IMG/VR virus record: IMGVR_UViG_3300032291_002681 | Location: 1 to 64,000 of that record | Source of the DNA: a virus | Length of the DNA: 64,000 nucleotides | Reading direction: 5' to 3' (one strand) | Shown here: one piece after another, positions 1 through 64,000 of the stretch | Layout: the number at the start of each line of letters is the position of its first letter | Numbering within the stretch: the first letter of the stretch is position 1 | Made by a program: the position numbers and the translations under genes | The notes under the pieces: generated by a model | Databases searched by the model: none | Told to the model about the DNA's origin: nothing | The model's input: the letters and a program-made list of their open reading frames with translations, nothing else

Positions 1-2769
1 AATGTTAAATACCCTAACTTAGATTATAGTGAAAGTAAATGTTATAGAGATTTAGGATATATCATTGATGGAGTAGCAACTGATTTACTTTATGGTGGTA
101 ATGAAAGAAGTAGAAAGAATGCAGATTACTATTATGAGTTCCCATCTCAAGCTAATGGTTCTGGTTCACAAGTTGTAGAAACGGTAGAAGCAATTAAGTA
201 CGCAGCTAGAATAACAACCGCATCTATTAGTAGTACACTATTACCAACACCACAAATTATACCTAATACCTTAGCAAATATTAAAGTAACAAACGCTAAT
301 CAATATATTTCAGCATCATCGGCAACTTCTACTGAAGCAACGATACTATCAGCATCAATTGCTATTGTAACAAACATAATTTCTAACGGAACTGGTTCAG
401 CAATAGTATCGGCATCATTAAGTTTACCAACTTCATCTTATACAACGCCGGTAAGCAATGATAACAGATGGATTGCATACGGAATACTAAAAAATAACAT
501 TTCATTCATACAGGATGAAACTATTGCATATTTATCATCATCTTGGTCAACTGCATCTTATGATGAAAGTAAGTGTAGACGTGATGTGGGATTAATTATA
601 AGTGGAGCAGCTGAAGATTTGGTATTTAACTCAAATTCAGCATCAGTAGTAAATGGTAGATTCTATTATCTATATCCATCTCAAGCGCAAGGAGCACAAT
701 TGAATCAAACTATTGATGGAATAAACTACGCAAGTAAGTTAGTACAAAAAGTAATTCAAAACGTAACTTATGTAACGGCATCAGCAGTTGTATCGGCATC
801 ATACGCATTAATAAGAAACAATAGACAATTTATTCAAAACGAAACTATTGCTTATCTATCTTCTTCTTGGAGTACGGCATCTTATGATGAAGTAACTTGT
901 AAGAGAGATGTTGGTCATATCATAGATGCAGTTTCTACGGATTTATTATATGGTGGAAATGAAAGAAGTACAAACGCTGGAGTATTCTATTATCTATATC
1001 CATCACAAGCGCAAGGTTCACAATTACAACCAACATTAACAGGTGTTAAATACGCAGGACAAACTTCTAAGAATGTTGCATCATCATTAACATTTGTGAC
1101 AGCATCTCAATTAGTATCAGCATCAGTTAATTTGTTGAGAAAAAATAGAGAGTTTATACAAAATGAAACACTAGCGTACTTAACTGCTAGTTGGAGTACA
1201 TTTGAGTATGATAAAGATAAGTGTAAGAGAGATACTGGTTATATCTTAGATGGTGTTACTACCGATTTATTATATGGTGGTAATGAGAGAACTGTATTGA
1301 ATGGTAAATTCTATTACGAATATCCATCTTTAGCAATCGTTGAAGGTGATGGTGATGGTGTTGGTCAATTAGGACAAACAATTGATGGTATAAACTACGC
1401 AGGTAGAATAGCACAAAAGATTGCACAAAATATACTATTCGTAACCGCATCAGTAGAGGCATCAGCATCGTTTGATTTATTAAGAAAAAATAAAGCATTT
1501 GTGGCAGAGGAAACTATTGCTTATGTAAGTTCTTCTTGGAGTGGTGTATATTATAACGAAGCAACTTGTAAGAGAGATGTAGGATACCTAATAGATGCAG
1601 CAGCAACGGATGTATTATATGGTGGACAAGAAAGAAGTGTGATAGCAGGACAGTATTATTACTTATATCCTTCTAACGCAATCAATAAAGGTGTACCATC
1701 TACTCAAAATCAATTAGACCCAACTCTTACTGGTATCAGATATGCTGGAAAGACAGCTAAAAAAGTAATAACTAATCCAACTTATTTAGTACCGTCTGCA
1801 TCTCTATTAACAACAGCAAAATTGTTGACAGATAATAAAGAATTGATACAAAAAGAAACTATAACATTCTTATCTTCATCTTGGAGTAATTTGAAATACA
1901 ATGAAGTAAGTTGTAGTAGAGATTTAGGATTTATCATAGATGCAATCAGAACGGATTTGGTTTATGGTGGTAACGAAAGAAGTATTGAAGCAGGTTCATA
2001 TTATTATAAATTCCCATCAGTAGCAATATTAGATAGTTATGGTGATAATAATGGACAAAAGAAACAAACGATAGATGGTATAAACTTCGCAAGAGGAATA
2101 TCTGAAAAAATTGTAGCAAATACTTTATTAACTTACTTAGCACCATCAACTAAGAGAAGACAAGCAGCTGAAAGATTGAAAGCTGGTAAAGATGAATTGA
2201 AACAAAGAGCAATTGGATACACAAATGGAGCTTTCCCATATTTAGTATATAATGAGGCAAGTTGTTCACGTGATACTGGATTTATTGTAGATGCGGCTGT
2301 AACTGATTTATTATATGGTGGAAACGAAAGAGGAATCAGAGCAGCATCGTCATACTATGATGGTCAATATGGAAGTGCAATAGCTGTGACTAGAGACCAA
2401 TTATTGGAAACTTTGGAAACAAATAGATATTTAAGAACTAGAGCAGAGTTTATTGCAGCAGGAGCACCATTAGAATCATTTGGTTCATTAATTGTGGCAA
2501 CTGGTATTGACTACTCTTATAATGGTAGTGGTGTAACATTTAAAGCACTTCCTCCAAATCAGGGTGGTAGTGGTGTTCCTAATCCTGAATTTGAAATTAC
2601 GGAATTAGGTGGTGGTAGAATCTTCTTTACCTCTGGTAACCAAGATGGTGACTTTAGAATTGGTACGGGACTAAGTATTAATCAGGCAACTGGTACTCTT
2701 GTGGGTAGAACATTTAGTAAATCTCTATTCTCATTAGTAACTCCGTTCTCATTGGCACTACAAATATAA
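1..2769 (+). CDS. Large virion structural repeat protein, 5'-truncated by the window edge; seven CxRDxG...D(L/V)xYGGN units
   Basis: Frame 1 is open from base 1 (NVKYPNLDYSESKCYRDLGYIIDGVATDLLYGGNERS...), so the listed GTG start at 586 is internal. Cys codons of the repeat are at 40, 574, 898, 1222, 1567, 1912 and 2263. The C-terminus (FFTSGNQDGDFRIGTGLSINQATGTLVGRTFSKSLFSLVTPF) resembles ends of T4-like phage fibre/structural proteins. Confidence 0.75.
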   Translation, partial: NVKYPNLDYSESKCYRDLGYIIDGVATDLLYGGNERSRKNADYYYEFPSQANGSGSQVVETVEAIKYAARITTASISSTLLPTPQIIPNTLANIKVTNANQYISASSATSTEATILSASIAIVTNIISNGTGSAIVSASLSLPTSSYTTPVSNDNRWIAYGILKNNISFIQDETIAYLSSSWSTASYDESKCRRDVGLIISGAAEDLVFNSNSASVVNGRFYYLYPSQAQGAQLNQTIDGINYASKLVQKVIQNVTYVTASAVVSASYALIRNNRQFIQNETIAYLSSSWSTASYDEVTCKRDVGHIIDAVSTDLLYGGNERSTNAGVFYYLYPSQAQGSQLQPTLTGVKYAGQTSKNVASSLTFVTASQLVSASVNLLRKNREFIQNETLAYLTASWSTFEYDKDKCKRDTGYILDGVTTDLLYGGNERTVLNGKFYYEYPSLAIVEGDGDGVGQLGQTIDGINYAGRIAQKIAQNILFVTASVEASASFDLLRKNKAFVAEETIAYVSSSWSGVYYNEATCKRDVGYLIDAAATDVLYGGQERSVIAGQYYYLYPSNAINKGVPSTQNQLDPTLTGIRYAGKTAKKVITNPTYLVPSASLLTTAKLLTDNKELIQKETITFLSSSWSNLKYNEVSCSRDLGFIIDAIRTDLVYGGNERSIEAGSYYYKFPSVAILDSYGDNNGQKKQTIDGINFARGISEKIVANTLLTYLAPSTKRRQAAERLKAGKDELKQRAIGYTNGAFPYLVYNEASCSRDTGFIVDAAVTDLLYGGNERGIRAASSYYDGQYGSAIAVTRDQLLETLETNRYLRTRAEFIAAGAPLESFGSLIVATGIDYSYNGSGVTFKALPPNQGGSGVPNPEFEITELGGGRIFFTSGNQDGDFRIGTGLSINQATGTLVGRTFSKSLFSLVTPFSLALQI

Positions 2770-2794
2770 AAAAGAAAATAAAAAATAAAAAGAA

Positions 2795-3739
2795 ATGGCA
2801 GAAGTTTTTGTACCCTTAAATCGGTTTCAGTCAGTTGTAACAGGACTGACTGGTGAACCCGATGAAATCTACACAACACCAGCGGGTGTATCATCGATTG
2901 TGTTATCTTGTCAAATTACAAATAATAGTTTGATAACACAACCTGTGACAATATTTGTAACATCGAATAAAGAAATACCTGTGCCACAGTTTGGAGATAT
3001 TTTTAGTGGTAGTAATTTCATTAGTGCTTCCGCCGGTCCTTTTGCTGTCAATGGAATTGAAAATTTGGGTAGATTTAGTGGTAGTTTTGCGAGTGCATCT
3101 TTATTACTTAATTCAAATAGACAATTTTTAAGAAAAGAAATAGCAGCATACACAAATAATCAAAATAGTTTATCGGAAACTCCGTTTGTTTTTATATCAG
3201 ATTATTTTGAACAAAACACATTAGATGATGTGGATGCAATTAAATATGATATTGTAAATAACACAACTATTAGAACAAATAAAGCAGCAAAAGCATACTT
3301 TGATAAAAATGGTAGAAGTCTTATAGATACAACGGAATATTCAGCATCATTATTTGCATTAGATTATTTAAAAATATTATCTAATCAAATTATAAAAAAT
3401 CAATCAACAACTGGTTCTTCGGATTCGCCATTATTATTTCAAAGTGGAGTAACTCAATCGGTATTAACTAATTTTAATAACGGAACTGTAGCTGGAATTT
3501 CCGCATCAATATATGTTGTAAATTCTTTAGTGGATGTAATTAAGGAAACTATTGAAGCTCCTGTGTTTACTGAACAAGAAGCTGTAAGATTGGTTACAAA
3601 TGTAACAATACCACCAGCGGATTCTCTTTCACCAGTAGTTTCTGGTAAATTAGTGTTAGAAGAAACATACGGATTTATCGTTTCGGGCTCAACTGAATTA
3701 ACCGTAGTTCTTTCTTTGCTTGAAAGTGCTAATGAATAA
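2795..3739 (+). CDS. Structural adaptor protein (small beta-rich domain) with a ~200 aa insertion
   Basis: The N-terminal (EIYTTPAGVSSIVLSCQITN) and C-terminal (IPPADSL...GKLVLEETY...LSLLE) segments match the 110 aa paralog at 16854. The insert looks like a Cys-less copy of the upstream repeat. Confidence 0.6.
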   Translation: MAEVFVPLNRFQSVVTGLTGEPDEIYTTPAGVSSIVLSCQITNNSLITQPVTIFVTSNKEIPVPQFGDIFSGSNFISASAGPFAVNGIENLGRFSGSFASASLLLNSNRQFLRKEIAAYTNNQNSLSETPFVFISDYFEQNTLDDVDAIKYDIVNNTTIRTNKAAKAYFDKNGRSLIDTTEYSASLFALDYLKILSNQIIKNQSTTGSSDSPLLFQSGVTQSVLTNFNNGTVAGISASIYVVNSLVDVIKETIEAPVFTEQEAVRLVTNVTIPPADSLSPVVSGKLVLEETYGFIVSGSTELTVVLSLLESANE

Positions 3740-3807
3740 GTGATATTATCTTTAGGTAATATTTATAAGGGATTCATTATATTTATAAAAAAGCTGGAAA
3801 GTAAAGA

Positions 3808-6800
3808 ATGGCAATTAGTAATCTATTAACAGGAAGGGTAAGAGTAGTTTCACCTAAAAATGTAACACAGGACAGGTATCAATTTATTGATTTATCACAA
3901 GTTGAACCAAATTTAGGTGTTCCAAATTTTTCGGCATCACTTTCAGGTTCTCCAGCTATTGTAGTTTCGGATGACCAGGGTAATAGAGGATTTGTAAGAA
4001 GTTTAGATTTAGATAGAGCAACTGGAGCATTTACTGGTTCATTTACTGGTTCATTTACTGGTTCTTATTATGGAGACGGTAGAGATTTATTTAATCTACC
4101 TGCCGCAAGATTTATATCAAGTGGTTCGGCAACTGCATCTTTTGTAGAAGGGAATTTATTAATTAATACGAACACTAGAGTTCAAGGTGACCTTTATGTC
4201 GATGATACAATTTATGCGGAAAGTATAATAGTATCTTATATATCATCATCGGTAATTTATTCTTCTGGTTCAAATATATTTGGAGATAATTATACTGATA
4301 GACAACAATTTACAGGATCTGTATTAGTTAGTTCATCTATTATTGTAAATGATATTACCGCATCACAATCTATCACTGGTTCATTTACCGGTTCTTTTTT
4401 TGGTGATGGTAGAGATATATTTAATTTACCACAAGCTACAAGATTAGTAACCGGTTCGGTAACCGCATCAGTAACACCTGAAGATGGATTTAAAGTAGTT
4501 TCAATTGTAAGTGGTTCTCAATTTACTGGTTCTCTTTTTGTAAGTGGGAATATTACTATACCATCTGGTAGTGGTTTTTTTAGTGGTAGTGGTGAAGGAT
4601 TATTTAACATACCACTTTCAGCACTTAATATAGATTCATTAGTAGCTAGTAGAATTGCAAGTGGTAGTGTTACTGCATCAGTTTCACCAACTGAAGGATT
4701 TAAAGTATTATCAGTCGCAAGTGGGTCTACTTTTACTGGTTCTCTTTTTGTAAGTGGAAATGTTGTAATTCCATCTGGTAGTGGATTCTTTAGTGGTAGT
4801 GGTGAAGGATTATTTAATATTCCATTATCGGCACTTAATATCGATTCATTAGAATCAACTTTAATATCAAGTGGTAGTATAACTGCGTCTGTATCTCCTG
4901 TATTTGGATTTAAAGTGCAATCACAAGAAAGTGGTTCTCAATTTAGTGGTTCCGTTAATATTAGTGGTAGTTTATTCGTATCACCATTTAGTGGCTCTTT
5001 ACAATTAGCATCTGGTTCAAATTATTATGGTGAGGGCCAATTCTTAAGAAACATACCTCGTTCAGCATTAACCGAAGACGCATTAATATCTACCGAAATA
5101 AAATCAGGTTCAATAACCGCATCAGTTTCACCTGTATTTGGATTTAAAGTAGAAACACCATTTACTGGTTCTCAATTTGGTTCTCAATTTACGGGAAGTA
5201 TTGATGTAAGTGGTAGTGTTAAAGCATTTGCATTTATAGGAGATGGTTCTCAATTAACAAATGTACAAGCAGCAGCTGCACCAAGAATAGAATCTGGTTC
5301 TGTAACTGCTTCGGTATCACCTAATTTTGGATTCCGTGTAGAATCGCAAATAAGTGGTTCTGAATTTACTGGTTCAATTGATGTGAGTGGAAGTATATTC
5401 ATACCATCCGGTAGTGGTGTATTTAGTGGTAGTGGTGCGGGTTTATTTGATATACCTCGTTCGGCACTTACTCCTGACGCATTATTATCAAACTTAATAG
5501 CAAGTGGTAGTGTTACCGCGTCTGTAACTCCTCAATTTGGATTCCGTGTGGAATCCAGAGTAAGTGGTTCAGAGTTTACAGGTTCAATTGATATTAGTGG
5601 AAGTGTATTTATACCAAGTGGTAGTGGTGTATTTAGTGGTAGTGGTGCGGGTTTATTTGATATACCTCGTTCAGCACTTACACCAGATGCACTTTTATCA
5701 AATTTAATAGCGAGTGGTTCAGTAACGGCATCTGTAACGCCTGATTTTGGATTTAGAATACAATCAATTGATAGTGGTTCTCAATTTACAGGTTCACTTT
5801 TTGTAAGTGGAGCTAGAGGTATTGAATTGGCATCGGGTTCATCTTATTCAGGTAGTGGTGCTAGATTGTTTAATATACCAGTAAATGCAATTGAAGATTT
5901 AGACCTCTCCAAAATTGGTAGTGGTTCGGTAACTGCATCAATAACTCCAAATAATGGATTTAGAGTAAATACATTTTCTACCTTTACCGGTAGTATGATT
6001 ATATCGGCATCTGCTACATATTTTGCAACCGAATCAATCAATCCAATATATAATGTAACTAATAATGGCAGTACATCGTATTCTTTTACCGGTGGAATTA
6101 TTGGTGATAATCCTACACTAACTTTAGTAAGAGGGGTAACTTATACATTTAATTTAAATGCAAGTGGGCATCCATTTTGGATAAAAACAATTCAATCCAC
6201 TGGTATTGTAAACGCATATAATACCGGTGTAACGAATAACGGTGATGATAATGGGGTAATAACATTTACACCACAAGTTGGTTCACCTAATACTCTATAT
6301 TATAATTGCCAACTTCATTTATCAATGGGTGGTATAATTAACATTATAGACGGGGTTTTACAAAAAACACCTGGAGTTGTTATTTCCGGAAGTTTAGATG
6401 TAAGTGAAGTTGTTAGAGCTAGAGAATTTACGGGTTCATTTTCAGCATCATTTATACAAGGTGATGGTGCTGGATTATTTAATATTCCTCGTTCTGCATT
6501 TACCGGAGATTCTTTTAGAATTGCTAGTGGTAGTATAACCGCATCAGTTTCACCTGTATTTGGATTTAAAGTAGAATCGGCTGAAGTTGGTTCTGAAATT
6601 TCTGGAAGTGTTAGAGTAAGTGGTTCGGTAATTGCATCAGCTGTAACCGCTGTATCAATGAGTGCACTTAATTTTAGTGGTTCATTTCAAGGAGATGGTA
6701 GTAGATTAACTAATATTGTTATTCCACCATTGGAGACTACACAAATAGCTAGTGGTTCGGTAACGGCATCAGCTGCACCTGATAAGGGATTTATAGTAAA

Positions 6801-9800
6801 ATCATCGGATTTTGGTTCTCAATTTACTGGTTCAGTTTTCATAAGTGGTAGTAGAGGCATTGAAATTGTATCTGGTTCATCTTACTCTGGTAGTGGTGCT
6901 AGATTATTTGATATACCGAGAACGGCGTTGGCACCTGATGCGTTAGATACCAATAGAATTCTTTCCGGTTCGGTAACGGCATCGGTAACTCCCCAATTTG
7001 GATTTCGAGTAGAATCTACCGAAAGAGGTTCTCAATTTAGTGGTTCGGTATTTTTAAGTGGTTCGGTATTTTTAAGAACAGGTTCGTTTAGTGGTAGTGG
7101 TAGAAATCTATTTGATATACCAGTTGCAGCTTTATCCGATTTAGATACATCAAAAATATTTAGTGGTTCGGTAACCGCATCGGTATCACCTAATTTTGGA
7201 TTTGTAGTAACATCTGTTGCGAGTGGTTCTATATTTAGTGGAAGTTTATTAGTAAGTGGAAGTAGTAGATTTAGAATGGGTGTATCTGCATCCGTATTTA
7301 GTGGTAGTGGAGCAGGATTGACAGATATTCCATTCTCAGCACTATCACAGGAATTATTTAGAATTGCAAGTGGGAGTGTGACTGCTTCAGCATTGCCTGA
7401 CAGGGGATTTGTTGTAGAATCCGTAGCAAGCGGTTCACAGATAACTGGTAGTGTTAAAATAACTGGAAGTTTAACAATAAATGCAACATCTGGAGCATTA
7501 ATACTTGGTTCATCATCTGCTTATTTTGGTGAAGGTACTTATTTAAGAAATATTCCTAGAAATGCTCTTAGTGAAGACGCATTAATATCAACTGAAATTA
7601 AAAGTGGTAGTGTAACGGCATCCGTTTCACCTAATTTTGGATTTGTTGTAAAATCGGCAGAAAGTGGTTCGCAATTTACTGGTAGTGTAAATATTAGTGG
7701 TAGTTTGCTTGTAAGAAGTGGTTCATTTTTTATTGGAGATGGTAGATTCCTTAACAATATTACATTAGCAAATTTAGCAATAGATTCTACAAAAATATTT
7801 AGTGGAAGTGCAACCGCATCAATATCACCATCGGATGGATTTAAAGTAAATACACATTCTAGATTTGATGGAAGTTTTATTGTATCTTCATCTGCAAGAA
7901 GTACACCTGATTATTTAATAGATAGAACTATTGCTGTAACAAATGATGGTAGTAATTCTTATATAATAGAAGTCGGTCTTATTAGTGGTTCAAACCCAAC
8001 TATAACATTAGTTAGGGGATTACAATACACTATTGATGTAAATGCACCTGGACACCCATTTTGGATTAAATATATAGAATCAACCGGTACATCTAATTCA
8101 TATAGTAGTAGTATTACAAATAATGGAACTGATAGTGGTACTATTGTATTCACTCCGCCATCCGGTTCGCCAGATACACTTTACTATAATTGTCAATTAC
8201 ATTCTTCAATGAAGGGTACAATTAATTTAATAAATGAATTAATTATTCCTGCAGAAATACGATTAATTGGAAATACTAAAATAGAAGGTAATCTTACTGC
8301 TTCGATGTATAGTGGTAGTGGTAGAGGTTTATTTGATATTCCTCGTTCTGCGATAACCGAAGATTCAGTTAGAATAGCAAGTGCTAGTGTGACCGCTTCG
8401 GTATCACCTGACTCTGGATTCTTAGTTCAATCGGTTGTTAGTGGTTCTACATTTAGTGGAAGTGTTGTTGTATCTGGAAGTATGTTCTTAAACTTTACTT
8501 CTGGTGCATTATTTATAGATTCATCATCTGGACTTTATTCTGATGGACAATTCTTAAGAAATATACCTCGTTCGGCTTTAACAGAAGATGCATTAATTAG
8601 TACTGAAATTAAATCTGGTTCCGTAACCGCATCCGTTTCTCCTGTATTCGGATTCAGAGTTGAAACTGGATTTACATCATCAATAAATGAAAATGGAGTT
8701 TATACAACTCAAATTGGTTCTAGATTTACTGGTAGTATTGATGTTAGTGGTAGTTTATTTATAAATGAAGTTAGTGGAGCAATATATCTTCAATCATCTT
8801 CAAATTATTATGGAGAAGGAAGATATTTAAGAAATATCCCCCGTTCAGCACTAACTGAAGATGCACTTATTAGTACCGAAATTAAATCGGGTTCAGTAAC
8901 AGCATCGGTAACACCTGATGAGGGTTTTAGAGTAATAACACCATTTACCGGTTCACAAATTGGTTCACAATTTACCGGTTCGGTTAATGTGAGTGGCTCA
9001 CTTATTGGGGATAATTTAACTGCTAGAGGATTTTTCTTTGGTGATGGTAGATTTATTACCAATGTACAAGCGGCTGCAGCTCCATTGATAGCAAGTGGTT
9101 CGGCAACTGCTTCGGTAGCAAGTGGAGAAACATTTGTAGTAAGAACTGAAAAAACAGGTTCTCAAATAGGTTCTGAATTTACTGGTTCAATATCAGTTAG
9201 TGGCTCAATATTAGGACAAGATATAACTTCAACTAGATTCTTCTTTGGAGATGGTAGATTTATTACAAATGTAGTTGCATCCGCAGCTCCATTTATAGCT
9301 AGTGGTTCGGCAACTGCATCGGTAGCAAACGGGTTTGATTTTAGAGTAATAACTGCGGCAACTGGTTCGGAAGTAGGTTCTGAATTTACTGGTAGTGTAG
9401 AGGTTAGTGGTTCATTAAAAGCAGATGATTTAACGGCAAGGGGATTCATTTTTGGTGATGGTAGATTTATCACTAATGTACAAGCATCCGCAGCTCCTTT
9501 AATAGCTAGTGGTTCTGCAACCGCATCGGTAGCAAGTGGAGATACTTTTAGAGTAATAACTGCCCCATCTTCTGGTTCGTTTAAATCACAATTTACATCA
9601 TCAGTAGCAATTAGTGGTTCTATTACTGCATCTTTATTTGTTGGTGATGGTGGTGGATTATTTAATATCCCACCTGATGCGATTGAAAATTTAGAATTAG
9701 CAAAGATTAACTCTGGTTCTGGTATTGCAATTATTGACCCAAATAAATTAGATGTAAATGTACCAATTACAGCATCTCGATTTGATGGAGATGGTAGTGG

Positions 9801-12800
9801 ATTATTTAATATTCCACCTGAAGCATTAGATGATTTGCAGATTGATAGAATTCAGTCTGGTTCATTTGAAGCAGTAATTTCTCCAAATAGAGGATTAGAA
9901 ATTGGAACTAGAACATTTGTGTCTGGTAACCTAAGTGTTAGTGGTGGATTGTTTGTAACTGGTGGAAACATTATAGTATCATCTGGTTCTTCATTCGTTG
10001 GAGATGGTAGTGGTATTACAAATATTAACATTGCTAATTTATCATTTGAAACATCACTATTACAATCAGGCTCAGCAATAGCTAGAATATCTCCAAATTT
10101 TGGATTTGTAGTAAATACATCATCTTTAATTGAGGGTAATTTAGTAGTAACAAACCAAATTACAGCAAGTAATTTAATATTTTCACCATTATTTACTGGT
10201 TCATTCTTAGGAACTTATAATTTCCAAGGAGTAGGACCAACTGCATCTGCGGAATATGATATTTTACGATATGATGAAAATAGAGGATATTTTATACCTC
10301 AACCTGAAACTTCATTAACTGAAACTGTATCATTTAATAATGTTAGTAATTTAACAATTGTACATAATTTGGGAATTAGATACCCAATGGTGCAAGTGTA
10401 CGCAACTGGTTCTGAAGACCAAATTTTACCTGGCACAATAAAATCAATTAATGATGACACTATTCAAATTGTATTTAGTGGATTGACTAGTGGACACGTT
10501 GTAATTGGTAGTGGTGGTTCATTGATTAATGGTACAATACCTGGTGATAGAGTATTTGGAAATGTATTATCTGCATCATACGCTATAACTGCAGAATTTG
10601 CAAAGACTGTAGCGGGATTTGATTCAGCATCATTGGCAAATTTATCTGCATCATTGAGTGATACTGCACAATATGTAAGAAATTCACAAACCGCATCAAT
10701 GACTGTTGGTAGGGCTGTAAGTTCTTCATACGCACTAACCGCATCTTATGTTGAAAACTTAACCGGATTAAATCTAACTGAATATGTAAGAAACGATAGA
10801 ACATCTTCAATGACTGTTTTATCTGCATCATTTGCAAGAACTGCATCTTACGCATTATTTGCACAAAATGCATCGAATGTAGATACCTCAAACTTTGTTC
10901 AGAATTCACAAACTGCATCAATGTTGGTTGGTACTGCTTCATTAGCATTTACCGCATCATACGCTCTTTACGCTTTAAATGCGGAAGGAGTAAATACGGC
11001 ATCATTCTTACAAGTAAACAAAGATTCTACGATAAACGCTAATTTAACTATTAGTGGTAGTTTGGGAGTAAGTGGTAGTTTAATATTACAAAACTTACCA
11101 TCTGGTTCATCTGAAGATGTTGTTATTTGGAATAGTATAACAAAACGATTAGAAAGAAGAAATATAGTAGCTGCTGTTGGTTCATCTGGTACAACTGGTA
11201 CCGCAGGAACTGCGGGTACATCGGGTTCTTCTGGTACTTCGGGAACTTCGGGTACTTCTGGAACATCCGGTTCATCCGGAACAAGTGGAAGTAGTGGTAC
11301 ATCTGGAGAAGATGGGACATCTGGTACATCTGGAAGTAGTGGAACATCCGGAAGTAGTGGCACATCAGGAACTAGTGGTACAAGTGGTACTTCTGGAACA
11401 TCCGGTTCATCCGGAACAAGTGGTTCAAGTGGTACTTCTGGTTCCAGTGGTAGTAGTGGAACATCTGGAACGAGTGGAACATCAGGAACTTCTGGTTCAA
11501 GTGGTACTTCTGGAACATCTGGAAGTGCTGGGACAAGTGGTACTTCTGGAACATCTGGAACTACTGGTTCAGAAGGAACTTCAGGAACATCTGGAAGTAG
11601 TGGAACATCCGGAAGTAGTGGAACATCCGGAAGTAGTGGTACATCCGGAACTTCTGGCACATCGGGTTCTTCTGGAAGCGGAGGAACATCTGGTACATCT
11701 GGTAGCGGTGGTTCTTCTGGAACATCGGGAAGTGGAGGTACATCTGGTACATCAGGTAGTAGTGGAACTTCTGGAACTTCTGGAACATCTGGAAGTAGTG
11801 GAAGTGGTGGAACATCGGGAACATCTGGAAGTGGTGGAACAAGCGGAACATCTGGAAGTGGTGGAACAAGCGGAACATCCGGAACTTCTGGAAGTAGTGG
11901 AAGTGGAGGAACTTCTGGAAGCGGAGGTTCATCGGGTTCATCTGGAAGTGGAGGAACATCTGGTACATCTGCAACTGCTGGTACGGGTGGAACATCTGGA
12001 AGTAGCGGAACATCTGGAAGTGGTGGAACATCAGGAACTTCTGGTACATCTGGTACATCTGGAACATCTGGTACATCGGGAAGTGATGGTGTAAGTGGAA
12101 CTTCTGGAACAAGCGGAACATCTGGCACATCAGGAACTTCTGGAACAAGCGGAACATCTGGAAGTACCGGTAGTAGTGGAACTTCTGGCACATCAGGAAC
12201 TTCTGGTACATCTGGTACATCTGGAACATCTGGAGAAGATGGGACATCTGGTACATCGGGAAGTAGTGGAACATCTGGTACGAGCGGAACAACTGGAAGT
12301 AGTGGTACATCTGGTACAAGTGGAAGTAGTGGTACTTCTGGTAGTAGTGGTTCATCTGGAACAAGCGGTTCATCTGGTACTACCGGTTCATCCGGAACTT
12401 CTGGAAGTAGCGGAACAAGTGGAACTTCTGGAACAGATGGTACATCAGGAACAAGCGGCTCATCAGGAACATCAGGAACTTCAGGAAGCACTGGTTCATC
12501 TGGTACTAGTGGAAGTAGTGGAACTTCTGGAACATCAGGAAGTGATGGAACTTCTGGAACAAGCGGTACTTCTGGTACAAGTGGAACATCAGGAAGTACC
12601 GGTTCAGATGGTACTTCTGGAAGTAGTGGAACATCGGGTACATCGGGTAGTGATGGAACTTCTGGTACATCTGGCTCAGCTGGAACATCAGGAAGTACCG
12701 GTTCATCTGGTACAACTGGCTCCGAAGGTACGAGTGGAACATCTGCAATAGATGGAACAAGTGGTACTTCTGGAACCGATGGTACGAGTGGTACATCTGG

Positions 12801-15150
12801 AACAAGTGGAACATCTGGAAGTACCGGTTCATCTGGTACAACCGGTTCTGAGGGTACGAGTGGTACTTCTGGAACGAATGGCACAAGTGGAACTTCTGGA
12901 ACGAATGGTACAAGTGGAACTTCTGGAACTTCTGGAAGTAGTGGAAGTACTGGTTCATCTGGAACATCTGGCATAAATGGCACAAGTGGAACATCTGGTA
13001 GCGATGGAACATCGGGAACATCTGGTTCATCCGGTTCTTCTGGAACTAGAGGAACATCTGGTTCAGATGGAACATCGGGTTCTTCTGGAACAAGCGGACT
13101 AGATGGTACATATTTTGGCTCATCTGGTACAAGTGGTAGCAGTGGTACATCCGGAACAAGTGGTAGTACGGGAACTGCGGGTACATCGGGTTCTTCTGGA
13201 ACAAGCGGATTAGATGGTACATATTTTGGAAGTAGTGGAACATCGGGAACAAGTGGTAGCACTGGAACTGCAGGTTCTTCTGGAACATCTGGAACATCGG
13301 GTACATCTGGAACTACGGGAACATCCGGAACATCTGGACTAGATGGTACATATTTTGGTAGTAGTGGAACATCCGGCACATCAGGAACATCTGGAACATC
13401 TGGTACATCTGGTACATCTGGTACAACTGGTTCTGATGGAACATCTGGAACATCTGGATTAGATGGTACATTCTTTGGTAGTAGTGGGACATCGGGAACA
13501 TCTGGTACATCTGGTTCGAATGGCACATCTGGTTCTACTGGAACCGATGGTACATCTGGAAGTAGTGGAACATCTGGATTAGATGGTACATTCTTTGGTT
13601 CATCTGGTACAAGTGGTGAAGCTGGTACATCTGGAACTTCTGGAGCAGGTACATCTGGAACAAGCGGAACATCTGGAAGTAGTGGAACAAGTGGAATTGA
13701 TGGAACATTCTTTGGTTCTTCTGGTACGAGTGGTGAAGCTGGAACATCTGGTACATCAGGTGCAGGAACTTCTGGAACAAGCGGAACATCGGGAAGTACC
13801 GGTAGTAGTGGAACATCTGGTTTAGATGGAACATTTTTTGGTTCATCTGGTACAAGCGGGTCATCCGGAACATCTGGAACTTCTGGAACATCTGGACAAA
13901 CCGGTACTAATGGAACTTCTGGTACTTCTGGTACAAGTGGATTAGATGGTACATATTTTGGTAGTAGTGGAACTTCAGGAACTTCTGGTACATCTGGTTC
14001 TACCGGAACTGATGGAACATCTGGAAGTAGTGGAACTAGTGGAGTTTCTGGAACATCTGGATTTGACGGTACATATTTTGGTAGTAGCGGAACTTCAGGA
14101 ACTTCAGGAACTTCTGGTACATCTGGTACATCAGGATTAGGTACAAATGGAACTTCTGGTTCAACAGGAACATCTGGATTAAATGGTACATTCTTTGGTA
14201 GTAGTGGAACATCTGGAACGAGTGGAACATCAGGAACTTCTGGTACATCTGGATTAGGTACAAACGGAACATCTGGAACAACCGGAACAAGTGGATTAAA
14301 TGGTACATTCTTTGGAAGTAGTGGAACATCTGGTACATCTGGAGCACAAGGTACTACTGGTGAGGCGGGTACTTCGGGTACTTCGGGTACAACTCCTCCA
14401 AACTTTACATCTGGTACCGCAGGAACGAGTGGACAGACTGGTACTTCGGGTACTTCAGGCACAACTCCTCCGAACTTTACATCTGGAACCGCAGGAACGA
14501 GTGGTCAAACCGGTACTTCTGGAACATCGGGTACAACTCCTCCGAACTTTACTTCTGGTACCGCAGGAACAAGTGGACAAACTGGTTCATCCGGAACATC
14601 GGGTACAACTCCTCCGAACTTTACCTCTGGAACATCAGGTACAAATGGATTTGCTTTAGCTGGAACTACTAACGATGGATTACTTACTTATTCAAACGCA
14701 CCAGTTGGCGCAGTAGTTGAAAGTAATTTAACATTTGATGGTTCTATATTAACGATAACCGGTACAACTACACAAACGGGTAACATAGGTGTTACAGGAG
14801 CAATATCGGCAACGCAAAATATAACAGCAACAACATTTAGAGAAACTTATTCTGATTTAACAACCGGTGGTAGTGTAACTTTAGATTTATCGACAGCAAA
14901 TAACTTTAGAAGACAATTTAATGGCACATCTACAATAACAATATCAAACCCACCTGCATCAAATGCATTTGGATTTACATTTACAATGGTTAATGCTGGT
15001 GGTTACGCTATAACTTGGCCTGCTAGTGTAGATTGGGTTAATGGAAGTGCTCCAATATTAACATCAATTGGTACAGATGTATTATCATTCTTTACATTCA
15101 ATGGTGGTACAACTTATTACGGATTTGTAGTTGGAAAAAATATGAGTTAA
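3808..15150 (+). CDS. Giant fibre protein (3780 aa): SGS-rich ~70 aa repeats, two cupredoxin-like domains, a ~1150 aa Gly-X-Y tract and a C-terminal fibre domain
   Basis: Repeats IASGSVTASVSPxFGF...SGSQFTGS...GxGLFxIP; GHPF...YYNCQLHxSM occurs twice; (GTS/GSS)n tract. Lies in the structural module upstream of an adhesin and a tail-fibre chaperone. Confidence 0.75.
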   Translation: MAISNLLTGRVRVVSPKNVTQDRYQFIDLSQVEPNLGVPNFSASLSGSPAIVVSDDQGNRGFVRSLDLDRATGAFTGSFTGSFTGSYYGDGRDLFNLPAARFISSGSATASFVEGNLLINTNTRVQGDLYVDDTIYAESIIVSYISSSVIYSSGSNIFGDNYTDRQQFTGSVLVSSSIIVNDITASQSITGSFTGSFFGDGRDIFNLPQATRLVTGSVTASVTPEDGFKVVSIVSGSQFTGSLFVSGNITIPSGSGFFSGSGEGLFNIPLSALNIDSLVASRIASGSVTASVSPTEGFKVLSVASGSTFTGSLFVSGNVVIPSGSGFFSGSGEGLFNIPLSALNIDSLESTLISSGSITASVSPVFGFKVQSQESGSQFSGSVNISGSLFVSPFSGSLQLASGSNYYGEGQFLRNIPRSALTEDALISTEIKSGSITASVSPVFGFKVETPFTGSQFGSQFTGSIDVSGSVKAFAFIGDGSQLTNVQAAAAPRIESGSVTASVSPNFGFRVESQISGSEFTGSIDVSGSIFIPSGSGVFSGSGAGLFDIPRSALTPDALLSNLIASGSVTASVTPQFGFRVESRVSGSEFTGSIDISGSVFIPSGSGVFSGSGAGLFDIPRSALTPDALLSNLIASGSVTASVTPDFGFRIQSIDSGSQFTGSLFVSGARGIELASGSSYSGSGARLFNIPVNAIEDLDLSKIGSGSVTASITPNNGFRVNTFSTFTGSMIISASATYFATESINPIYNVTNNGSTSYSFTGGIIGDNPTLTLVRGVTYTFNLNASGHPFWIKTIQSTGIVNAYNTGVTNNGDDNGVITFTPQVGSPNTLYYNCQLHLSMGGIINIIDGVLQKTPGVVISGSLDVSEVVRAREFTGSFSASFIQGDGAGLFNIPRSAFTGDSFRIASGSITASVSPVFGFKVESAEVGSEISGSVRVSGSVIASAVTAVSMSALNFSGSFQGDGSRLTNIVIPPLETTQIASGSVTASAAPDKGFIVKSSDFGSQFTGSVFISGSRGIEIVSGSSYSGSGARLFDIPRTALAPDALDTNRILSGSVTASVTPQFGFRVESTERGSQFSGSVFLSGSVFLRTGSFSGSGRNLFDIPVAALSDLDTSKIFSGSVTASVSPNFGFVVTSVASGSIFSGSLLVSGSSRFRMGVSASVFSGSGAGLTDIPFSALSQELFRIASGSVTASALPDRGFVVESVASGSQITGSVKITGSLTINATSGALILGSSSAYFGEGTYLRNIPRNALSEDALISTEIKSGSVTASVSPNFGFVVKSAESGSQFTGSVNISGSLLVRSGSFFIGDGRFLNNITLANLAIDSTKIFSGSATASISPSDGFKVNTHSRFDGSFIVSSSARSTPDYLIDRTIAVTNDGSNSYIIEVGLISGSNPTITLVRGLQYTIDVNAPGHPFWIKYIESTGTSNSYSSSITNNGTDSGTIVFTPPSGSPDTLYYNCQLHSSMKGTINLINELIIPAEIRLIGNTKIEGNLTASMYSGSGRGLFDIPRSAITEDSVRIASASVTASVSPDSGFLVQSVVSGSTFSGSVVVSGSMFLNFTSGALFIDSSSGLYSDGQFLRNIPRSALTEDALISTEIKSGSVTASVSPVFGFRVETGFTSSINENGVYTTQIGSRFTGSIDVSGSLFINEVSGAIYLQSSSNYYGEGRYLRNIPRSALTEDALISTEIKSGSVTASVTPDEGFRVITPFTGSQIGSQFTGSVNVSGSLIGDNLTARGFFFGDGRFITNVQAAAAPLIASGSATASVASGETFVVRTEKTGSQIGSEFTGSISVSGSILGQDITSTRFFFGDGRFITNVVASAAPFIASGSATASVANGFDFRVITAATGSEVGSEFTGSVEVSGSLKADDLTARGFIFGDGRFITNVQASAAPLIASGSATASVASGDTFRVITAPSSGSFKSQFTSSVAISGSITASLFVGDGGGLFNIPPDAIENLELAKINSGSGIAIIDPNKLDVNVPITASRFDGDGSGLFNIPPEALDDLQIDRIQSGSFEAVISPNRGLEIGTRTFVSGNLSVSGGLFVTGGNIIVSSGSSFVGDGSGITNINIANLSFETSLLQSGSAIARISPNFGFVVNTSSLIEGNLVVTNQITASNLIFSPLFTGSFLGTYNFQGVGPTASAEYDILRYDENRGYFIPQPETSLTETVSFNNVSNLTIVHNLGIRYPMVQVYATGSEDQILPGTIKSINDDTIQIVFSGLTSGHVVIGSGGSLINGTIPGDRVFGNVLSASYAITAEFAKTVAGFDSASLANLSASLSDTAQYVRNSQTASMTVGRAVSSSYALTASYVENLTGLNLTEYVRNDRTSSMTVLSASFARTASYALFAQNASNVDTSNFVQNSQTASMLVGTASLAFTASYALYALNAEGVNTASFLQVNKDSTINANLTISGSLGVSGSLILQNLPSGSSEDVVIWNSITKRLERRNIVAAVGSSGTTGTAGTAGTSGSSGTSGTSGTSGTSGSSGTSGSSGTSGEDGTSGTSGSSGTSGSSGTSGTSGTSGTSGTSGSSGTSGSSGTSGSSGSSGTSGTSGTSGTSGSSGTSGTSGSAGTSGTSGTSGTTGSEGTSGTSGSSGTSGSSGTSGSSGTSGTSGTSGSSGSGGTSGTSGSGGSSGTSGSGGTSGTSGSSGTSGTSGTSGSSGSGGTSGTSGSGGTSGTSGSGGTSGTSGTSGSSGSGGTSGSGGSSGSSGSGGTSGTSATAGTGGTSGSSGTSGSGGTSGTSGTSGTSGTSGTSGSDGVSGTSGTSGTSGTSGTSGTSGTSGSTGSSGTSGTSGTSGTSGTSGTSGEDGTSGTSGSSGTSGTSGTTGSSGTSGTSGSSGTSGSSGSSGTSGSSGTTGSSGTSGSSGTSGTSGTDGTSGTSGSSGTSGTSGSTGSSGTSGSSGTSGTSGSDGTSGTSGTSGTSGTSGSTGSDGTSGSSGTSGTSGSDGTSGTSGSAGTSGSTGSSGTTGSEGTSGTSAIDGTSGTSGTDGTSGTSGTSGTSGSTGSSGTTGSEGTSGTSGTNGTSGTSGTNGTSGTSGTSGSSGSTGSSGTSGINGTSGTSGSDGTSGTSGSSGSSGTRGTSGSDGTSGSSGTSGLDGTYFGSSGTSGSSGTSGTSGSTGTAGTSGSSGTSGLDGTYFGSSGTSGTSGSTGTAGSSGTSGTSGTSGTTGTSGTSGLDGTYFGSSGTSGTSGTSGTSGTSGTSGTTGSDGTSGTSGLDGTFFGSSGTSGTSGTSGSNGTSGSTGTDGTSGSSGTSGLDGTFFGSSGTSGEAGTSGTSGAGTSGTSGTSGSSGTSGIDGTFFGSSGTSGEAGTSGTSGAGTSGTSGTSGSTGSSGTSGLDGTFFGSSGTSGSSGTSGTSGTSGQTGTNGTSGTSGTSGLDGTYFGSSGTSGTSGTSGSTGTDGTSGSSGTSGVSGTSGFDGTYFGSSGTSGTSGTSGTSGTSGLGTNGTSGSTGTSGLNGTFFGSSGTSGTSGTSGTSGTSGLGTNGTSGTTGTSGLNGTFFGSSGTSGTSGAQGTTGEAGTSGTSGTTPPNFTSGTAGTSGQTGTSGTSGTTPPNFTSGTAGTSGQTGTSGTSGTTPPNFTSGTAGTSGQTGSSGTSGTTPPNFTSGTSGTNGFALAGTTNDGLLTYSNAPVGAVVESNLTFDGSILTITGTTTQTGNIGVTGAISATQNITATTFRETYSDLTTGGSVTLDLSTANNFRRQFNGTSTITISNPPASNAFGFTFTMVNAGGYAITWPASVDWVNGSAPILTSIGTDVLSFFTFNGGTTYYGFVVGKNMS
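4440..10130 (+). repeat. Array of ~70 aa (about 210 nt) SGS-rich coding repeats
   Basis: Near-identical DNA units 210 nt apart (e.g. 4561 vs 4771; 5401 vs 5611). Boundaries are approximate. Confidence 0.8.
11179..14649 (+). repeat. Collagen-like Gly-Thr-Ser/Gly-Ser-Ser tract 1 (9-nt period)
   Basis: GGWACWTCW-type triplets over ~1150 codons; 11 G(L/I/F)(D/N)GT(Y/F)FG interruptions and 4 GTTPPNFTS units near the 3' end. Confidence 0.95.
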
Positions 15151-15161
15151 TAATTATAGTT

Positions 15162-16064
15162 ATGAGTATAGCAAGAAAATTAATACCATCTGATTCTGCG
15201 GAAGTATTTCCGTTTGTGTTTAAAATTACAACAACAACAGCAAATACTGTATTTACAGTACCATTGGTTGATTTTGGATTATTAAAACCAAATCTTACAA
15301 TTAGTTGGGGGGATAGTACTAGTTCGCCTTTAATAACATCATCATCTTCTCCTGATAGAATCCACACTTATGTTTCTACTGGAACATATACAATTACTAT
15401 TAGTGGATTTATGCCAGGATTTTCTGTAAATAATAATGCAGCAATTAGAAATTTAATTACTGAATTGGTACAATGGGGAATTGTTGGTATTAGAACTATA
15501 AATTTTTATGGTTGTCAAAATTTAACAACGATACCTGGTAGTAGTGCAATTGATGATGTTGGTGGTTATACTGGTTTATCGGAAGTTGTCAATTTCAACT
15601 CATTTTTCCAAGCAACTAGATTAGCAAATATACCCGCTGATATATTTGATTATTCACCAAATGCAACAACATTTTCTAACTCATTTGCATCAATATTAAC
15701 ATTAACAGGTGTACCAACTGGTTTATTTGATAATGTACCACAGGCAACAACATTCGCATCATGCTTTTTTGCGTGTACGGCATTAACATCAGTTCCATCT
15801 ACTTTATTTGATTTGAATGTAAATGCAACAAACTTTTCCGGAACTTTTAGAAATTGTAGAGCATTAACTAATGTATTGCAATTTACAAATAATATAAATG
15901 CGTTAGTTTTCAATAACTGTTATAATATGAGTTCTACTTCGAACGCATTAACTGGAACTGCTCCTGAATTATGGAATAGAACACCAACGCCATCTGGAAC
16001 TGATTGTTTTAACAATTGTATAAATTTAACAAACTTCGCTTCAATACCTGCAAACTTTAAATAA
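15162..16064 (+). CDS. BspA/LRR-like surface protein, probable fibre-tip adhesin
   Basis: PKD-like start (TISWGD...HTYVSTGTYTITISG), then repeats FxxCxxLTxVPxxLFDxxxNATxF. Directly follows fibre 1. Confidence 0.65.
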   Translation: MSIARKLIPSDSAEVFPFVFKITTTTANTVFTVPLVDFGLLKPNLTISWGDSTSSPLITSSSSPDRIHTYVSTGTYTITISGFMPGFSVNNNAAIRNLITELVQWGIVGIRTINFYGCQNLTTIPGSSAIDDVGGYTGLSEVVNFNSFFQATRLANIPADIFDYSPNATTFSNSFASILTLTGVPTGLFDNVPQATTFASCFFACTALTSVPSTLFDLNVNATNFSGTFRNCRALTNVLQFTNNINALVFNNCYNMSSTSNALTGTAPELWNRTPTPSGTDCFNNCINLTNFASIPANFK

Positions 16065-16065
16065 T

Positions 16066-16509
16066 ATGTATTTACGAATTATAGATGAAACAATAAATTA
16101 TCCGTATAGTATTTCTCAATTAAGAAATGCGTATCCAAATGTAAGTTTACCGGCTGAATTAACCGATTTAGTATTAACTAATTGGGATATGTATGTAGTT
16201 ACTCCAACTCCAATGCCAAATGATTATACGAAAAATATTACCGAAGGAACTCCTATTTTAACCGATGGTGTATATTATCAAAATTGGATACAAACCGATG
16301 CATCTCAAAGTGAAATAGATTATAGATTAGAAAATCAATGGTTTATTGTTAGAGAAACTCGAAATCAATTATTGGCAGAATGTGATTGGACACAATTAAG
16401 TGATATTTCACAGACTATAAAAGATTTATGGAGTACTTATAGACAGCAACTAAGAGAAATTACAAATCAATCAAATCCTTTTAATATAGAATGGCCTGTA
16501 AAACCTTAA
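16066..16509 (+). CDS. Phage tail fibre assembly chaperone
   Basis: C-terminal motif VRETRNQLLAECDWTQLSD...WSTYRQQLREIT...IEWPVKP is typical of tail-assembly chaperones. Confidence 0.85.
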   Translation: MYLRIIDETINYPYSISQLRNAYPNVSLPAELTDLVLTNWDMYVVTPTPMPNDYTKNITEGTPILTDGVYYQNWIQTDASQSEIDYRLENQWFIVRETRNQLLAECDWTQLSDISQTIKDLWSTYRQQLREITNQSNPFNIEWPVKP

Positions 16510-16558
16510 AAGATATAATAGTTTATATTTATACCTATAACAAAATAATTAAGGTAGA

Positions 16559-16840
16559 ATGATAATACACAGTCCTATATTTTCTGGTTCTATTATTCAA
16601 GATAGGAATAATGCATTTGCTGACCTTAGTGGTTCGTTTACTGGTTCTTTAACTGGTTCATTTAAAGGTACAATTGAAGTCCAACAGGCATCATTTGCAA
16701 ATTTAAGTATAACTAATAAATTATCGGTAAGTGGTTCTTTAATAATGACAGGTTCAATGAATCTGACAGCTGGTGGATATTTGGTAGATGGGGTTAATGT
16801 AGTGGATTCGGCTATCGCATTTGCAATAGCATTAGGATAA
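16559..16840 (+). CDS. Small SGS-rich fibre-associated protein
   Basis: SGSFTGSLTGSF motif shared with the fibre 1 N-terminus; ends in a hydrophobic AIAFAIALG; preceded by TATTTATA. Confidence 0.6.
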   Translation: MIIHSPIFSGSIIQDRNNAFADLSGSFTGSLTGSFKGTIEVQQASFANLSITNKLSVSGSLIMTGSMNLTAGGYLVDGVNVVDSAIAFAIALG

Positions 16841-16853
16841 ATAAAATTAAAAA

Positions 16854-17186
16854 ATGGCAAACGCATTTAAAAATAGTATAAATAGTTCAATTGGAACAAC
16901 CGGTGTTAAAGTATATGAAACACCTGCAGCAACTTCAACAACTGTAATCGGTGTTGGAGTAGCTAATGTAAACACAACTAATATTTCAGTTAGTGTAATG
17001 GTACGAGATGTATCTGCTAACAAAGTTGCGTATGTAGTTAAAGATTCTTTAATTTTACCTGGTAGTTCTAATGTATTGGTTGGTGGCGAACAAAAATTGG
17101 TTTTAGAAACTGGAGATTTTCTCTCAGTAACATCATCTTTAGCCAACTCAGCCGATGTAATTGTTTCAGTATTGGAGATAACATAA
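16854..17186 (+). CDS. Small structural adaptor protein (110 aa)
   Basis: VYETPAATSTTVIGVGVAN...KLVLETGDFLSVTSS...VIVSVLEIT; paralog of 2795..3739. Confidence 0.65.
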   Translation: MANAFKNSINSSIGTTGVKVYETPAATSTTVIGVGVANVNTTNISVSVMVRDVSANKVAYVVKDSLILPGSSNVLVGGEQKLVLETGDFLSVTSSLANSADVIVSVLEIT

Positions 17187-17198
17187 AAGTTTTAATGA

Positions 17199-20100
17199 AT
17201 GGAATATTTAGGAGGTAACCCTAATGGTTTAAATCAACTAAGTTCAAGCTTAGTTGCGTTATTTGTGAGTGGAAGTAGAATAGCCAACTTCACATCGGAA
17301 TCGGTGAATGTAGTGGGTAATTTTACTGCCTCTGGTATCCAAACTAATTTAATAGTTGGACAGACAAATTCTCCAATATCAATAAGAGGTAATGCCGAAA
17401 TATCTGGTTCATTAGCAGTATCATCATCAATTACGGCATCTTTATTTAGAGGTGATGGTAGTGGGTTGTTTAACTTATCAGCTGGAGCTTTAGGAGACCT
17501 AAATCAAATTAAATCAGGCTCGGCAACTGCAACAATTTCACCAAATAGAGGATTAATAATAAATACTGGTGTTACAATAGATAGATTTTTAATAGTAACT
17601 GGTAGTGGTATTTTTAAAGGAGATGTAACTGTAGCTGGAAAAATAACATCAACTGAATTACATACAACTTTTATTTCATCATCGATAATCTACGCAAGTG
17701 GAAGTAACAAATTTGGTGATGCATCAAATGATAAACAAGAAATAACTGGTAGTTTATCAGTTAGTGGCTCAATGTTTGTAACTGGGGATACAATACCAAC
17801 TGATAATACAACAAACGAAGTATTAGTTCTTAACACAACAACAGGAAGAATTAGTAGAAGATTTGCAGCGGCAACTTCAGGAACTTCAGGAACATCAGGA
17901 ACTTCTGGAACATCGGGAACATCTGGTACATCTGGAACTCGTGGTACAAGTGGAACATCTGGTACATCAGGAACTTCTGGTACATCTGGAACAAGCGGAA
18001 GTGGTGGAACATCTGGTACATCTGGTACATCCGGTACATCAGGAACATCAGGAACATCAGGAACCTCCGGCACATCAGGAACTTCTGGAACTTCTGGAAC
18101 TTCTGGTACAAGTGGAACTAGAGGAACATCAGGAACTTCTGGAACTTCTGGTACAAGTGGAACTTCTGGAACATCGGGTAGTAGCGGAACATCTGGCACA
18201 TCAGGAACATCTGGAACATCAGGACAAAGTGGAACATCTGGTTCATCCGGTACGAGTGGTACAAGTGGTACTTCTGGAACATCCGGTCAAACCGGTACTA
18301 GTGGTACATCGGGAACTTCTGGTACATCTGGTACCTCTGGTAGCAGTGGAACATCTGGTAGTAGTGGTACGAGTGGTGTAAGTGGGAGTAGTGGTACGAG
18401 TGGTGTAAGTGGAAGTAGTGGTACGAGTGGTATAAGCGGCACATCGGGAACTTCTGGTACAAGTGGGTTGAGTGGAACTAATGGTACATCGGGTACAAGT
18501 GGAATAAGTGGAAGTAATGGTACTTCTGGAACGAGTGGTACATCAGGAACTTCTGGCACATCTGGATTAACTGGAGCTGGAGGTGGTAGTGGTACTGCTG
18601 GTAGTGGTGGTACATCAGGAACTTCTGGAACAAGTGGAACAAGTGGTACATCTGGAAGTAGTGGGACAAGTGGTGTGAGTGGAAGTGGAGGAACTGCAGG
18701 AACTTCTGGAACATCGGGAACAAGAGGAACTTCAGGAACTTCTGGAATTAGTGGTTCTTCTGGAACATCGGGTACATCCGGTACATCAGGTACAAGTGGA
18801 GCTAGTGGAAGTGCGGGTTCATCTGGAACAAGCGGAACTTCTGGAACTTCTGGAACAAGAGGAACTTCTGGAACATCGGGAACATCAGGAGCACAAGGTT
18901 CATCGGGCTCAGCTGGTACATCTGGAACATCCGGTACATCCGGAATTAGTGGAACTTCAGGTACTTCAGGTACTTCAGGTACATCAGGTACTTCTGGAAC
19001 ACGTGGTACATCTGGTACGAGTGGAATAAATGGCACATCGGGAACTTCTGGTACAAGTGGTGTGAGTGGTAGTAGTGGTACAAGTGGAACATCCGGTACA
19101 AGTGGAACTTCTGGTACAAGTGGTACTTCTGGTACATCGGGTACCTCAGGTACTTCTGGAACAAGTGGTTCTTCTGGAACAAGCGGTACTTCTGGAACAA
19201 GCGGTACTTCTGGTACATCTGGAGTTAGTGGTTCATCTGGAACAAGCGGTACTTCTGGAACAAGCGGCACATCAGGAACTTCTGGAACAAGCGGTAGTAG
19301 TGGAACATCTGGTAGTAGTGGAACATCTGGAGTTAGTGGTTCTTCTGGTACATCAGGAACTTCTGGTACATCAGGAACTTCTGGTACATCTGGTACATCG
19401 GGAACTTCTGGGACAAGGGGTACTTCTGGAACAAGCGGCACATCAGGAACTTCTGGAACAAGCGGTAGTAGTGGAACATCTGGAACTTCTGGTAGTAGTG
19501 GAACTAGAGGAACTTCTGGAACATCAGGAACTTCTGGAACATCAGGAACTTCTGGAACAAGCGGAAGTAGTGGTTCATCTGGATTATTATCATTAACTGG
19601 TACAACTGATAATGGTGTAATCACATTAAACGGAACTGCACCAAATGCAACCGTTGAAGCAAATTTAAGATTCGATGGTAGTACATTGACAGTAACTGGA
19701 GATGCTACAATTAGTGGTAACCTTACTGTAAGTGGTACAACAACAACGATTAATACAGAAACAATCCTATTAGCGGATAATATTATAACTCTTAACTCAA
19801 ACTTTACAACTGGAGCACCAACTGAAAATGCTGGTATAGAAGTTAGGAGAGGTTCATCATCAAATGTATCATTCTATTGGGATGAAAGTACTGATAGATG
19901 GACAGCAGATAATACTTTATCAGTAGCTGGTAACGTAGTTCTTAGTGGTACAATAGATACTGGAATTGGAGCAACTGAAGTTTATTTGATGAATCAGAAT
20001 GTTCGTACATCTGATAACGTTTCATTTAATAGAATAACATCAACAGTAGCAACTGGTACATCTCCATTAGTAGTTTCATCAACTACATTAGTATCAAGCC

Positions 20101-23100
20101 TCAATTCAGATTTATTGGATGGACAAGAAGGCACTTACTATGACCAAAGACAATATACAAGAGCAGATAACTATTTAGGTGGATATTATGTAAGTGGTGG
20201 TAGTGAAAAACCAAACAACTCTATATTTGGAGCTGGTAAATTAAAGGTAGCAATGCTTGCCGGTTCTAATCTTGGATTTGGTGGAAGTTGGAACGATGTT
20301 TTATGGATGTCAACTTATAATGGTGGTGATGTAAAACAAAGCTGGGCAATCGTTGGAGATAAATACTCTGATAATGTTTATATAGCTAGACAAGCATACG
20401 ATTCTGCAACTTGGGGTACTGGTTATAAATTATGGCATACTGGAAACGATGGAGCTGGTACTGGATTAGATGCGGATTTATGGGATGGTTATCAATTTTC
20501 AGACTATCTAAATCAAGCAGTTCGTACAACCGATTCTCCAACATTTGCTTCAATAAATACTGGACCTGGATTTACGGAAGTTCATCTAATGAATCAAAAT
20601 ATCCGTACATCTGATAGTGTATCATTTACAGGATTAAATATTACAGGTGGTGGCGTAGCTCAATTCTATACATCAGCTGGTAGTTTACGAGGATATATTC
20701 AAGCAACCGATACTGATGATAACCATTTAATTATAGCAACTTCAGGTGGTGAAGATATTGTATTCAGAGATGGTGGTTTAGCGGGAGACCGTAATATGGT
20801 TATTAGAGGAAATGCTACTGTGGAAGCATACGGTGATTTTAGAGCACCAATATTCTATGATTCTGCAAATACTGCATATCAATTAGACCTTAATGATTAT
20901 TCAAGATTCAATAGATTAGTATTAGACCAATCCCGAATCAATACCAGCAGATATCCAGTAGGACATTACACACCTGGTGAAACTGTATTTGAATTTGATA
21001 CTGCTTGGACAAATGACCAATTGCAAGCTTACTTTAACAATGGTAATGTAACTTGGGTAAATGATTCAACTTCACCTGGAGGATATGCAATTCAAATAGT
21101 TGGTAATGTGAATGTTGGTGGAGAATATGGTAGTGGATTTCCATATATTCCGGTTGACCAGGATGATATATTCTACATGGAATGTTGGATTAGGAGTACA
21201 GCTGGTTCAAATGGACACTATATGGGTTCTATTGATTATAATAGTGGATTTAGTTCATTAGGTGGTAATCCTGGTTCGTTTGGGTATTGGACAATGAGTA
21301 ATACTTTTCCAGGAGCTTCTTGGACAAAGGTAAGCGGATATATTAGTGGATTTGGAAACTCGGTAGGTCAATTTAGACCAGGAACTAAATTTTGGACTCC
21401 ACAAGCATTATTTAATTATACTGGTGGTGGAACTTCTTATATTAGTGGTTGGAAAGTAATCAAAGTATCCTATTCAGGAAATAGAACATTTAGAGGTTCA
21501 ATAACTGCAAACATTTATTACGGTACTAATACTAATTATTATGTAGACCCGGATGGAACATCTCTAATGGGTGGTTTAACATTGGAAAGTAATGTTGCAA
21601 CTGGTAGAGCATCTTATGGTTCATCAACGGCAAACCTTGTTTTATTGGCAAGTAGTACATACGGTAGAGCAACTATTGATTTTAGAAGTGGTGTAAACTA
21701 TCCATCGGATGGTGCACAAATTTATTATGAAACTGCAACAAATGGTGTAAGTGGTGAAACTTCTAGATTAGTTATCAGAACTGAAAACGATGCGGATGAT
21801 ACAATCCTTATTAGAGGTGGTTTTGTGGAGGTAAACAGCACTACGGTAGATGGTGGAAGTACAAACCCTGGATTTAGAGTATTATACAATGGTAACGCTA
21901 GAATGTACACTTATAGTGATAATACAACGGAATTTGGTTCATTTAGAGCACCAATATTCTATGATTCTAATGATACCGGATATAGATTTCATGGAGATGG
22001 TTTATCTGTTTTAAACGAATTAACTACGTTTGGTTCGATTGATATGAGAAACAACTATAATACGGGTCAAAATTTAAAACTCAATTTAAATGATGCATCG
22101 GCGTATGGTTTAGTTGATTTCCAACAAAATGGTTCACATAAAGGATTCTTTGGGTTAGGTGGTTCATCTCAGTCATTTGGTTCTTATGCAGCTTATGCAG
22201 CCGATGGATTTAGTTGGAATCACGATGGAAGTGGTAGAACAATTATATCATCAAGAACTGCTAGAAGAATCGATTTAAATACCGGTACAGAAGGTAATTC
22301 CAATTTCACAACATTAAGAATGACAAACCAGGATGTTTTTATAACTCCTGATTCCAATACGGGTAATTTCCGTTCACCACTTTTTTATATTCAAAACGAT
22401 ACAACTTACTTATGGAATAGTGATAGAATAGTAGTAAATCAAGTAACATTCCCTTATAGAGAGTGGGATTTTGGTTGGAACGCTCATGGAAATGGAAGTG
22501 GTACACAACCATTATCATTTAGAATGTGGGATAACTATACCCAACCTGGAGCACCATCTTCTTATGGTACGTTGATAGAATATTATGGATTAGTAGGACA
22601 CCAACATGACCAAATGTATTTTAATCAGGGTGAAATAAGACATAGATATGCTTGGTATGGTACTACTGCATGGCAAAGTGGTTGGAGAATTCTTTTACAT
22701 ACTGGAAACTATTCATCTTACGCAATTCCTGTTTCTGGCGGTATAAATATGACCGGTTCTTATGGATTGAATGACCAGAGATTATATTTGAGAACTAATG
22801 GAGATACTAATCACTACATTTGGAATGCAGATGATGATTGGGAAGAATTGGTATTTTATACAGGTACTGGATTTAGAGTAAGAAGTAGTACTGGACAAGT
22901 TCCTGCAACGTTTACAAATGCTGGTATAAACGCATCAAACGTAACGATTGGTGGAGCACAGGTTTGGTACAATAGTGGTAGTTGGTTAGGTGACTTGGCA
23001 TCTTATGGATTTACTAGAGCTTGGGGACTACAAATGAGTGGTGGTGCCGAATTCGTAGTTTTATATAGAGGTGGGCAAGGATATACATTAGTCGATGGTT

Positions 23101-25319
23101 CTTATTACGCTTACGAAGCGGGTGGATTCTATTCATCAAACAACTCAGCAGGAAATACGTTATTAGGATTTAATGCAGATAGTACTTCTTCTGTTAGATT
23201 TAATTCGGCAGTTAGAATTGGTGTTAATAATAACCTTTATTTAGATTACAACTACGGACAATCCGTTGTAGGTGTTTACACATCTACTAGATATCAGGGT
23301 GTATTCTCAATGGGTGATTCATATAAATTACCCATTGATGGTACTAGTGGCGGTAGCTTATATGGTTTAGCTTGGTCACATCCAAACGCTGGAGGACAAG
23401 CATCATTAGGTTTAAATGACCACGGATTGTTGGTAATGAACTATGGTACTACATTTGCAGGAATTTCTTCTAGAATTTGGGCAAGAGACCAAATGAACGC
23501 ACCAATTTACTATGATAGAAATACTGCATTTTATGTGGATGGTGATTCAAACTCAAGATTAAATCACGGAAGATTTGTTGGTTCATCTGGATATTATTCA
23601 TTATTATTAGGTCCTGACACATTAGCAACAAACGGCTCAACCTCAATATATCCCGATGGTGATAGATATGGGTTAGTATTGAACGCACCGTATTATCCAC
23701 ATTTGTATATAAACTCATACGCTGATAATGGTAACACGACACATGGTGGGGTTTTATCATTTATCGGTAATCTTACTTCTGGTGGTTATCGTAAATTCGT
23801 AATGGGTATTGCAAACCGAAATCCAAATGAATTGAGTTTTGGATGGTTTGATAATAACTATAACCCACATTATGGAGTAGGTATTAACTGGTCATACCCT
23901 GCATCCGTTTGGTATGATACCGGACATAACTGGTATGCTAGAGGTTCAATGAGAGCACCAATATTCTATGACCAAGATAATACTGGATACTATGTAAACC
24001 CTAATGGATATAGTGAGTTCGGCACATCAGGGCACGTAATGACAATTACTAAACTTGGAACCGGGCCTAATAGTAGAGCACTGCAAGTAGCAAACAATCA
24101 GGGTGATAACTCTTGGGGTATTGTATCTGAATTTAGAGTAAATGGTGGACCTGGTGGTGATAGACCATCGATTATGTTCTCCAGTGGATTTGATAATAAT
24201 ACTTGGTCTTGTGGATTTGGTTATGCGGATTCTGGATTATTTAGAATTAACTATGACCACGGACATAGAAACCAAAGTTGGGGTACAACTTCGTTTTATA
24301 TTGATAGAGGTGGTAACTCTTACTCAAATGGTAGTTCTAGAGCACCAATATTCTATGACCAAAATGATACGTCTTGGTACGCTGACCCTAATAGTAACTC
24401 AAACTTACAATTTATTGAGTGTAGGAGATATGGTTTCCGTTATCCTGGTGGTGATTCTGGTGTAGGTGCGGAAGCATATAACTTATTCCAAGAAGCTGGT
24501 GGATGGGGTTATCCTTATCCGGATTTAAGAATTGCATATCATACTGGTATTAAATTAGGAGCAAATGCATCGTATGAAGGAACTCGTATATATGATGATT
24601 ACCCGATGGGTACTTTGAGATACCAATTTAATGGTGGAGCTGGATATCAATATCAATATACTTGGACTCAACTTACTGGTCATCATGGTATATATTCTGG
24701 AATAAATGGTGCACACTGGTATCCAAACAACTCAACTTATGGAGCTTGGAGGGCAGATGGTACTAGAAATGGATATGGTGGTATATTAATTGATGTAGGA
24801 AACACACCAGTTCTTATGTTTGATGGCGGTGGTAATGGTGGTATATATTATCAGTCTGGTAGATGGATGTTCTATCACTATTTCCCTTACAACTGCGTGG
24901 GTGTAAACACTTCATCAACATCTCCTTCTTATGGTATGTATGTTAGTAGAGGTATCTACGCTACTGAAAACATTGTAGCATATTCCGATAGACGTGCAAA
25001 AGAAAATATTATAACAATTGATTCTGCATTAGATAAACTACTTCAAATGAGAGGTGTTTACTATAATAGAATTGATGATGAAACTAAAAAGAGACAAATC
25101 GGAGTAATTGCACAGGAAGTTAATGAAATTATTCCTGAAGCTGTAACGTATTGTGATGTTAATGATGAATATGGAGTTGCGTATGGCAACTTAGCAGGTT
25201 TATTTATTGAATCTATTAAAGACCAACAATTGATTATTGATAAGCAAGCTGAAGAAATAAGTTTATTAAAAGAAGAATTACAAAAAATTAAAGATTTTAT
25301 ATTTAATAATAAAGGATAA
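17199..25319 (+). CDS. Giant tail fibre (2706 aa) with Gly-X-Y tract, RAPIFYD modules and a C-terminal intramolecular chaperone (peptidase S74-like)
   Basis: C-terminal YSDRRAKENI...LRGVYY-like (MRGVYY)...IGVIAQEV...VAYGNLAGLFIESIK followed by a coiled coil; ~570 aa GTS tract; repeated RAPIFYD motif. Confidence 0.85.
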   Translation: MEYLGGNPNGLNQLSSSLVALFVSGSRIANFTSESVNVVGNFTASGIQTNLIVGQTNSPISIRGNAEISGSLAVSSSITASLFRGDGSGLFNLSAGALGDLNQIKSGSATATISPNRGLIINTGVTIDRFLIVTGSGIFKGDVTVAGKITSTELHTTFISSSIIYASGSNKFGDASNDKQEITGSLSVSGSMFVTGDTIPTDNTTNEVLVLNTTTGRISRRFAAATSGTSGTSGTSGTSGTSGTSGTRGTSGTSGTSGTSGTSGTSGSGGTSGTSGTSGTSGTSGTSGTSGTSGTSGTSGTSGTSGTRGTSGTSGTSGTSGTSGTSGSSGTSGTSGTSGTSGQSGTSGSSGTSGTSGTSGTSGQTGTSGTSGTSGTSGTSGSSGTSGSSGTSGVSGSSGTSGVSGSSGTSGISGTSGTSGTSGLSGTNGTSGTSGISGSNGTSGTSGTSGTSGTSGLTGAGGGSGTAGSGGTSGTSGTSGTSGTSGSSGTSGVSGSGGTAGTSGTSGTRGTSGTSGISGSSGTSGTSGTSGTSGASGSAGSSGTSGTSGTSGTRGTSGTSGTSGAQGSSGSAGTSGTSGTSGISGTSGTSGTSGTSGTSGTRGTSGTSGINGTSGTSGTSGVSGSSGTSGTSGTSGTSGTSGTSGTSGTSGTSGTSGSSGTSGTSGTSGTSGTSGVSGSSGTSGTSGTSGTSGTSGTSGSSGTSGSSGTSGVSGSSGTSGTSGTSGTSGTSGTSGTSGTRGTSGTSGTSGTSGTSGSSGTSGTSGSSGTRGTSGTSGTSGTSGTSGTSGSSGSSGLLSLTGTTDNGVITLNGTAPNATVEANLRFDGSTLTVTGDATISGNLTVSGTTTTINTETILLADNIITLNSNFTTGAPTENAGIEVRRGSSSNVSFYWDESTDRWTADNTLSVAGNVVLSGTIDTGIGATEVYLMNQNVRTSDNVSFNRITSTVATGTSPLVVSSTTLVSSLNSDLLDGQEGTYYDQRQYTRADNYLGGYYVSGGSEKPNNSIFGAGKLKVAMLAGSNLGFGGSWNDVLWMSTYNGGDVKQSWAIVGDKYSDNVYIARQAYDSATWGTGYKLWHTGNDGAGTGLDADLWDGYQFSDYLNQAVRTTDSPTFASINTGPGFTEVHLMNQNIRTSDSVSFTGLNITGGGVAQFYTSAGSLRGYIQATDTDDNHLIIATSGGEDIVFRDGGLAGDRNMVIRGNATVEAYGDFRAPIFYDSANTAYQLDLNDYSRFNRLVLDQSRINTSRYPVGHYTPGETVFEFDTAWTNDQLQAYFNNGNVTWVNDSTSPGGYAIQIVGNVNVGGEYGSGFPYIPVDQDDIFYMECWIRSTAGSNGHYMGSIDYNSGFSSLGGNPGSFGYWTMSNTFPGASWTKVSGYISGFGNSVGQFRPGTKFWTPQALFNYTGGGTSYISGWKVIKVSYSGNRTFRGSITANIYYGTNTNYYVDPDGTSLMGGLTLESNVATGRASYGSSTANLVLLASSTYGRATIDFRSGVNYPSDGAQIYYETATNGVSGETSRLVIRTENDADDTILIRGGFVEVNSTTVDGGSTNPGFRVLYNGNARMYTYSDNTTEFGSFRAPIFYDSNDTGYRFHGDGLSVLNELTTFGSIDMRNNYNTGQNLKLNLNDASAYGLVDFQQNGSHKGFFGLGGSSQSFGSYAAYAADGFSWNHDGSGRTIISSRTARRIDLNTGTEGNSNFTTLRMTNQDVFITPDSNTGNFRSPLFYIQNDTTYLWNSDRIVVNQVTFPYREWDFGWNAHGNGSGTQPLSFRMWDNYTQPGAPSSYGTLIEYYGLVGHQHDQMYFNQGEIRHRYAWYGTTAWQSGWRILLHTGNYSSYAIPVSGGINMTGSYGLNDQRLYLRTNGDTNHYIWNADDDWEELVFYTGTGFRVRSSTGQVPATFTNAGINASNVTIGGAQVWYNSGSWLGDLASYGFTRAWGLQMSGGAEFVVLYRGGQGYTLVDGSYYAYEAGGFYSSNNSAGNTLLGFNADSTSSVRFNSAVRIGVNNNLYLDYNYGQSVVGVYTSTRYQGVFSMGDSYKLPIDGTSGGSLYGLAWSHPNAGGQASLGLNDHGLLVMNYGTTFAGISSRIWARDQMNAPIYYDRNTAFYVDGDSNSRLNHGRFVGSSGYYSLLLGPDTLATNGSTSIYPDGDRYGLVLNAPYYPHLYINSYADNGNTTHGGVLSFIGNLTSGGYRKFVMGIANRNPNELSFGWFDNNYNPHYGVGINWSYPASVWYDTGHNWYARGSMRAPIFYDQDNTGYYVNPNGYSEFGTSGHVMTITKLGTGPNSRALQVANNQGDNSWGIVSEFRVNGGPGGDRPSIMFSSGFDNNTWSCGFGYADSGLFRINYDHGHRNQSWGTTSFYIDRGGNSYSNGSSRAPIFYDQNDTSWYADPNSNSNLQFIECRRYGFRYPGGDSGVGAEAYNLFQEAGGWGYPYPDLRIAYHTGIKLGANASYEGTRIYDDYPMGTLRYQFNGGAGYQYQYTWTQLTGHHGIYSGINGAHWYPNNSTYGAWRADGTRNGYGGILIDVGNTPVLMFDGGGNGGIYYQSGRWMFYHYFPYNCVGVNTSSTSPSYGMYVSRGIYATENIVAYSDRRAKENIITIDSALDKLLQMRGVYYNRIDDETKKRQIGVIAQEVNEIIPEAVTYCDVNDEYGVAYGNLAGLFIESIKDQQLIIDKQAEEISLLKEELQKIKDFIFNNKG
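17880..19583 (+). repeat. Collagen-like Gly-Thr-Ser tract 2
   Basis: About 570 codons of apparently uninterrupted Gly-X-Y with no Pro. Confidence 0.95.
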
Positions 25320-25322
25320 ATT

Positions 25323-25754
25323 ATGGCACTTATAAGAGATTACGAATTACCAGGAACCGGATTAACTGTACCGAATGCGTATCATGTGGTTACAACCGTA
25401 AAAATTGATAAACGAGCAGCAGATATACCTGCACCGTATGACCCAACTAGACCAAATTTAGTAACGTTTGGGGCAAATCAAATAGGAAAAGAAGTTTATT
25501 GGAAAGCTGGATATGTTGCTGAAATAGCAGTTACGGTTTGGAAAGATAAAGCTGCTAGAGAATCTGATAGTAGACCAATAGGATTTGTAGGAACTAATCC
25601 GGCGGATAATCCACATGGTGTAAGTATTGGTACAGCTGGTATGGACCATCATTGTCGCTTCTTTTTGGAAGTACCATCGGAATATAGTGATTTACAACAA
25701 GCATATAGACATCTTTTAACTACTGACTATTATAGTGGTTCGTTGGAAGATTAA
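25323..25754 (+). CDS. Hypothetical protein, tail-fibre associated
   Basis: Clean 143 aa ORF starting 3 nt after fibre 2. Confidence 0.55.
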   Translation: MALIRDYELPGTGLTVPNAYHVVTTVKIDKRAADIPAPYDPTRPNLVTFGANQIGKEVYWKAGYVAEIAVTVWKDKAARESDSRPIGFVGTNPADNPHGVSIGTAGMDHHCRFFLEVPSEYSDLQQAYRHLLTTDYYSGSLED

Positions 25755-25793
25755 AATAAAAAAAAATAATATTTATTACTAAATAAACAAATT

Positions 25794-26195
25794 ATGGGAT
25801 TAACATACGAATGGAAATTAACAGGTCTTAAAAAACAAAATACATCAACTTTAACTGATGTTATAGTTGGTACACAGTGGAAAGTTACTGGTACTGATGA
25901 AGATGGAAATCAAGGTACATTCACCGGAGCAACTCCATTTTCACATCAAGATTTAAATGGTGATGGATTTGTTGATTATAGAGATTTAACCGAAGAATTG
26001 GTAATAGGATGGATTACAAATTATGTAAGTGGCTCTAATATTAGTACAAATTATATGAATCATATTGACCAACAAATACAAAAACAAATAGATAGTGTTA
26101 AATTTGTATCATTAGATGTAAGTGAAATGGATTTACCGTGGTCACCAACATCTGGTAGTGCAACATTACCGGCCGCTGATAGAGCACCTGTTTAA
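25794..26195 (+). CDS. Hypothetical protein, tail-fibre associated (possible chaperone)
   Basis: TYEWKLTGL...FVDYRDLTEELVIGWI...LPW pattern, which I associate with small genes after phage fibres; upstream TATTTATT. Confidence 0.55.
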   Translation: MGLTYEWKLTGLKKQNTSTLTDVIVGTQWKVTGTDEDGNQGTFTGATPFSHQDLNGDGFVDYRDLTEELVIGWITNYVSGSNISTNYMNHIDQQIQKQIDSVKFVSLDVSEMDLPWSPTSGSATLPAADRAPV

Positions 26196-26216
26196 AAATA
26201 TAAAATTTTTATTGTT

Positions 26217-26268
26217 AAATATCCAAAGTGCAGATTTATAAACAAATTTGTGTTTTGGATATTTTCTT
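26217..26268 (+). terminator. 21-bp hairpin with T-rich tail (terminator or processing stem)
   Basis: AAATATCCAAAGTGCAGATTT (26217-26237) pairs fully with AAATTTGTGTTTTGGATATTT (26244-26264) using 4 G-U pairs. Confidence 0.6.
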
Positions 26269-26331
26269 TATATTTATATCTGTATTTCATACTAGCAAAT
26301 ACAAACCTAAAATACAAATTGAAGAAATAAA

Positions 26332-28647
26332 ATGGCAGAAAGAATCGTATCACCTGGCGTATTCACAAGAGAAAATGACCTATCCTTCTTAGCGCAAGGA
26401 ATTGGTGAAATTGGAGCAGCATTTATAGGACCTTTTAAACAAGGACCTGCATTCGTTCCTACTATTGTTAGAACGCAATCAGAGTTTGAAGAAATCTTCG
26501 GAACTCCTGATGGAACTTATTATACTGAACACGCAGTACAAAACTATTTAAGAGAAGCTGGAACTGCTACCATCGTAAGAGTTGGTGGTATTGGTGGTTA
26601 CACCCAAGTTGCACCTTTAGGTATTTTTGCATCTGGTTCATCCGCTTCAATCGGAACTAAACTTGTTGGAGTATTATACTCAACCGCTAATGGTGATGAG
26701 GGTGTTGGATTTGCAACATCATCGATAGTTAGTAACGATGCAACCGATGGTTCATTTGTAATCAACAATTTGACGGTTGCTACAAACGTATCGGCATCAA
26801 TCTTACCAACAGCTACTAATGATTTAGCAGATGTATTTGGTGAATCTCCATTTGGAGCTAAAGTTGCTTATACATACACTTACTTTGAAAACATTGCAGC
26901 TTTATATACTGGTTCTCTTGGAAATAATATTGTAGTATCTACTGACCCACTACCAAATCAAGTTTATGGTGATGTTAAAACGGCAGAAACTCCTTTTGTT
27001 AAATCTCAATTAATTAGTGGTGAAAGATATGACCTTTTTAAATTTGTAACTTTAGGACATGGTACAACATATAATACTAAATTTAAAGTTGGTATTTCAA
27101 ACGTAAAAGCAGCTGGTGAAGATGGTTCAACTGATTACTCTACATTTACTGTAACAATTCGTTCATTTGGTGATACTGATAAGAGAAAGAGTGTTATTGA
27201 AACATTTAATAATGTAAACTTAGACCCTGCTTCTCCTAACTATATCGCTAAGAGAATTGGTGATAGATACAATGAAATTGAATCTTCTGGTAAAATAACA
27301 GAATATGGTGATTATGCAAATAGGTCAAAATTTGTAAGAGTTGAAATGGCTGAAAATAGTGTTGGAAATCCAATTTCAGCAGCACCATTTGGACATGGAG
27401 CATATACAAACCCAATTAGAGCAACAAATGATTCAGAAGCACAACAAATACCAGCAGTAGTATATCAAACTGGTTCAATAGCTAACACATCATCATCTCC
27501 AATCTATTTTAGTGGATTTGATTTTGAAACAGCTGGTGTAGCAGATGATAATAAACAATATTTAAAACCAATTCCTGAAAGTGCACAAATTGGAGCAAAC
27601 GTAACATTTGCGTTTGATTCTCAATTAGCATTTCAAATGACTGGTTCAACTTCATCTGATATGGTTAAAAGACAATTCGTTCTTGCATTCCAAGAAGGAT
27701 TTGATGGTTTAAATCCAACGATAAAGGCTAACATAAGCACACCAATAACAGCAGCAAACACACAAGGATTTAATTGTGCTACTGCAGCTTCTAATGGTTC
27801 AATCGCATATACAAAAGCAATCAACGCTATTTCAAATGCAGATGAATATGATATTAACTTAGTTGTAACTCCTGGTATTATTCGTTCTGAACACCCAACT
27901 ATTACTAATAGAGTAATTGATATGGTTGAAGATAGACAAGATTGTTTCTATATCGCTGATTTTGTGAATGTAGGTGCATCTATAACCGAAGCAACTGAAA
28001 AAGCAAACGAAGTAGATTCTAACTATGTAGCAACTTACTACCCTTGGATTAAGACGGTAGATGCTAACACAAATAAATTAATACCCGTTCCACCATCAGT
28101 ATTGATGCCGGCTGTATTCGCTGCAAACGATAGATTGGCAGCAGAATGGTTCGCACCTGCTGGTTTGAATAGAGGTGGTATTATTGGAGCAGTTAGTGTA
28201 TTGAATAGATTAACACACTCTGAAAGAGATACATTATATGAGAACAAAGTAAATCCAATCGCAGCATTCCCTGGACAAGGTATTGTGGCATTTGGACAGA
28301 AGACATTGCAAGATAGAGCATCTGCATTAGATAGAATCAACGTAAGAAGATTACTTATCACTGTTAAGAAGTTCATCGCATCTACTTCTCGTTTCTTAGT
28401 GTTCGAACAAAACACAGCAACAACTAGAGCACGATTCTTAAACACTGTAAACCCTTATTTAGAGGCAATCCAACAAAGACAAGGTTTATACGCATTCAGA
28501 GTTGTGATGGATGAAACTAACAATACACCTGATGTAATTGATAGAAATATTATGGCTGGACAAATTTTCTTACAACCGGCTAAGACAGCGGAATTCATCG
28601 TAGTGGATTTCAATATCTTACCAACTGGAGCAAGTTTTAACGCATAA
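26332..28647 (+). CDS. Tail sheath protein (T4 gp18-like)
   Basis: N-terminal SPGVFTRENDLS; C-terminal YYPW...PPS...WFAPAGLNRG...LYENKVNPI...GQKTLQ...LDRINVRRLL...FEQN...PAKTAEFI. Confidence 0.95.
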   Translation: MAERIVSPGVFTRENDLSFLAQGIGEIGAAFIGPFKQGPAFVPTIVRTQSEFEEIFGTPDGTYYTEHAVQNYLREAGTATIVRVGGIGGYTQVAPLGIFASGSSASIGTKLVGVLYSTANGDEGVGFATSSIVSNDATDGSFVINNLTVATNVSASILPTATNDLADVFGESPFGAKVAYTYTYFENIAALYTGSLGNNIVVSTDPLPNQVYGDVKTAETPFVKSQLISGERYDLFKFVTLGHGTTYNTKFKVGISNVKAAGEDGSTDYSTFTVTIRSFGDTDKRKSVIETFNNVNLDPASPNYIAKRIGDRYNEIESSGKITEYGDYANRSKFVRVEMAENSVGNPISAAPFGHGAYTNPIRATNDSEAQQIPAVVYQTGSIANTSSSPIYFSGFDFETAGVADDNKQYLKPIPESAQIGANVTFAFDSQLAFQMTGSTSSDMVKRQFVLAFQEGFDGLNPTIKANISTPITAANTQGFNCATAASNGSIAYTKAINAISNADEYDINLVVTPGIIRSEHPTITNRVIDMVEDRQDCFYIADFVNVGASITEATEKANEVDSNYVATYYPWIKTVDANTNKLIPVPPSVLMPAVFAANDRLAAEWFAPAGLNRGGIIGAVSVLNRLTHSERDTLYENKVNPIAAFPGQGIVAFGQKTLQDRASALDRINVRRLLITVKKFIASTSRFLVFEQNTATTRARFLNTVNPYLEAIQQRQGLYAFRVVMDETNNTPDVIDRNIMAGQIFLQPAKTAEFIVVDFNILPTGASFNA

Positions 28648-28699
28648 TACAAAAAACAACAAAGTAGATATTTATTAATATAATAAAAAGGATAATAAA

Positions 28700-29188
28700 A
28701 TGGCAGAAATACTAGAGTTTGATAAGATGTTCTATACGAACTTCGAACCTAAGATGAAAAATAGATATGTGATGGAAATCGATGGAATTCCTTCATATAT
28801 GGTTAAAGCGGCAGCTAGACCTTCAATTAACTTTGAACCAATTGTGTTAGACCACATCAACATTAAAAGAAAGTTACAAGGTAAGGGTGAGTGGCAGGAT
28901 ATAACTGTAACATTGTATGACCCAATTGTTCCATCTGGAGCACAAGCGGTAATGGAATGGGTACGTTTAGGACACGAATCAATTACCGGTAGACGTGGAT
29001 ACGCAGATTTCTATAAAAAAGATATAGATTTCTATATGTTAGGACCTGTTGGAGATAAAATTGAACAATGGAAACTAAAAGGAGCATTTATTGTAAGTGC
29101 AAACTTTGGTGATGTTTCATTCGATTCAAACGAACCAGCAACTATTGAATTATCTTTGGCTTACGATTACGCAATCTTAGAATTCTAA
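28700..29188 (+). CDS. Tail tube protein (T4 gp19-like)
   Basis: Follows the sheath; EPKMKNRY...WQDITVTLYDPI...EQWKLKGAF...FGDVSFDSNEPATIELSLAYDYA. Confidence 0.9.
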   Translation: MAEILEFDKMFYTNFEPKMKNRYVMEIDGIPSYMVKAAARPSINFEPIVLDHINIKRKLQGKGEWQDITVTLYDPIVPSGAQAVMEWVRLGHESITGRRGYADFYKKDIDFYMLGPVGDKIEQWKLKGAFIVSANFGDVSFDSNEPATIELSLAYDYAILEF

Positions 29189-29219
29189 AAAATATTCCTT
29201 ACGGAAGCTACCGAAGGAC

Positions 29220-29250
29220 AACCCTCATCAGAAATGGTGGGGGTTTTTTT
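29220..29250 (+). terminator. Rho-independent terminator after the tail tube gene
   Basis: ACCCTCATCA-GAAA-TGGTGGGGGT followed by a T run; a second small hairpin lies just upstream (about 29196-29218). Confidence 0.85.
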
Positions 29251-29308
29251 ATTTTCAAAAATTTTAATTTAATGTATTTATATATACAAACTAAAAAAGT
29301 ATAAAGTT

Positions 29309-30124
29309 ATGGCAGAAGTTAATATTGCACAACAAAATCCAACACCTAGAGAGGTAGAAAAACAAAAATTCGATTTTCCAACGGAAACAATTGAATTGCC
29401 ATCAAAAGGATTGGTATATCCAGAAGGACATCCATTAAGAAGTGGAACTTGTGAAATAAAATATATGACAGCAAGAGAAGAAGATATTCTTGCGAATCAA
29501 AATCTTATTAAAAAAGGTATTGTTTTGGACAAGTTATTTGAATCAGTTGTAGTTCAACCCGGTTTGAACCCAAATGATATCCTTATTGGTGATAAAAACG
29601 CTATTTTAATGGCAACTCGTATTTTAGGATATGGGGCTGATTACCAAGTAGAAATTACTGACCCATTCTCATTGGAAAAACAAGATGTTATTATTGATTT
29701 AGGAAAAGTTCAAACAAAAGATGTTGATGAAGATGTATTGAATTCAAAAAATAGATATACGTTTAAATTACCATCAAATGGAACTGAAATTGTTTTTAAA
29801 TTACTTACACATGGTGATGAGCAAGAAATTACAAAAGAAATACAAGCATTAGAAAAATTAAATAAAAATGCCGGTACGTCATTCGATGTAACTACTAGAT
29901 TGAAATATATGATTGTTTCGGTAGATGGTAACGAAGATAGAGGTTTTGTAAATAGATGGGTGGTTAATTCTTTTTTAGCAAAGGATACGAAAGCATTTAG
30001 AGCGTATGTTAAGGAATTATCACCGGATTTGAATATGAAATTTGAGTTTACATCTGAAGTAACTGGTGAGACGGAGGCGCTAGATATCCCATTTGGGATT
30101 AACTTTTTTTACCCTTCCAACTGA
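29309..30124 (+). CDS. Baseplate hub / tail assembly chaperone (T4 gp26-like)
   Basis: PTETIELPSKGLVY...IKYMTAREEDIL...; located between tube and tape measure; ends INFFYPSN over a T7 run. Confidence 0.75.
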   Translation: MAEVNIAQQNPTPREVEKQKFDFPTETIELPSKGLVYPEGHPLRSGTCEIKYMTAREEDILANQNLIKKGIVLDKLFESVVVQPGLNPNDILIGDKNAILMATRILGYGADYQVEITDPFSLEKQDVIIDLGKVQTKDVDEDVLNSKNRYTFKLPSNGTEIVFKLLTHGDEQEITKEIQALEKLNKNAGTSFDVTTRLKYMIVSVDGNEDRGFVNRWVVNSFLAKDTKAFRAYVKELSPDLNMKFEFTSEVTGETEALDIPFGINFFYPSN

Positions 30125-30323
30125 TTATAAAATTCAACTTCATTCCCAAATTTGGGAAATGGTTCAATTTAGTAATGGATTTACTTGGTCAGAGGTATAT
30201 CACATGCCAACATATCTTCGTAAGTTCTATTTCAATAAACTAATAGACCTTAAGAAAAAAGAAGCAGAAGAACATAAGAAGGCTCAATCAAAAATGAAAT
30301 CAAATAAAGTGAGGATGCGTTAA
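30093..30323 (+). CDS. gp51-like chaperone segment, probably expressed as a frameshift extension of the upstream ORF
   Basis: GFTWSEVYHMPTYLRKFYFNKL motif. Only a TTG start is available, in the +1 frame overlapping AAC TTT TTT TAC. Confidence 0.65.
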   Translation: MGLTFFTLPTDYKIQLHSQIWEMVQFSNGFTWSEVYHMPTYLRKFYFNKLIDLKKKEAEEHKKAQSKMKSNKVRMR

Positions 30324-30338
30324 TATCCTCACTTTTTT
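30306..30338 (+). terminator. Rho-independent terminator
   Basis: AAAGTGAGGAT-N8-ATCCTCACTTT plus TTT; the TAA stop lies in the loop. Confidence 0.8.
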
Positions 30339-30374
30339 ATTTGTCAATATTTATTGAATATAAACACTCTAATT

Positions 30375-30590
30375 ATGGAAAATAATAAAAAACAAGTTAA
30401 AGAAGGTATATTCGATGCAGCCGATAGATTTGTAACTAAATTTTTTGATGGGTTATCATCTGGTGCTGCGGATACTATTATTAGAAAAGCTGAACAAGCT
30501 AAATTACCACCTCAGGCAATTAAATTAATGAAAGATATTGAAGATAGAGGTGAGGAATTGAGAAGAATAACAAAAGAATTATCTAAGTAA
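30375..30590 (+). CDS. Small hypothetical protein
   Basis: ATG at 30375 (MENNKKQVKEG) preferred to the listed TTG at 30354, which overlaps the TATTTATT motif. Confidence 0.55.
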   Translation: MENNKKQVKEGIFDAADRFVTKFFDGLSSGAADTIIRKAEQAKLPPQAIKLMKDIEDRGEELRRITKELSK

Positions 30591-30598
30591 ATTATTAA

Positions 30599-33304
30599 AT
30601 GGCACTAACTCCAGAACAAAGAGCAGCTAGAGATGCAGCTAGAGAAGCGGAAGCCGCCTTGCCTATTTTAGAAAGAATTCAAAAATATAGAAATAGAATT
30701 CTTGAGTTGCAAGGAAAGGAAGGGGAATTAACTGCTGCTGAATCTGATGAATTGTATAAGCAAGAAATACTTCTTGCTAAAAATGTTGCTATTCAAGAAA
30801 AAAGAGCAAAAAAGGCACTGGGTACTTATCAACTTGAGCTTGATATTGCCAGTGTATATACATCTCAAGCATCGGATTTATCGTCAATTTCAAAAGTATA
30901 TAAAGGACTGACAGATGTTCAGCAACAAAGTTTAAAAACCGTACAATCATCATTATCAACTGTACAAGGTTCATTGTTAGCCGATGAGAATAAAAAAGCA
31001 TTATTAGATAGTACCTTAACTGGTATAACAGAATTACAAGGACTACAACAAAAAATGGCAGAAACTGGTCCGGAAGATGTAGAAACTCAAAATTCTATCT
31101 CGGCTGCGTATGCTGCGCAAATGAATAGATTAAAAGAAGCAATTGCGATAAAATTATCAATTGGAGAAATTACACAAACTGAAGCCGATGCATTGTTGGC
31201 ATCATTGGATTCGCAACAAGACAGCTTAGCAACTGCACAAAAATATGGTACAATTAATGCGGAAACCAAAGAAATAATAGAGGGGCAGATTCAGGCCTAC
31301 GAAGGTATAAAAAAATCAATTAGAGGGGTAATTGGTACTGCAAAATTATTATTTAGTGGATGGCAAGGATTTGCTAGAGTCACATTAATGGCAGCAGGAC
31401 AGGCTATTGATAAATTAGGAAAAACAACAAGAGAATTTGGTGGGTTTTTAGGGGGAGCTACGGTATCAGCAACAATATTAGGAACTGTATTTGACGATGC
31501 AGGTGATGTTGCTAAAGGATTGGCAGAAGAATTGGGTGGTGTAGATAAGGCAACTTTTGGAGCTCAATTAAATACTAACCTTATGGCCATTAATATGGGT
31601 ATAAGTGGTGCTGAAGCTGCAAAACTAACAGGAGCATTTGCAAGACTAAATGGTGGAAGTGTTCAAACGGCACAAAACCTTGCAGATGGAGCTAAAGAAA
31701 TGGCAAAAACTGCCGGTGTAGTACCATCCAAAGTGATGGCTGATTTAGCAGGTTCTGCTGAAGAATTTGCATTGTATGGTAAAAATGGCGGAAAAAATTT
31801 AGCACAAGCGGCAGTTCAAGCGGCTAAAATGGGAGTTAGTTTAAAAACTATGACCGGAGTTGCTGATAATTTACTTGATTTTGAAAATTCAATCAATAGT
31901 GAATTGGAATTGGGTGCAATGCTTGGTAAAAATATTAATTTAGATAGAGCAAGAGCATTAGCATACGAAGGAGATATAGCAGGTGCAACGCAAGAAACAT
32001 TAAACGCATTGGGTGGGGTTGAAGCTTTTAATCAAATGGATTATTTCCAAAAGAAAAAAACTGCGGAGTTAATGGGAGTTAGTGTTGAGGAGTTACAAAA
32101 AATGGTAACAACTCAAGAAGAAGCGGCAACGATTGGTGGACAAATAAATGGAGCATTTAATACGGTATCAGAAGGATTAACGGCAATAACAACAGGACCA
32201 TTAGGTAATTTTGTAACTGGGTTAAGTGGGGCTATCGGTACAACAAAAGAAATAGGTGAAAATTTTAAATCAGCTGGTGGGTTTTTATCGGATATGGGTG
32301 GTAAAATTAAAGGTATGTTTGGAGCAGCACCCGCATTACCAGGTACACCACCTACACCATCATTACCAGGTACACCACCAGCAGCACCATCGTTACCAAG
32401 TACTCCACCACCACCAACAACAATGGCCCCACAAGCACAAGCCGGACCAGCAGACCAAGCAAATAAAATGTCTAAAATAAAAAGTGGAGATTTGATAAAA
32501 GGGGCAGTTGCATTATTAATATTGGCAGCGGCATTATTTGTAGCAGCAAAAGCATTCCAAGAATTTGCAGAAGTAACTTGGGAATCAGTTGGTATGGGAT
32601 TAGTTGCGTTAGCGGGATTAGCAGGAATCGCGTTTCTACTAAGTAAAATACAGGGTGAAATGATAAAAGGTGCTATTGCGGTAGCTATATTAGGAGCTGC
32701 ATTAATTCCATTTGCATTCGCACTAAATTTAATGAGTAACGTAGATGCGGCTGGGTTACTGGCATCTGGAGCAGCACTTATAGGATTTACTGCAGCAATG
32801 TTTGTATTAGGTGCATTACTAAGTGGACCTGGAGCACTTATATTTGGAGCAGGTGTACTTGGGTTAATTGCATTAGGTGGTGCATTAGTTGTGTTTGGAG
32901 CAGGATTGAATATGGTAGGTTCTGGAATGTCAGCAATAACATCTGCATTACCATTAGTTGTAGAACAAATTGGAATGTTGGCTCAATTAAACTTCTTACC
33001 AATATTCGGATTAGCAGCGGCATTAATGACCTTATCGGTAGCATTGGCGGCAGTTGCTGTTACTGGAATGATGGCATTACCTGCATTACTTGCGTTGGGT
33101 TTAATAGCAGGTGGGGCAGCGGCAGTTATGGGTGGTGGTGAAGAAGGGGGTGATAGAACCGGTGAATTGATTGATGAAATAAAAGGATTGAGAGCAGATT
33201 TGATAGCTGGTAAAATAGCAGTAAATATAGATGGACAAAAAGTTACTTCTAATGTAGGTAAAGTTGTATCTAGAATTAGTTCAAATTCATACGCCAAAGT
33301 ATAA
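30599..33304 (+). CDS. Tape measure protein
   Basis: 901 aa, Ala/Gly/Leu-rich and helical, with a hydrophobic C-terminal third; follows the chaperone pair. Confidence 0.85.
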   Translation: MALTPEQRAARDAAREAEAALPILERIQKYRNRILELQGKEGELTAAESDELYKQEILLAKNVAIQEKRAKKALGTYQLELDIASVYTSQASDLSSISKVYKGLTDVQQQSLKTVQSSLSTVQGSLLADENKKALLDSTLTGITELQGLQQKMAETGPEDVETQNSISAAYAAQMNRLKEAIAIKLSIGEITQTEADALLASLDSQQDSLATAQKYGTINAETKEIIEGQIQAYEGIKKSIRGVIGTAKLLFSGWQGFARVTLMAAGQAIDKLGKTTREFGGFLGGATVSATILGTVFDDAGDVAKGLAEELGGVDKATFGAQLNTNLMAINMGISGAEAAKLTGAFARLNGGSVQTAQNLADGAKEMAKTAGVVPSKVMADLAGSAEEFALYGKNGGKNLAQAAVQAAKMGVSLKTMTGVADNLLDFENSINSELELGAMLGKNINLDRARALAYEGDIAGATQETLNALGGVEAFNQMDYFQKKKTAELMGVSVEELQKMVTTQEEAATIGGQINGAFNTVSEGLTAITTGPLGNFVTGLSGAIGTTKEIGENFKSAGGFLSDMGGKIKGMFGAAPALPGTPPTPSLPGTPPAAPSLPSTPPPPTTMAPQAQAGPADQANKMSKIKSGDLIKGAVALLILAAALFVAAKAFQEFAEVTWESVGMGLVALAGLAGIAFLLSKIQGEMIKGAIAVAILGAALIPFAFALNLMSNVDAAGLLASGAALIGFTAAMFVLGALLSGPGALIFGAGVLGLIALGGALVVFGAGLNMVGSGMSAITSALPLVVEQIGMLAQLNFLPIFGLAAALMTLSVALAAVAVTGMMALPALLALGLIAGGAAAVMGGGEEGGDRTGELIDEIKGLRADLIAGKIAVNIDGQKVTSNVGKVVSRISSNSYAKV

Positions 33305-33306
33305 CG

Positions 33307-36012
33307 ATGGGAAAGACTATTGAAGAATTATTTAAAACAAAACAATTAGTAGACGGTAAAACGGCTGCTGAAAAATACGAAATTCGTAATAGTAAAGATA
33401 TGCCATTACGTTCTTCTACCGGTGCTATGGATTTACCATTTAAAGCTGTACAAATTGCAAGAAGAAACCTATCATCAAGAACTAGAGAAACAAGATTAGA
33501 ACAAGAGGTAACTGGATTACGAATAATATCTAAATTAGGAGGACCTATTATATATGGTACTGACATTTTTAAATTAAGTACACAAAAAACTGAAATGGTT
33601 TCCGCAATGAAAGATTCGGTTAATCCAAATAATTCAGCTGATAGTGGTTTACTTGGTAACTTATTTCAAAAAGGAAAAGAAAAAGGATTAGAATTATTAA
33701 ATAAAATAGGTGTACAACTACCAACTAAATTAATACCAACCCGAATATCGTTAAATAAAGATTTCAAAGCAGGTAAAGAGCCAGATACAATGGCAACACT
33801 TGCTAAAATAAAGCAAGATGGTGCTGGTAATTTGGCTGGAAAGTTTTTAGCTCAAAATGCAAAAGGAACTCCTAAACAAATAGGTAACCAATTATTGGGT
33901 GGTGGTATTGGTTTATTAAAAGGTGAAGTTAAGAAAAAATTATTTGGAGCACCAAAGCAAGGTGCACAGAATCTTGCCAAAAAAGGTGAAAATGATGTTC
34001 AATACGATAGTACTGCAAGATATTCAGATACCGTTAATCCAATTGATGAAGATTATTTCAAAAGAAATGACCTTTCATCTATATTAGTAGCACAGGAGAC
34101 AAAACAGAATGCTGACCCTGCTGTACAAAAAAGAGTAGATGAATTAGTTCCTAAAGGAAAATCTGTAAATGCATCAAAAAATCCATTTGCTAAATTAGGT
34201 GATAAGGTAGGTGATATTAAAAAAGATAATGAGAAAAAATTATCACAAGCAAAAAAAGTAGGACAGCAAGAAGTATCAGCTGGAAAATCAGTTGGAGATA
34301 CCAAAAGTGGAGCTCCAGCTACTACCGCTGATTCTGTAATTAAATATTCGGATACTGTTGATGAAACATCTGATGATATTGCATTAAGAAATGACCTTTC
34401 TACTATACTTTCTGCAAAAAAAGAAAATGAAGCTCAAAATCCTGATAAGAAAAAAGAAATTGATGCAGCAAAAGGAAATACGGCACCTGTAAATGCATCA
34501 AAAAATCCATTTGCAAACTTAGGTCAAAAAATAGGTGATATTAAAAAAGAAAGTGAACAAAAATTATCCCAGGCCAAAAAAGTAGGACAGCAAGAAGTAT
34601 CTTCCGGTAAAAAAGTTGGAGATACCAAAAGTGGAGGCTCAACAACTACCGCTGATTCTGTAATTAGATATTCCGATACTGTAGATGAAACACAGGATGA
34701 TGTAAAGTTAAGAAATGACCTTTCTACTATACTTACATCAAAAAATGAAAAAGAAAAACAAACTCCTGATAAAAAGAAGCAAATTGAAGCAGCAAAAGGA
34801 AACGTAGGTGCTTTAAATGTAAAACAAAATCCATTTGCAAAATCGGAGGATAAAGTTAAATCCGCTGATGAAGATACAAAAAGTGGATTACAATCTGGTA
34901 GAAAATTAGGACAGCAATCTATATCAGATGGTACTAAAAAAGTAGGAGATTTATCAGCAGCTACTTCAGATGTTATTACATATACATCGACGGTAGATGA
35001 AGCACAAGATGATGTAAAGTTAAGAAACGATTTATCAACTAAGTTAGAAGCATTGACAAAAGCAAGTACTGCAGTTTCTAGTGCGGGGGGTGTTTCTGGA
35101 CTATCTAGAACTGATGTACAAAAAAATATGTATTCATCTCTAAAAAATAAATCAAGTGATGGTAAACCATCAAATTCATTAAAAACTAAATATGGTATTG
35201 AAAGTAGTGATAAGTTGGATTTTTTAAATGAAAAGGCACAATATACTGCAACTGCAGGTGGGAAGCTGCAATTAACGGATGGTACTTATTTAGATGATTG
35301 GGATTTTATAACTCTTAAATTTCAATCAAGAGCTACAGGCAAAGCGGTAAATTTTAGAGCAACTGTTAGTGGTATATCTGAAACGGTATCACCATCATGG
35401 GATAGTGGTAAATTCATAGGTTCTCCGTTTAACTATTATACATATAGTAGTATTGAGAGGAGTGTTAGTTTTAATTTTAAAGTATATTCAACAACATCGG
35501 CACAACACGTTGCAGCTTGGCAAAGAATAAACTTTTTGACTGGACTGGCATACCCACAAGGATATAACCAACCATACGCAACCCCACCATTTGTTTTACT
35601 TACGTTGGGTAATTTGTATGTAAATAAAAATGCGTATATTGAATCACTATCATATACGATGGATGATAATGCTGGTTGGGAAATTGGATTAAATGATGAA
35701 AGTGTAAAAACTTACAAATGTCCTATTGTTGTAGATGTTTCAATTACTTTGAAATTCGTAGAAAGTAGAAATACAACCAGTGGTGGTAAGTTTTATGGTT
35801 TTGAGCTTGGACGAGAAGCAACCGCGGAAGTACCATCATCAGCGAATGCACAGTTATCAAATGATTCAAATGCAAGTGCAGGTTTATTAACTACACAACC
35901 AAAAGATACAAAAGTTGATATCAACGAAAAGAAAAATTTAAATAAAAAGAAACAAACGCAAAAAAGTTCAGTTAAGGCAAACACAAACGTAAAAAATCAG
36001 TTAAAAAAGTAA
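33307..36012 (+). CDS. Baseplate / tube-initiator-like protein with internal ~108 aa repeats
   Basis: C-terminal tube-fold-like segment (FRATVSGISETVSPSW...YTYSSIERSVSFNFKVY...PPFVLLTLGNLY...IESLSYT); directly after the tape measure gene. Confidence 0.65.
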   Translation: MGKTIEELFKTKQLVDGKTAAEKYEIRNSKDMPLRSSTGAMDLPFKAVQIARRNLSSRTRETRLEQEVTGLRIISKLGGPIIYGTDIFKLSTQKTEMVSAMKDSVNPNNSADSGLLGNLFQKGKEKGLELLNKIGVQLPTKLIPTRISLNKDFKAGKEPDTMATLAKIKQDGAGNLAGKFLAQNAKGTPKQIGNQLLGGGIGLLKGEVKKKLFGAPKQGAQNLAKKGENDVQYDSTARYSDTVNPIDEDYFKRNDLSSILVAQETKQNADPAVQKRVDELVPKGKSVNASKNPFAKLGDKVGDIKKDNEKKLSQAKKVGQQEVSAGKSVGDTKSGAPATTADSVIKYSDTVDETSDDIALRNDLSTILSAKKENEAQNPDKKKEIDAAKGNTAPVNASKNPFANLGQKIGDIKKESEQKLSQAKKVGQQEVSSGKKVGDTKSGGSTTTADSVIRYSDTVDETQDDVKLRNDLSTILTSKNEKEKQTPDKKKQIEAAKGNVGALNVKQNPFAKSEDKVKSADEDTKSGLQSGRKLGQQSISDGTKKVGDLSAATSDVITYTSTVDEAQDDVKLRNDLSTKLEALTKASTAVSSAGGVSGLSRTDVQKNMYSSLKNKSSDGKPSNSLKTKYGIESSDKLDFLNEKAQYTATAGGKLQLTDGTYLDDWDFITLKFQSRATGKAVNFRATVSGISETVSPSWDSGKFIGSPFNYYTYSSIERSVSFNFKVYSTTSAQHVAAWQRINFLTGLAYPQGYNQPYATPPFVLLTLGNLYVNKNAYIESLSYTMDDNAGWEIGLNDESVKTYKCPIVVDVSITLKFVESRNTTSGGKFYGFELGREATAEVPSSANAQLSNDSNASAGLLTTQPKDTKVDINEKKNLNKKKQTQKSSVKANTNVKNQLKK
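34021..35060 (+). repeat. Four coding repeats YSDTVDE...RNDLSTIL...KNPFA
   Basis: Unit starts at 34021, 34345, 34669 and 34981 (spacings 324, 324, 312 nt). Confidence 0.85.
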
Positions 36013-36019
36013 ATAGGAT

Positions 36020-36307
36020 ATGAGTAGATATAGAAATAACGAAGTTAAAAAAACTTTTGATGGTAAGGAAGTATATAGAACTAGGATACATCCAAATATA
36101 CCATTATCAGATAACGATGTATATGTAATGACTGAAACTGGTGATAGACTTGATACCTTAGCGTATGAATATTATGAAAATTCTTCTTTATGGTGGATAA
36201 TAGCATGTGCAAATAATATACATAATGCACCTATGGGATTGGAAGATGGTACAATATTAAGAATCCCTCAAAATTATATTCAAATACAAAACATTTTTAC
36301 ACAATAA
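36020..36307 (+). CDS. LysM-like baseplate protein (gp53/gpX-like)
   Basis: ETGDRLDTLAYEYYENSSLWWIIACANNI...GTILRIP. Confidence 0.85.
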   Translation: MSRYRNNEVKKTFDGKEVYRTRIHPNIPLSDNDVYVMTETGDRLDTLAYEYYENSSLWWIIACANNIHNAPMGLEDGTILRIPQNYIQIQNIFTQ

Positions 36308-36310
36308 TTT

Positions 36311-38611
36311 ATGTCAAGTTTTCCAAATTTATCAAACTTCAAACCTTACATCAAAACTGAATTGGATAATAGGGTAGCGGGCAAACGAAATATCTCCGAA
36401 TTAAACGCTTGGGTTAGGGTATCTTCTGGTGTTGGTGATGGGCTTGTACTATTATCCAATCCAAGTTTTAAATTGTTTGGGGCAGCTGGAGAAGGTTCTA
36501 TATATGGTGATGGTAAGACTAGTGGTACGCTGGGAACTACTTGGGGTGGGGCGGCTGTATCGGCTGAAACCGAAGATTCTGGATTTAGACCTAAACCAAA
36601 TATAACATCTATTGAAATTGATGAAGGTGCTGGTACATTAAGTAGAAAGGCATCGTTTACAATAACCTGTTATACTAAGGGGCAATTGGATACTCTATGT
36701 GAGTACTTTTTAGAACCTGGCTATACTATTTTTTTAGAATGGGGATGGAATCTTCCTCAATCTTTAAATAATTATTCGCCAAACTTAGATGTAAACACTG
36801 TAGCTAGTTATCAAAGTTTTGAGATGGTAAATAAAGCAAGAGAAAATTGTGGTGGTACATACGATAATTATTTGGGATATATAACGGGAGGCGGTATATC
36901 ATCAACAGCAGATACTTATGAAATTTCAGTCAAATGTACTGGATTTACAGAATTACCTGCATATTTTATGGGAGCTGATAATTCTGAAAAAGGAATATCC
37001 GATTCATTAAGTGCACCTGAATATAATACTGCTCAAATTGCAGGAGCAACTTCATTAGGTAAGAAACGATTTATGATGGCTTTTAATAGATTGCCATCAA
37101 ATAGAAGAACTATAAGAGTAGCTTCACTTATTGACAATACCGATGTGGCTAACGAAGCAACTTTTATAAATGTTGATGAAACTGTTAAAGGGGAGGTAAA
37201 CGATAAAACGTCCGGTACTATTATTGCTGGTATAGAGCTAAACGATGAAGAAGCAGATATTGGTGGTGGGGTAATAGTTGAATTTCCGGCTGGTACTATG
37301 TTTGTAAAAGATGAAGCTTACATAAAGTTTGGTGCATTAGTACAAATAATAAATCAAATCGGAATAGATGGGTTTAAGTTAGGTAATCAAGTTATCAAAA
37401 CCGAAATACGAACAAATAGAACAGCATGTTGTGCATTTCCTGAAATATTTAGTACGGATAAATCTAAACTATTTATACCAAATGCAAAAACACCAAATTT
37501 TGATTTAAATTCGGCAGCAAATTCAATAAAACCACCTGAAGGTGTAGTTAAGGATTTTTATGATTGCTCAATTGGTGATGGTGATTATAAAATACAATTT
37601 CCAGCAGCAGGAAAAATTGAAAATGGTAAAGCACAGAAAAAAAATACTGGCTCCAGTCCTGTTAGTACTACAATCCAAAGTAAAGTAGATTCTACATTTA
37701 TATCTCTAACCAAAGAACAGGGACAGTGGGGATTTTTGGATGACCTTTATGTTAATTTAGATTTTGCAAAGGGAATATTAGAGGCTAAAAACTTTTCAAT
37801 AAAAGATGGATTGTATCAAATATTAAACGGAATGTCATCTGCTGCAGGCGGTATTTGGGATTTTCAAATTATCCCAAATGAAAATAATACTCAACTAAAA
37901 GTAATTGATTTAAATTTGACACCAACTAACGGTGATGAGCCATATTTATTTGTATTAGCTGGATTAAAATCTATTTTTATAGATGCATCTTTGGATATGG
38001 ATATAAGTGGTGCTAAGATGAATCAAATAATTGGTAATAGACTTGGAGCAACTTTAAATGGAAGTCAAAAAGATGTAAAATTTTCAGAAGAAAATACGGG
38101 ATTGTTTACTAGTAAAAAAGATAAAGTTTTAACGGAAATAGTAGAAAGGGCAAAACCGGCAGTAGCTACACCACCAGAAGGTGGGGATGTTGATATTGAG
38201 GAGATGAAGAAGAAAAACTTAAAATTATTTTTAGATAAATCAAGTTATATGCCATATCCAAAATATCAAAGTGCGGATGTTCCAGCCACACTACTTACGA
38301 AAGATGGTACACCTGGTGCATGTTTCCCATCTGCATATAACGACCAATCGATATTTGAATATTTTAAAAATAAAAATGATAAAGACTTTGTTAGAAAAGA
38401 AAATAAGAGAGTGGGACCTATCATGCCGATTAAATTTACATTTACCATACATGGTATAAGTGGAATTAAAAGAGGTGATAAATTTAAAGTATCTGGATTA
38501 CCTAAAAACTATGAGAAAAATGGGTTTTTCCAAGTAACATCAGTAAAACACGTAATATCGGATATGTTATGGAAAACTGATATAGAAGGAAGTTTTAGAC
38601 AATCATCATAA
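36311..38611 (+). CDS. Baseplate hub protein (gp27-like)
   Basis: FLEPGYTIFLEWGW; C-terminal PIKFTFTIHGISGIKRGDKF...FFQVTSVKHVIS...WKTDIEG; follows the LysM gene. Confidence 0.65.
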   Translation: MSSFPNLSNFKPYIKTELDNRVAGKRNISELNAWVRVSSGVGDGLVLLSNPSFKLFGAAGEGSIYGDGKTSGTLGTTWGGAAVSAETEDSGFRPKPNITSIEIDEGAGTLSRKASFTITCYTKGQLDTLCEYFLEPGYTIFLEWGWNLPQSLNNYSPNLDVNTVASYQSFEMVNKARENCGGTYDNYLGYITGGGISSTADTYEISVKCTGFTELPAYFMGADNSEKGISDSLSAPEYNTAQIAGATSLGKKRFMMAFNRLPSNRRTIRVASLIDNTDVANEATFINVDETVKGEVNDKTSGTIIAGIELNDEEADIGGGVIVEFPAGTMFVKDEAYIKFGALVQIINQIGIDGFKLGNQVIKTEIRTNRTACCAFPEIFSTDKSKLFIPNAKTPNFDLNSAANSIKPPEGVVKDFYDCSIGDGDYKIQFPAAGKIENGKAQKKNTGSSPVSTTIQSKVDSTFISLTKEQGQWGFLDDLYVNLDFAKGILEAKNFSIKDGLYQILNGMSSAAGGIWDFQIIPNENNTQLKVIDLNLTPTNGDEPYLFVLAGLKSIFIDASLDMDISGAKMNQIIGNRLGATLNGSQKDVKFSEENTGLFTSKKDKVLTEIVERAKPAVATPPEGGDVDIEEMKKKNLKLFLDKSSYMPYPKYQSADVPATLLTKDGTPGACFPSAYNDQSIFEYFKNKNDKDFVRKENKRVGPIMPIKFTFTIHGISGIKRGDKFKVSGLPKNYEKNGFFQVTSVKHVISDMLWKTDIEGSFRQSS

Positions 38612-38616
38612 TAAAT

Positions 38617-38988
38617 ATGTTAGACATTAAACGATATAAAATAATTAATAAGGATACTACCGTTTACAATGGTGTAAGTATAAAAACATATACGCCAAAT
38701 GTAACTGAAACAGATTATAAAAGAGGATATGTAACTCGGTACTTTGTACAAAAGGCTAATGATATCGAATCGGTAATATATGAAGTAGATTATATAGGAT
38801 TTAGTAAAGCAATAGATAATCCGTTTTACACTTGTGAAAGTATTAATTGGAGAATAATTGGAGATGATGCAGCTATCAAAGATTCTAATCTCAAAGCAAT
38901 AAAATTGGTAATTCCTAAAATCCCAAAAATACAATTGTATTTACCAAACTTATTACAGTTTAAACAAAAAAAAGATTTGGAAGTTTAA
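38617..38988 (+). CDS. Hypothetical protein
   Basis: Clean 123 aa ORF (DYKRGYVTRYFVQK) closing the structural block. Confidence 0.6.
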   Translation: MLDIKRYKIINKDTTVYNGVSIKTYTPNVTETDYKRGYVTRYFVQKANDIESVIYEVDYIGFSKAIDNPFYTCESINWRIIGDDAAIKDSNLKAIKLVIPKIPKIQLYLPNLLQFKQKKDLEV

Positions 38989-39007
38989 TTATTTTTTCGT
39001 ATATTTG
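38976..39007 (+). promoter_or_regulatory. Bacteroidota-type housekeeping promoter (-33/-7) for the tmRNA
   Basis: TTTG at 38976, a 20-nt spacer, TATATTTG at 39000. Confidence 0.85.
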
Positions 39008-39020
39008 TATTTATCAATAT

Positions 39021-39410
39021 GGGGGTGACTCGGAATTGATTACAATGAGAATTGTAGTATCACACGTAGACAGAAGTGCTAGATGTCTTTAAATCTGTAC
39101 AAAACAATAACTGACGTAGAATTATCTACTTGGAACTTCGAAGATGCTATGGCATTTGTAGGAGCTTACGATTACGCTGTAGCAGCCTAATCACCACCCG
39201 CATCACTCGTGGGTTTTAAATAGAAGTGAACAAACCGGAGCATTACTTATCGGCTCCCTAAAACTGATAGGTTGGTGGAATCGCTGAACTAACCATTCGG
39301 CCCCAATTATTTTGGAAAGTTAATAAGATTAAACTTTATCCTAAACGTGTGAATCTCTGGTATTATGGTTACTTTGTAAGACATGGGTTCGAATCCCATC
39401 ACCTCCACAA
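39021..39410 (+). ncRNA. ssrA: tmRNA
   Basis: 5' GGGGGTG pairs with CACCTCC (39400-39406) including a G3-U wobble; discriminator A; T-arm ATGGG-TTCGAAT-CCCAT. Tag ORF after ATAACT: GAC at 39113 to TAA at 39190, reading DVELSTWNFEDAMAFVGAYDYAVAA. Confidence 0.93.
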
Positions 39411-39411
39411 T

Positions 39412-39447
39412 AATCCCGAACTATTATTTGGTAGTTTGGGATTTTTA
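39412..39447 (+). terminator. Terminator after the tmRNA
   Basis: AATCCCGAACTA...TAGTTTGGGATT followed by TTT. Confidence 0.8.
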
Positions 39448-39458
39448 TATTTATGTGT

Positions 39459-39857
39459 ATGATATCGTTAAAAGAATTATTGAAAGAAAGTACAATCAGA
39501 TACACTCATCCAAACTTTGATAGTGAATGGGAAGAAGCACAGCGTTATCCAGAATTTGTTGAAATGGGTAGATTGGAATGGATTAAAAGAGGTAAAGCTG
39601 GATACGTTGTAAACTATTCTCAGATAAAAGATATTTTGGGAAATGTAGATTTAGATTTTAATGGATTACATCCAATCAAAAAGAAGTTTGTCTTACAATA
39701 TATAAAAGATGGGTTAGTTGAGCATCCAATAGTTGTAAAGTTTAGTGATACCGATTATGATTTAGTTGCCGGAAACACTCGTTTATCCGGTTTAGTTAAA
39801 TTCGGACATGACCCAAAATTGTGGGTTGTTGATATATCCGATATATTTGCAAAATAA
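39459..39857 (+). CDS. ParB/Srx-like domain protein
   Basis: HPIVVKF...YDLVAGNTRLSGL motif; start MISLKELLKE preferred (alternative ATG at 39453). Confidence 0.55.
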   Translation: MISLKELLKESTIRYTHPNFDSEWEEAQRYPEFVEMGRLEWIKRGKAGYVVNYSQIKDILGNVDLDFNGLHPIKKKFVLQYIKDGLVEHPIVVKFSDTDYDLVAGNTRLSGLVKFGHDPKLWVVDISDIFAK

Positions 39858-39889
39858 TTTGGTAAATTGGTAAAAAAGTTGTATATTTG
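39858..39889 (+). promoter_or_regulatory. Bacteroidota-type promoter
   Basis: TTTG at 39858, N20, TATATTTG at 39882. Confidence 0.8.
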
Positions 39890-39905
39890 TACAAATTGAT
39901 TTCGT

Positions 39906-40169
39906 ATGTCAAAAGCACAATCAGTAAATGATAAACCCAGAAAATTCCAACACATCTACAAAGATGATGATGGGGTAGAATCTATTTGGAAATACGATTT
40001 AGATAAGTTTCCTAATGGACCAATTTCGGTAGAGAATAAATTTCCACCTCACTATGAGAAGAAATTAAAAGCTCAACAAAAAGAAGCTAAACTGGTAAAG
40101 AATCAATCAATATTAGAAAAAGCAAAAGCTGCAAATAAGAATGATAAAGATAGTAGAAAATATTGGTGA
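39906..40169 (+). CDS. Hypothetical protein
   Basis: 87 aa ORF directly after the promoter; overlaps the polymerase start. Confidence 0.55.
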   Translation: MSKAQSVNDKPRKFQHIYKDDDGVESIWKYDLDKFPNGPISVENKFPPHYEKKLKAQQKEAKLVKNQSILEKAKAANKNDKDSRKYW

Positions 40170-41427
40170 GATTAACGAATTGATGGAAAAATTGGAAACT
40201 GAATCATCGATTTGGTATCCATTGTGGGTGGATAATGATAAACATCCACAAAACACTCATATATCCTTCCTGTTCGTTCAAACTTCAACTGATAGGTACA
40301 TTCTACCACATCAACATACGGACTCTCTATCACTCTCTAAACCGGTTATAGAGGGTATCTTAAATACAACAGGTGAAAAGTGGGTATTCCAAAAGAAAAA
40401 GCTACTACAATCGTTTCAAAATCTAAGGGAAGGGTTGAATGATGTTGATACTACTCACTTTCTAAAAACAGGTGAAACGATAGACTACTCCCAACAACTA
40501 CAACAATTAGTAGCTCCTTATTTACACAAAGGTTACAAAGAAAACATCATTCAATCCATTCCTATTCTTAAACTTGCGGAAGCGATAGAACCACTATTGC
40601 TAAAATGTACAAATCAAAAGAGTAAAACTTATAATTGGTACAATGATATCTTCTTACCAACCCTTTCAGATATTGAACGATATGGGGTTCGGGTCGATAG
40701 GGAAAAATTTATTGATAGATGGCCTCAAGCTCAAAAGCAAGTATCCTCCGATAACTTAGTGTACACCGAATACAATCCATTTACGGTGACCGGTAGACCA
40801 TCCAATAGACATGGTGGTGTAAACTATGCAGCCCTAAACAAAACCGATGGTAGTAGAGAGTGTTTCGTTTCCGATGGGATATTCCTACAAATGGATTATA
40901 ATGCGTATCACCCACGATTAATTGCTAAGTTGATTGGATTTGATGTACCGGATGGGAATATGCACCAATGGTTAGCTGACCAATATGGTTGTAGTGTGGA
41001 TGAATCGAAGGGGATAACATTCCAATTATTGTATGGTGGTATCGATGATGAGTTCCGCCAAATCCCATACTTTGATAAGGTGGCTGATTATATTGATGAG
41101 TTGTGGGTTGAAACGCAAAAGAAGGGATACTTGCAAACACCACATAGAGAGATTCCTTTGAGCTGGATAGAACAACCGAATGCACAAAAGGTATTTAACT
41201 ACTTACTACAAGCGGTGGAAACTGAAATGAATGTGGATGTGATGAGAAAGATATTAGATTATGTGAGAGGGAGTGGAATCCGATTTTGTTTATACACATA
41301 CGATTCGTTTCTTTTTGATGTACCGACTGGAATAGATAAGAATATTATTAGAGGATTGAAGGAAATAATTGAGGGAAGTGGGTTTCCTGTGAAAGCCAGT
41401 TGGGGATTAGATTACGGAAAATTATAA
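40141..41427 (+). CDS. polA: Compact family A DNA polymerase
   Basis: TVTGRPS; motif A MDYNAYHPRL; motif B KGITFQLLYG; NYLLQA; motif C YTYDSFLFD. Confidence 0.8.
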   Translation: MIKIVENIGEINELMEKLETESSIWYPLWVDNDKHPQNTHISFLFVQTSTDRYILPHQHTDSLSLSKPVIEGILNTTGEKWVFQKKKLLQSFQNLREGLNDVDTTHFLKTGETIDYSQQLQQLVAPYLHKGYKENIIQSIPILKLAEAIEPLLLKCTNQKSKTYNWYNDIFLPTLSDIERYGVRVDREKFIDRWPQAQKQVSSDNLVYTEYNPFTVTGRPSNRHGGVNYAALNKTDGSRECFVSDGIFLQMDYNAYHPRLIAKLIGFDVPDGNMHQWLADQYGCSVDESKGITFQLLYGGIDDEFRQIPYFDKVADYIDELWVETQKKGYLQTPHREIPLSWIEQPNAQKVFNYLLQAVETEMNVDVMRKILDYVRGSGIRFCLYTYDSFLFDVPTGIDKNIIRGLKEIIEGSGFPVKASWGLDYGKL

Positions 41428-41466
41428 CAATCATATTTATACTATATACAAAAATAGTGTCATAAT

Positions 41467-42069
41467 ATGAAAAAAATCAGTACCCTTATAGGTTTCCTAC
41501 TTGTTTCGTTAATTTCGTTTGGACAAGATGTTAGAATTAAAAACGAAGTATTTGAAGTTCTTTATTCTCAATCATTGGAACAACCCCTAATAATTAAATA
41601 TCGTTCAACTAATAGACCTACAAATGTGAACAGGGGTACAATGGATTTCTATAAAGAACCAACGATTAAAACATCGGATGCGGCTGATTACAAATCAAAC
41701 ATATATGATAAAGGACATGGAGCTCCAGCAGCATCATTTTCTGATAATATGGTAAACCTAAAACAAACATTCTCATATTTAAATTGTATAATGCAAGACC
41801 AATACCTTAATAGAGGTGAGTGGAGATTGTTAGAAGAACAAATTCGTAAATGGGATGATACTGAAAATATAACTGTACTAATAAAAACATTCTTTGATAC
41901 ACCTGTAAAACGAGTACCAACTGGAGCGGCAATTCCATCTTACTTACAAAAGCATGTTTATTTTGAAAAAAGTAACAAATGGAAATGTTTTGTATTTCTA
42001 AATCAAAAACCAAAATTTCATTGGGATGAGTTAGAAATGATATGCGAAGACGAAGACCACAAATTTTAA
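41467..42069 (+). CDS. DNA/RNA non-specific endonuclease (His-Me finger) with a signal peptide
   Basis: YDKGHGAPAA...TFSYLNCIMQDQYLNRGEWRLLE; N-terminus MKKISTLIGFLLVSLISFG-QD. Confidence 0.85.
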   Translation: MKKISTLIGFLLVSLISFGQDVRIKNEVFEVLYSQSLEQPLIIKYRSTNRPTNVNRGTMDFYKEPTIKTSDAADYKSNIYDKGHGAPAASFSDNMVNLKQTFSYLNCIMQDQYLNRGEWRLLEEQIRKWDDTENITVLIKTFFDTPVKRVPTGAAIPSYLQKHVYFEKSNKWKCFVFLNQKPKFHWDELEMICEDEDHKF

Positions 42070-45000
42070 TGAATATGAATTTATCTGAATTAATAAACGA
42101 AATACTTTCTGAATGGGCATATCGAGTTGAAAACGGGATGCCAAACCCAAAGAACCCAATCCACTTAAATGAATTGGGTATTATACTTTCAGAAATGGGG
42201 CTATCACATATCAAAAATGATTTGGTAGAAAACCTATTGATGGAAAAAGGAAAAACACCTCAAAAAAATGTTGCAGAAGCTGAAGGTAATTTTAAAAACC
42301 CAGTTCTTAACAAATCTATTAAATATAAAAACGATAAAGGTGAAGATGCAGAAGGTATCGTTGGTAATCTATTAAGATTGGCAAAAGAACATCCTGGTAG
42401 AGTAGCGGCAGAAAAAACATTACCACCAGAAGGTTCTCCAGAAAGAGATTCATTAAACAAAGATTTGGGTGCTCAAAATAAACCTGCTGGTGCTGACCAA
42501 CCAAAAGCCGATGCCGGTGGTGAAGAAGCTCCAAAAGAAGACCCAGCAAAAGCTGCAGCTGCAATGTTTGACCCAAAAGCAGACCCTGCGATGGCAGCTA
42601 GAATGGATAAAGAAAAAGAAGTTCAAGCTCAAATAGCAAAAGATACTCAAGCACAAAACGTACCTCCTCCAACTCCAAAAAATCAAACAACAAATAAACA
42701 ATTAGCAAAAGCAGCTGGATTTGATAATGTTGGTAGTTGGTATAATGACCTTAATAAGAAAGCAATGTCTGACGATCCTGAAGTAGCATCACAGGCGGAA
42801 AAAGATTTAGATACATACGAAAAAAATAAAGTAAAAGATGCTCAATCTGCAGGTGATTTCAATCCAATAGATAGTAAAGATGTAGCAAAGGAAATGCCAC
42901 AAGCTGATCCAGATACATTTAGTGGAGGTTCTGATATTCCTGATGGAGTAGAGCCTGAACAATTGGAAAAATTCAATACCGATATTAGTAAAGTAGCACA
43001 ACAAGTAGCTGATGCAAAAGCTAAGGGAGAACCTGCTCCAAACATCAACTTATGTGATGTGACTGTTCCAGGTACTAACTTATATTGTGATGATAACTTG
43101 GGTATTCCGAGAGACCAGATGCCACAATTCAAAGGTACTGCTCAACCTGGTAGTAGAGCAGCTTCTATGGATGTGGATGCAAGTGGTGAGGTAGATACTG
43201 AACCTGTATTCAAAGAAATGTTAAAAGAGAAAGGTATTAAGACCCTTCAAACGGAAATACCTGCTGATAAATTAAAAGCAACTCAACAAGATTTAGTTGG
43301 TGCAAAAGTAGTTGGTATGATGGGTGTTTTAAAAGACCCAAATCACCCAGCTTTTGAAAAAATTACTGCACCAATATATGTGAGTAGAGATGGACACGTA
43401 ATTGATGGACATCATAGATGGGCAGCAGTTGTAGCTCATAATGCAGCAAATCCAGACAATCAAATACCAATGAAAACAACGGTATTGGATATGGATATTA
43501 AAGATGCAATACCAATGGCAAATAAATTTGCAGAAGATATGGGTATTGCGGCTAAGAAAGCCGATGCAAATAAAGAAACTCCATCAGAACCACAAAAAGT
43601 AACATCCGCACCAAAGGTTACTGAAAAAATAAAGAAAAAAATAGAAAAATGGACTGAAAAAGAAAAAGCATTCTTTGAAAGAAATGAAGGAGCTCCTGGT
43701 TCAGAAATGCGTAGAAGTTTAGGACAGGCATTAAAAGATAAAGCTAAAGGGGCTTGGAAAGCAATTAAGAAAGGATTTAAACATGAGGTTGAAGAATTTA
43801 AAGCAGCCGGGCAAGGTGTTCAAAACTTTTTTAGTGGTAAACCTTTGAGTGAGCATGAACAAAAAGCAGTTAAAGCCGTTGCATTTAAAGTAGTAACTAC
43901 TGCCGTATTTGGAGCTGCATTTGGTGGTTTATCACATGGAGCTGCATATTTTGCTAAACACGTGGCAATGGAATTTATACCCCATGTTATTGGTGAAACA
44001 ATCTTAAAGGGAGTTGGTAAAGCTGCAGTATTTGCTGATGCTGATGGTGAAGCTGAAGATGATGCAAATATGATTAAGTTTACCGAATTAATTGCAAAAG
44101 GACTTGAAGAAATGGAAATTACTCCTGAAATGATGGAGCAGATGGTTGATTCGTATAATGAAAAGAAAGAAAACGGTGAAATCGAAGATGAGCCATCTGG
44201 TGTAAAAGCTGAACATTTACATTTAGTAGATGAGTTGATGTTAGAAATGATTTACGGATTTATTGATGAAGTAAAAGGTAAGACATTTACAGCGATAAAG
44301 AAAGATACTGGTGAGACATCGGTATTTAAATCACAAAAAACAAGAGATGCAGCAGTAAAAGCGGGAACACATAAAGATGTGGATGCGAAAGATGATTCAG
44401 CTGAACCGGTTCCTGGTGCAGGATTATTTGATGACCCAGAATATCAAACACAAAGAGGTGGTAATGCTAAAAAAGATACTAAAACCTCAAAAACCGAATT
44501 ACCACAACTTTTACCACAATCGCAAATTGAAAATACTTTAATGAAAGATAATTTGAGTTCATTACTTGAAACAAATAAAATTCTTAGTAAGTTAAGGGAT
44601 ATGGGTATTGCCGGTGCAGGTGGCGCGGTTGCATCCTATGGTGAGAATTTATGTGTAAATACAACAAATTCACTTCAAAAAATGGGTGGAGTTGATGGAT
44701 TTGTACAAAAAAATAAAACTGCGGTAAAGGCGAAAGAAAAAATGATTCTTTCTAATATGAGTACATTTAAAAGACAAATAAATAGTGTTGCGGGGCAATT
44801 AGGATTTGTATTACCAGAAGATGAAGCCGAAGTTATTAAATATATAGCTGCCAGAATGGTGTTTACTGACCAAGAAAAAGAAAGATTGCAGGCTGATAAA
44901 ACATCATTGTATTACAAAAAAGGAAAAGAAGGATTTGCTGAAAACGAGAAAGCAGTGGAAGATTGGTGTAAAGCAGCATGGGATGGTGCGATGAGTACAC

Positions 45001-46271
45001 TTAGTGATTTGAAATATGATTCATTAATTGATATGAGTAAACCATTTATTGTAATGCAATCAAACCCAAAAGAAGGTGGGCATGATGCACCTGTATTAAG
45101 CGTACTACAAAAGAAATTAGAAGAAGCAAAATCAAATGGTGATAAGAAAGCGGTAAAACATTATGAGGAAGAAATTTATGCGTTTACTAAATTGGGATTC
45201 CACGATACTTACGCAGTTGGTTATACTAAAGATGGTTTACTAACCGTAAAGCATATTACTAATAAAAAACAAGATGATTTACAAGATATTTGGGGTAATA
45301 CAACACCTGAATACGCATTAAATTTAATTAAAAAATCGTTTGGTCCAAAAGTATCAAAAGCGGTTGTTGATGTTATTGAAGATGGTATAGTAAAGGTAAA
45401 AGATAGTAAAGCCGCAACTACTAGATTATTTTCTAAAATGAATATTGATGATGAGTTTGTAGCAATTTGTGATACTAAACAAATGAAACCTTACATAGAT
45501 GAGTTAAAAGAGCACGGAAAATTCAATCAATGGTTAAACGAAAAGGGAATTTCTCCTAAGAATACAAAAGAGTGGTTAAAATACGCACAAGAATATGTTA
45601 AACAAACACCAAATGCATCTTATGGTACATTTGGTAAATTAGTAAATAAAGTTGGAGAATTTTCTCAATTGGGTCCTTTTGTGAGAGCGAACCCAAAAAT
45701 AAATTTTAATAGTGATTCTGTAAAAACTGCTGTAAAAAATAAAAATGATGAAAAAGAATTAGTTGCAGCAGTTCATAAAGATGTAGCCGATTCAATAGCA
45801 AAGGCAGATAAAAAATTAGGATTTCCTGATAAAAATGGAAAAAACGGTCCACATACTCAGGCATACCTAACAGTAGTAATGCATTCAATGCACTTTGATT
45901 TAATGGTTGAAAACTTTGATAAAAGATTATCGGCATTGACGGGCATTAGAGCCTCAAGTCCTGCCGATTTTAGAGAATGTTTAGAGGTACTGAGTGGATA
46001 TAAGAGAAATCCAAAACACAGTGAGGAAGAACACCGAAAATCTTTAAATAAACATCTTTTAGAAAAATGTAAAATCAATCCACAAACAAGAGCAATTGAA
46101 ATTACTGATAAAACTGGAACAAAAGTATTGGCTGAAGATACGTGGAGAACCGCAGGAACATCTCAAAAAGTTGAAAAGAAATTAGGGGGTTCTCTAAGAG
46201 AATGTATTTCGGCAAAAGTTGATGTAAGACAAAAGCAAAGAAGACAGGCAGAAAAGCGTAAACGAAAATAA
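42069..46271 (+). CDS. Large multidomain protein (~1400 aa) with a ParB-like domain; possible head-internal protein
   Basis: Start taken at the TAATG overlap (MNMNLSELINEILSEWAYRV) rather than 42042; LKATQ...PIYVSRDGHVIDGHHRWAA motif. Confidence 0.6.
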   Translation: MNMNLSELINEILSEWAYRVENGMPNPKNPIHLNELGIILSEMGLSHIKNDLVENLLMEKGKTPQKNVAEAEGNFKNPVLNKSIKYKNDKGEDAEGIVGNLLRLAKEHPGRVAAEKTLPPEGSPERDSLNKDLGAQNKPAGADQPKADAGGEEAPKEDPAKAAAAMFDPKADPAMAARMDKEKEVQAQIAKDTQAQNVPPPTPKNQTTNKQLAKAAGFDNVGSWYNDLNKKAMSDDPEVASQAEKDLDTYEKNKVKDAQSAGDFNPIDSKDVAKEMPQADPDTFSGGSDIPDGVEPEQLEKFNTDISKVAQQVADAKAKGEPAPNINLCDVTVPGTNLYCDDNLGIPRDQMPQFKGTAQPGSRAASMDVDASGEVDTEPVFKEMLKEKGIKTLQTEIPADKLKATQQDLVGAKVVGMMGVLKDPNHPAFEKITAPIYVSRDGHVIDGHHRWAAVVAHNAANPDNQIPMKTTVLDMDIKDAIPMANKFAEDMGIAAKKADANKETPSEPQKVTSAPKVTEKIKKKIEKWTEKEKAFFERNEGAPGSEMRRSLGQALKDKAKGAWKAIKKGFKHEVEEFKAAGQGVQNFFSGKPLSEHEQKAVKAVAFKVVTTAVFGAAFGGLSHGAAYFAKHVAMEFIPHVIGETILKGVGKAAVFADADGEAEDDANMIKFTELIAKGLEEMEITPEMMEQMVDSYNEKKENGEIEDEPSGVKAEHLHLVDELMLEMIYGFIDEVKGKTFTAIKKDTGETSVFKSQKTRDAAVKAGTHKDVDAKDDSAEPVPGAGLFDDPEYQTQRGGNAKKDTKTSKTELPQLLPQSQIENTLMKDNLSSLLETNKILSKLRDMGIAGAGGAVASYGENLCVNTTNSLQKMGGVDGFVQKNKTAVKAKEKMILSNMSTFKRQINSVAGQLGFVLPEDEAEVIKYIAARMVFTDQEKERLQADKTSLYYKKGKEGFAENEKAVEDWCKAAWDGAMSTLSDLKYDSLIDMSKPFIVMQSNPKEGGHDAPVLSVLQKKLEEAKSNGDKKAVKHYEEEIYAFTKLGFHDTYAVGYTKDGLLTVKHITNKKQDDLQDIWGNTTPEYALNLIKKSFGPKVSKAVVDVIEDGIVKVKDSKAATTRLFSKMNIDDEFVAICDTKQMKPYIDELKEHGKFNQWLNEKGISPKNTKEWLKYAQEYVKQTPNASYGTFGKLVNKVGEFSQLGPFVRANPKINFNSDSVKTAVKNKNDEKELVAAVHKDVADSIAKADKKLGFPDKNGKNGPHTQAYLTVVMHSMHFDLMVENFDKRLSALTGIRASSPADFRECLEVLSGYKRNPKHSEEEHRKSLNKHLLEKCKINPQTRAIEITDKTGTKVLAEDTWRTAGTSQKVEKKLGGSLRECISAKVDVRQKQRRQAEKRKRK

Positions 46272-46273
46272 CC

Positions 46274-46338
46274 TGTTTTTATCCTTCCTTTTGGTTTTTA
46301 ATATTTATAGTTAATTAAAAGAAAAGAGGATGAAGACA
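46274..46338 (+). promoter_or_regulatory. Start-codon-sequestering hairpin with the late-promoter motif in its loop
   Basis: 46274-46285 pairs with 46327-46338 (covering ATG 46330); 46288-92 with 46322-26; 46295-302 with 46314-21. TATTTATA is at 46302-46309. Confidence 0.6.
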
Positions 46339-46761
46339 CAGTTACTTTGTACATTTACAACAAAAGGAGAGTTACAAAATACTCTACAACAAATTAGAGA
46401 AACGTATCATATAGTGTATAATTACATTTATATTTTACAAAACAAATCTAATTTGGATGAGTTGTTTATTACATATAATATAGATACAGCTTTCCAACCG
46501 GATACTCCATTGGAAAATACAATATTGATACATAGAAAGAAGGAATCTAATTCACTATATACTATTAATGCTCTTAACGAATTGGTTAAAGAGGAAAATA
46601 GTGGGGTATTAGATTCTTCGTTTGTCATTAATTGGCAGAAATTTAAGAATTCAATCATACTAACAAATGCGGAAGGAACTAAGAAAATTCAGACACGAGT
46701 TTTTGAAGTGATGTCATTTGGTGAGGATGTAACAAATAACAATAAAAATAGTGAGGGATAA
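46330..46761 (+). CDS. Hypothetical protein
   Basis: 143 aa ORF (MKTQLLCTF...HRKKESNSLYTINALN); function not recognised. Confidence 0.65.
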   Translation: MKTQLLCTFTTKGELQNTLQQIRETYHIVYNYIYILQNKSNLDELFITYNIDTAFQPDTPLENTILIHRKKESNSLYTINALNELVKEENSGVLDSSFVINWQKFKNSIILTNAEGTKKIQTRVFEVMSFGEDVTNNNKNSEG

Positions 46762-46767
46762 TTAAAA

Positions 46768-47169
46768 ATGTTTATACCAAATCATTTACATTTACTTGTA
46801 AAAGGATACATAAAAACCCCACCACAAACCGAAAACGTATTAAACGAATGGTTTAGACAATTAGTTACTAAGGTAGGAATGAAAGTGGTAGCAGGACCTA
46901 CATCAGTTTATGTGAATGAACCTGGCAACGAAGGAATAACTGGAACTGTGACCCTAGCAACATCGCATGCTAGTATTCACGTTTGGGATAACGAAAATCC
47001 AGCTATGTTTCAATTTGATTTATATAGTTGTTCGGATTTTACACCAACGCAAGTATTAGACCATATTGATGAATGGTTTGAATTAAATGAAGCCTATTGG
47101 CAGTTTATAGATAGAAACGGAAGTACCTTTGAATTAGTAAATTCTGGGCATTTCACAAAAAACAAATAA
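46768..47169 (+). CDS. speD: Pyruvoyl-dependent S-adenosylmethionine decarboxylase proenzyme (SpeD-like)
   Basis: HLHLLV...GITGTVTLATSHASIHVW...FDLYSCSDF. Confidence 0.8.
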   Translation: MFIPNHLHLLVKGYIKTPPQTENVLNEWFRQLVTKVGMKVVAGPTSVYVNEPGNEGITGTVTLATSHASIHVWDNENPAMFQFDLYSCSDFTPTQVLDHIDEWFELNEAYWQFIDRNGSTFELVNSGHFTKNK

Positions 47170-47185
47170 TTTAAATACTAACATT

Positions 47186-48022
47186 ATGATACTTAAAAAA
47201 GGAGACAACAACGAAAATGTTAAGTTGATGCAACAAAAGCTGGGAATCGAACCAGCAGTAACTAATTTTGGACCTAAAACTGAAGCAGCTGTAAAAGAAT
47301 GGCAAGCAAAGAATGGTTTAGTTGCGGATGGTATAGTAGGACCGGCAACTTGGGCAAAAATTATGGGAGAATCAACGCCAGTACCAGCAGCACCAGTTCA
47401 ACCTGTAGCAAATGTGGGTGGATTAAAATTAGATAAACTTAAAGGACATATTCCTGATGCAGTTATCCAAATGATTCCTGATACGGCAGCTAAATTTCAA
47501 ATTAATACTCCATTAAGATTAGCACACTTCTTAGCACAATGTGGACATGAGAGTGGTGGATTTAGAGTAACACAAGAAAACCTAAACTATTCAGCTAAAG
47601 GATTGGCTGGTATCTTTAAGAAATACTTTCCAACCGAAGCAGCAGCAACTCCTTATGCTAGACAACCACAAAAGATTGCAAACAAAGTATATGCAAATCG
47701 TATGGCTAATGGTTCGGAAGCAAGTGGTGATGGCTACAAATTCAGAGGTAGAGGATATATTCAATTAACAGGTAGAGATAACTACACTCAATTTGGTAAA
47801 GCAATTGGTGAGGATATTGCATCAAATCCTGATAAGGTATCATCTCAATACGCATTATTATCAGCAGCATGGTTCTGGTCTAAGAATGGATTAAACAAAT
47901 TGGCAGATGGTGGAGCAGGTGATACTGTGGTAACATCTATTACTAAAAGAGTAAATGGTGGTACAATTGGATTAGCTGACAGAATAAAGCATTTCAAAGA
48001 ATACTATCATTTATTAGCGTAA
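47186..48022 (+). CDS. Endolysin: peptidoglycan-binding domain plus GH19 catalytic domain
   Basis: FGPKTEAAVKEWQAKNGLVADGIVGPATW; AHFLAQCGHESGGF...ENLNYS...FRGRGYIQLTGRDNY...SAAWFW...ITKRVNGG. Confidence 0.92.
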   Translation: MILKKGDNNENVKLMQQKLGIEPAVTNFGPKTEAAVKEWQAKNGLVADGIVGPATWAKIMGESTPVPAAPVQPVANVGGLKLDKLKGHIPDAVIQMIPDTAAKFQINTPLRLAHFLAQCGHESGGFRVTQENLNYSAKGLAGIFKKYFPTEAAATPYARQPQKIANKVYANRMANGSEASGDGYKFRGRGYIQLTGRDNYTQFGKAIGEDIASNPDKVSSQYALLSAAWFWSKNGLNKLADGGAGDTVVTSITKRVNGGTIGLADRIKHFKEYYHLLA

Positions 48023-48075
48023 AACTTGGTAAATTAAAAAAGATTTCGTATATTTATAGAATATAATAACATAAA

Positions 48076-49263
48076 ATGAAAAATATAAGTTTAAAATCAT
48101 TACTTGAAGCCGAAGATTTTAAGGCAAGAAGTAAACAAACTGGAAAGTTAGTACACTTTAAATCAAAGGATTCATACGATGCGGCAATCAAAGCCGGTTC
48201 TCATGAAGACCCTAAAGCTAAAAAAGGTGATTCATCTAAAGCAGCTACAAAACCAAATGATATGTTTGGTGGAGATTATACAAAAGATAGAGGTGGTAAA
48301 ACTCCAAAAGCTGACCCTGTTATTGCAGTAGCATCTAGAGCTCAAATGGTCCCAAAAGCGGTAGCAGGTTGGGCAGATAAAAATCGTGTAGACCTTTCCA
48401 AAGTATCCGATGATTTAAATTCAGGTAAGTTAAACGTATTTGATTTTATGACGGCCGTTAGTGGTATCCCTGGTAACAAATACGCTAAAGATGTAATTGC
48501 TAAATATCCACAATCTGATTCTAATATGAACTATTCACAATCGGCTAAACAAGATAATGATTCTGATGTAGACGGACAAACTGATGATGAATTATACGAT
48601 GCTTTGTATGATATGGGATATGATTTCGGAGAACTTGGTAGTGATGATTTTGATGAAGAAGGATTTGCCGATGCAGCTATGAATTTAGGTTACCGATATG
48701 ATGACACGAATAAAGTGTGGAATCATAGAGATGAAATGGAAGATGAACCTGTTTCTACCCCAAAAGAAGCTAGAAAAGGTAATCCATCGGTAAATAAAGA
48801 AGCTAAGAAAAACGCAGAACAATTTGGTATTACTCCACAAAAGTTGGGTAAAGAAGAATATCCAAAAACAATGTTAAAAGCTGCAGTTGAAGCTTTAACT
48901 GATGCAAACTTTCACGATGAAGCTAGAGAATTGATATCAAAAATTGAAGGAAAGCCAGAATGGGCTAAGAGAGTGGATTACCCATCAATGGATGACCCTA
49001 AGTACAAAGAAAAAATGGCAGATATAAGAACCAATGGTGTAGACAGTTCGGAATATTGGAAAGGGGATAATAACTCACATGAATTTGGAAGAAAAGTATC
49101 ATCAGCATCCGGATGGGATGGAGTTGATGCAGCAGATGGAATTGCATTCACCTTAAGAATGAATGGGTTTCATAAACAAGCGGATATGATTCAATCCGTA
49201 TTTGATGACAAACCATATATGAGAGAACAATCAACGAAATTAACCACAATGATTAAAAAATAA
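48076..49263 (+). CDS. Hypothetical protein with an acidic centre; possible head-internal protein
   Basis: N-terminus ISLKSLLEAE; shares a ~35 aa motif with the 42069 protein; upstream TATTTATA at 48051. Confidence 0.55.
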   Translation: MKNISLKSLLEAEDFKARSKQTGKLVHFKSKDSYDAAIKAGSHEDPKAKKGDSSKAATKPNDMFGGDYTKDRGGKTPKADPVIAVASRAQMVPKAVAGWADKNRVDLSKVSDDLNSGKLNVFDFMTAVSGIPGNKYAKDVIAKYPQSDSNMNYSQSAKQDNDSDVDGQTDDELYDALYDMGYDFGELGSDDFDEEGFADAAMNLGYRYDDTNKVWNHRDEMEDEPVSTPKEARKGNPSVNKEAKKNAEQFGITPQKLGKEEYPKTMLKAAVEALTDANFHDEARELISKIEGKPEWAKRVDYPSMDDPKYKEKMADIRTNGVDSSEYWKGDNNSHEFGRKVSSASGWDGVDAADGIAFTLRMNGFHKQADMIQSVFDDKPYMREQSTKLTTMIKK

Positions 49264-49265
49264 CT

Positions 49266-49294
49266 AAAAGGGAGAAACTAATTCTCCCTTTTTT
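49266..49294 (+). terminator. Rho-independent terminator (possibly bidirectional)
   Basis: AAAAGGGAGAA-ACTAA-TTCTCCCTTTT followed by TT. Confidence 0.85.
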
Positions 49295-49295
49295 A

Positions 49296-49327
49296 TTTGG
49301 TAATACCGAATATATTTCGTATATTTG
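49296..49327 (+). promoter_or_regulatory. Bacteroidota-type promoter 1 of the replication operon
   Basis: TTTG at 49296, N20, TATATTTG at 49320. Confidence 0.8.
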
Positions 49328-49386
49328 TATATGTCCACAATCATATATAAATGCCAATAGTCCTTAAAATATACTTCAAAAAAACA

Positions 49387-49418
49387 TTTGGAATTGTGAG
49401 AAATTTGTTGTATATTTG
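49387..49418 (+). promoter_or_regulatory. Bacteroidota-type promoter 2 of the replication operon
   Basis: TTTG at 49387, N20, TATATTTG at 49411. Confidence 0.8.
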
Positions 49419-49508
49419 TATTTCTATTATATTTATTAATGTAACGGAGGTGAAGGACACTCACCAAAATAAAACCATAAAACTTAAACTCTTAAAATCT
49501 TAAAAGAC

Positions 49509-50327
49509 ATGGCTATTAACTTAGACGCAATTAAGAGCAGACTTAACAAACTGCAAAACACCCAAAGAACCACAGTAGAACTTTGGAAACCAGCACCCGG
49601 TAAACACACAATCCGATTGGTGCCGTACAAATTCAATAAAGAAAATCCTTTTATTGAACTTTATTTTCACTACAACATTAACAACAAAACTTATCTATCT
49701 CCAATTTCATTTGGTAGACCTGACCCAATTGTTGAGTTTGCTGACAAACTTAAAAGAATGGGCGATAAGGAAGATTGGAAAGCTGCTAAAAAAATGGAGC
49801 CGAAACTTAGAACTTTTGTACCAGTATTGGTAAGAGGTGAAGAAGGTGAAGGTGTAAAATTTTGGGGCTTTGGTAAAACTGTATATCAAGAGATTCTTGG
49901 GTATATGGCAGACCCTGATTACGGTGATATTACTGACCCAAATGAAGGTAGAGATATTACTGTTGAAGTAGTATCGGCTGAAGACAGTGGTACTTCTTAC
50001 CCTGTAACAACGATTCGTGTTAAACCAAAGGAAACTCCATTGGCAACTTCTAAAGAAGACACGGACAAGTATTTAACTTCTCAAAAAGAAATTACTGAAC
50101 TTTATTCAGAATTAACTTATGCAGAATTGAAAAATGTATTAGAAGGATGGTTAAATCCATCGGGAGCTGCTTCTGACGAAGAAAAATCAGTTTCCGCACA
50201 AACTTTATCATCAACAGCAACTGATGAAGATGAAGTACCATTTGATACAACTCCATCAAAACCAGCAGCACCAGCTAAAAAAGTTGATGATGTTGCAGCG
50301 GCATTTGATGACCTTTTCAATTCATAA
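49509..50327 (+). CDS. Single-stranded DNA-binding protein (T4 gp32-like)
   Basis: WKPAPGKHTIRLVP...NPFIELYFHY...GVKFWGFGKTVY...DITDPNEGRDI; acidic tail ending AFDDLFNS. Confidence 0.85.
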   Translation: MAINLDAIKSRLNKLQNTQRTTVELWKPAPGKHTIRLVPYKFNKENPFIELYFHYNINNKTYLSPISFGRPDPIVEFADKLKRMGDKEDWKAAKKMEPKLRTFVPVLVRGEEGEGVKFWGFGKTVYQEILGYMADPDYGDITDPNEGRDITVEVVSAEDSGTSYPVTTIRVKPKETPLATSKEDTDKYLTSQKEITELYSELTYAELKNVLEGWLNPSGAASDEEKSVSAQTLSSTATDEDEVPFDTTPSKPAAPAKKVDDVAAAFDDLFNS

Positions 50328-50341
50328 AATAATAAGTTAAT

Positions 50342-51463
50342 ATGGCGAAAGCAACTAAGGAAGTGGACTTAGCAGAAGTGCTAGCGGAGTCCCTTAACAA
50401 ACAATCAAAAGACCAACGAGTAGCATTCTTTTTGGACAACAATGATTCTCCTACAAACGTAGAAGGTTGGATTTCAACCGGAGCATCAATGTTGGATGTG
50501 GCAATCTCTAATAGACCTTATGGAGGTTTACCTGTTGGTAGAATTACCGAAATTACTGGATTGGAACAAAGTGGTAAATCATTGGTATCAGCACATTTAC
50601 TTGCCGAAACTCAAAAGTTAGGTGGTATCGCTGTACTGATTGATACTGAAAATGCGGTAAGTAGAGAATTCTTAGAAGCCATTGGAGTAGATACATCAAA
50701 ATTACTTTATGTAGCAGCTGAGACTGTTGAACAATGTTTTGAATATACCGAAACTATTATTGAGAAAGTGAGAACTAACTCAAAAGATAAATTCGTAACA
50801 ATCGTTGTGGATTCAGTAGCAGCAGCATCAACTGAAAAGGAGATGGAAGCTGATTATGGTAAAGATGGTTATGCTACGGATAAAGCAATTATCATTTCCA
50901 AAGCAATGCGTAAAATCACAAATCTTATTGGTAGACAGAAAATCACTTTGGTTTTCACAAATCAATTAAGACAGAAAATGAACGCAATGCCATTCTCTGA
51001 CCCTTGGACAACTTCTGGTGGTAAAGCAATTGCTTTCCATGCATCGGTTCGTTTAAGATTAAAGAGTATGGGAACGATTAAGGCTAAAGAAAATGGTAAC
51101 GATAGAATCGTAGGTATCAAAGTTCGTTGTCAAGTAGTAAAGAATAGGATGGGACCTCCGTTACGTTCCGCCGATTTCGATATCTTCTTTGACAGAGGAA
51201 TTGATAACTATGGAGCTTGGTTGGGTATGATGAAAGAGAATTCAATCGTAAAACAAAGTGGTGCATGGTATGAATATACTGATATTGATACCGGTGAAAT
51301 CATTAAGTTTCAAGCGAAAGATTTTCCTTCCACATTAGAAAACAACCAGGAAGTTAAAGAGCAAATCTATAAAAGGATTTGTGAAGGAACTATTTTACAA
51401 TACAAAAAAGATTCACTTGATACTGATAATTTGGTGACAGATTCAGAGGTGATTGGTGATTAA
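50342..51463 (+). CDS. recA: RecA/UvsX recombinase
   Basis: GGLPVGRITEITGLEQSGKS (Walker A); IVVDSVAA; FTNQLR; TSGGKAIAFHASVRL; KNRMGPP. Confidence 0.95.
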   Translation: MAKATKEVDLAEVLAESLNKQSKDQRVAFFLDNNDSPTNVEGWISTGASMLDVAISNRPYGGLPVGRITEITGLEQSGKSLVSAHLLAETQKLGGIAVLIDTENAVSREFLEAIGVDTSKLLYVAAETVEQCFEYTETIIEKVRTNSKDKFVTIVVDSVAAASTEKEMEADYGKDGYATDKAIIISKAMRKITNLIGRQKITLVFTNQLRQKMNAMPFSDPWTTSGGKAIAFHASVRLRLKSMGTIKAKENGNDRIVGIKVRCQVVKNRMGPPLRSADFDIFFDRGIDNYGAWLGMMKENSIVKQSGAWYEYTDIDTGEIIKFQAKDFPSTLENNQEVKEQIYKRICEGTILQYKKDSLDTDNLVTDSEVIGD

Positions 51464-51481
51464 TAAAGGTTATAAAACAAT

Positions 51482-52525
51482 ATGAAAGACTTATACAAAA
51501 AATTACTCAATGAAGTTGAGACAGAGCATGAATCAAACGCCCAAAGGGTAAGGAATGGTAGAGTTCTTATCATAGATGGACTCAATACCTTCATCCGTAG
51601 TTGGACAACCAATCCCATTATGAATGAGGATGGTGAACATACGGGTGGAGTTATTGGTTCATTAAATTCAATCGGATATCAAATCAGACAATTTAATCCT
51701 ACTAGAGTTGTTCTTACTTTTGATGGTAAGGGTGGTTCTAAAGGTAGGAAAGAATTATTTGAAGGATACAAAGCTGATAGAGGTAAGAATCGTTTTAGGG
51801 TTAATCGTCAATACCCTGAAATGATGAGTGAAGAAGATGAGCAGGTTTCAATGAAAAGACAATTTGTGTGGTTAGTAGACTTGTTATATAGTTTACCAAT
51901 TACTACAATGATATATGATGGTATTGAAGCAGATGACGTAATCGGACACATTGCTAAGCATGTACTTAGTGAAGAAGAAGAATGTTATATTGTTTCTACC
52001 GATAAAGATTTTTTACAATTAGTGGATAAAAAAACTTTTGTTTATTCACCAACTAAAAAGAAACTTTATAATAGAGAACTAGTTAAACAGGAATGGGGGA
52101 TATATCCGCAAAATCTTTTACTATTTAGAACATTGGATGGAGATAATTCGGATAATGTTCCTGGTGTAAAAGGATGTGGATTGAAGACAGTTCTTAAAAG
52201 ATTTCCTGAATTATCGGAAGATAGAGAAATAACTTTTGATGAATTATTTCAAATATGCGAAGATAAAAGGAAAGAGGCTAAAATCTACGAAGATATACTT
52301 GCAGCTAAAGATGATGTTCTAAGAAATAGACAAATCATGCAATTACAAGAACCACATATCAATACAAATACAAAGTTGAAAATCAATGACCGTTTTGCCG
52401 AACCAAACAAAAAGTTTGATAAAATGGAATTCATCAAAGCCGCTATGAAGTATAAAATTCTTCAAAATTGGAAAGATATAAACGATTGGCTTAAATCAAC
52501 TTATACAAACATAATTGTAAAATAA
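51482..52525 (+). CDS. 5'-3' exonuclease / flap endonuclease (T4 RNase H-like)
   Basis: LIIDGLN; FDGKGG; YKADR; EADDVIG; STDKDFLQL; GDNSDNVPGVKGCGLKT. Confidence 0.92.
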   Translation: MKDLYKKLLNEVETEHESNAQRVRNGRVLIIDGLNTFIRSWTTNPIMNEDGEHTGGVIGSLNSIGYQIRQFNPTRVVLTFDGKGGSKGRKELFEGYKADRGKNRFRVNRQYPEMMSEEDEQVSMKRQFVWLVDLLYSLPITTMIYDGIEADDVIGHIAKHVLSEEEECYIVSTDKDFLQLVDKKTFVYSPTKKKLYNRELVKQEWGIYPQNLLLFRTLDGDNSDNVPGVKGCGLKTVLKRFPELSEDREITFDELFQICEDKRKEAKIYEDILAAKDDVLRNRQIMQLQEPHINTNTKLKINDRFAEPNKKFDKMEFIKAAMKYKILQNWKDINDWLKSTYTNIIVK

Positions 52526-52557
52526 TTTGGTGAACTCACTAAATTATCGTATATTTG
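52526..52557 (+). promoter_or_regulatory. Bacteroidota-type promoter
   Basis: TTTG at 52526, N20, TATATTTG at 52550. Confidence 0.8.
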
Positions 52558-52576
52558 TACAACTTTAAAACACAAA

Positions 52577-53971
52577 ATGCAAAGCGAAGATACATTATCA
52601 AAATATGGACAATCATTTCAAACTAAAGTAGTAGCTGCCATCCTAAGTGATGATAGAATGCTGGATACTTTAGGTGATGTAATTCACAAAAAATTCTTTG
52701 AATCCGAAGCAAACAAATGGATTGTAGAGGAAGTAGTAGCATACTATAATGATTACCATAGATTACCATCATTGGATGTATTTAAGGTGCAAGTTTCTAA
52801 AGTTGATAACCCAGCATTACAAAAAACAATCGTAGCACAATTAAAAGAAGTTTATCAAAGTATTGGAGGTTTGGACCTACAATATATTAAAGATGAATTT
52901 ACAGCATTTTGTATTAATCAAAACTTAAAGAATGTAATTGTACAATCAATCGATTTACTAAAATCAGGCAACTATGATAAAATCAAAGAGTTGGTTGATA
53001 AGGCAATGAAGGTTGGAGTTGATGCTGATTTGGGTATGGATTACTTAACCGATTTCGAAGAACGTTACGATGAAACGGCTAGAGATACGGTGGCAACTGA
53101 TTGGGAATGTATCAACGAATTGATGAATGGTGGATTAGGGCCAGGTGAATTAGGAGTTGTAGTTGCACCATCCGGTGTTGGTAAGACTTGGGTTTTAGCA
53201 GCATTAGGAGCAGCAGCTGTAAAAGCTGGAAAGATTGTGGCTCACTATACATTAGAACTTTCACAAGGATATGTTGGATTACGATACGATACTGTGTTTA
53301 CACATATCGCATCATCTGATTTATCACAAAGGAGAGATGAAGTTTTGGATAAAGTAAAAAGATTAAAAGGTAAACTTAAAATCAAATACTATCCACCAAA
53401 GGGAGCATCATCTAAAACAATTCAGGCTCACTTAGAAAAGATGATAGCAGCCGGTAATAAGCCCGATTTAGTTATTGTGGATTACGCCGATTTGTTATTA
53501 TCACATTCAAACAAAACCGATAGTACATACGCTGAGCAAGGTGGTGTGTACATTGATTTAAGAGGAATGAGTGGTGAGTTAGGAATTCCGGTTTGGACCG
53601 CATCACAAACAAATCGTTCAGCAATCGATAGTGAGGTTATTGAAGCTGATAAGATAGCAGATTCATACGCTAAAGTAATGAATGCTGACTTTATTATGAG
53701 TTTGAGTAGAAAAGCTAAAGATAAACTTAGTAATACTGCTAGGGTGCATGTTATGAAGAACCGTTTTGGGCAAGATGGAATTACATTCCCAGCCAAAATG
53801 GATACAACACATGGTAGTTTAGAAGTATATACTGCAACATCTGCGGATGGTGTAATGGCTACCAAAGAAAGTGCAGATGGGGGACAAATAGAAAGGCAAT
53901 TATTGCATAAAAAATATGTTGAAACTATGCCGTTTGGAAACAAACCACAATTAGTTACAGGATTAGGATAA
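52577..53971 (+). CDS. dnaB: Replicative DnaB-family helicase (T4 gp41-like)
   Basis: APSGVGKT; YTLEL; VIVDYADL; WTASQTNR; ADFIMSL; MKNRFG. Confidence 0.92.
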   Translation: MQSEDTLSKYGQSFQTKVVAAILSDDRMLDTLGDVIHKKFFESEANKWIVEEVVAYYNDYHRLPSLDVFKVQVSKVDNPALQKTIVAQLKEVYQSIGGLDLQYIKDEFTAFCINQNLKNVIVQSIDLLKSGNYDKIKELVDKAMKVGVDADLGMDYLTDFEERYDETARDTVATDWECINELMNGGLGPGELGVVVAPSGVGKTWVLAALGAAAVKAGKIVAHYTLELSQGYVGLRYDTVFTHIASSDLSQRRDEVLDKVKRLKGKLKIKYYPPKGASSKTIQAHLEKMIAAGNKPDLVIVDYADLLLSHSNKTDSTYAEQGGVYIDLRGMSGELGIPVWTASQTNRSAIDSEVIEADKIADSYAKVMNADFIMSLSRKAKDKLSNTARVHVMKNRFGQDGITFPAKMDTTHGSLEVYTATSADGVMATKESADGGQIERQLLHKKYVETMPFGNKPQLVTGLG

Positions 53972-53989
53972 CAATTAAAAACAAAAACT

Positions 53990-54169
53990 ATGGCACAAAC
54001 AAGTCAAGAATTATTCGAACAAATCAAAGGACATTTTACAACCTTTGAAACCGAACACAATGGAACTAAAAAAGTAAACAAATCAAGAGCTAGAAAAGCA
54101 ATTGGTGAGTTGAAAAAATTAGTAACTGCTTATAAGAAAGCTTCTACGGAAGAAGGAAAAGCGGCCTAA
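53990..54169 (+). CDS. Histone H1-like (Hc1-type) small basic protein, 59 aa, missing from the ORF track
   Basis: Translated by hand: MAQTSQELFEQIKGHFTTFETEHNGTKKVNKSRARKAIGELKKLVTAYKKASTEEGKAA; RARKAxxELKKL motif; A-rich leader. Confidence 0.75.
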   Translation: MAQTSQELFEQIKGHFTTFETEHNGTKKVNKSRARKAIGELKKLVTAYKKASTEEGKAA

Positions 54170-54170
54170 T

Positions 54171-54204
54171 AATGATAGGGGAGTCTTACGGCTCCCCATT
54201 CATT
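54171..54204 (+). terminator. GC-rich hairpin after the Hc1-like gene (weak U tract)
   Basis: AATGA-TA-GGGGAGTC-TTAC-GGCTCCCC-AT-TCATT. Confidence 0.5.
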
Positions 54205-54330
54205 ATGTTATAATAGACACTAATAGAAATAGACTAAAATATTAAAAAAATATTTGTAATTATAAAAGGTTTATGAGTATATATTGTATTTATATTCACC
54301 CCAAAGAACTTACAAAAATTAAATTACACT

Positions 54331-55344
54331 ATGAGCAAATTATTTACGGATAGAATCCCCTACAAACCATTTGAATACCCAGATTACTATAATGAGGGTT
54401 GGTTAAAACAAATGCAGGCGTTTTGGTTACATACCGAAATACCAATGCAGGGAGATGTGAAGGATTGGAATGAGAATTTAACAAAAGAGGAAAAGCACTT
54501 AGTAGGTAATATCCTTTTAGGATTTGCTCAAACCGAATGTGCGGTATCTGATTATTGGACTGGTATGGTTACTAAATGGTTTCCAAAGCATGAGATTAGA
54601 CAAATGGCAATGGCATTTGGTTCACAAGAAACAATTCATTCAGTTGCATATTCGTATTTAAATGAAACATTAGGATTAGATGATTTCGCAGGTTTCCTAC
54701 ATGATGAAACAATGAAGGAACGATTTGAGTTATTAACAAACACAACCGCAGATTGGTCACCTGAAGATTTAAGAACAAACCATCAGGCTAGAGTTGAGGT
54801 TGCTCGTTCACTTGCTATCTTTTCGGCATTTGCGGAAGGCGTGGCATTATATTCATCATTTGCTGTATTGTATTCATTCCAAATGAGAAACCTTTTAAAA
54901 GGAATTGGGCAACAAATGAAGTGGAGTGTTAGAGATGAATCCCTACACTCAAAAATGGGTTGTCAATTATTCAGGCACATGTGTGATGAATTTCCTGAAT
55001 TATTAGAAGAAGCTAAAGCAGATATCTACAAAGCAGCTGAAATGATTAGAGATTTAGAACACAAATTCATTGATAAAATATTTGAAATGGGTGATTTAGA
55101 AAATCTTAAAAAAGATGACCTAAAAGAATTCATTACAAAAAGAGTTAATGAAAAGTTAGGAGAATTAGGATATAACCCAATCAAAGGTGGTGATGATTAT
55201 TTTGAATTTGATGAAACAAAAGCATCGGAGTTGGATTGGTTTTATCATTTGACTGGAGGCGTAACTCATACTGATTTTTTTGCTATGAGACCTACTGATT
55301 ATTCCAAAGCAGGTGAAGGTGAAAATTGGGATAATATATTTTAA
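54331..55344 (+). CDS. nrdB: Class Ia ribonucleotide reductase, beta subunit
   Basis: FWLHTEI; QETIHSVAYS (iron ligands and radical Tyr); EGVALYSSF; RDESLH. Confidence 0.95.
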   Translation: MSKLFTDRIPYKPFEYPDYYNEGWLKQMQAFWLHTEIPMQGDVKDWNENLTKEEKHLVGNILLGFAQTECAVSDYWTGMVTKWFPKHEIRQMAMAFGSQETIHSVAYSYLNETLGLDDFAGFLHDETMKERFELLTNTTADWSPEDLRTNHQARVEVARSLAIFSAFAEGVALYSSFAVLYSFQMRNLLKGIGQQMKWSVRDESLHSKMGCQLFRHMCDEFPELLEEAKADIYKAAEMIRDLEHKFIDKIFEMGDLENLKKDDLKEFITKRVNEKLGELGYNPIKGGDDYFEFDETKASELDWFYHLTGGVTHTDFFAMRPTDYSKAGEGENWDNIF

Positions 55345-55353
55345 AAATAATTT

Positions 55354-57135
55354 ATGAAAAATTACGGAGAAGAAAATGGATGGGAAGTAGATGTTGATTT
55401 TCCATCTTGGGGTAATAATGAGATATATGTAAAAACTATATCCAAAACATATTTGCAAGCAGGAGAAAAACCAAAAGATGCATATTGGAGAGTTGCTACG
55501 GCAGTTGCTAAAAGGTTGGAGAAACCACAATTGGCAACAAAGTTCTTTGATTACATTTGGAAAGGATGGTTGTGTTTAGCAACACCAGTATTATCAAATA
55601 CAGGTACCGATAGAGGTTTACCAATTTCTTGTTTTGGTATTGATGTGGGCGATAGTATCTATGAGATTGGTTCTAAGAATTTAGAACTAATGTTGTTAGC
55701 AAAACATGGTGGTGGTGTTGGTATTGGTATCAATATGATTAGACCTGCGGGTTCTAAAATTACCGGCAATGGTACATCTGATGGTATTGTACCATTTGCA
55801 AAGATATACGATTCTACGATACTTGCAACGAATCAGGGAAGTGTTCGTAGAGGAGCAGCATCGGTAAACATTAAAATCGAACATAAAGATTTTGAAGATT
55901 TTTTAGAGATTAGAGAACCTAAAGGTGATGTGAATAGACAATCACTTAACTTACATCAATGTGTTGTAGTTAGTGATAGATTTATGAAGAAGCTAGAAGA
56001 AGGCGATTCTGAGGCTAGAAGAAAGTGGAGTAAGTTACTTCAGAAACGTAAAGCAACAGGCGAACCTTATATTATGTATAAGGGTAATGTAAACAAACAA
56101 AATCCTGAAATGTATAAGAAGAACGGATTAAAAGTTCACATGACTAATATTTGTTCTGAAATCGTTTTGCATACCGATGAACAACATTCATTTGTTTGTT
56201 GCTTAAGTTCTCTAAACTTAGCAAAGTACGATGAGTGGAAAGATACGGATTTAGTTTATACATCTACTATTTTCTTAGATGGTGTACTAGAAGAATTCTT
56301 ACAAAGAGCTAAGAATATGAAAGGATTTGAGAATTCAGTTCGTTCAGCAGAAAGAGGTAGAGCATTAGGTTTAGGTGTATTGGGATGGCATACTTATTTA
56401 CAACAAAAAGGATTACCATTTGAAGGATTACAAGCTCAATTTGAAACCCGTAAGATTTTCTCTCAATTAAAGATTGAATCTGAAAGAGCGAGTAGATGGT
56501 TAGCAACTGAATATGGTGAACCTCTGTGGTGTAAAGAAAGTGGATTTAGAAATACACACTTGAGAGCAGTAGCACCTACGGTATCAAACTCTAAGTTAAG
56601 TGGTAACGTAAGTAGTGGTATTGAACCTTGGGCAGCTAATGTATTTACCGAACAAACATCAAAAGGAACTTTTATTAGAAAAAATCCTGAATTAAAAAAG
56701 GTGTTAAAGAAAATTGGATTTGATACAAAAGAAACTTGGGATAAGATTTTAGCAGATGGTGGTTCGGTACAAGATTTACACTTCTTAGATGAGTGGTGTT
56801 TCTTAGATGGTAAATTAGTTGAGTGTAACGAAGTGACTGAAGAATCACACAAAGGTAGATGTAATTCAGTTAAAGATGTATTTAAAACATTTAAGGAAAT
56901 CAACCAATTAGATTTAGTAAGACAAGCTGGTGTAAGACAACAATACATTGACCAGGCAGTTTCTCTAAACTTAGCATTCCCTGCAACCGCAGAGCCAAAG
57001 TGGATTAATCAAATTCACATGGAAGCTTGGAAGCAAGGTGTTAAAACACTTTACTATATGAGAACTGAATCAGTATTGAGAGGTGATATAGCAGCAAAGG
57101 CAATGGATGAAACTTGTGTAAGTTGTGAAGGATAA
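55354..57135 (+). CDS. nrdA: Class Ia ribonucleotide reductase, alpha subunit (no ATP cone seen)
   Basis: LATPVLSN; PISCF; TNICSEI; CCLSSLNL; APTVSNS; YIDQAVSLN; KTLYYMR; C-terminal CVSCEG. Confidence 0.95.
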   Translation: MKNYGEENGWEVDVDFPSWGNNEIYVKTISKTYLQAGEKPKDAYWRVATAVAKRLEKPQLATKFFDYIWKGWLCLATPVLSNTGTDRGLPISCFGIDVGDSIYEIGSKNLELMLLAKHGGGVGIGINMIRPAGSKITGNGTSDGIVPFAKIYDSTILATNQGSVRRGAASVNIKIEHKDFEDFLEIREPKGDVNRQSLNLHQCVVVSDRFMKKLEEGDSEARRKWSKLLQKRKATGEPYIMYKGNVNKQNPEMYKKNGLKVHMTNICSEIVLHTDEQHSFVCCLSSLNLAKYDEWKDTDLVYTSTIFLDGVLEEFLQRAKNMKGFENSVRSAERGRALGLGVLGWHTYLQQKGLPFEGLQAQFETRKIFSQLKIESERASRWLATEYGEPLWCKESGFRNTHLRAVAPTVSNSKLSGNVSSGIEPWAANVFTEQTSKGTFIRKNPELKKVLKKIGFDTKETWDKILADGGSVQDLHFLDEWCFLDGKLVECNEVTEESHKGRCNSVKDVFKTFKEINQLDLVRQAGVRQQYIDQAVSLNLAFPATAEPKWINQIHMEAWKQGVKTLYYMRTESVLRGDIAAKAMDETCVSCEG

Positions 57136-57155
57136 ACAATTAAAATAAAAACAAG

Positions 57156-57419
57156 ATGTTAGAAGTTAAAAGATTTTCGGCAGTATGGTGTGGACCGTGT
57201 AGAGCATTAGCACCTGTAATGGAAGGTATTAAAAATGAATATACCAATGTGGTATTTGAAACTATTGATGTGGATGTAGACCACGAACAAGCATCTCAAT
57301 TCGGGATACGTTCAGTACCAACTGTTGTATTTGTAAAAGATGGGGTTGAAGTTAATAGATTAGTGGGAGTAAATTCAAAATTAGCTTATGTTAATTCAAT
57401 AAATGAGCATTTAAAATAA
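57156..57419 (+). CDS. trxA: Thioredoxin
   Basis: WCGPC active site; IRSVPT. Confidence 0.95.
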   Translation: MLEVKRFSAVWCGPCRALAPVMEGIKNEYTNVVFETIDVDVDHEQASQFGIRSVPTVVFVKDGVEVNRLVGVNSKLAYVNSINEHLK

Positions 57420-57450
57420 TTGGTAATATCAAAAAGTTTTCGTAAATTTG
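57419..57450 (+). promoter_or_regulatory. Bacteroidota-type promoter of the AsnB-GNAT-MTase operon
   Basis: ATTG at 57419, N20, TAAATTTG at 57443; the ATG is 4 nt downstream. Confidence 0.65.
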
Positions 57451-57454
57451 TTAT

Positions 57455-58912
57455 ATGTGTGGAATCATAGGCGGTAATTGGTTTAGTTCGGAAGAACAAA
57501 CTCATACCCATTTAAATAAAATAATTCATAGGGGTAGAGATGCTTCCGAAGTGGATGTTGTAGATACTTTCTACATTGGACATAATCGTCTTTCAATACA
57601 AGACCTGTCATCAACTGCAAATCAACCAATGTGGAATGATGACAGGACAGTTTGTATTGTGTATAATGGTGAGCTATGGGAGAGTTCTCATACCGAAGAA
57701 CTAAAAAATAGTATCAAAACACCATTCAAAACGAAATCAGATACCGAAATAATCTTAAATGCATATTTGGATTATGGAACTGAATCATTCAAAGATTTGG
57801 ATGGTATGTTTTCGTTTGCAATAGTTGATAGTAAACTTAATAAAGTATTTGTTGTTAGAGATTATGTAGGAGAATTACCTTTGTGGTATGCAATTGATAA
57901 TGATAATAAATTAGTATTTTGTTCAGAAAAGAAAGGATTGCCTATTTCAGATTTATATGAGAAGCAAGTAAAGGCAATATATCCAGGTACATTTTTAGAA
58001 TACAATTACAAAACATTAGAACATACGATTAAAACATATTACAAACTTCCAACTGAAATAATAAACGATGATAGAGAAACTATCGTTAAGAATATTAGAA
58101 CAATGATGGAAGAAGCTGTAAAAGTTAAAATGGTATCGGATGTTCCTATTTGTACAATTTTAAGTGGTGGTATCGATTCGGTTATTACAACATACATACT
58201 TTCAAAAATCAAACCAGATATCCAAGCATTCGTTGTATCAATGGGTGATGGTGATACTAAAAATGATGATATAAAGTATGCAAGAATTGCAGCTAAAGAA
58301 TTTGGTGTAACACTACATGAAATTATTTTAACCGAACAAGATGTTGAAGATGCTATCAATGAAACTCTCTATGTGATTGAACAAAGTAGATGGCAAAATG
58401 TTGGTAGTGCAATTGCACAAATAGCATTATCTAAAAAGATAAATGAGCTAGGATTCAAAGTTGTATTTAGTGGTGACCTATCTGATGAAATTTGGGGGAG
58501 TTATGGACATATTCAAGCGTTTCATTGGAGACCTGAAGATTATGATAAGGCTAGAAGAAAATTGGTAGAGGATGTGCATAAAACGAACTTTTTAACAACA
58601 AATCAATCTATTATGTGGGGTGGAACCGTTGAGGTAAGAACTCCATATAGTTGGAGACCGTTTGTAGAATACACATTAAATATTCCACCATTATATCAGA
58701 AAGAAGGTGGGCACATGAAACCTCTATTAAGAGCTGCATTCAAAGGGGAGATTTCAGACGAACTATTATATAGACCAAAAGTTTACTTTGCAAAAGGATG
58801 TAGAACCGGTGATATGATGGAAGCCAAAAAAAATATTTTGAAATCTCAATTAAAATCACTATATTTGTATAAAGACGAAATAAACTTAAATAAATTCTTT
58901 CAATATGCTTAA
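57455..58912 (+). CDS. asnB: Asparagine synthetase B-like amidotransferase (Ntn glutaminase plus PP-loop synthetase)
   Basis: MCGI (Cys2 nucleophile); HRGRD; GHNRLSI; YNGEL; SDTE; LSGGIDS; SGDLSDEIWGSY; EVRTPY. Confidence 0.88.
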   Translation: MCGIIGGNWFSSEEQTHTHLNKIIHRGRDASEVDVVDTFYIGHNRLSIQDLSSTANQPMWNDDRTVCIVYNGELWESSHTEELKNSIKTPFKTKSDTEIILNAYLDYGTESFKDLDGMFSFAIVDSKLNKVFVVRDYVGELPLWYAIDNDNKLVFCSEKKGLPISDLYEKQVKAIYPGTFLEYNYKTLEHTIKTYYKLPTEIINDDRETIVKNIRTMMEEAVKVKMVSDVPICTILSGGIDSVITTYILSKIKPDIQAFVVSMGDGDTKNDDIKYARIAAKEFGVTLHEIILTEQDVEDAINETLYVIEQSRWQNVGSAIAQIALSKKINELGFKVVFSGDLSDEIWGSYGHIQAFHWRPEDYDKARRKLVEDVHKTNFLTTNQSIMWGGTVEVRTPYSWRPFVEYTLNIPPLYQKEGGHMKPLLRAAFKGEISDELLYRPKVYFAKGCRTGDMMEAKKNILKSQLKSLYLYKDEINLNKFFQYA

Positions 58913-59426
58913 TTTTGTAAAAGCCGAAAAAGGTACATCCGAAATGATAGAAGCCGTTAATCAAGCTTCAACCATCATTGATTTGTATCCTGAAATATTT
59001 CCACACTTATATAAACAAGGATTTAAGTTGGAAAAGTATATTGAAAAAGGTGGTATGATACTTCAGGATGGAGTTGTTATTACTTTTGGAAAATATAAAT
59101 CTCATGGTAGAATGAGTAAAAACGCTACCACTTATAAAAAGAAAGGTGATTACATTTTACATCAAATTGCAACTAATCATTCCAAATCAAACGCATCGAT
59201 AGAAGTTTTGAATAAGTTTGTAGAATATTGTAAAGAACAACATGCAGAAAACTTATTCTTAACTGTTAGAGCATTCAATTATAGAGCAGTACTTTTCTAT
59301 GAAAGATATGGATTCGTAAAAGATAGTGATATAACTTGGACTAGTAAAAAAGATGGAGTTATAAATGGGATTGTGTTTAGATTAAGATTGGTTGCAAATA
59401 AAAATATAGAAACAGTATGTATTTAG
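58905..59426 (+). CDS. GNAT-family acyltransferase
   Basis: YILHQIAT...LFLTVRAFNYRAVLFYERYGF (motif B); motif A is degenerate. Confidence 0.75.
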   Translation: MLNFVKAEKGTSEMIEAVNQASTIIDLYPEIFPHLYKQGFKLEKYIEKGGMILQDGVVITFGKYKSHGRMSKNATTYKKKGDYILHQIATNHSKSNASIEVLNKFVEYCKEQHAENLFLTVRAFNYRAVLFYERYGFVKDSDITWTSKKDGVINGIVFRLRLVANKNIETVCI

Positions 59427-60646
59427 AATATTTTGATAAATTCAAAGGAATGACTCCGTATCTTCACATAAATTCCGAAGAATGGAAACACATCAAACTT
59501 ACATTTGATGTTAATGATGTTAAAGAATCATTAGCAGAGGTAAGTATGACTTATGAGTTACCATACGCGGATATTAGCGAAGATGATGCAAGAAAAGAAT
59601 ATCTTGCACTTAAAGGCATTCGTTGGAATGAATTATTTACTGAAGGAGAATGGTTTCCGAGAAAAGCATCCGATTTCAGATATAGTTTAGATTTTCAAGG
59701 TAAACCACAATACATTCGTAGATTAAATACGGGTAACGATGCATCGAATCATTTCCAACAATCAAATCGTTGGAGTGTAGACGGTACCGTTTCACCTGGA
59801 CCAAAAAGAACTTGGGCAAGTAAAGAGTTTATGACAACTCTGATGGGAGGATTATATACTCTTAAATTTGATGAAGTTGGTAGAAACCAACTAAGAGTGT
59901 GTTTGAGTTTAAGAAAATATATTTGTTCACAATTTAAACCAAATGCTGCAAAAGTATTATACGATTTTTATGAAGCTAAAAACGTATTAGACATATCAGC
60001 GGGATGGGGTGATAGATTGTGTGGATTCTTTGCATCTGAATTCGGAGAACATTATGTAGGCATTGACCCTAGAAAAGAAAATCATCCAATCTACAATCAA
60101 CAGGCTGAATTTTATACTAAACACAATTCATTCTTTGAAACTGAAAAGAAAGCGGATTTTATAGAATCACCTGCCGAAGATGCGGATTTAACTCAATATA
60201 AAGACCACTTTGATATAGTATTTAGTTCACCTCCGTATTTCAATGTAGAACGATATTCATACGATGATACTCAAAGTTGGGTAAGATACAAAAATATAGA
60301 TGCATGGAATAAAGAATTCTTGCATAAAACAATTGCAAATGTATGGCCTACTTTGAAGAAAGGCGGTATATTGGCAGTTAATATTGCAGATGTATATGCA
60401 TCATCGAAAGGTGATGGTAAAGGCTATAAGGAAATTTGTAATCCAATGAATGATTTCATTCAAACATTAGGTGCAGAATACGAAGGGTGCTTGGGAATGG
60501 AAATGGCGAAAAGACCTGGTAGTGCTGGTGCAGCTTCTATTATAGAAGGGGATGAGGAAAGGTATAGTGAAGAAGCGTTAAAAAAGGCAGAAGAAGCGGG
60601 TGATAAAACATTTTGTGAACCTATCTGGATATGGAAGAAGTTATGA
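59417..60646 (+). CDS. Amino-(N6A/N4C) DNA methyltransferase-like protein 1
   Basis: SAM motif VLDISAGWGDRL...YVGIDP; catalytic SSPPYF. Confidence 0.8.
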   Translation: MYLEYFDKFKGMTPYLHINSEEWKHIKLTFDVNDVKESLAEVSMTYELPYADISEDDARKEYLALKGIRWNELFTEGEWFPRKASDFRYSLDFQGKPQYIRRLNTGNDASNHFQQSNRWSVDGTVSPGPKRTWASKEFMTTLMGGLYTLKFDEVGRNQLRVCLSLRKYICSQFKPNAAKVLYDFYEAKNVLDISAGWGDRLCGFFASEFGEHYVGIDPRKENHPIYNQQAEFYTKHNSFFETEKKADFIESPAEDADLTQYKDHFDIVFSSPPYFNVERYSYDDTQSWVRYKNIDAWNKEFLHKTIANVWPTLKKGGILAVNIADVYASSKGDGKGYKEICNPMNDFIQTLGAEYEGCLGMEMAKRPGSAGAASIIEGDEERYSEEALKKAEEAGDKTFCEPIWIWKKL

Positions 60647-61857
60647 TAAAAGAATATTTTAAAAAGTTTTATGGAATGGAACCGTATCTTCGTATTGAAA
60701 AAGACGAATGGCAGACTATTCTTAAAACTTATACAAAAGAAGAAATCATAGATGAACTTTCAGAAGTATTACACACATACCCACCACCAATTCCGAATAT
60801 TACGGAAGAAGATACTTTAGATGCTTATAAAAAACTAAAAGGTACTTGGTGGCCAGATATTTTGGTAGAAGGTAAATGGTTTCCACGCAATGAACGAGTA
60901 TCGAAATATCCATTAACTTACGATGGTTCTGAATTTTATTTTAGAAGAACTAATGTAGGTAATAATGCATCCAACCCATTTCACATAGAAAATCGTTGGA
61001 AGGTTGATTGGGTGAGAACGCCATCGGGTTGGAAAACTTGGCAAACGGTAGATGGTATTAAAACGATTGTGAGAGCATATTTTACTTTGGATAAAATGTT
61101 GTTAGATGTGAATTTGGAAACTTTGAAAATGGCAACAACATTAAGAAAGTATGTAGCATCACAATTTAAACCTGTTATAGCAAAAGCATTCTATGATAAA
61201 TTTCAGAGTGTTAATGTTATGGATTTTTCAGCAGGATGGGGTGACCGATTGGCTGGATTTTTTGCAGGAGAAACAACAAAATTTTATTTAGGTATAGACC
61301 CAAATAGTAGTAATCATCCTAACTACCAAAAACAAATTGAATTCTATAAAAAACATACAACATTTTTTGAAGAAGATAAAGATGCAAAAATGTTAGAAGC
61401 GGCAGCGGAAGATGTAGATTATTCGGAGTATGAAAACTTCTTTGATACAATCTTTACTTCACCGCCATATTTTAATACCGAAAGATATAGCTTTGATGAT
61501 ACTCAAAGTTGGATTAGGTATAAAAAGTTTGATGATTGGAACAAAGGGTTCTTTCATACAACTTTGGAAAAAATTATACCTACACTTAAAAAGGATGGTA
61601 TATTGGCAATCAATATTGCGGATGTATTTTCTGCACCTGATAAGGGGTATGTAGATATAGTCAATTCTATGAACGATTTCCTCCATTCTAAGGGGTTATC
61701 TTATAAAGGGTGTATTGGTATGGAAATGACAAAAAGACCCAACAGCGGAGGTGCTGGGATGGCGGTATCGGAGTATTATTCCGATGAATTGAAAGAAAAG
61801 GCGGAAGAAACGAAAAATCACGCATTTGGAGAACCAATTTGGATTTGGCAAAAATAA
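60643..61857 (+). CDS. Amino-DNA methyltransferase-like protein 2 (paralog of protein 1)
   Basis: VMDFSAGWGDRL...YLGIDP; TSPPYF. Start set at the ATGA overlap (MIKEYFKKF aligns with MYLEYFDKF); the listed start is 60631. Confidence 0.8.
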   Translation: MIKEYFKKFYGMEPYLRIEKDEWQTILKTYTKEEIIDELSEVLHTYPPPIPNITEEDTLDAYKKLKGTWWPDILVEGKWFPRNERVSKYPLTYDGSEFYFRRTNVGNNASNPFHIENRWKVDWVRTPSGWKTWQTVDGIKTIVRAYFTLDKMLLDVNLETLKMATTLRKYVASQFKPVIAKAFYDKFQSVNVMDFSAGWGDRLAGFFAGETTKFYLGIDPNSSNHPNYQKQIEFYKKHTTFFEEDKDAKMLEAAAEDVDYSEYENFFDTIFTSPPYFNTERYSFDDTQSWIRYKKFDDWNKGFFHTTLEKIIPTLKKDGILAINIADVFSAPDKGYVDIVNSMNDFLHSKGLSYKGCIGMEMTKRPNSGGAGMAVSEYYSDELKEKAEETKNHAFGEPIWIWQK

Positions 61858-61858
61858 A

Positions 61859-61890
61859 TTTGGTTTATTCAATAAAAAATCGTATATTTG
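61859..61890 (+). promoter_or_regulatory. Bacteroidota-type promoter
   Basis: TTTG at 61859, N20, TATATTTG at 61883. Confidence 0.8.
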
Positions 61891-61923
61891 TATTCACAAT
61901 TTAAAATTTAAACATAAACAAAC

Positions 61924-62643
61924 ATGAACAAAGCAAAACTTACAAGGTTCATCCAAAAGTACAGTTTGGGTGGGTTAGTAGAATCGGTAACATTGAAAGC
62001 AGGAGATAACAAATTAGTTACTCGTTTTATTTCAGATGACAAGACTGTATTAGGTGAAATTGAATTAGAAAAATTCACATTTAATTCTCCTGATTTAGGA
62101 GTGTACACAACATCTCAATTATCAAAACTACTTTCAGTAGTTGGTGAAGATATTGAATTGGATGTGCAAGAAATCGAAGGTAAAGCGGTAAACCTTTTCA
62201 TTAAGAGTGGTTCTACCAAAGTTCAATATCCATTGGCAGATTTGGCAGTTATTCCAAATGTACCGGATTTAAAAAAACTTCCAGAATTTGATATTGATAT
62301 CAATTTCGATGGTGCGTTTATTGACAAATTTATCAAAGCTAAAAACGCGTTGAGTGATGTAGATACTTTTACTGTGTTAAGTGAAAAAGGACAATTAAAA
62401 ATTGTACTAGGATATTCAAATATTAATTCAACTAGAGTTGATTTTGTAGTAAATGAATCACATAGTGGTGATGTAAAACCAATTTCATTCTCTGCTAAGT
62501 ATTTGAAAGAAATCTTAACCGCAAATAAAGAAGCAACTGCAGTTGTACTTAAAGTATCAACACAAGGTATTTCGCATGTTGAATTCAAAATTGATGATTT
62601 TACAGCAAAATACTTCTTAGTAGAACAACAATTATCAGCATAA
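61924..62643 (+). CDS. DNA polymerase sliding clamp (gp45/PCNA-like)
   Basis: 239 aa two-domain pattern (LGVYTTSQLSKLLSV...ISFSAKYLKEIL...VSTQGISHVEF...AKYFLV) in a replication context. Confidence 0.75.
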   Translation: MNKAKLTRFIQKYSLGGLVESVTLKAGDNKLVTRFISDDKTVLGEIELEKFTFNSPDLGVYTTSQLSKLLSVVGEDIELDVQEIEGKAVNLFIKSGSTKVQYPLADLAVIPNVPDLKKLPEFDIDINFDGAFIDKFIKAKNALSDVDTFTVLSEKGQLKIVLGYSNINSTRVDFVVNESHSGDVKPISFSAKYLKEILTANKEATAVVLKVSTQGISHVEFKIDDFTAKYFLVEQQLSA

Positions 62644-64000
62644 TGAGTTTTAACTATAAGAAAAAATATTTCTATGAAAAGAATGACTGGTTGTACGAAC
62701 CGGAAGTAAACTTATTATACGAAGATGTTCTCAAAATGCCATTCGCTGATTTTGAAAAGTGGGTGGCATTTTTCAGAGAACTTGCAGTAAGAGTTTGGAA
62801 TGAAACTGGCGCACCACCTCGTATCGGAGTAGACGAAGGCGAGATGATTGAGCAGTTTTCTAAACTACAAACTTACAAAGTAGAAAGGTTTGAAGAAAAA
62901 GATGACGATGGAAATGAAGTTATTTTTAATTTTAATAAGTTTGCAACACCAGTAAATCAATTCTTTCCTGCAATGTATAAGACTGGAATTGGTGGTTCGG
63001 CATACGATAAACCAAAACCATCTATATACGATGTATTTGCAGATGATACCTATTTGCCAGAATTTGTCAAACAAATGAGAAGATTGACAAGACAAGATGG
63101 TATGTATCGTTTTTCCAAAACCTTACATTTGGATAATCCAGAATTCCATAACTCGCACATTCAAAGTGGTAAGGAGTGGATTGAAAAATGGGCAGCTGGT
63201 AATAAAAAAGAAGGGTATGGGTTTTGTTTATCACAAGCGGATAGCAAAGTTCCATCACCACCAATTACCGCACAAGAAGTTAGGGACCTGTATAATGCCG
63301 GTATATTAAAGTATGAAAACATATCTTCATTAAAAACTGCCGATTGGGGTGAGAATATTGATAATTTAATTGATGTTCCAAAACAACCAATTCAGATTAA
63401 AATATATCCATTAGGACAGAGAATATTTCCTGAAGCAACTGCAGCATTTCGTATTGGTATGGGTACACAAGCGGTTGTAAACTTTCCACCACTTACTGCG
63501 AAGTATCTTTACAAAAGATTTACTGACCATATCAAAGAGCAAGATGTGATAAACATTTATGACCCATCTGCGGGTTGGGGCGGTAGAATATTAGGAGCAT
63601 TGAGTCTTGATGATAGAAATGTTCATTACATAGGAAATGACCCTAATACTGAAAACTACATTGAAGAAATTGGAAAAACTCGTTACGAATATCTTGCCGA
63701 ATTCTTTAACAATAAAGTACCTGGTGCGGCAAATCCTTTTTGGGGACACGCTAATACCTACGAAATATTTACAACGGGTTCAGAAGTTATTTCAGATGAT
63801 GAAAGATTCCAAAAATATAAGGGTAAATTAGATTTCGCATTTACTTCACCACCGTATTTTGATAGAGAAAGATATTCGGATGATGATACACAATCGTTTA
63901 AGAAATTCGGAAACTATGAAAGTTGGAGAGATGGGTTCTTAAGACCAACACTAACAACAATTTATGAATATCTTCGTAATGATAGATATGTTTGTTGGAA
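62643..64000 (+). CDS. Amino-DNA methyltransferase-like protein 3, 3'-truncated and missing from the ORF track
   Basis: ATG in a TAATG overlap with the clamp stop; frame is open to the window end (MSFNYKKKYFYEKND...NFPPLTAKYLY...IYDPSAGWGGRILG...YIGNDPN...FTSPPYFDRERYSDDDTQS...). Confidence 0.8.
   Translation, partial: MSFNYKKKYFYEKNDWLYEPEVNLLYEDVLKMPFADFEKWVAFFRELAVRVWNETGAPPRIGVDEGEMIEQFSKLQTYKVERFEEKDDDGNEVIFNFNKFATPVNQFFPAMYKTGIGGSAYDKPKPSIYDVFADDTYLPEFVKQMRRLTRQDGMYRFSKTLHLDNPEFHNSHIQSGKEWIEKWAAGNKKEGYGFCLSQADSKVPSPPITAQEVRDLYNAGILKYENISSLKTADWGENIDNLIDVPKQPIQIKIYPLGQRIFPEATAAFRIGMGTQAVVNFPPLTAKYLYKRFTDHIKEQDVINIYDPSAGWGGRILGALSLDDRNVHYIGNDPNTENYIEEIGKTRYEYLAEFFNNKVPGAANPFWGHANTYEIFTTGSEVISDDERFQKYKGKLDFAFTSPPYFDRERYSDDDTQSFKKFGNYESWRDGFLRPTLTTIYEYLRNDRYVCW

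What the first reader, a model, noticed from the sequence alone, without database searches (positions are those of the whole stretch)
1..2769. Virion protein built from tandem phycobiliprotein-like units that keep the bilin-attachment Cys-x-Arg-Asp motif
Seen: seven units spaced 108-178 aa apart, each with an invariant C-x-R-D-x-G and usually a downstream YGG, e.g. AAERLKAGKDELKQRAIGYTNGAFPYLVYNEASCSRDTGFIVDAAVTDLLYGG. Established: phycocyanin/allophycocyanin subunits are globin folds whose conserved chromophore site reads roughly ...FPY...KCARDIGYYLRxxxYxxxxGG, with Cys84 bound to the bilin and Arg86/Asp87 contacting it. The spacing of CxRDxG and GG, and the preceding FPY in the last unit, match that pattern. 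Inference: this is a multi-globin structural protein that may bind tetrapyrroles, in a phage whose promoters indicate a non-photosynthetic Bacteroidota host. Possible roles are UV/ROS shielding, pigment sensing, or attachment to cyanobacterial particles.
Basis: partly seen in the sequence, partly recalled or inferred. Interest (0 to 1): 0.85.

Follow-up and report, generated by a model that had tools for sequence, protein, structure and literature searches.

The report
Phycobiliprotein-like globin array in phage fibre
The end of a giant phage tail-fibre-type protein is a chain of shortened relatives of the pigment-carrying phycobiliproteins, each keeping the pigment-attachment residues; since complete relatives of the phage encode pigment-making enzymes, the virus particle may carry bilin pigment, though this is untested.

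Summary
ORF 1-2769 is cut by the contig start. It is the last 922 aa of a ~4,200-aa protein and holds seven C-x-R-D-x-G motifs, which contain its only cysteines.

The repeat is a widespread ~110-aa unit: 1,250 representative proteins, with up to 36 units each. A confident AlphaFold2 model (pLDDT 90) is a five-helix globin core. Its nine best matches among 48,161 solved chains are all phycobiliprotein-family or photocobilin chains (Z 9.7-12.0). Profile-profile alignment to phycobiliproteins gives 84.5% probability (P = 7e-6) and puts C/R/D on Cys84/Arg86/Asp87. The X/Y helices, helix H and Arg93 are missing, and Pfam PF00502 does not match. This is a new truncated branch, not a classical phycobiliprotein.

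All five large relatives tested carry adjacent heme oxygenase and PcyA-like bilin reductase genes. None has psbA or a known lyase. Promoter-like motifs suggest a Bacteroidota host.

Bilin binding is inferred, not shown. I found no published description. This scan has already noted the same family on other genomes.

A small lead: S-PM2, P-HM1 and P-HM2 carry such units, and the paper read here reports that adsorption of these phages depends on light. P-SSM2 lacks the units and adsorbs in the dark.

The parts
1..2769 (+). C-terminal 922 codons (plus stop) of a giant ORF cut by the contig start. Orthologues are about 4,183-4,187 aa and hold 22 units.
   Evidence: P0003 (4,183 aa) aligns at 72% identity over all 922 aa to its residues 3269-4183. 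The G001 orthologue is a 4,187-aa open frame with 22 units.
1..237 (+). Unit 1: a partial globin core whose N-terminal helices lie beyond the contig start. Cys at aa 14 (CxRDxG at nt 40-57).
238..441 (+). Single-helix segment of ~68 aa with the motifs NIKVT and IVTNIISNGTGS. It is one copy of a ~51-aa helix repeat that alternates with blocks of cores in the full-length protein.
   Evidence: The AF2 helix at model residues 31-50 lies in 10-residue blocks with mean pLDDT 94 and 88, and there is a beta-bridge from 15-16 to 179-180. Docking onto the first core has weak support only: score 0.43 against a best control of 0.01.
442..765 (+). Unit 2: the first core of the last block. It is a variant with SGAAEDL...NSNSAS in place of YGG. 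CxRDxG at nt 574-591.
766..1089 (+). Unit 3: globin core. CxRDxG at nt 898-915.
1090..1434 (+). Unit 4: globin core. CxRDxG at nt 1222-1239.
1435..1779 (+). Unit 5: globin core. CxRDxG at nt 1567-1584.
1780..2130 (+). Unit 6: globin core. CxRDxG at nt 1912-1929.
2131..2484 (+). Unit 7: the most divergent core (32% identical to unit 3), with FPY before the Cys. CxRDxG at nt 2263-2280.
2485..2769 (+). C-terminal ~94-aa domain without a repeat, shared with the C-termini of many cyanomyovirus tail-fibre proteins, followed by the stop codon.
   Evidence: phrog_3442 and phrog_17885 match their C-terminal ends. tblastn gives 40-52% identity to the tail-fibre C-termini of many Synechococcus and Prochlorococcus phages.
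2795..3739 (+). Downstream 314-aa ORF that holds one degenerate unit without CxRD. It may be a single-domain paralogue.
   Evidence: The G001 orthologue gives a weak unit match (E = 1.3e-3). The equivalent 292-aa ORF next to the array in G029, G030 and G032 matches at about 1e-20. The translation has no CxRD.

Best explanation
Shown: the ORF is the C-terminal fifth of a ~4,200-aa tail-fibre / baseplate-associated virion protein of an uncultured freshwater myovirus. Most of the protein is made of ~110-aa five-helix globin cores. These are remote, truncated homologues of phycobiliproteins and bilin-binding globins. They correspond to helices B, E, F', F and G, about PBP residues 33-148. Every core keeps the chromophore triad Cys-x-Arg-Asp on the helix-E equivalent. 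The cores have lost the X/Y helices, helix H and the Asp13-Arg93 pair that builds alpha/beta phycobiliprotein monomers.

In the full-length protein, blocks of cores alternate with blocks of ~51-aa single helices in equal numbers (about 22 and 22). Each helix may complete one core.

Inferred: during infection a phage heme oxygenase opens host heme to biliverdin. A phage PcyA/PcyX-like ferredoxin-dependent reductase then makes a bilin with an ethylidene A-ring. Each core attaches one bilin to its Cys by a thioether bond without a lyase, as BBAGs do. The assembled fibre would then carry dozens of chromophores.

What the pigment would be for is not known. Candidates are light sensing that gates adsorption, photoprotection or radical quenching, or stiffening of the domains.
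For: - Fold: the AF2 model of units 3+4 has pLDDT 90.4 and pTM 0.84. An all-against-48,161-chain structural search gives phycobiliprotein-family or photocobilin chains as ranks 1-9. Examples are 8imk_G (Z 12.0, rmsd 2.0 A over 100 residues), 8or7_A (11.7), 5aqd_M (11.1), ApcE 4xxi_A (11.0) and photocobilin 8j2y_B (10.8). Other globin-like folds follow at Z 9.3 or less. A second model reproduces this ranking. The Foldseek hit list is also dominated by phycobiliproteins.
- Sequence: hhalign of 142 units against 30 phycobiliproteins gives probability 84.5%, P = 7e-6 and 103 columns. Unit 4-110 aligns to PBP 33-148, with C45/R47/D48 on Cys84/Arg86/Asp87. The range agrees with the structural alignment. 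The control against an unrelated family gives probability 0.13%, P = 0.44. The seven-unit HMM ranks phycocyanin alpha chains first in the PDB (E = 0.15-1).
- Conservation: C 96%, R 97% and D 99% over 1,106 units. The motif Cys are the only Cys in the fragment.
- Pigment genes: adjacent heme oxygenase and FDBR genes occur in 5 of 5 large relatives. Four are 97-100% complete and one is 70% complete. These relatives lack psbA. Sampling from the FDBR side found two further array-bearing lineages. The FDBRs are PcyA-like.
- Literature: CXRD-type BBAGs attach bilins without a lyase (PMC10151467). The role of phage hemO plus FDBR is called enigmatic (PMC11480375).
- Virion context: tail-fibre PHROG matches, and neighbouring fibre, chaperone, sheath, tube and hub genes.
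- Helix-core pairing: helix and core counts in P0003 and the high pLDDT of the single helix. Complex prediction gives weak support: score 0.43, best of 3 controls 0.01. That mark was reached by 58 of 80 solved complexes and 2 of 110 mismatches, but at 0.60 or under by only 7 of those 80 and by both mismatches. The runs agree in at least 82% of contacts, and the partner pLDDT is at least 54.
Against:
- Pfam PF00502 does not match.
- The deeper two-unit HMM finds nothing in PDB sequences.
- Foldseek E-values are 0.4-1.
- For all-helical models, Z below about 13 can reflect a common arrangement (note).
- The window's own 91-kb record has no HO or FDBR. It is 42% complete, and in the two relatives where I have both coordinates (G001, G002) these genes lie more than 100 kb from the fibre gene.
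- The link is not strict. A 92%-complete FDBR+ genome (G037) and Pelagibacter phage Mosig have no array.
- The array-bearing genomes are related to each other, so their co-occurrence is not independent.
- No lyase or ferredoxin gene was found in the complete relatives.
- I know of no report of coloured phage particles.
Confidence: 0.5

Rival explanations
1. Apo-globin building block. The units descend from bilin-binding globins but now serve only as rigid helical modules of a long fibre. Cys, Arg and Asp are kept for folding, for helix-core docking, or for inter-chain disulfides. The phage HO and FDBR serve another purpose, such as iron release or host metabolism.
For: The units have lost several phycobiliprotein features: the X/Y helices, helix H and Arg93. 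Other invariant residues (Asp59, Tyr75, Thr92, Asn19) are not among the invariant or nearly invariant columns of the phycobiliprotein alignment, which suggests a family-specific core. FDBR+ phages without arrays exist. No lyase was found. HO and FDBR are not adjacent to the fibre gene.
Against: It is hard to see why exactly the three chromophore-binding residues would be kept at 96-99% in over a thousand diverged units if no chromophore binds. The single Cys per unit has no partner Cys within the unit. All five large relatives keep HO plus FDBR although they have no psbA and probably infect hosts that make no phycobilins.
Confidence: 0.3
2. The units bind a different ligand at the conserved site, for example heme, biliverdin taken up non-covalently, a metal, or a host surface molecule. 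The fibre would then act as an adhesin or a redox-active surface rather than a phycobilin carrier.
For: Globin-like folds bind many ligands. Heme globin sensors also appear in the structural hit list at Z 6-9. BBAG-2 proteins bind biliverdin rather than reduced bilins (PMC10151467).
Against: In the one study read here (PMC10151467), the CXRD motif goes with BBAG-1, BBAG-3 and phycobiliproteins, which took up FDBR-made bilins, whereas the biliverdin-specific BBAG-2 lacks it. No proximal-His-type conserved residue appears in the unit profile. The presence of an FDBR, not only an HO, points to a reduced bilin.
Confidence: 0.12
3. There is no homology. A generic helical repeat carries a chance C-x-R-D-x-G motif, and the resemblance to phycobiliproteins is convergent or an artefact of structure prediction.
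For: HMM and Foldseek E-values are not significant. Sequence identity in the alignments is about 12-15%. Helical models often reach middling Z scores (note).
Against: Three methods pick the same family and the same register: the HMM top hits, hhalign at P = 7e-6 against 0.44 for a control, and a structure search with ranks 1-9 all bilin-binding globins at rmsd 2.0-3.3 A. The sequence and structural alignments cover the same PBP range, 33 to about 146.
Confidence: 0.06

Closest known systems
Light-harvesting phycobiliproteins (ApcA/B, CpcA/B, CpeA/B; Pfam PF00502)
   Same: Both have the globin-like helices B, E, F', F and G (Z up to 12.0, rmsd 2.0 A). Cys-x-Arg-Asp sits at the helix-E chromophore position, followed by Gly-Gly about 18 residues later.
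   Different: The unit is ~110 aa instead of 160-185. It has no X/Y helices and no helix H in the core. Arg93 is replaced by Asp, so the Asp13-Arg93 pair is lost. The Pfam model does not match. Units lie in tandem arrays of up to 36 inside giant phage structural proteins. No phycobilisome context and no lyase genes were found.
BBAGs, bilin biosynthesis-associated globins of non-photosynthetic bacteria, and photoglobins/photocobilins (Rockwell et al. 2023, PMC10151467; PDB 8j2y)
   Same: Both are bilin-binding-globin relatives that occur outside photosynthesis in genomes that also encode HO and a PcyA-type FDBR. The CXRD motif is as in BBAG-1 and BBAG-3. Photocobilin is among the top structural matches (Z 10.8-11.2).
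   Different: BBAGs as described in PMC10151467 are cellular globins encoded in clusters with the FDBR. Here the domains are truncated, multiplied about 22-fold in a virion protein, and encoded far from HO/FDBR: more than 100 kb away in G001 and G002. I did not compare sequences with BBAGs directly because none was available to the tools.
ApcE (phycobilisome core-membrane linker) bilin-binding domain
   Same: A phycobiliprotein-type domain embedded in a very large multidomain protein. Structural matches are at Z 9.2-11.0 (4xxi_A, 7eyd, 7sc7, 9wg7).
   Different: ApcE has one such domain plus linker repeats and belongs to the phycobilisome. Here 22 domains form the bulk of a phage fibre protein.
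Giant tail-fibre / baseplate proteins of T4-like cyanophages (S-PM2 p091, P-HM1/P-HM2 gp7; phrog_4527, phrog_5342, phrog_701)
   Same: They share the same repeat unit and the same C-terminal domain. They are annotated as tail fibre, baseplate wedge or virion structural proteins.
   Different: Those phages infect cyanobacteria, and only 5-9 units each were detected in the three checked by profile. This phage has a sheath closest to Microcystis phage Mel-JY01 and Flavobacterium immuto phages, Bacteroidota-type promoter motifs, and 22 units in its orthologues. The held records and papers do not describe the repeat as globin-like or phycobiliprotein-like.

Membership tests
Phycobiliprotein (Pfam PF00502) | Match to the family HMM above the curated cut-off | tested here: not met
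   There was no PF00502 hit for the 922-aa protein even at E <= 1. There was none in six frames of the 91-kb record at E <= 10.
Phycobiliprotein (Pfam PF00502) | Globin-like fold that superposes on helices B, E, F', F and G | tested here: met
   Ranks 1-9 of 48,161 chains are phycobiliprotein-family or photocobilin chains, at Z 9.7-12.0 and rmsd 2.0-3.3 A over 97-111 residues. A second model repeats this. These are predicted models, not experimental structures.
Phycobiliprotein (Pfam PF00502) | Cys-x-Arg-Asp chromophore site on helix E (Cys84/Arg86/Asp87) | tested here: met
   hhalign aligns C45/R47/D48 to Cys84/Arg86/Asp87 at probability 84.5%, P = 7e-6. The HMM alignment to phycocyanin alpha gives the same equivalence. 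The residues are 96-99% conserved.
Phycobiliprotein (Pfam PF00502) | N-terminal X/Y helices and the Asp13-Arg93 pair that form the alpha/beta monomer; C-terminal helix H | tested here: not met
   Both the sequence and the structural alignments start at about PBP residue 33 and end at about 144-148. Arg93 aligns with a conserved Asp. A separate single helix may substitute for a missing helix, but support is weak.
Phycobiliprotein (Pfam PF00502) | Covalently bound bilin | not testable with these tools
   This needs expression with bilin synthesis genes, or analysis of virions.
Phycobiliprotein (Pfam PF00502) | Dedicated lyase (CpcS/CpeS, CpcT/CpeT type) in the same genome | tested here: not met
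   PF06206 and PF09367 are absent from the large relatives searched, four of them 97-100% complete. CpcE/F-type lyases were not searched.
BBAG / bilin-binding globins (Rockwell et al. 2023) | Globin related to phycobiliproteins that carries CXRD (BBAG-1/3 type) | tested here: met
   The motif definition comes from PMC10151467.
BBAG / bilin-binding globins (Rockwell et al. 2023) | Genomic association with heme oxygenase and a PcyA-lineage FDBR | tested here: inconclusive
   HO and a PcyA-like FDBR are present in 5 of 5 large relatives, but they are not clustered with the globin gene. They are absent from the window's own partial record. FDBR+ genomes without the array exist.
BBAG / bilin-binding globins (Rockwell et al. 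2023) | Lyase-independent bilin attachment | not testable with these tools
   This needs a biochemical assay.
Giant cyanomyovirus-type tail-fibre / virion structural proteins (phrog_4527, phrog_5342, phrog_701) | Significant HMM match and position in a tail module | tested here: met
   phrog_4527 matches at 2.6e-62, phrog_5342 at 1.7e-50 and phrog_701 at 1.6e-27. The neighbours are collagen-like fibres, a fibre-assembly protein, sheath, tube and hub. Presence in the particle was not verified experimentally here.

The most novel reading that the evidence does not exclude
The arrays are virion-borne bilin photoreceptors. Phage-made bilins (or, in cyanophages, host bilins) are attached to the fibre or baseplate globin units, and light absorbed by them changes fibre conformation and so gates adsorption.

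This would explain two open puzzles at once. The first is why phages, including phages of non-photosynthetic hosts, carry heme oxygenase and bilin reductase genes. The second is why adsorption of some cyanophages needs light independently of host photosynthesis.

In the four myoviruses for which I have both data types, units are present in S-PM2, P-HM1 and P-HM2, whose adsorption depends on light, and absent from P-SSM2, which adsorbs in the dark. The sample is far too small to count as a test.
Probability: 0.15. Interest if true: 0.95.

Novelty: new variant of a known kind. Interest (0 to 1): 0.8.

Why it matters
Phage heme oxygenase and bilin reductase genes have been known for about two decades. 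In cyanophages they are usually explained as support for host phycobilisomes. In phages of non-photosynthetic hosts their purpose is openly called enigmatic (PMC11480375).

A phage-encoded structural protein with dozens of bilin-attachment-type globin domains would be a natural acceptor for those pigments, and it makes the question directly testable. It would also be the first case I know of where the phycobiliprotein fold is used outside light harvesting or signalling in cells, as a building block of a virus particle. It offers a concrete candidate for the light-sensitive phage tail fibres invoked for light-dependent adsorption (PMC6628666).

The family is large: 1,250 representative proteins. 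It occurs in cultured phages (S-PM2, P-HM1, P-HM2), so experiments are feasible now.

Tried and rejected
- Pfam on the whole protein gave only sub-threshold noise and no PF00502.
- phmmer against PDB sequences gave nothing. The two-unit profile A2 against PDB sequences gave nothing at E <= 10.
- Foldseek against the PDB gave no hit at E <= 0.001, although phycobiliproteins dominate the weak list.
- The ESM Atlas gave no usable hit.
- PF00502, heme oxygenase and FDBR were not found in the window's own 91-kb record. This is uninformative because the record is 42% complete.
- FDBR and psbA were not found in 17 fragmentary array-bearing contigs of 24-64% completeness. This is also largely uninformative: in G001 and G002 the FDBR lies more than 100 kb from the fibre gene.
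- CpeT, CpeS and 2Fe-2S ferredoxin families were not found in the large relatives searched.
- Sub-ranges of protein ids are not accepted by the aligner, so all unit alignments were built from DNA references to IMG/VR loci.
- An all-against-all blastp clustering timed out and was replaced by 3-mer filtering.
- The structural search with the helix+core+core model could not show where the single helix packs, and model coordinates are not exposed. Pocket and Cys-accessibility analysis was therefore impossible.
- The primary paper on light-dependent adsorption (Jia et al. 2010) is not held. I relied on its citation in PMC6628666.
- A literature search for 'BBAG' plus 'phage' was swamped by journal identifiers.
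- Idea rejected: that the phage is a classical cyanomyovirus. There is no psbA in the large relatives, and the sheath is closest to Mel-JY01 and immuto phages.
Full report
**What is in the window.** The window is the first 64 kb of a 91,070-bp linear IMG/VR virus record that CheckV rates 42% complete. Frame 1 is open from base 1 to a stop at 2767-2769, so the ORF is cut by the contig start. Its 922 residues contain C-x-R-D-x-G seven times. The Cys lie at aa 14, 192, 300, 408, 523, 638 and 755, with spacings of 178, 108, 108, 115, 115 and 117 aa. These are the only cysteines in the protein, and the motif occurs nowhere else in the window. Six units have YGG downstream. The units are 32-59% identical to each other.

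**Size of the family and the full-length protein.**
- A profile of the seven units finds 1,250 representative proteins at E <= 1e-3 among 1.84 billion. Of these, 494 are at E <= 1e-30.
- Many of the listed proteins are 2,000-6,400 aa long, with up to 36 units.
- P0003 (4,183 aa) is 72% identical to all 922 residues at its C-terminus.
- A 274-kb relative (G001) has a 4,187-aa frame with 22 units.
- The window therefore holds roughly the last fifth of the protein.
- Over 1,106 units, the conserved positions are Cys45 96%, Arg47 97%, Asp48 99%, Asp59 100%, Tyr75 98%, Thr92 92%, Tyr40 86% and Asn19 84%.

**Fold.** I aligned 114 diverse two-unit segments taken by DNA reference from related IMG/VR loci. 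AlphaFold2 on this alignment gave mean pLDDT 90.4 and pTM 0.84, with five helices per unit.

A structural search that aligns the model to each of 48,161 representative PDB chains returned the following as ranks 1-9:
- an allophycocyanin-type subunit, 8imk_G (Z 12.0, rmsd 2.0 A over 100 residues);
- far-red allophycocyanin, 8or7_A (Z 11.7);
- phycoerythrin, 5aqd_M (Z 11.1);
- the ApcE bilin domain, 4xxi_A (Z 11.0);
- a photocobilin globin, 8j2y_B (Z 10.8);
- three ApcE chains and another phycoerythrin (Z 9.7-10.2).

Colicin pore domains (Z 9.3 or less), heme globin sensors (about 8) and RsbR (about 8) follow. A second model gave the same ranking. Foldseek E-values were only 0.4-1, but its list is also dominated by phycobiliproteins. 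The tool warns that Z below about 13 is common for helical models, so fold alone is suggestive rather than decisive.

**Sequence homology.**
- The seven-unit HMM ranks three phycocyanin alpha chains first among 177,635 PDB sequences. The E-values are not significant (0.15, 0.38 and 1.0). The alignment puts KC.RD.GY...GG on Cys84...Gly102/103.
- A deeper two-unit HMM found nothing.
- For a proper profile-profile test I fetched phycobiliprotein genes from cyanobacterial genomes, aligned 30 of them (A3), and compared them with 142 diverse units (A4).
- hhalign gave probability 84.5% and P = 7e-6 over 103 columns, with unit 4-110 on PBP 33-148. Cys45, Arg47 and Asp48 fall on Cys84, Arg86 and Asp87. 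This is the same range as the structural alignment (model 5-107 on chain 33-144).
- The same unit profile against an unrelated family gave probability 0.13% and P = 0.44.
- I conclude, at about 85-90% confidence, that the unit is a true but truncated relative of phycobiliproteins and bilin-binding globins.
- It lacks the X/Y helices and helix H. It has Asp where phycobiliproteins have the invariant Arg93, and it fails Pfam PF00502. It is therefore not a classical family member.

**Architecture.** The 178-aa spacing after unit 1 comes from a separate ~68-aa segment that contains one helix, with the motifs NIKVT and IVTNIISNGTGS.

The order along P0003 is as follows:
- a beta-rich N-terminal region of about 340 aa;
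- about 5 helix repeats of ~51 aa, then 3 cores;
- 5 helices, then 4 cores;
- 6 helices, then 6 cores;
- 5 helices, then 3 cores;
- 1 helix, then 6 cores.

That makes about 22 helices and 22 cores, and the running count of helices minus cores never goes negative. The helix count was made partly by eye.

The window holds the last core of the three-core block, the lone helix, the final six cores and a ~94-aa C-terminal domain.

An AF2 model of helix + unit 2 + unit 3 has pLDDT 86.3 and pTM 0.86. The single helix spans model residues 31-50, which lie in 10-residue blocks with mean pLDDT 94 and 88. A beta-bridge links the strand before the helix to the linker after unit 2.

A two-chain prediction of the helix segment against the first core gave weak support:
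- score 0.43, best of 3 controls 0.01;
- that mark was reached by 58 of 80 solved complexes and 2 of 110 mismatches;
- at 0.60 or under it was reached by only 7 of those 80 and by both mismatches;
- the runs agree in at least 82% of contacts, and the partner pLDDT is at least 54.

The idea that each helix completes one core is plausible but not established.

**Context and host.** Downstream lie:
- a 314-aa ORF with a degenerate unit lacking CxRD;
- two collagen-like fibre proteins of 3,780 and 2,706 aa;
- a fibre-assembly protein, a tail sheath, a tail tube and a baseplate hub;
- replication and nucleotide-metabolism genes.

The protein matches giant tail-fibre and virion-structural PHROGs.

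The sheath is closest to Microcystis phage Mel-JY01 (47% identity), to an uncultured 484-kb phage, and to Flavobacterium immuto phages (50% over 61% of the length). About a dozen intergenic sites read TTGG-N17-19-CGTATATTTGTA. This fits the Bacteroidota -33/-7 promoter type, whose consensus I recalled rather than looked up. No TTGAC-N16-18-TATAAT site is present. Large relatives have no psbA.

The IMG sample numbers of the close relatives resemble Lake Mendota series, judging from the bin names. This is an inference only.

**Pigment genes.** The window's own partial record has no heme oxygenase or FDBR. All five large relatives do: G001 (274 kb), G002 (253 kb), G003 (207 kb), G004 (188 kb) and G005 (134 kb, 70% complete). 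Of these, G001, G003 and G004 are 82-90% identical in nucleotides to the window over this gene, and G002 about 68%.
- In each of the five relatives the two genes are adjacent, and Pfam confirms them for G001.
- In G001 and G002 they lie more than 100 kb from the fibre gene, which explains their absence from array-bearing fragments.
- The FDBRs are PcyA-like but score far below the equivalog cut-off. The closest FDBR in a cultured phage is in Pelagibacter phage Mosig, at 34% identity.
- Starting instead from the FDBR, 19 further large contigs included 7 with arrays, which represent two more lineages.
- The link is not strict. G037 (92% complete) and Mosig have an FDBR but no array.
- The sheath relatives Mel-JY01, immuto and LR756508 have neither.
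- No CpeT, CpeS or ferredoxin genes were found.
- The array-bearing genomes are related to each other, so these counts are not independent events.

**Literature.** Rockwell et al. 2023 (PMC10151467) describe BBAGs. These are phycobiliprotein paralogues in non-photosynthetic bacteria, associated with HO and pre-PcyA. Some carry CXRD, and they attach bilins without lyases. [quoted passage not shown] Six full-text searches found no description of phycobiliprotein-like domains in phage structural proteins. This scan's own notebook shows that the same family was flagged on at least seven other genomes, with similar follow-up readings. Those are AI notes, not independent evidence. I reached the fold, homology and HO/FDBR results before reading them.

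**A lead on function.** Among cultured phages, many tblastn hits match only the C-terminal domain. A profile search finds true units in three phages and none in three others:
- S-PM2: 9 units, in the 3,340-aa p091 and a 3,792-aa ORF;
- P-HM1 and P-HM2: 5 units each, in the giant gp7 baseplate protein and a second giant ORF;
- P-SSM2, Mosig and Mel-JY01: none.

Liu et al. 2019 (PMC6628666) report three things. P-HM1 and P-HM2 do not adsorb in the dark. Light-dependent adsorption, shown in S-PM2, does not rely on host photosynthesis. P-SSM2 adsorbs in the dark. [quoted passage not shown] The match of four out of four is far too small to count as a test, but it points to an experiment.

**Verdict.** The most likely mechanism is that each core covalently binds a bilin made by the phage HO/FDBR pathway, so that the fibre is pigmented. 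I put this at about 50%. The main rival, at about 30%, is that the cores are chromophore-free structural modules. The domain belongs to a known superfamily, but its truncated, multiplied, virion-borne form appears undescribed.

Noticed in passing
window 38977-61895 and further sites to 79337 of the 91-kb record (e.g. 38977, 39859, 49297, 49388, 52527, 57420, 61860): About a dozen + strand intergenic copies of TTGG-N17-19-CGTATATTTGTA lie 35-480 nt upstream of ORF starts. This is a strongly conserved promoter-like motif of the Bacteroidota -33/-7 type. No TTGAC-N16-18-TATAAT sites are present.
   Followed up: partly
window 3808-15150 and 17199-25319: Two giant ORFs of 3,780 and 2,706 aa carry collagen-like and tail-fibre PHROG matches. 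They coincide with GC-rich stretches (0.46-0.47 against about 0.33) at 12-14 kb and 18-20 kb, and long spurious antisense ORFs overlap them.
   Followed up: partly
window 2795-3739: A 314-aa ORF directly downstream contains one degenerate globin-type unit without the Cys-x-Arg-Asp motif. The equivalent small ORF next to the array in another lineage (G029, G030, G032) matches the unit profile at about 1e-20.
   Followed up: partly
window 46768-47169; also L073:2962-3402 in the 274-kb relative: There is an S-adenosylmethionine decarboxylase (speD-like) gene. In the relative, a second copy lies next to the FDBR and heme oxygenase genes.
   Followed up: no
P0003 residues ~620-730 (full-length orthologue, outside the window): A ~110-aa beta-rich domain lies between the N-terminal helix repeats and the first globin cores. 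An earlier first-reader note on this genome (e1-6076528) speaks of 'pigment plus copper', possibly meaning a cupredoxin-like domain. I did not test this.
   Followed up: no
L075 (Pelagibacter phage Mosig, MT647606.1 39650-43977): Mosig encodes ferrochelatase, four 2OG-Fe(II) oxygenases, heme oxygenase and a PcyA-like FDBR in a row, next to neck genes, yet has no globin unit detectable with the profile.
   Followed up: partly
structural hit lists: The cyanophage A4 pre-ejectosome protein (9k3a_A) matches the unit model at Z 6.5-6.6 over about 100 residues. This may be only a generic helical resemblance.
   Followed up: no

What the first reader, a model, noticed from the sequence alone, without database searches (positions are those of the whole stretch)
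57419..64000. Candidate new DNA hypermodification pathway: AsnB-like amidotransferase, GNAT and three paralogous amino-methyltransferases
Seen: a four-gene unit with its own promoter and overlapping stops/starts (asnB-like, GNAT, MTase 1, MTase 2), placed between nrdB-nrdA-trx and the sliding clamp, with MTase 3 directly after the clamp. The AsnB synthetase site is altered (SGDLSDEIWGSY versus the usual SGEGADELFGGY), the GNAT motif A is degenerate, and all three MTases share D(I/F/P)SAGWG(D/G)R, SPPYF and ERYSxDDTQS behind long N-terminal regions. Established: AsnB-fold enzymes amidate carboxylates via adenylation, also on non-Asp substrates; the GNAT-fold Mom protein hypermodifies adenine; SPPY enzymes alkylate exocyclic amines. 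Inference: not asparagine supply but sequential base modification, e.g. transfer of a methyl, carboxyalkyl or aminopropyl group from SAM or a SAM derivative, followed by amidation and acylation, to evade restriction.
Basis: partly seen in the sequence, partly recalled or inferred. Interest (0 to 1): 0.85.

Follow-up and report, generated by a model that had tools for sequence, protein, structure and literature searches.

The report
Phage amidotransferase-acetyltransferase-methyltransferase DNA modification cassette
An uncultured freshwater giant phage carries, inside its DNA-replication genes, a tightly linked set of enzymes (an asparagine-synthetase-like amidotransferase, a small acetyltransferase and three virus-specific methyltransferase-like proteins) that most likely puts an undescribed amide-bearing decoration on its DNA bases; no chemistry has been measured.

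Summary

The reading is partly supported.
- **Linkage in this lineage.** In 42 of 42 related viral contigs with enough sequence, the AsnB-like gene, the GNAT gene and methyltransferase paralogue MT1 are contiguous. This holds through at least six flank arrangements.
- **Linkage in divergent phages.** There, two other AsnB-like subtypes also sit beside a member of this methyltransferase family.
- **Gene fusions.** Elsewhere the family's catalytic domain is fused to a GNAT, once with an ATP-grasp ligase as well.
- **AsnB-like enzyme.** It keeps its glutaminase and ATP sites. It has lost the residues tied to aspartate and ATP binding, and the altered site is conserved in 120 of 120 nearest clusters. 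A role in asparagine supply is therefore unlikely.
- **Methyltransferases.** They form a large, almost virus-only family. It has the gamma motif order, SPPY, a PF01555-like core and a conserved N-terminal domain with no structural match.

The DNA target and the chemical group are inferred, not shown. Plain m6A/m4C methylation is not excluded. No CmoA, C5-methyltransferase, TET or TAGT gene was found.

The closest known system is CmoA/CmoX/CmoY of phage S-B43. This scan had already flagged the same cassette in several other genomes, so this is a further member of an unstudied system.

The parts
57420..57450 (+). Bacteroidota-type promoter-like element (TTGG ... TAAATTTG) ending 4 nt before the AsnB-like start codon
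   Evidence: The same CGTA(A/T)ATTTGT box with an upstream TTTG/TTGG lies before dnaB (52550), the clamp (61883) and orf121 (66787).
57455..58912 (+). AsnB-like glutamine-dependent amidotransferase (485 aa): Ntn glutaminase domain plus PP-loop synthetase domain with an altered acceptor site
   Evidence: Pfam Asn_synthase 1.2e-46 and GATase_7 1.4e-30. TIGR01536 scores 285 bits against a cut-off of 267, but the AsnB equivalog NF006949 scores 284 against 499. Alignment to E. coli AsnB. The altered site is conserved in 120 of 120 nearest clusters.
58860..58867 (+). Second TAnnTTTG box inside the 3' end of the AsnB-like gene, 38 nt before the GNAT start; a possible internal promoter
   Evidence: Motif match only; not tested.
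58905..59426 (+). Small GNAT-fold protein (173 aa); overlaps the AsnB-like stop by 8 nt
   Evidence: Pfam Acetyltransf_1 at 20.7 bits (equal to the cut-off) and Acetyltransf_10 at E 1.2e-4. PHROG acetyltransferase families. PDB GNAT hits from E 1.5e-3. Ortholog alignment.
59417..60646 (+). MT1: SPPY methyltransferase-like paralogue, the one always linked to AsnB-GNAT; overlaps the GNAT stop by 10 nt
60631..61857 (+). MT2: sister paralogue of MT1 (50% identical) and the most conserved member of the family; overlaps the MT1 stop by 16 nt
61883..61890 (+). TAnnTTTG promoter-like box in the 66-nt gap before the clamp gene
61924..62643 (+). Sliding clamp (239 aa). An MT-family gene follows it directly in 44 of 58 loci (loci not de-duplicated).
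   Evidence: PHROG 947 processivity factor at 3.3e-5 and PCNA_C at 0.0029. Neighbour count.
62643..64000 (+). MT3: third paralogue (523 aa, about 300-aa N-terminal region). Its start overlaps the clamp stop by 1 nt. The gene ends at 64214, outside the window.

Best explanation
The AsnB-like amidotransferase, the GNAT-fold protein and MT1, probably together with MT2 and MT3, form one pathway. The phage uses it during replication to modify its own DNA bases beyond simple methylation.

Proposed order; every step is inferred:
1. An SPPY enzyme of a virus-specific family uses SAM to alkylate an exocyclic amino group of a base in DNA. The family has gamma-order motifs and a PF01555-like catalytic core. 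The group it installs carries a carboxylate.
2. The AsnB-like enzyme adenylates that carboxylate and converts it to a carboxamide with ammonia from glutamine.
3. The GNAT acylates an amine on the same adduct.

The adduct that uses all three enzymes without any extra cofactor gene is the 3-amino-3-carboxypropyl (acp) group of SAM. It has one carboxylate and one amine. A carboxymethyl group from carboxy-SAM supplied by the host is the alternative.

The unit is transcribed from a host-type (Bacteroidota-like) promoter as an overlapping, probably translationally coupled, operon. It lies between the nucleotide-supply genes and the clamp and polymerase genes.

Shown: the gene set, the motifs and the linkage. 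Inferred: the substrate, the group transferred, the order of steps and the biological purpose (evading host nucleases).
For: **1. Linkage.** asnB, GNAT and MT1 are contiguous (gaps -6 to +270 nt) in 42 of 42 IMG/VR loci that have at least 1.9 kb downstream. This holds through at least six flank arrangements and in lineages whose PolB is only 56-59% identical.

**2. Independent recurrence.** AsnB-like subtypes only 34-39% identical to this one also sit next to MT-family genes:
- TS-like-AsnB-PLP next to MT1-MT2 or MT3 (L019, L029-31, L052, L058).
- G006: MT3-TSlike-AsnB-PLP-HD, about 80 kb away from MT1-MT2.
- G009: AsnB-x-x-PLP-MT3-MT3.
Each of the three complete or near-complete relatives has exactly one AsnB-like gene, beside the MT block.

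**3. Fusions.**
- P0408/P0409: MT-family domain (DFSAGWG, SPPY) followed by a GNAT and a TTL-type ATP-grasp ligase.
- P0423 and P0421: MT-family domain followed by a GNAT.
- P0415: MT-family domain plus a 2OG oxygenase.

**4. The AsnB-like enzyme is intact but re-targeted.**
- Kept: Cys2, R50/N75/G76/E77/D99, the PP-loop SGGIDS and K450 (Met1 numbering of alignment A2).
- Changed: T322/T323/R325 to Q/N/G, E348 to D, and the C-terminal ~70 residues including C523 are absent. PMC5775275 cites Boehlein 1997 for the role of these residues.
- The altered motifs are kept in 120 of 120 nearest clusters.

**5. Precedent.** CmoY, an asparagine synthetase homologue, ligates glycine to 5-carboxymethylcytosine in DNA. 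A sister cluster with a glutaminase domain is predicted to make the amide (PMC12783734).

**6. DNA context of the MT family.**
- Only weak sequence matches in the PDB, all to N4C/N6A DNA methyltransferases.
- Weak Pfam N6_N4_Mtase and Eco57I hits.
- A fusion to a Dam-type D12 methyltransferase plus HTH (P0396).
- Neighbours in relatives include a GmrSD_N+HNH nuclease, TAGT, HD, MazG and MT-A70.
- The position beside the clamp, PolB and RFC is constant.

**7. A core with swappable accessories.** The accessories are AsnB+GNAT, or TS-like+AsnB+PLP, or PLP+GT+TAGT. This is the pattern of known handle-and-elaborate hypermodification systems.
Against: - No chemical or sequencing-signal data exist. 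Only assembled contigs of the public runs were available.
- All three MT paralogues keep a standard SAM motif I and SPPY, so plain methyl transfer remains the default chemistry for such enzymes.
- No CmoA, C5-methyltransferase, TET/JBP or TAGT gene was found in this contig or in three complete or near-complete relatives and one 75% complete relative. A carboxy-SAM route would therefore need the host.
- The MT proteins are acidic (pI about 5.3).
- The 175-aa N-terminal domain has no recognisable DNA-binding fold (best Z 3.5).
- The nearest solved folds of the catalytic domain are RNA amino-methyltransferases (TrmN, Trm11, Trm14, METTL5; Z about 15, in a flat list).
- Some fused relatives carry mRNA-capping or FtsJ domains, which points to RNA in eukaryotic giant viruses.
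- MT1-MT2 pairs exist with no AsnB or GNAT gene within the fetched flanks (L023, L032, L040); of their records only L032's incomplete one was searched for an AsnB-like gene, and L055's has one about 80 kb from MT1-MT2.
- Much of the linkage in the closest relatives is shared ancestry rather than independent events.
Confidence: 0.5

Rival explanations
1. MT1, MT2 and MT3 are ordinary orphan DNA methyltransferases that make m6A or m4C at different sites to block host restriction. The AsnB-like and GNAT proteins do something unrelated: asparagine supply, sugar or small-molecule amidation and acetylation for the phage's large glycosylation island, or another metabolic role. They are neighbours only by shared operon history.
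For: - Intact motif I and SPPY in all three paralogues.
- SPPY is kept in 119 of 120 close homologues and in 120 of 125 representatives at 50% identity.
- PF01555-like core.
- AsnB-like genes occur in glycosyltransferase islands in other phages (S-SCSM1).
- TIGR01536 is over its cut-off.
Against: - 42 of 42 contiguity through rearrangements.
- Recurrence with other AsnB-like subtypes.
- Fusions of the MT-family domain with a GNAT and with an ATP-grasp ligase.
- Loss of the AsnB residues tied to aspartate and ATP, conserved across the clade.
- MT2 is more conserved (66-70%) than PolB (30-57%) in the same loci, and the N-terminal domain is conserved. Both are unusual for sequence-specific orphan methylases.
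- Relatives carry canonical beta-class and MT-A70 methylases in addition.
Confidence: 0.2
2. The cassette modifies RNA rather than DNA: tRNA, rRNA or transcript 5' ends. The SPPY enzymes act like Trm11/TrmN/METTL5/PCIF1-type amino-methyltransferases.
For: - The best structural neighbours of the catalytic domain are RNA amino-methyltransferases.
- Distant fused relatives carry FtsJ and mRNA-capping-enzyme domains.
- Full-length structural homologues occur in Pithovirus, Satyrvirus and salmon gill poxvirus.
- The proteins are acidic and show no DNA-binding fold.
Against: - The Z-score list is flat (13-15.5) and generic for class I methyltransferases.
- The sequence-level matches are to DNA N4C/N6A methyltransferases.
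- There is a fusion to a Dam-type DNA methylase plus HTH.
- The genes sit constantly between clamp, polymerase and clamp loader, and near a GmrSD-like nuclease, TAGT, HD and MazG in relatives.
- Phage transcripts have no caps.
Confidence: 0.12
3. The enzymes act on free nucleotides before replication. They build a modified dNMP or dNTP that the phage PolB then incorporates.
For: - The cassette is embedded among nucleotide-metabolism genes: RNR, thioredoxin and dUTPase here; TS-like (CMP-hydroxymethylase-like), MazG, HD, phosphoribosyltransferase and phosphorylase-like genes in relatives.
- The sequence conservation and acidic pI are typical of small-molecule enzymes.
Against: - (S/N/D)PPY enzymes are known for polynucleotide or protein substrates, not free nucleotides (established knowledge, recalled).
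- The complete close relative G001 has only a canonical ThyA and no TS-like gene. Its HD homologue lies near ThyA, far from the MT block.
- No dedicated dNMP kinase or canonical-dNTP-clearing enzyme is linked to the cassette in this lineage.
Confidence: 0.08

Closest known systems
CmoA/CmoX/CmoY pathway of Synechococcus phage S-B43 (5-carboxymethylcytosine and its glycine amide; PMC12783734)
   Same: A SAM-family transferase of DNA-methyltransferase ancestry installs a carboxylate handle on a DNA base. An asparagine-synthetase-family, ATP-dependent enzyme then turns it into an amide. That paper also reports an untested sister cluster of ligases with a glutamine-hydrolysing domain, as seen here.
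   Different: - The transferases here are amino-methyltransferase-like (SPPY, gamma motif order), not C5-methyltransferase-like (SPPC plus R350).
- No CmoA or C5-methyltransferase gene is present in this contig or in complete relatives.
- A GNAT is an obligatory partner here.
- The authors state that they found no N6-adenine or N4-cytosine carboxymethyltransferase candidates.
- The relationship of this AsnB-like protein to CmoY or to the A0A7T0Q3R0 cluster was not tested, because those sequences were not at hand.
Mom of phage Mu (N6-carbamoylmethyl-adenine)
   Same: A GNAT-fold protein is involved in a DNA base modification that ends in a carboxamide on an exocyclic amine (recalled knowledge).
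   Different: Mom acts alone. Here the GNAT is one of three linked enzymes. No similarity to Mom beyond the GNAT fold was seen, and none was specifically tested.
Thymidine hypermodification pathways of phages M6, ViI and PaMx11 (PMC8989533)
   Same: Post-replicative elaboration of a handle on DNA by swappable accessory enzymes, including PLP enzymes and acetyltransferases. Relatives of this phage pair the MT family with TS-like and PLP-like genes.
   Different: No 5-hmdU kinase, aGPT-Pplase or TS-like hydroxymethylase gene occurs in this lineage. The core enzyme here is an SPPY methyltransferase-like protein.
SAM-dependent 3-amino-3-carboxypropyl chemistry and its capping: TYW2, Tsr3, MccD/MccE, diphthamide (Dph2/Dph6), and NAGGN synthesis (Ngg GNAT plus AsnO amidotransferase). 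All recalled knowledge.
   Same: Class I methyltransferase-fold enzymes can transfer the acp group of SAM. PP-loop or AsnB-type enzymes amidate the resulting, or an analogous, carboxylate. GNATs acetylate the amine. AsnO plus a GNAT cap both ends of an amino-acid moiety.
   Different: None of these acts on DNA. Fold similarity of MT2 to TYW2 (Z 13.1) and MccD (Foldseek E 5.7e-6) is no better than to many other methyltransferases.
Gamma-class and PF01555 N6-adenine/N4-cytosine DNA methyltransferases
   Same: Motif X-like SQFKP, motif I D-x-S-A-G-W-G, FD-x-I-F-T-SPPY, and the conserved stretch after motif IV.
   Different: - Pfam scores lie at or below the gathering cut-off (27.2, 24.9 and 18.0 against 26.7).
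- No C-terminal target-recognition domain.
- Instead there is a conserved 170-300-aa N-terminal domain with no structural match.
- The family is almost virus-restricted and is not found next to restriction enzymes.

Membership tests
Asparagine synthetase B (glutamine-hydrolysing, EC 6.3.5.4) | N-terminal Cys2 Ntn glutaminase site (R50, N75, G76, E77, D99 in Met1 numbering) | tested here: met
   Invariant in alignment A2 with E. coli AsnB. MCG start in 115 of 120 nearest clusters.
Asparagine synthetase B (glutamine-hydrolysing, EC 6.3.5.4) | PP-loop SGGxDS and K449/K450 | tested here: met
   LSGGIDS in 119 of 120 clusters. K450 is invariant.
Asparagine synthetase B (glutamine-hydrolysing, EC 6.3.5.4) | Residues tied to aspartate/ATP binding and aspartyl-AMP formation: T322, T323, R325, E348, C523 | tested here: not met
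   TT.R is replaced by QN(V/L)G. SGEGSDE is replaced by SGDLSDE. The C-terminal ~70 residues including C523 are absent. Residue roles as cited in PMC5775275.
Asparagine synthetase B (glutamine-hydrolysing, EC 6.3.5.4) | Curated model scores | tested here: inconclusive
   TIGR01536 scores 285.4 against a cut-off of 267.1 (met). NF006949 AsnB scores 284.5 against 499 (not met).
Asparagine synthetase B (glutamine-hydrolysing, EC 6.3.5.4) | Makes asparagine from aspartate | not testable with these tools
   Needs an enzyme assay or asnA asnB complementation.
CmoY-type DNA-base amide ligase system (CmoA/CmoX/CmoY) | AsnB-family synthetase domain encoded next to a DNA-methyltransferase-derived transferase | tested here: met
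   The transferase is of a different class.
CmoY-type DNA-base amide ligase system (CmoA/CmoX/CmoY) | Phage CmoA (carboxy-SAM synthase) and CmoX (C5-methyltransferase homologue with SPPC and R350) | tested here: not met
   No TIGR00740 or PF00145 match in G000. No TIGR00740 match in G001-G004.
CmoY-type DNA-base amide ligase system (CmoA/CmoX/CmoY) | Sequence membership in the CmoY or A0A7T0Q3R0 clusters | not tested
tblastn of the phage collection did not return phage S-B43.
N6-adenine/N4-cytosine DNA methyltransferases (PF01555 / gamma class) | SAM motif I and catalytic (S/N/D)PP(Y/F) motif IV | tested here: met
   D-x-S-A-G-W-G and SPPYF in MT1, MT2 and MT3. Family-wide counts.
N6-adenine/N4-cytosine DNA methyltransferases (PF01555 / gamma class) | Pfam gathering score | tested here: inconclusive
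   MT2 27.2, MT1 24.9 and MT3 18.0 against a cut-off of 26.7.
N6-adenine/N4-cytosine DNA methyltransferases (PF01555 / gamma class) | Recognisable target-recognition or DNA-binding domain | tested here: inconclusive
   The N-terminal 175 aa folds confidently (pLDDT 87) but has no match (best Z 3.5; no Foldseek match with E <= 0.001).
N6-adenine/N4-cytosine DNA methyltransferases (PF01555 / gamma class) | Methyl transfer to DNA | not testable with these tools
   Needs a biochemical assay.
GNAT acyl-CoA N-acyltransferases | GNAT fold signature and acyl-CoA pyrophosphate loop (Q/R-x-x-G-x-G/A) | tested here: inconclusive
   PF00583 scores 20.7 against a cut-off of 20.7. The loop reads HSKSNAS here but N-G-S-A or K-G-A-A in orthologues. 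Motif B N-x-x-A-x-x-FYER-x-GF is kept.
SAM-dependent acp transferases (TYW2/Tsr3/MccD type) | Specific structural or sequence kinship beyond the common class I methyltransferase fold | tested here: inconclusive
   TYW2 Z 13.1 at rank 43 and MccD Foldseek E 5.7e-6, both inside flat generic lists.

The most novel reading that the evidence does not exclude
MT1, and perhaps MT2 and MT3 at other sites or bases, is not a methyltransferase. It is a DNA 3-amino-3-carboxypropyl (acp) transferase that uses SAM as an amino-acid donor. The AsnB-like enzyme then amidates the alpha-carboxylate and the GNAT acetylates the alpha-amine. The result is a neutral, bulky N-(3-acetamido-3-carbamoylpropyl) base. This would be the first acp-type modification of DNA. 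It would also explain why this virus-specific transferase family travels with interchangeable enzymes that act on amino-acid moieties: AsnB-like, ATP-grasp, GNAT and PLP enzymes.
Probability: 0.15. Interest if true: 0.9.

Novelty: new variant of a known kind. Interest (0 to 1): 0.72.

Why it matters
**Scale and lack of study.**
- The MT family is large. One search found 2,336 relatives, and one search found 4,563 clusters at 50% identity.
- It is almost confined to viruses, and it is more conserved than the replicative polymerase of the same phages.
- No member has been studied. PHROG 12517 is listed as 'unknown function'.
- No paper in the searched library describes the cassette.

**If it makes a new DNA base.**
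- This would add a fourth route to phage DNA hypermodification, by elaborating an exocyclic amine. The known routes start from 5-hydroxymethyl-pyrimidine, 7-deazaguanine and carboxymethyl-cytosine.
- It would give an experimental handle on the untested glutamine-dependent branch of the CmoY family.
- It would offer new enzymes for site-directed DNA functionalisation.
- It would affect how lake and marine viromes are sequenced and how restriction and CRISPR defences see these abundant phages.

**If it is only methylation.** The finding is then an unusual but ordinary set of orphan methylases.

Tried and rejected
- **Close phage relatives.** Megablast of the region against GenBank phages found nothing. 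tblastn gave only remote hits.
- **MT2 against solved structures.** MT2 alone gave one chance hit, a chitinase, at E 0.039. Foldseek and VIA-align on the full model gave only flat, generic class I methyltransferase lists.
- **N-terminal domain.** Folded alone, it matched nothing. A protein-atlas search on it was also uninformative. The named-cluster atlas search only re-found the family.
- **Known hypermodification genes.** Searches for CmoA, C5-methyltransferase, TAGT and TET/JBP in this contig and in relatives G001-G004 found nothing.
- **S-B43 CmoY.** It was not retrievable. tblastn with E. coli AsnB did not return that phage.
- **Bacterial and archaeal genomes.** The scan returned only four loci, all MAG contigs. 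At least one is plainly phage. The scan used two narrow peptide patterns, so absence from cells is not shown.
- **Sequencing runs.** Lake-water metagenomes hold the region, but all runs are kept as assembled contigs. No raw-read or modification signal could be examined, and read laying was not used.
- **Tree building.** The maximum-likelihood tree did not finish in time, so FastTree was used instead.
- **Fused GNAT domains.** A test for specific kinship between the phage GNAT and the fused GNAT domains gave only generic GNAT-level similarity.
- **HTH fusions.** HTH domains in some fused homologues are probably remnants of homing endonucleases. I do not count them as evidence for DNA binding.
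- **Satyrvirus hit.** The name 'glutathione synthase' on a Satyrvirus structural homologue could not be checked at the sequence level. It is a lead only.

Full report
**What is there.**

The window is the first 64 kb of a 91-kb viral contig, estimated 42% complete. A 274-kb relative, G001, is rated complete.

All genes in the region lie on the + strand:

| Gene | Coordinates | Size |
|---|---|---|
| nrdB | 54331-55344 | |
| nrdA | 55354-57135 | |
| trx | 57156-57419 | |
| AsnB-like | 57455-58912 | 485 aa |
| GNAT | 58905-59426 | 173 aa |
| MT1 | 59417-60646 | 409 aa |
| MT2 | 60631-61857 | 408 aa |
| sliding clamp | 61924-62643 | |
| MT3 | 62643-64214 | 523 aa |
| PolB | 64223-66775 | |

Downstream come dUTPase and the clamp-loader genes.

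Within the four-gene unit, stops and starts overlap by 8, 10 and 16 nt. Clamp and MT3 overlap by 1 nt.

A -7 box TAAATTTG ends four bases before the AsnB-like ATG. Near-identical CGTATATTTGTA boxes, each with an upstream TTTG or TTGG, precede dnaB, the clamp and orf121. This is the Bacteroidota promoter pattern, so the unit has its own host-type promoter.

**The AsnB-like protein.**

It aligns with E. coli AsnB (PDB 1CT9) over residues 27-457 at E 2e-47. It passes TIGR01536 but reaches only 284 of the 499 bits required by the AsnB equivalog model.

- Conserved: the glutaminase residues, the PP-loop and K449/450.
- Changed: T322/T323/R325 are Q/N/G, E348 is D, and the C-terminal ~70 residues including C523 are missing.

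PMC5775275, citing Boehlein et al. 1997, assigns those residues to aspartate and ATP binding.

The changes are not decay. All 120 nearest protein clusters (73-99% identical) keep SGDLSDE(I/L)(W/F)GSY, 119 of them keep QN(V/L)G and LSGGIDS, and 115 begin with MCG (Cys2).

The enzyme therefore still hydrolyses glutamine and adenylates a carboxylate. That carboxylate is very probably not aspartate.

**The three MT-like proteins.**

They share a motif X-like SQFKP, motif I D-x-S-A-G-W-G-x-R, FD-x-x-F-(T/S)-SPPYF and ERYS-x-DDTQS. A tree of 91 homologues resolves three clean paralogue clades, with MT1 and MT2 as sisters.

- **Pfam.** N6_N4_Mtase is detected only around the cut-off.
- **Profile against the PDB.** A profile of the family finds only weak matches, to N4C/N6A DNA methyltransferases, over the stretch from SPPY onward. 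'ERYS..DDTQS' is thus the family's version of a known conserved segment.
- **Structure.** The AlphaFold model of MT2 is confident (pLDDT 94). The catalytic half resembles many class I methyltransferases. RNA amino-methyltransferases come first, but the list is flat (Z 13-15.5). The N-terminal 175 residues are conserved and fold confidently, but match nothing solved.
- **Size and range.** One search found 2,336 relatives and one search found 4,563 clusters at 50% identity. The family is almost purely viral.
- **Giant viruses.** Full-length structural homologues occur in Pithovirus, Satyrvirus and a fish poxvirus.
- **Conservation.** MT2 stays 66-70% identical in phages whose PolB is 30-57% identical.
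- **Homing endonucleases.** Several homologues carry LAGLIDADG or HNH homing-endonuclease domains. As recalled knowledge, such elements favour highly conserved genes.

**Are the genes functionally linked?**

- **Scan with the AsnB-like protein.** It returned 48 viral loci at 75-90% identity. In all 42 loci with enough downstream sequence, GNAT and MT1 follow directly (gaps -6 to +270 nt).
- **Varying flanks.** Six arrangements were seen:
  - trx-[unit]-MT2-clamp-MT3-PolB
  - PolB-clamp-RFC-[unit]-MT2
  - [unit]-clamp-MT3-PolB, without MT2
  - [unit]-other genes
  - [unit]-...-dUTPase
  - HD-[unit]-PolB
- **Uneven divergence.** PolB falls to 56% and GNAT to 48% identity while the AsnB-like protein stays at 89%.
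- **Core unit.** The invariant unit is therefore AsnB-like + GNAT + MT1.
- **Other AsnB-like subtypes.** Subtypes only 34-39% identical to this one also lie next to MT-family genes. They usually come with a TS-like protein (best PDB match CMP 5-hydroxymethylase, E 8e-5) and a PLP-fold protein. This holds even when they are 80 kb away from MT1-MT2.
- **Other neighbours of MT1-MT2 in relatives.** These are a GmrSD_N+HNH nuclease, a TET-associated-type glycosyltransferase, an HD protein, MazG and MT-A70.
- **Fusions.**
  - P0408/P0409: FtsJ, then MT-family domain, then GNAT, then a TTL-type ATP-grasp ligase.
  - P0423 and P0421: MT-family domain followed by GNAT.
  - P0415: MT-family domain plus a 2OG oxygenase.
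  - P0396: Dam-type methylase, HTH, then MT family.

Together these make a shared pathway for the MT family, a GNAT and an ATP-dependent amide-forming enzyme much more likely than chance neighbourhood.

**Most likely mechanism.**

The closest experimentally grounded model is CmoA/CmoX/CmoY of phage S-B43. There a methyltransferase-derived enzyme puts a carboxymethyl group on cytosine C5. An asparagine-synthetase homologue then ligates glycine to it on DNA. A sister group with a glutaminase domain is predicted to make the amide but was not obtained in soluble form. The authors found no N6-A or N4-C counterpart (PMC12783734).

Here the transferases are of the amino (SPPY) type. No CmoA or C5-methyltransferase gene exists in this contig, and no CmoA gene in the complete or near-complete relatives.

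I therefore propose that an SPPY enzyme installs a carboxylate-bearing alkyl group on an exocyclic amine of a DNA base. The AsnB-like enzyme then amidates it, and the GNAT acylates an amine of the same adduct.

The acp group of SAM is the simplest candidate. It needs no extra cofactor gene, and it offers both a carboxylate and an amine. That would also explain the recurring PLP, ATP-grasp and GNAT partners.

The precedents are recalled, not tested: TYW2, Tsr3, MccD/MccE, diphthamide, and the AsnO-Ngg pair.

None of the chemistry is shown. I put about 0.5 on the general reading (a joint pathway on DNA, going beyond methylation) and about 0.15 on the acp version.

**Rivals.**

- **Plain orphan methylases with unrelated AsnB and GNAT genes (0.2).** The linkage and fusion data weaken this, but standard motifs keep it alive.
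- **An RNA target (0.12).** It is suggested by the fold neighbours, by capping and FtsJ fusions in giant-virus relatives, by the acidic pI (5.3) and by the lack of a recognisable DNA-binding domain.
- **A nucleotide-level pathway (0.08).** It fits the nucleotide-metabolism surroundings, but not what is known of (S/N/D)PPY enzymes, nor the absence of a TS-like gene in the complete close relative.

**Context and novelty.**

The contig recurs in many lake-water metagenomes. The promoter type, and a related contig binned with a Flavobacteriales MAG, hint at a Bacteroidota host.

No paper in the searched library describes this cassette.

This scan had already flagged the same cassette in other genomes, and earlier follow-ups reached similar verdicts. 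I saw those notes only after my own analysis, and I do not count them as evidence.

Relative to the literature, this is a new variant of a known kind of system: phage DNA hypermodification by installing a handle and elaborating it.

These were complex prediction and the look-up of encoding contigs. The MT1-MT2 pairing and the genomic context of the fusion proteins therefore remain untested.

Noticed in passing
window 52550-52557, 57443-57450, 58860-58867, 61883-61890; contig 66787 (beyond the window): A repeated promoter-like element, TTTG/TTGG followed about 19-20 nt later by CGTA(T/A)ATTTGTA. It matches the Bacteroidota -33/-7 pattern and precedes dnaB, the AsnB-like gene, the GNAT gene (internal), the clamp and orf121. 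It suggests host-sigma early or middle transcription and a Bacteroidota host.
   Followed up: partly
L003-L006, L012-L014, L018 and others, about 2436-4292 in the locus: Very close relatives replace the class I nrdB-nrdA pair by a single 618-aa B12-type (class II-like) ribonucleotide reductase at the same position upstream of trx. This is a swap of RNR class between near-identical phages.
   Followed up: no
L019, L029-L031, L052, L058; L141 (G006); L142 (G009): Divergent relatives carry a TS-like (CMP-5-hydroxymethylase-like, 232 aa), AsnB-like (501 aa) and PLP-fold (279 aa) triad next to MT-family genes. It often comes with a conserved 543-aa protein that has no Pfam match, plus MazG, a phosphoribosyltransferase and a phosphorylase-like protein.
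   Followed up: partly
L035, L037, L038, L053 (upstream of MT1-MT2): MT3-like, PLP-like, GT1-like glycosyltransferase, TET-associated-type glycosyltransferase (PF20691), a 561-aa GmrSD_N+HNH nuclease and an HD protein are lined up before MT1-MT2. L036 has MT3, GNAT and a 2OG oxygenase (Asp_Arg_Hydrox).
   Followed up: partly
proteins P0143, P0156, P0189, P0234 (homologues of MT2): LAGLIDADG or HNH/NUMOD homing-endonuclease domains are joined to MT-family genes. This fits with these being highly conserved, probably essential phage genes.
   Followed up: no
BFVD hits to model m690eadc664bf: Full-length two-domain structural homologues of MT2 (TM 0.62-0.76) occur in Pithovirus, Satyrvirus (699 aa, named 'glutathione synthase'; name unverified) and salmon gill poxvirus. 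Distant fused forms carry mRNA-capping and FtsJ domains. The family spans phages and eukaryotic giant viruses.
   Followed up: partly
window 61924-62643 and related loci: An MT-family gene directly follows the sliding-clamp gene in 44 of 58 loci (MT3 in 41, MT1 in 3; loci not de-duplicated). This may reflect replication-coupled action or only inherited gene order.
   Followed up: partly
window 53972-54330: A 359-nt gap between dnaB and nrdB contains a GC-rich hairpin (54178-54197, GGGGAGTC...GGCTCCCC). In relative L019 a canonical beta-class N6_N4 DNA methyltransferase (368 aa) sits at this position.
   Followed up: no
contig 70480-75873 (L001:8480-13873), beyond the window: A GT4-type glycosyltransferase (460 aa) and a 725-aa collagen-repeat protein follow the replication module. 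They are part of the glycosylation island noted by another first-stage finding.
   Followed up: no
L044:4023-4571: An MT-A70-type adenine methyltransferase (182 aa) lies between two MT-family genes in a distant relative.
   Followed up: no
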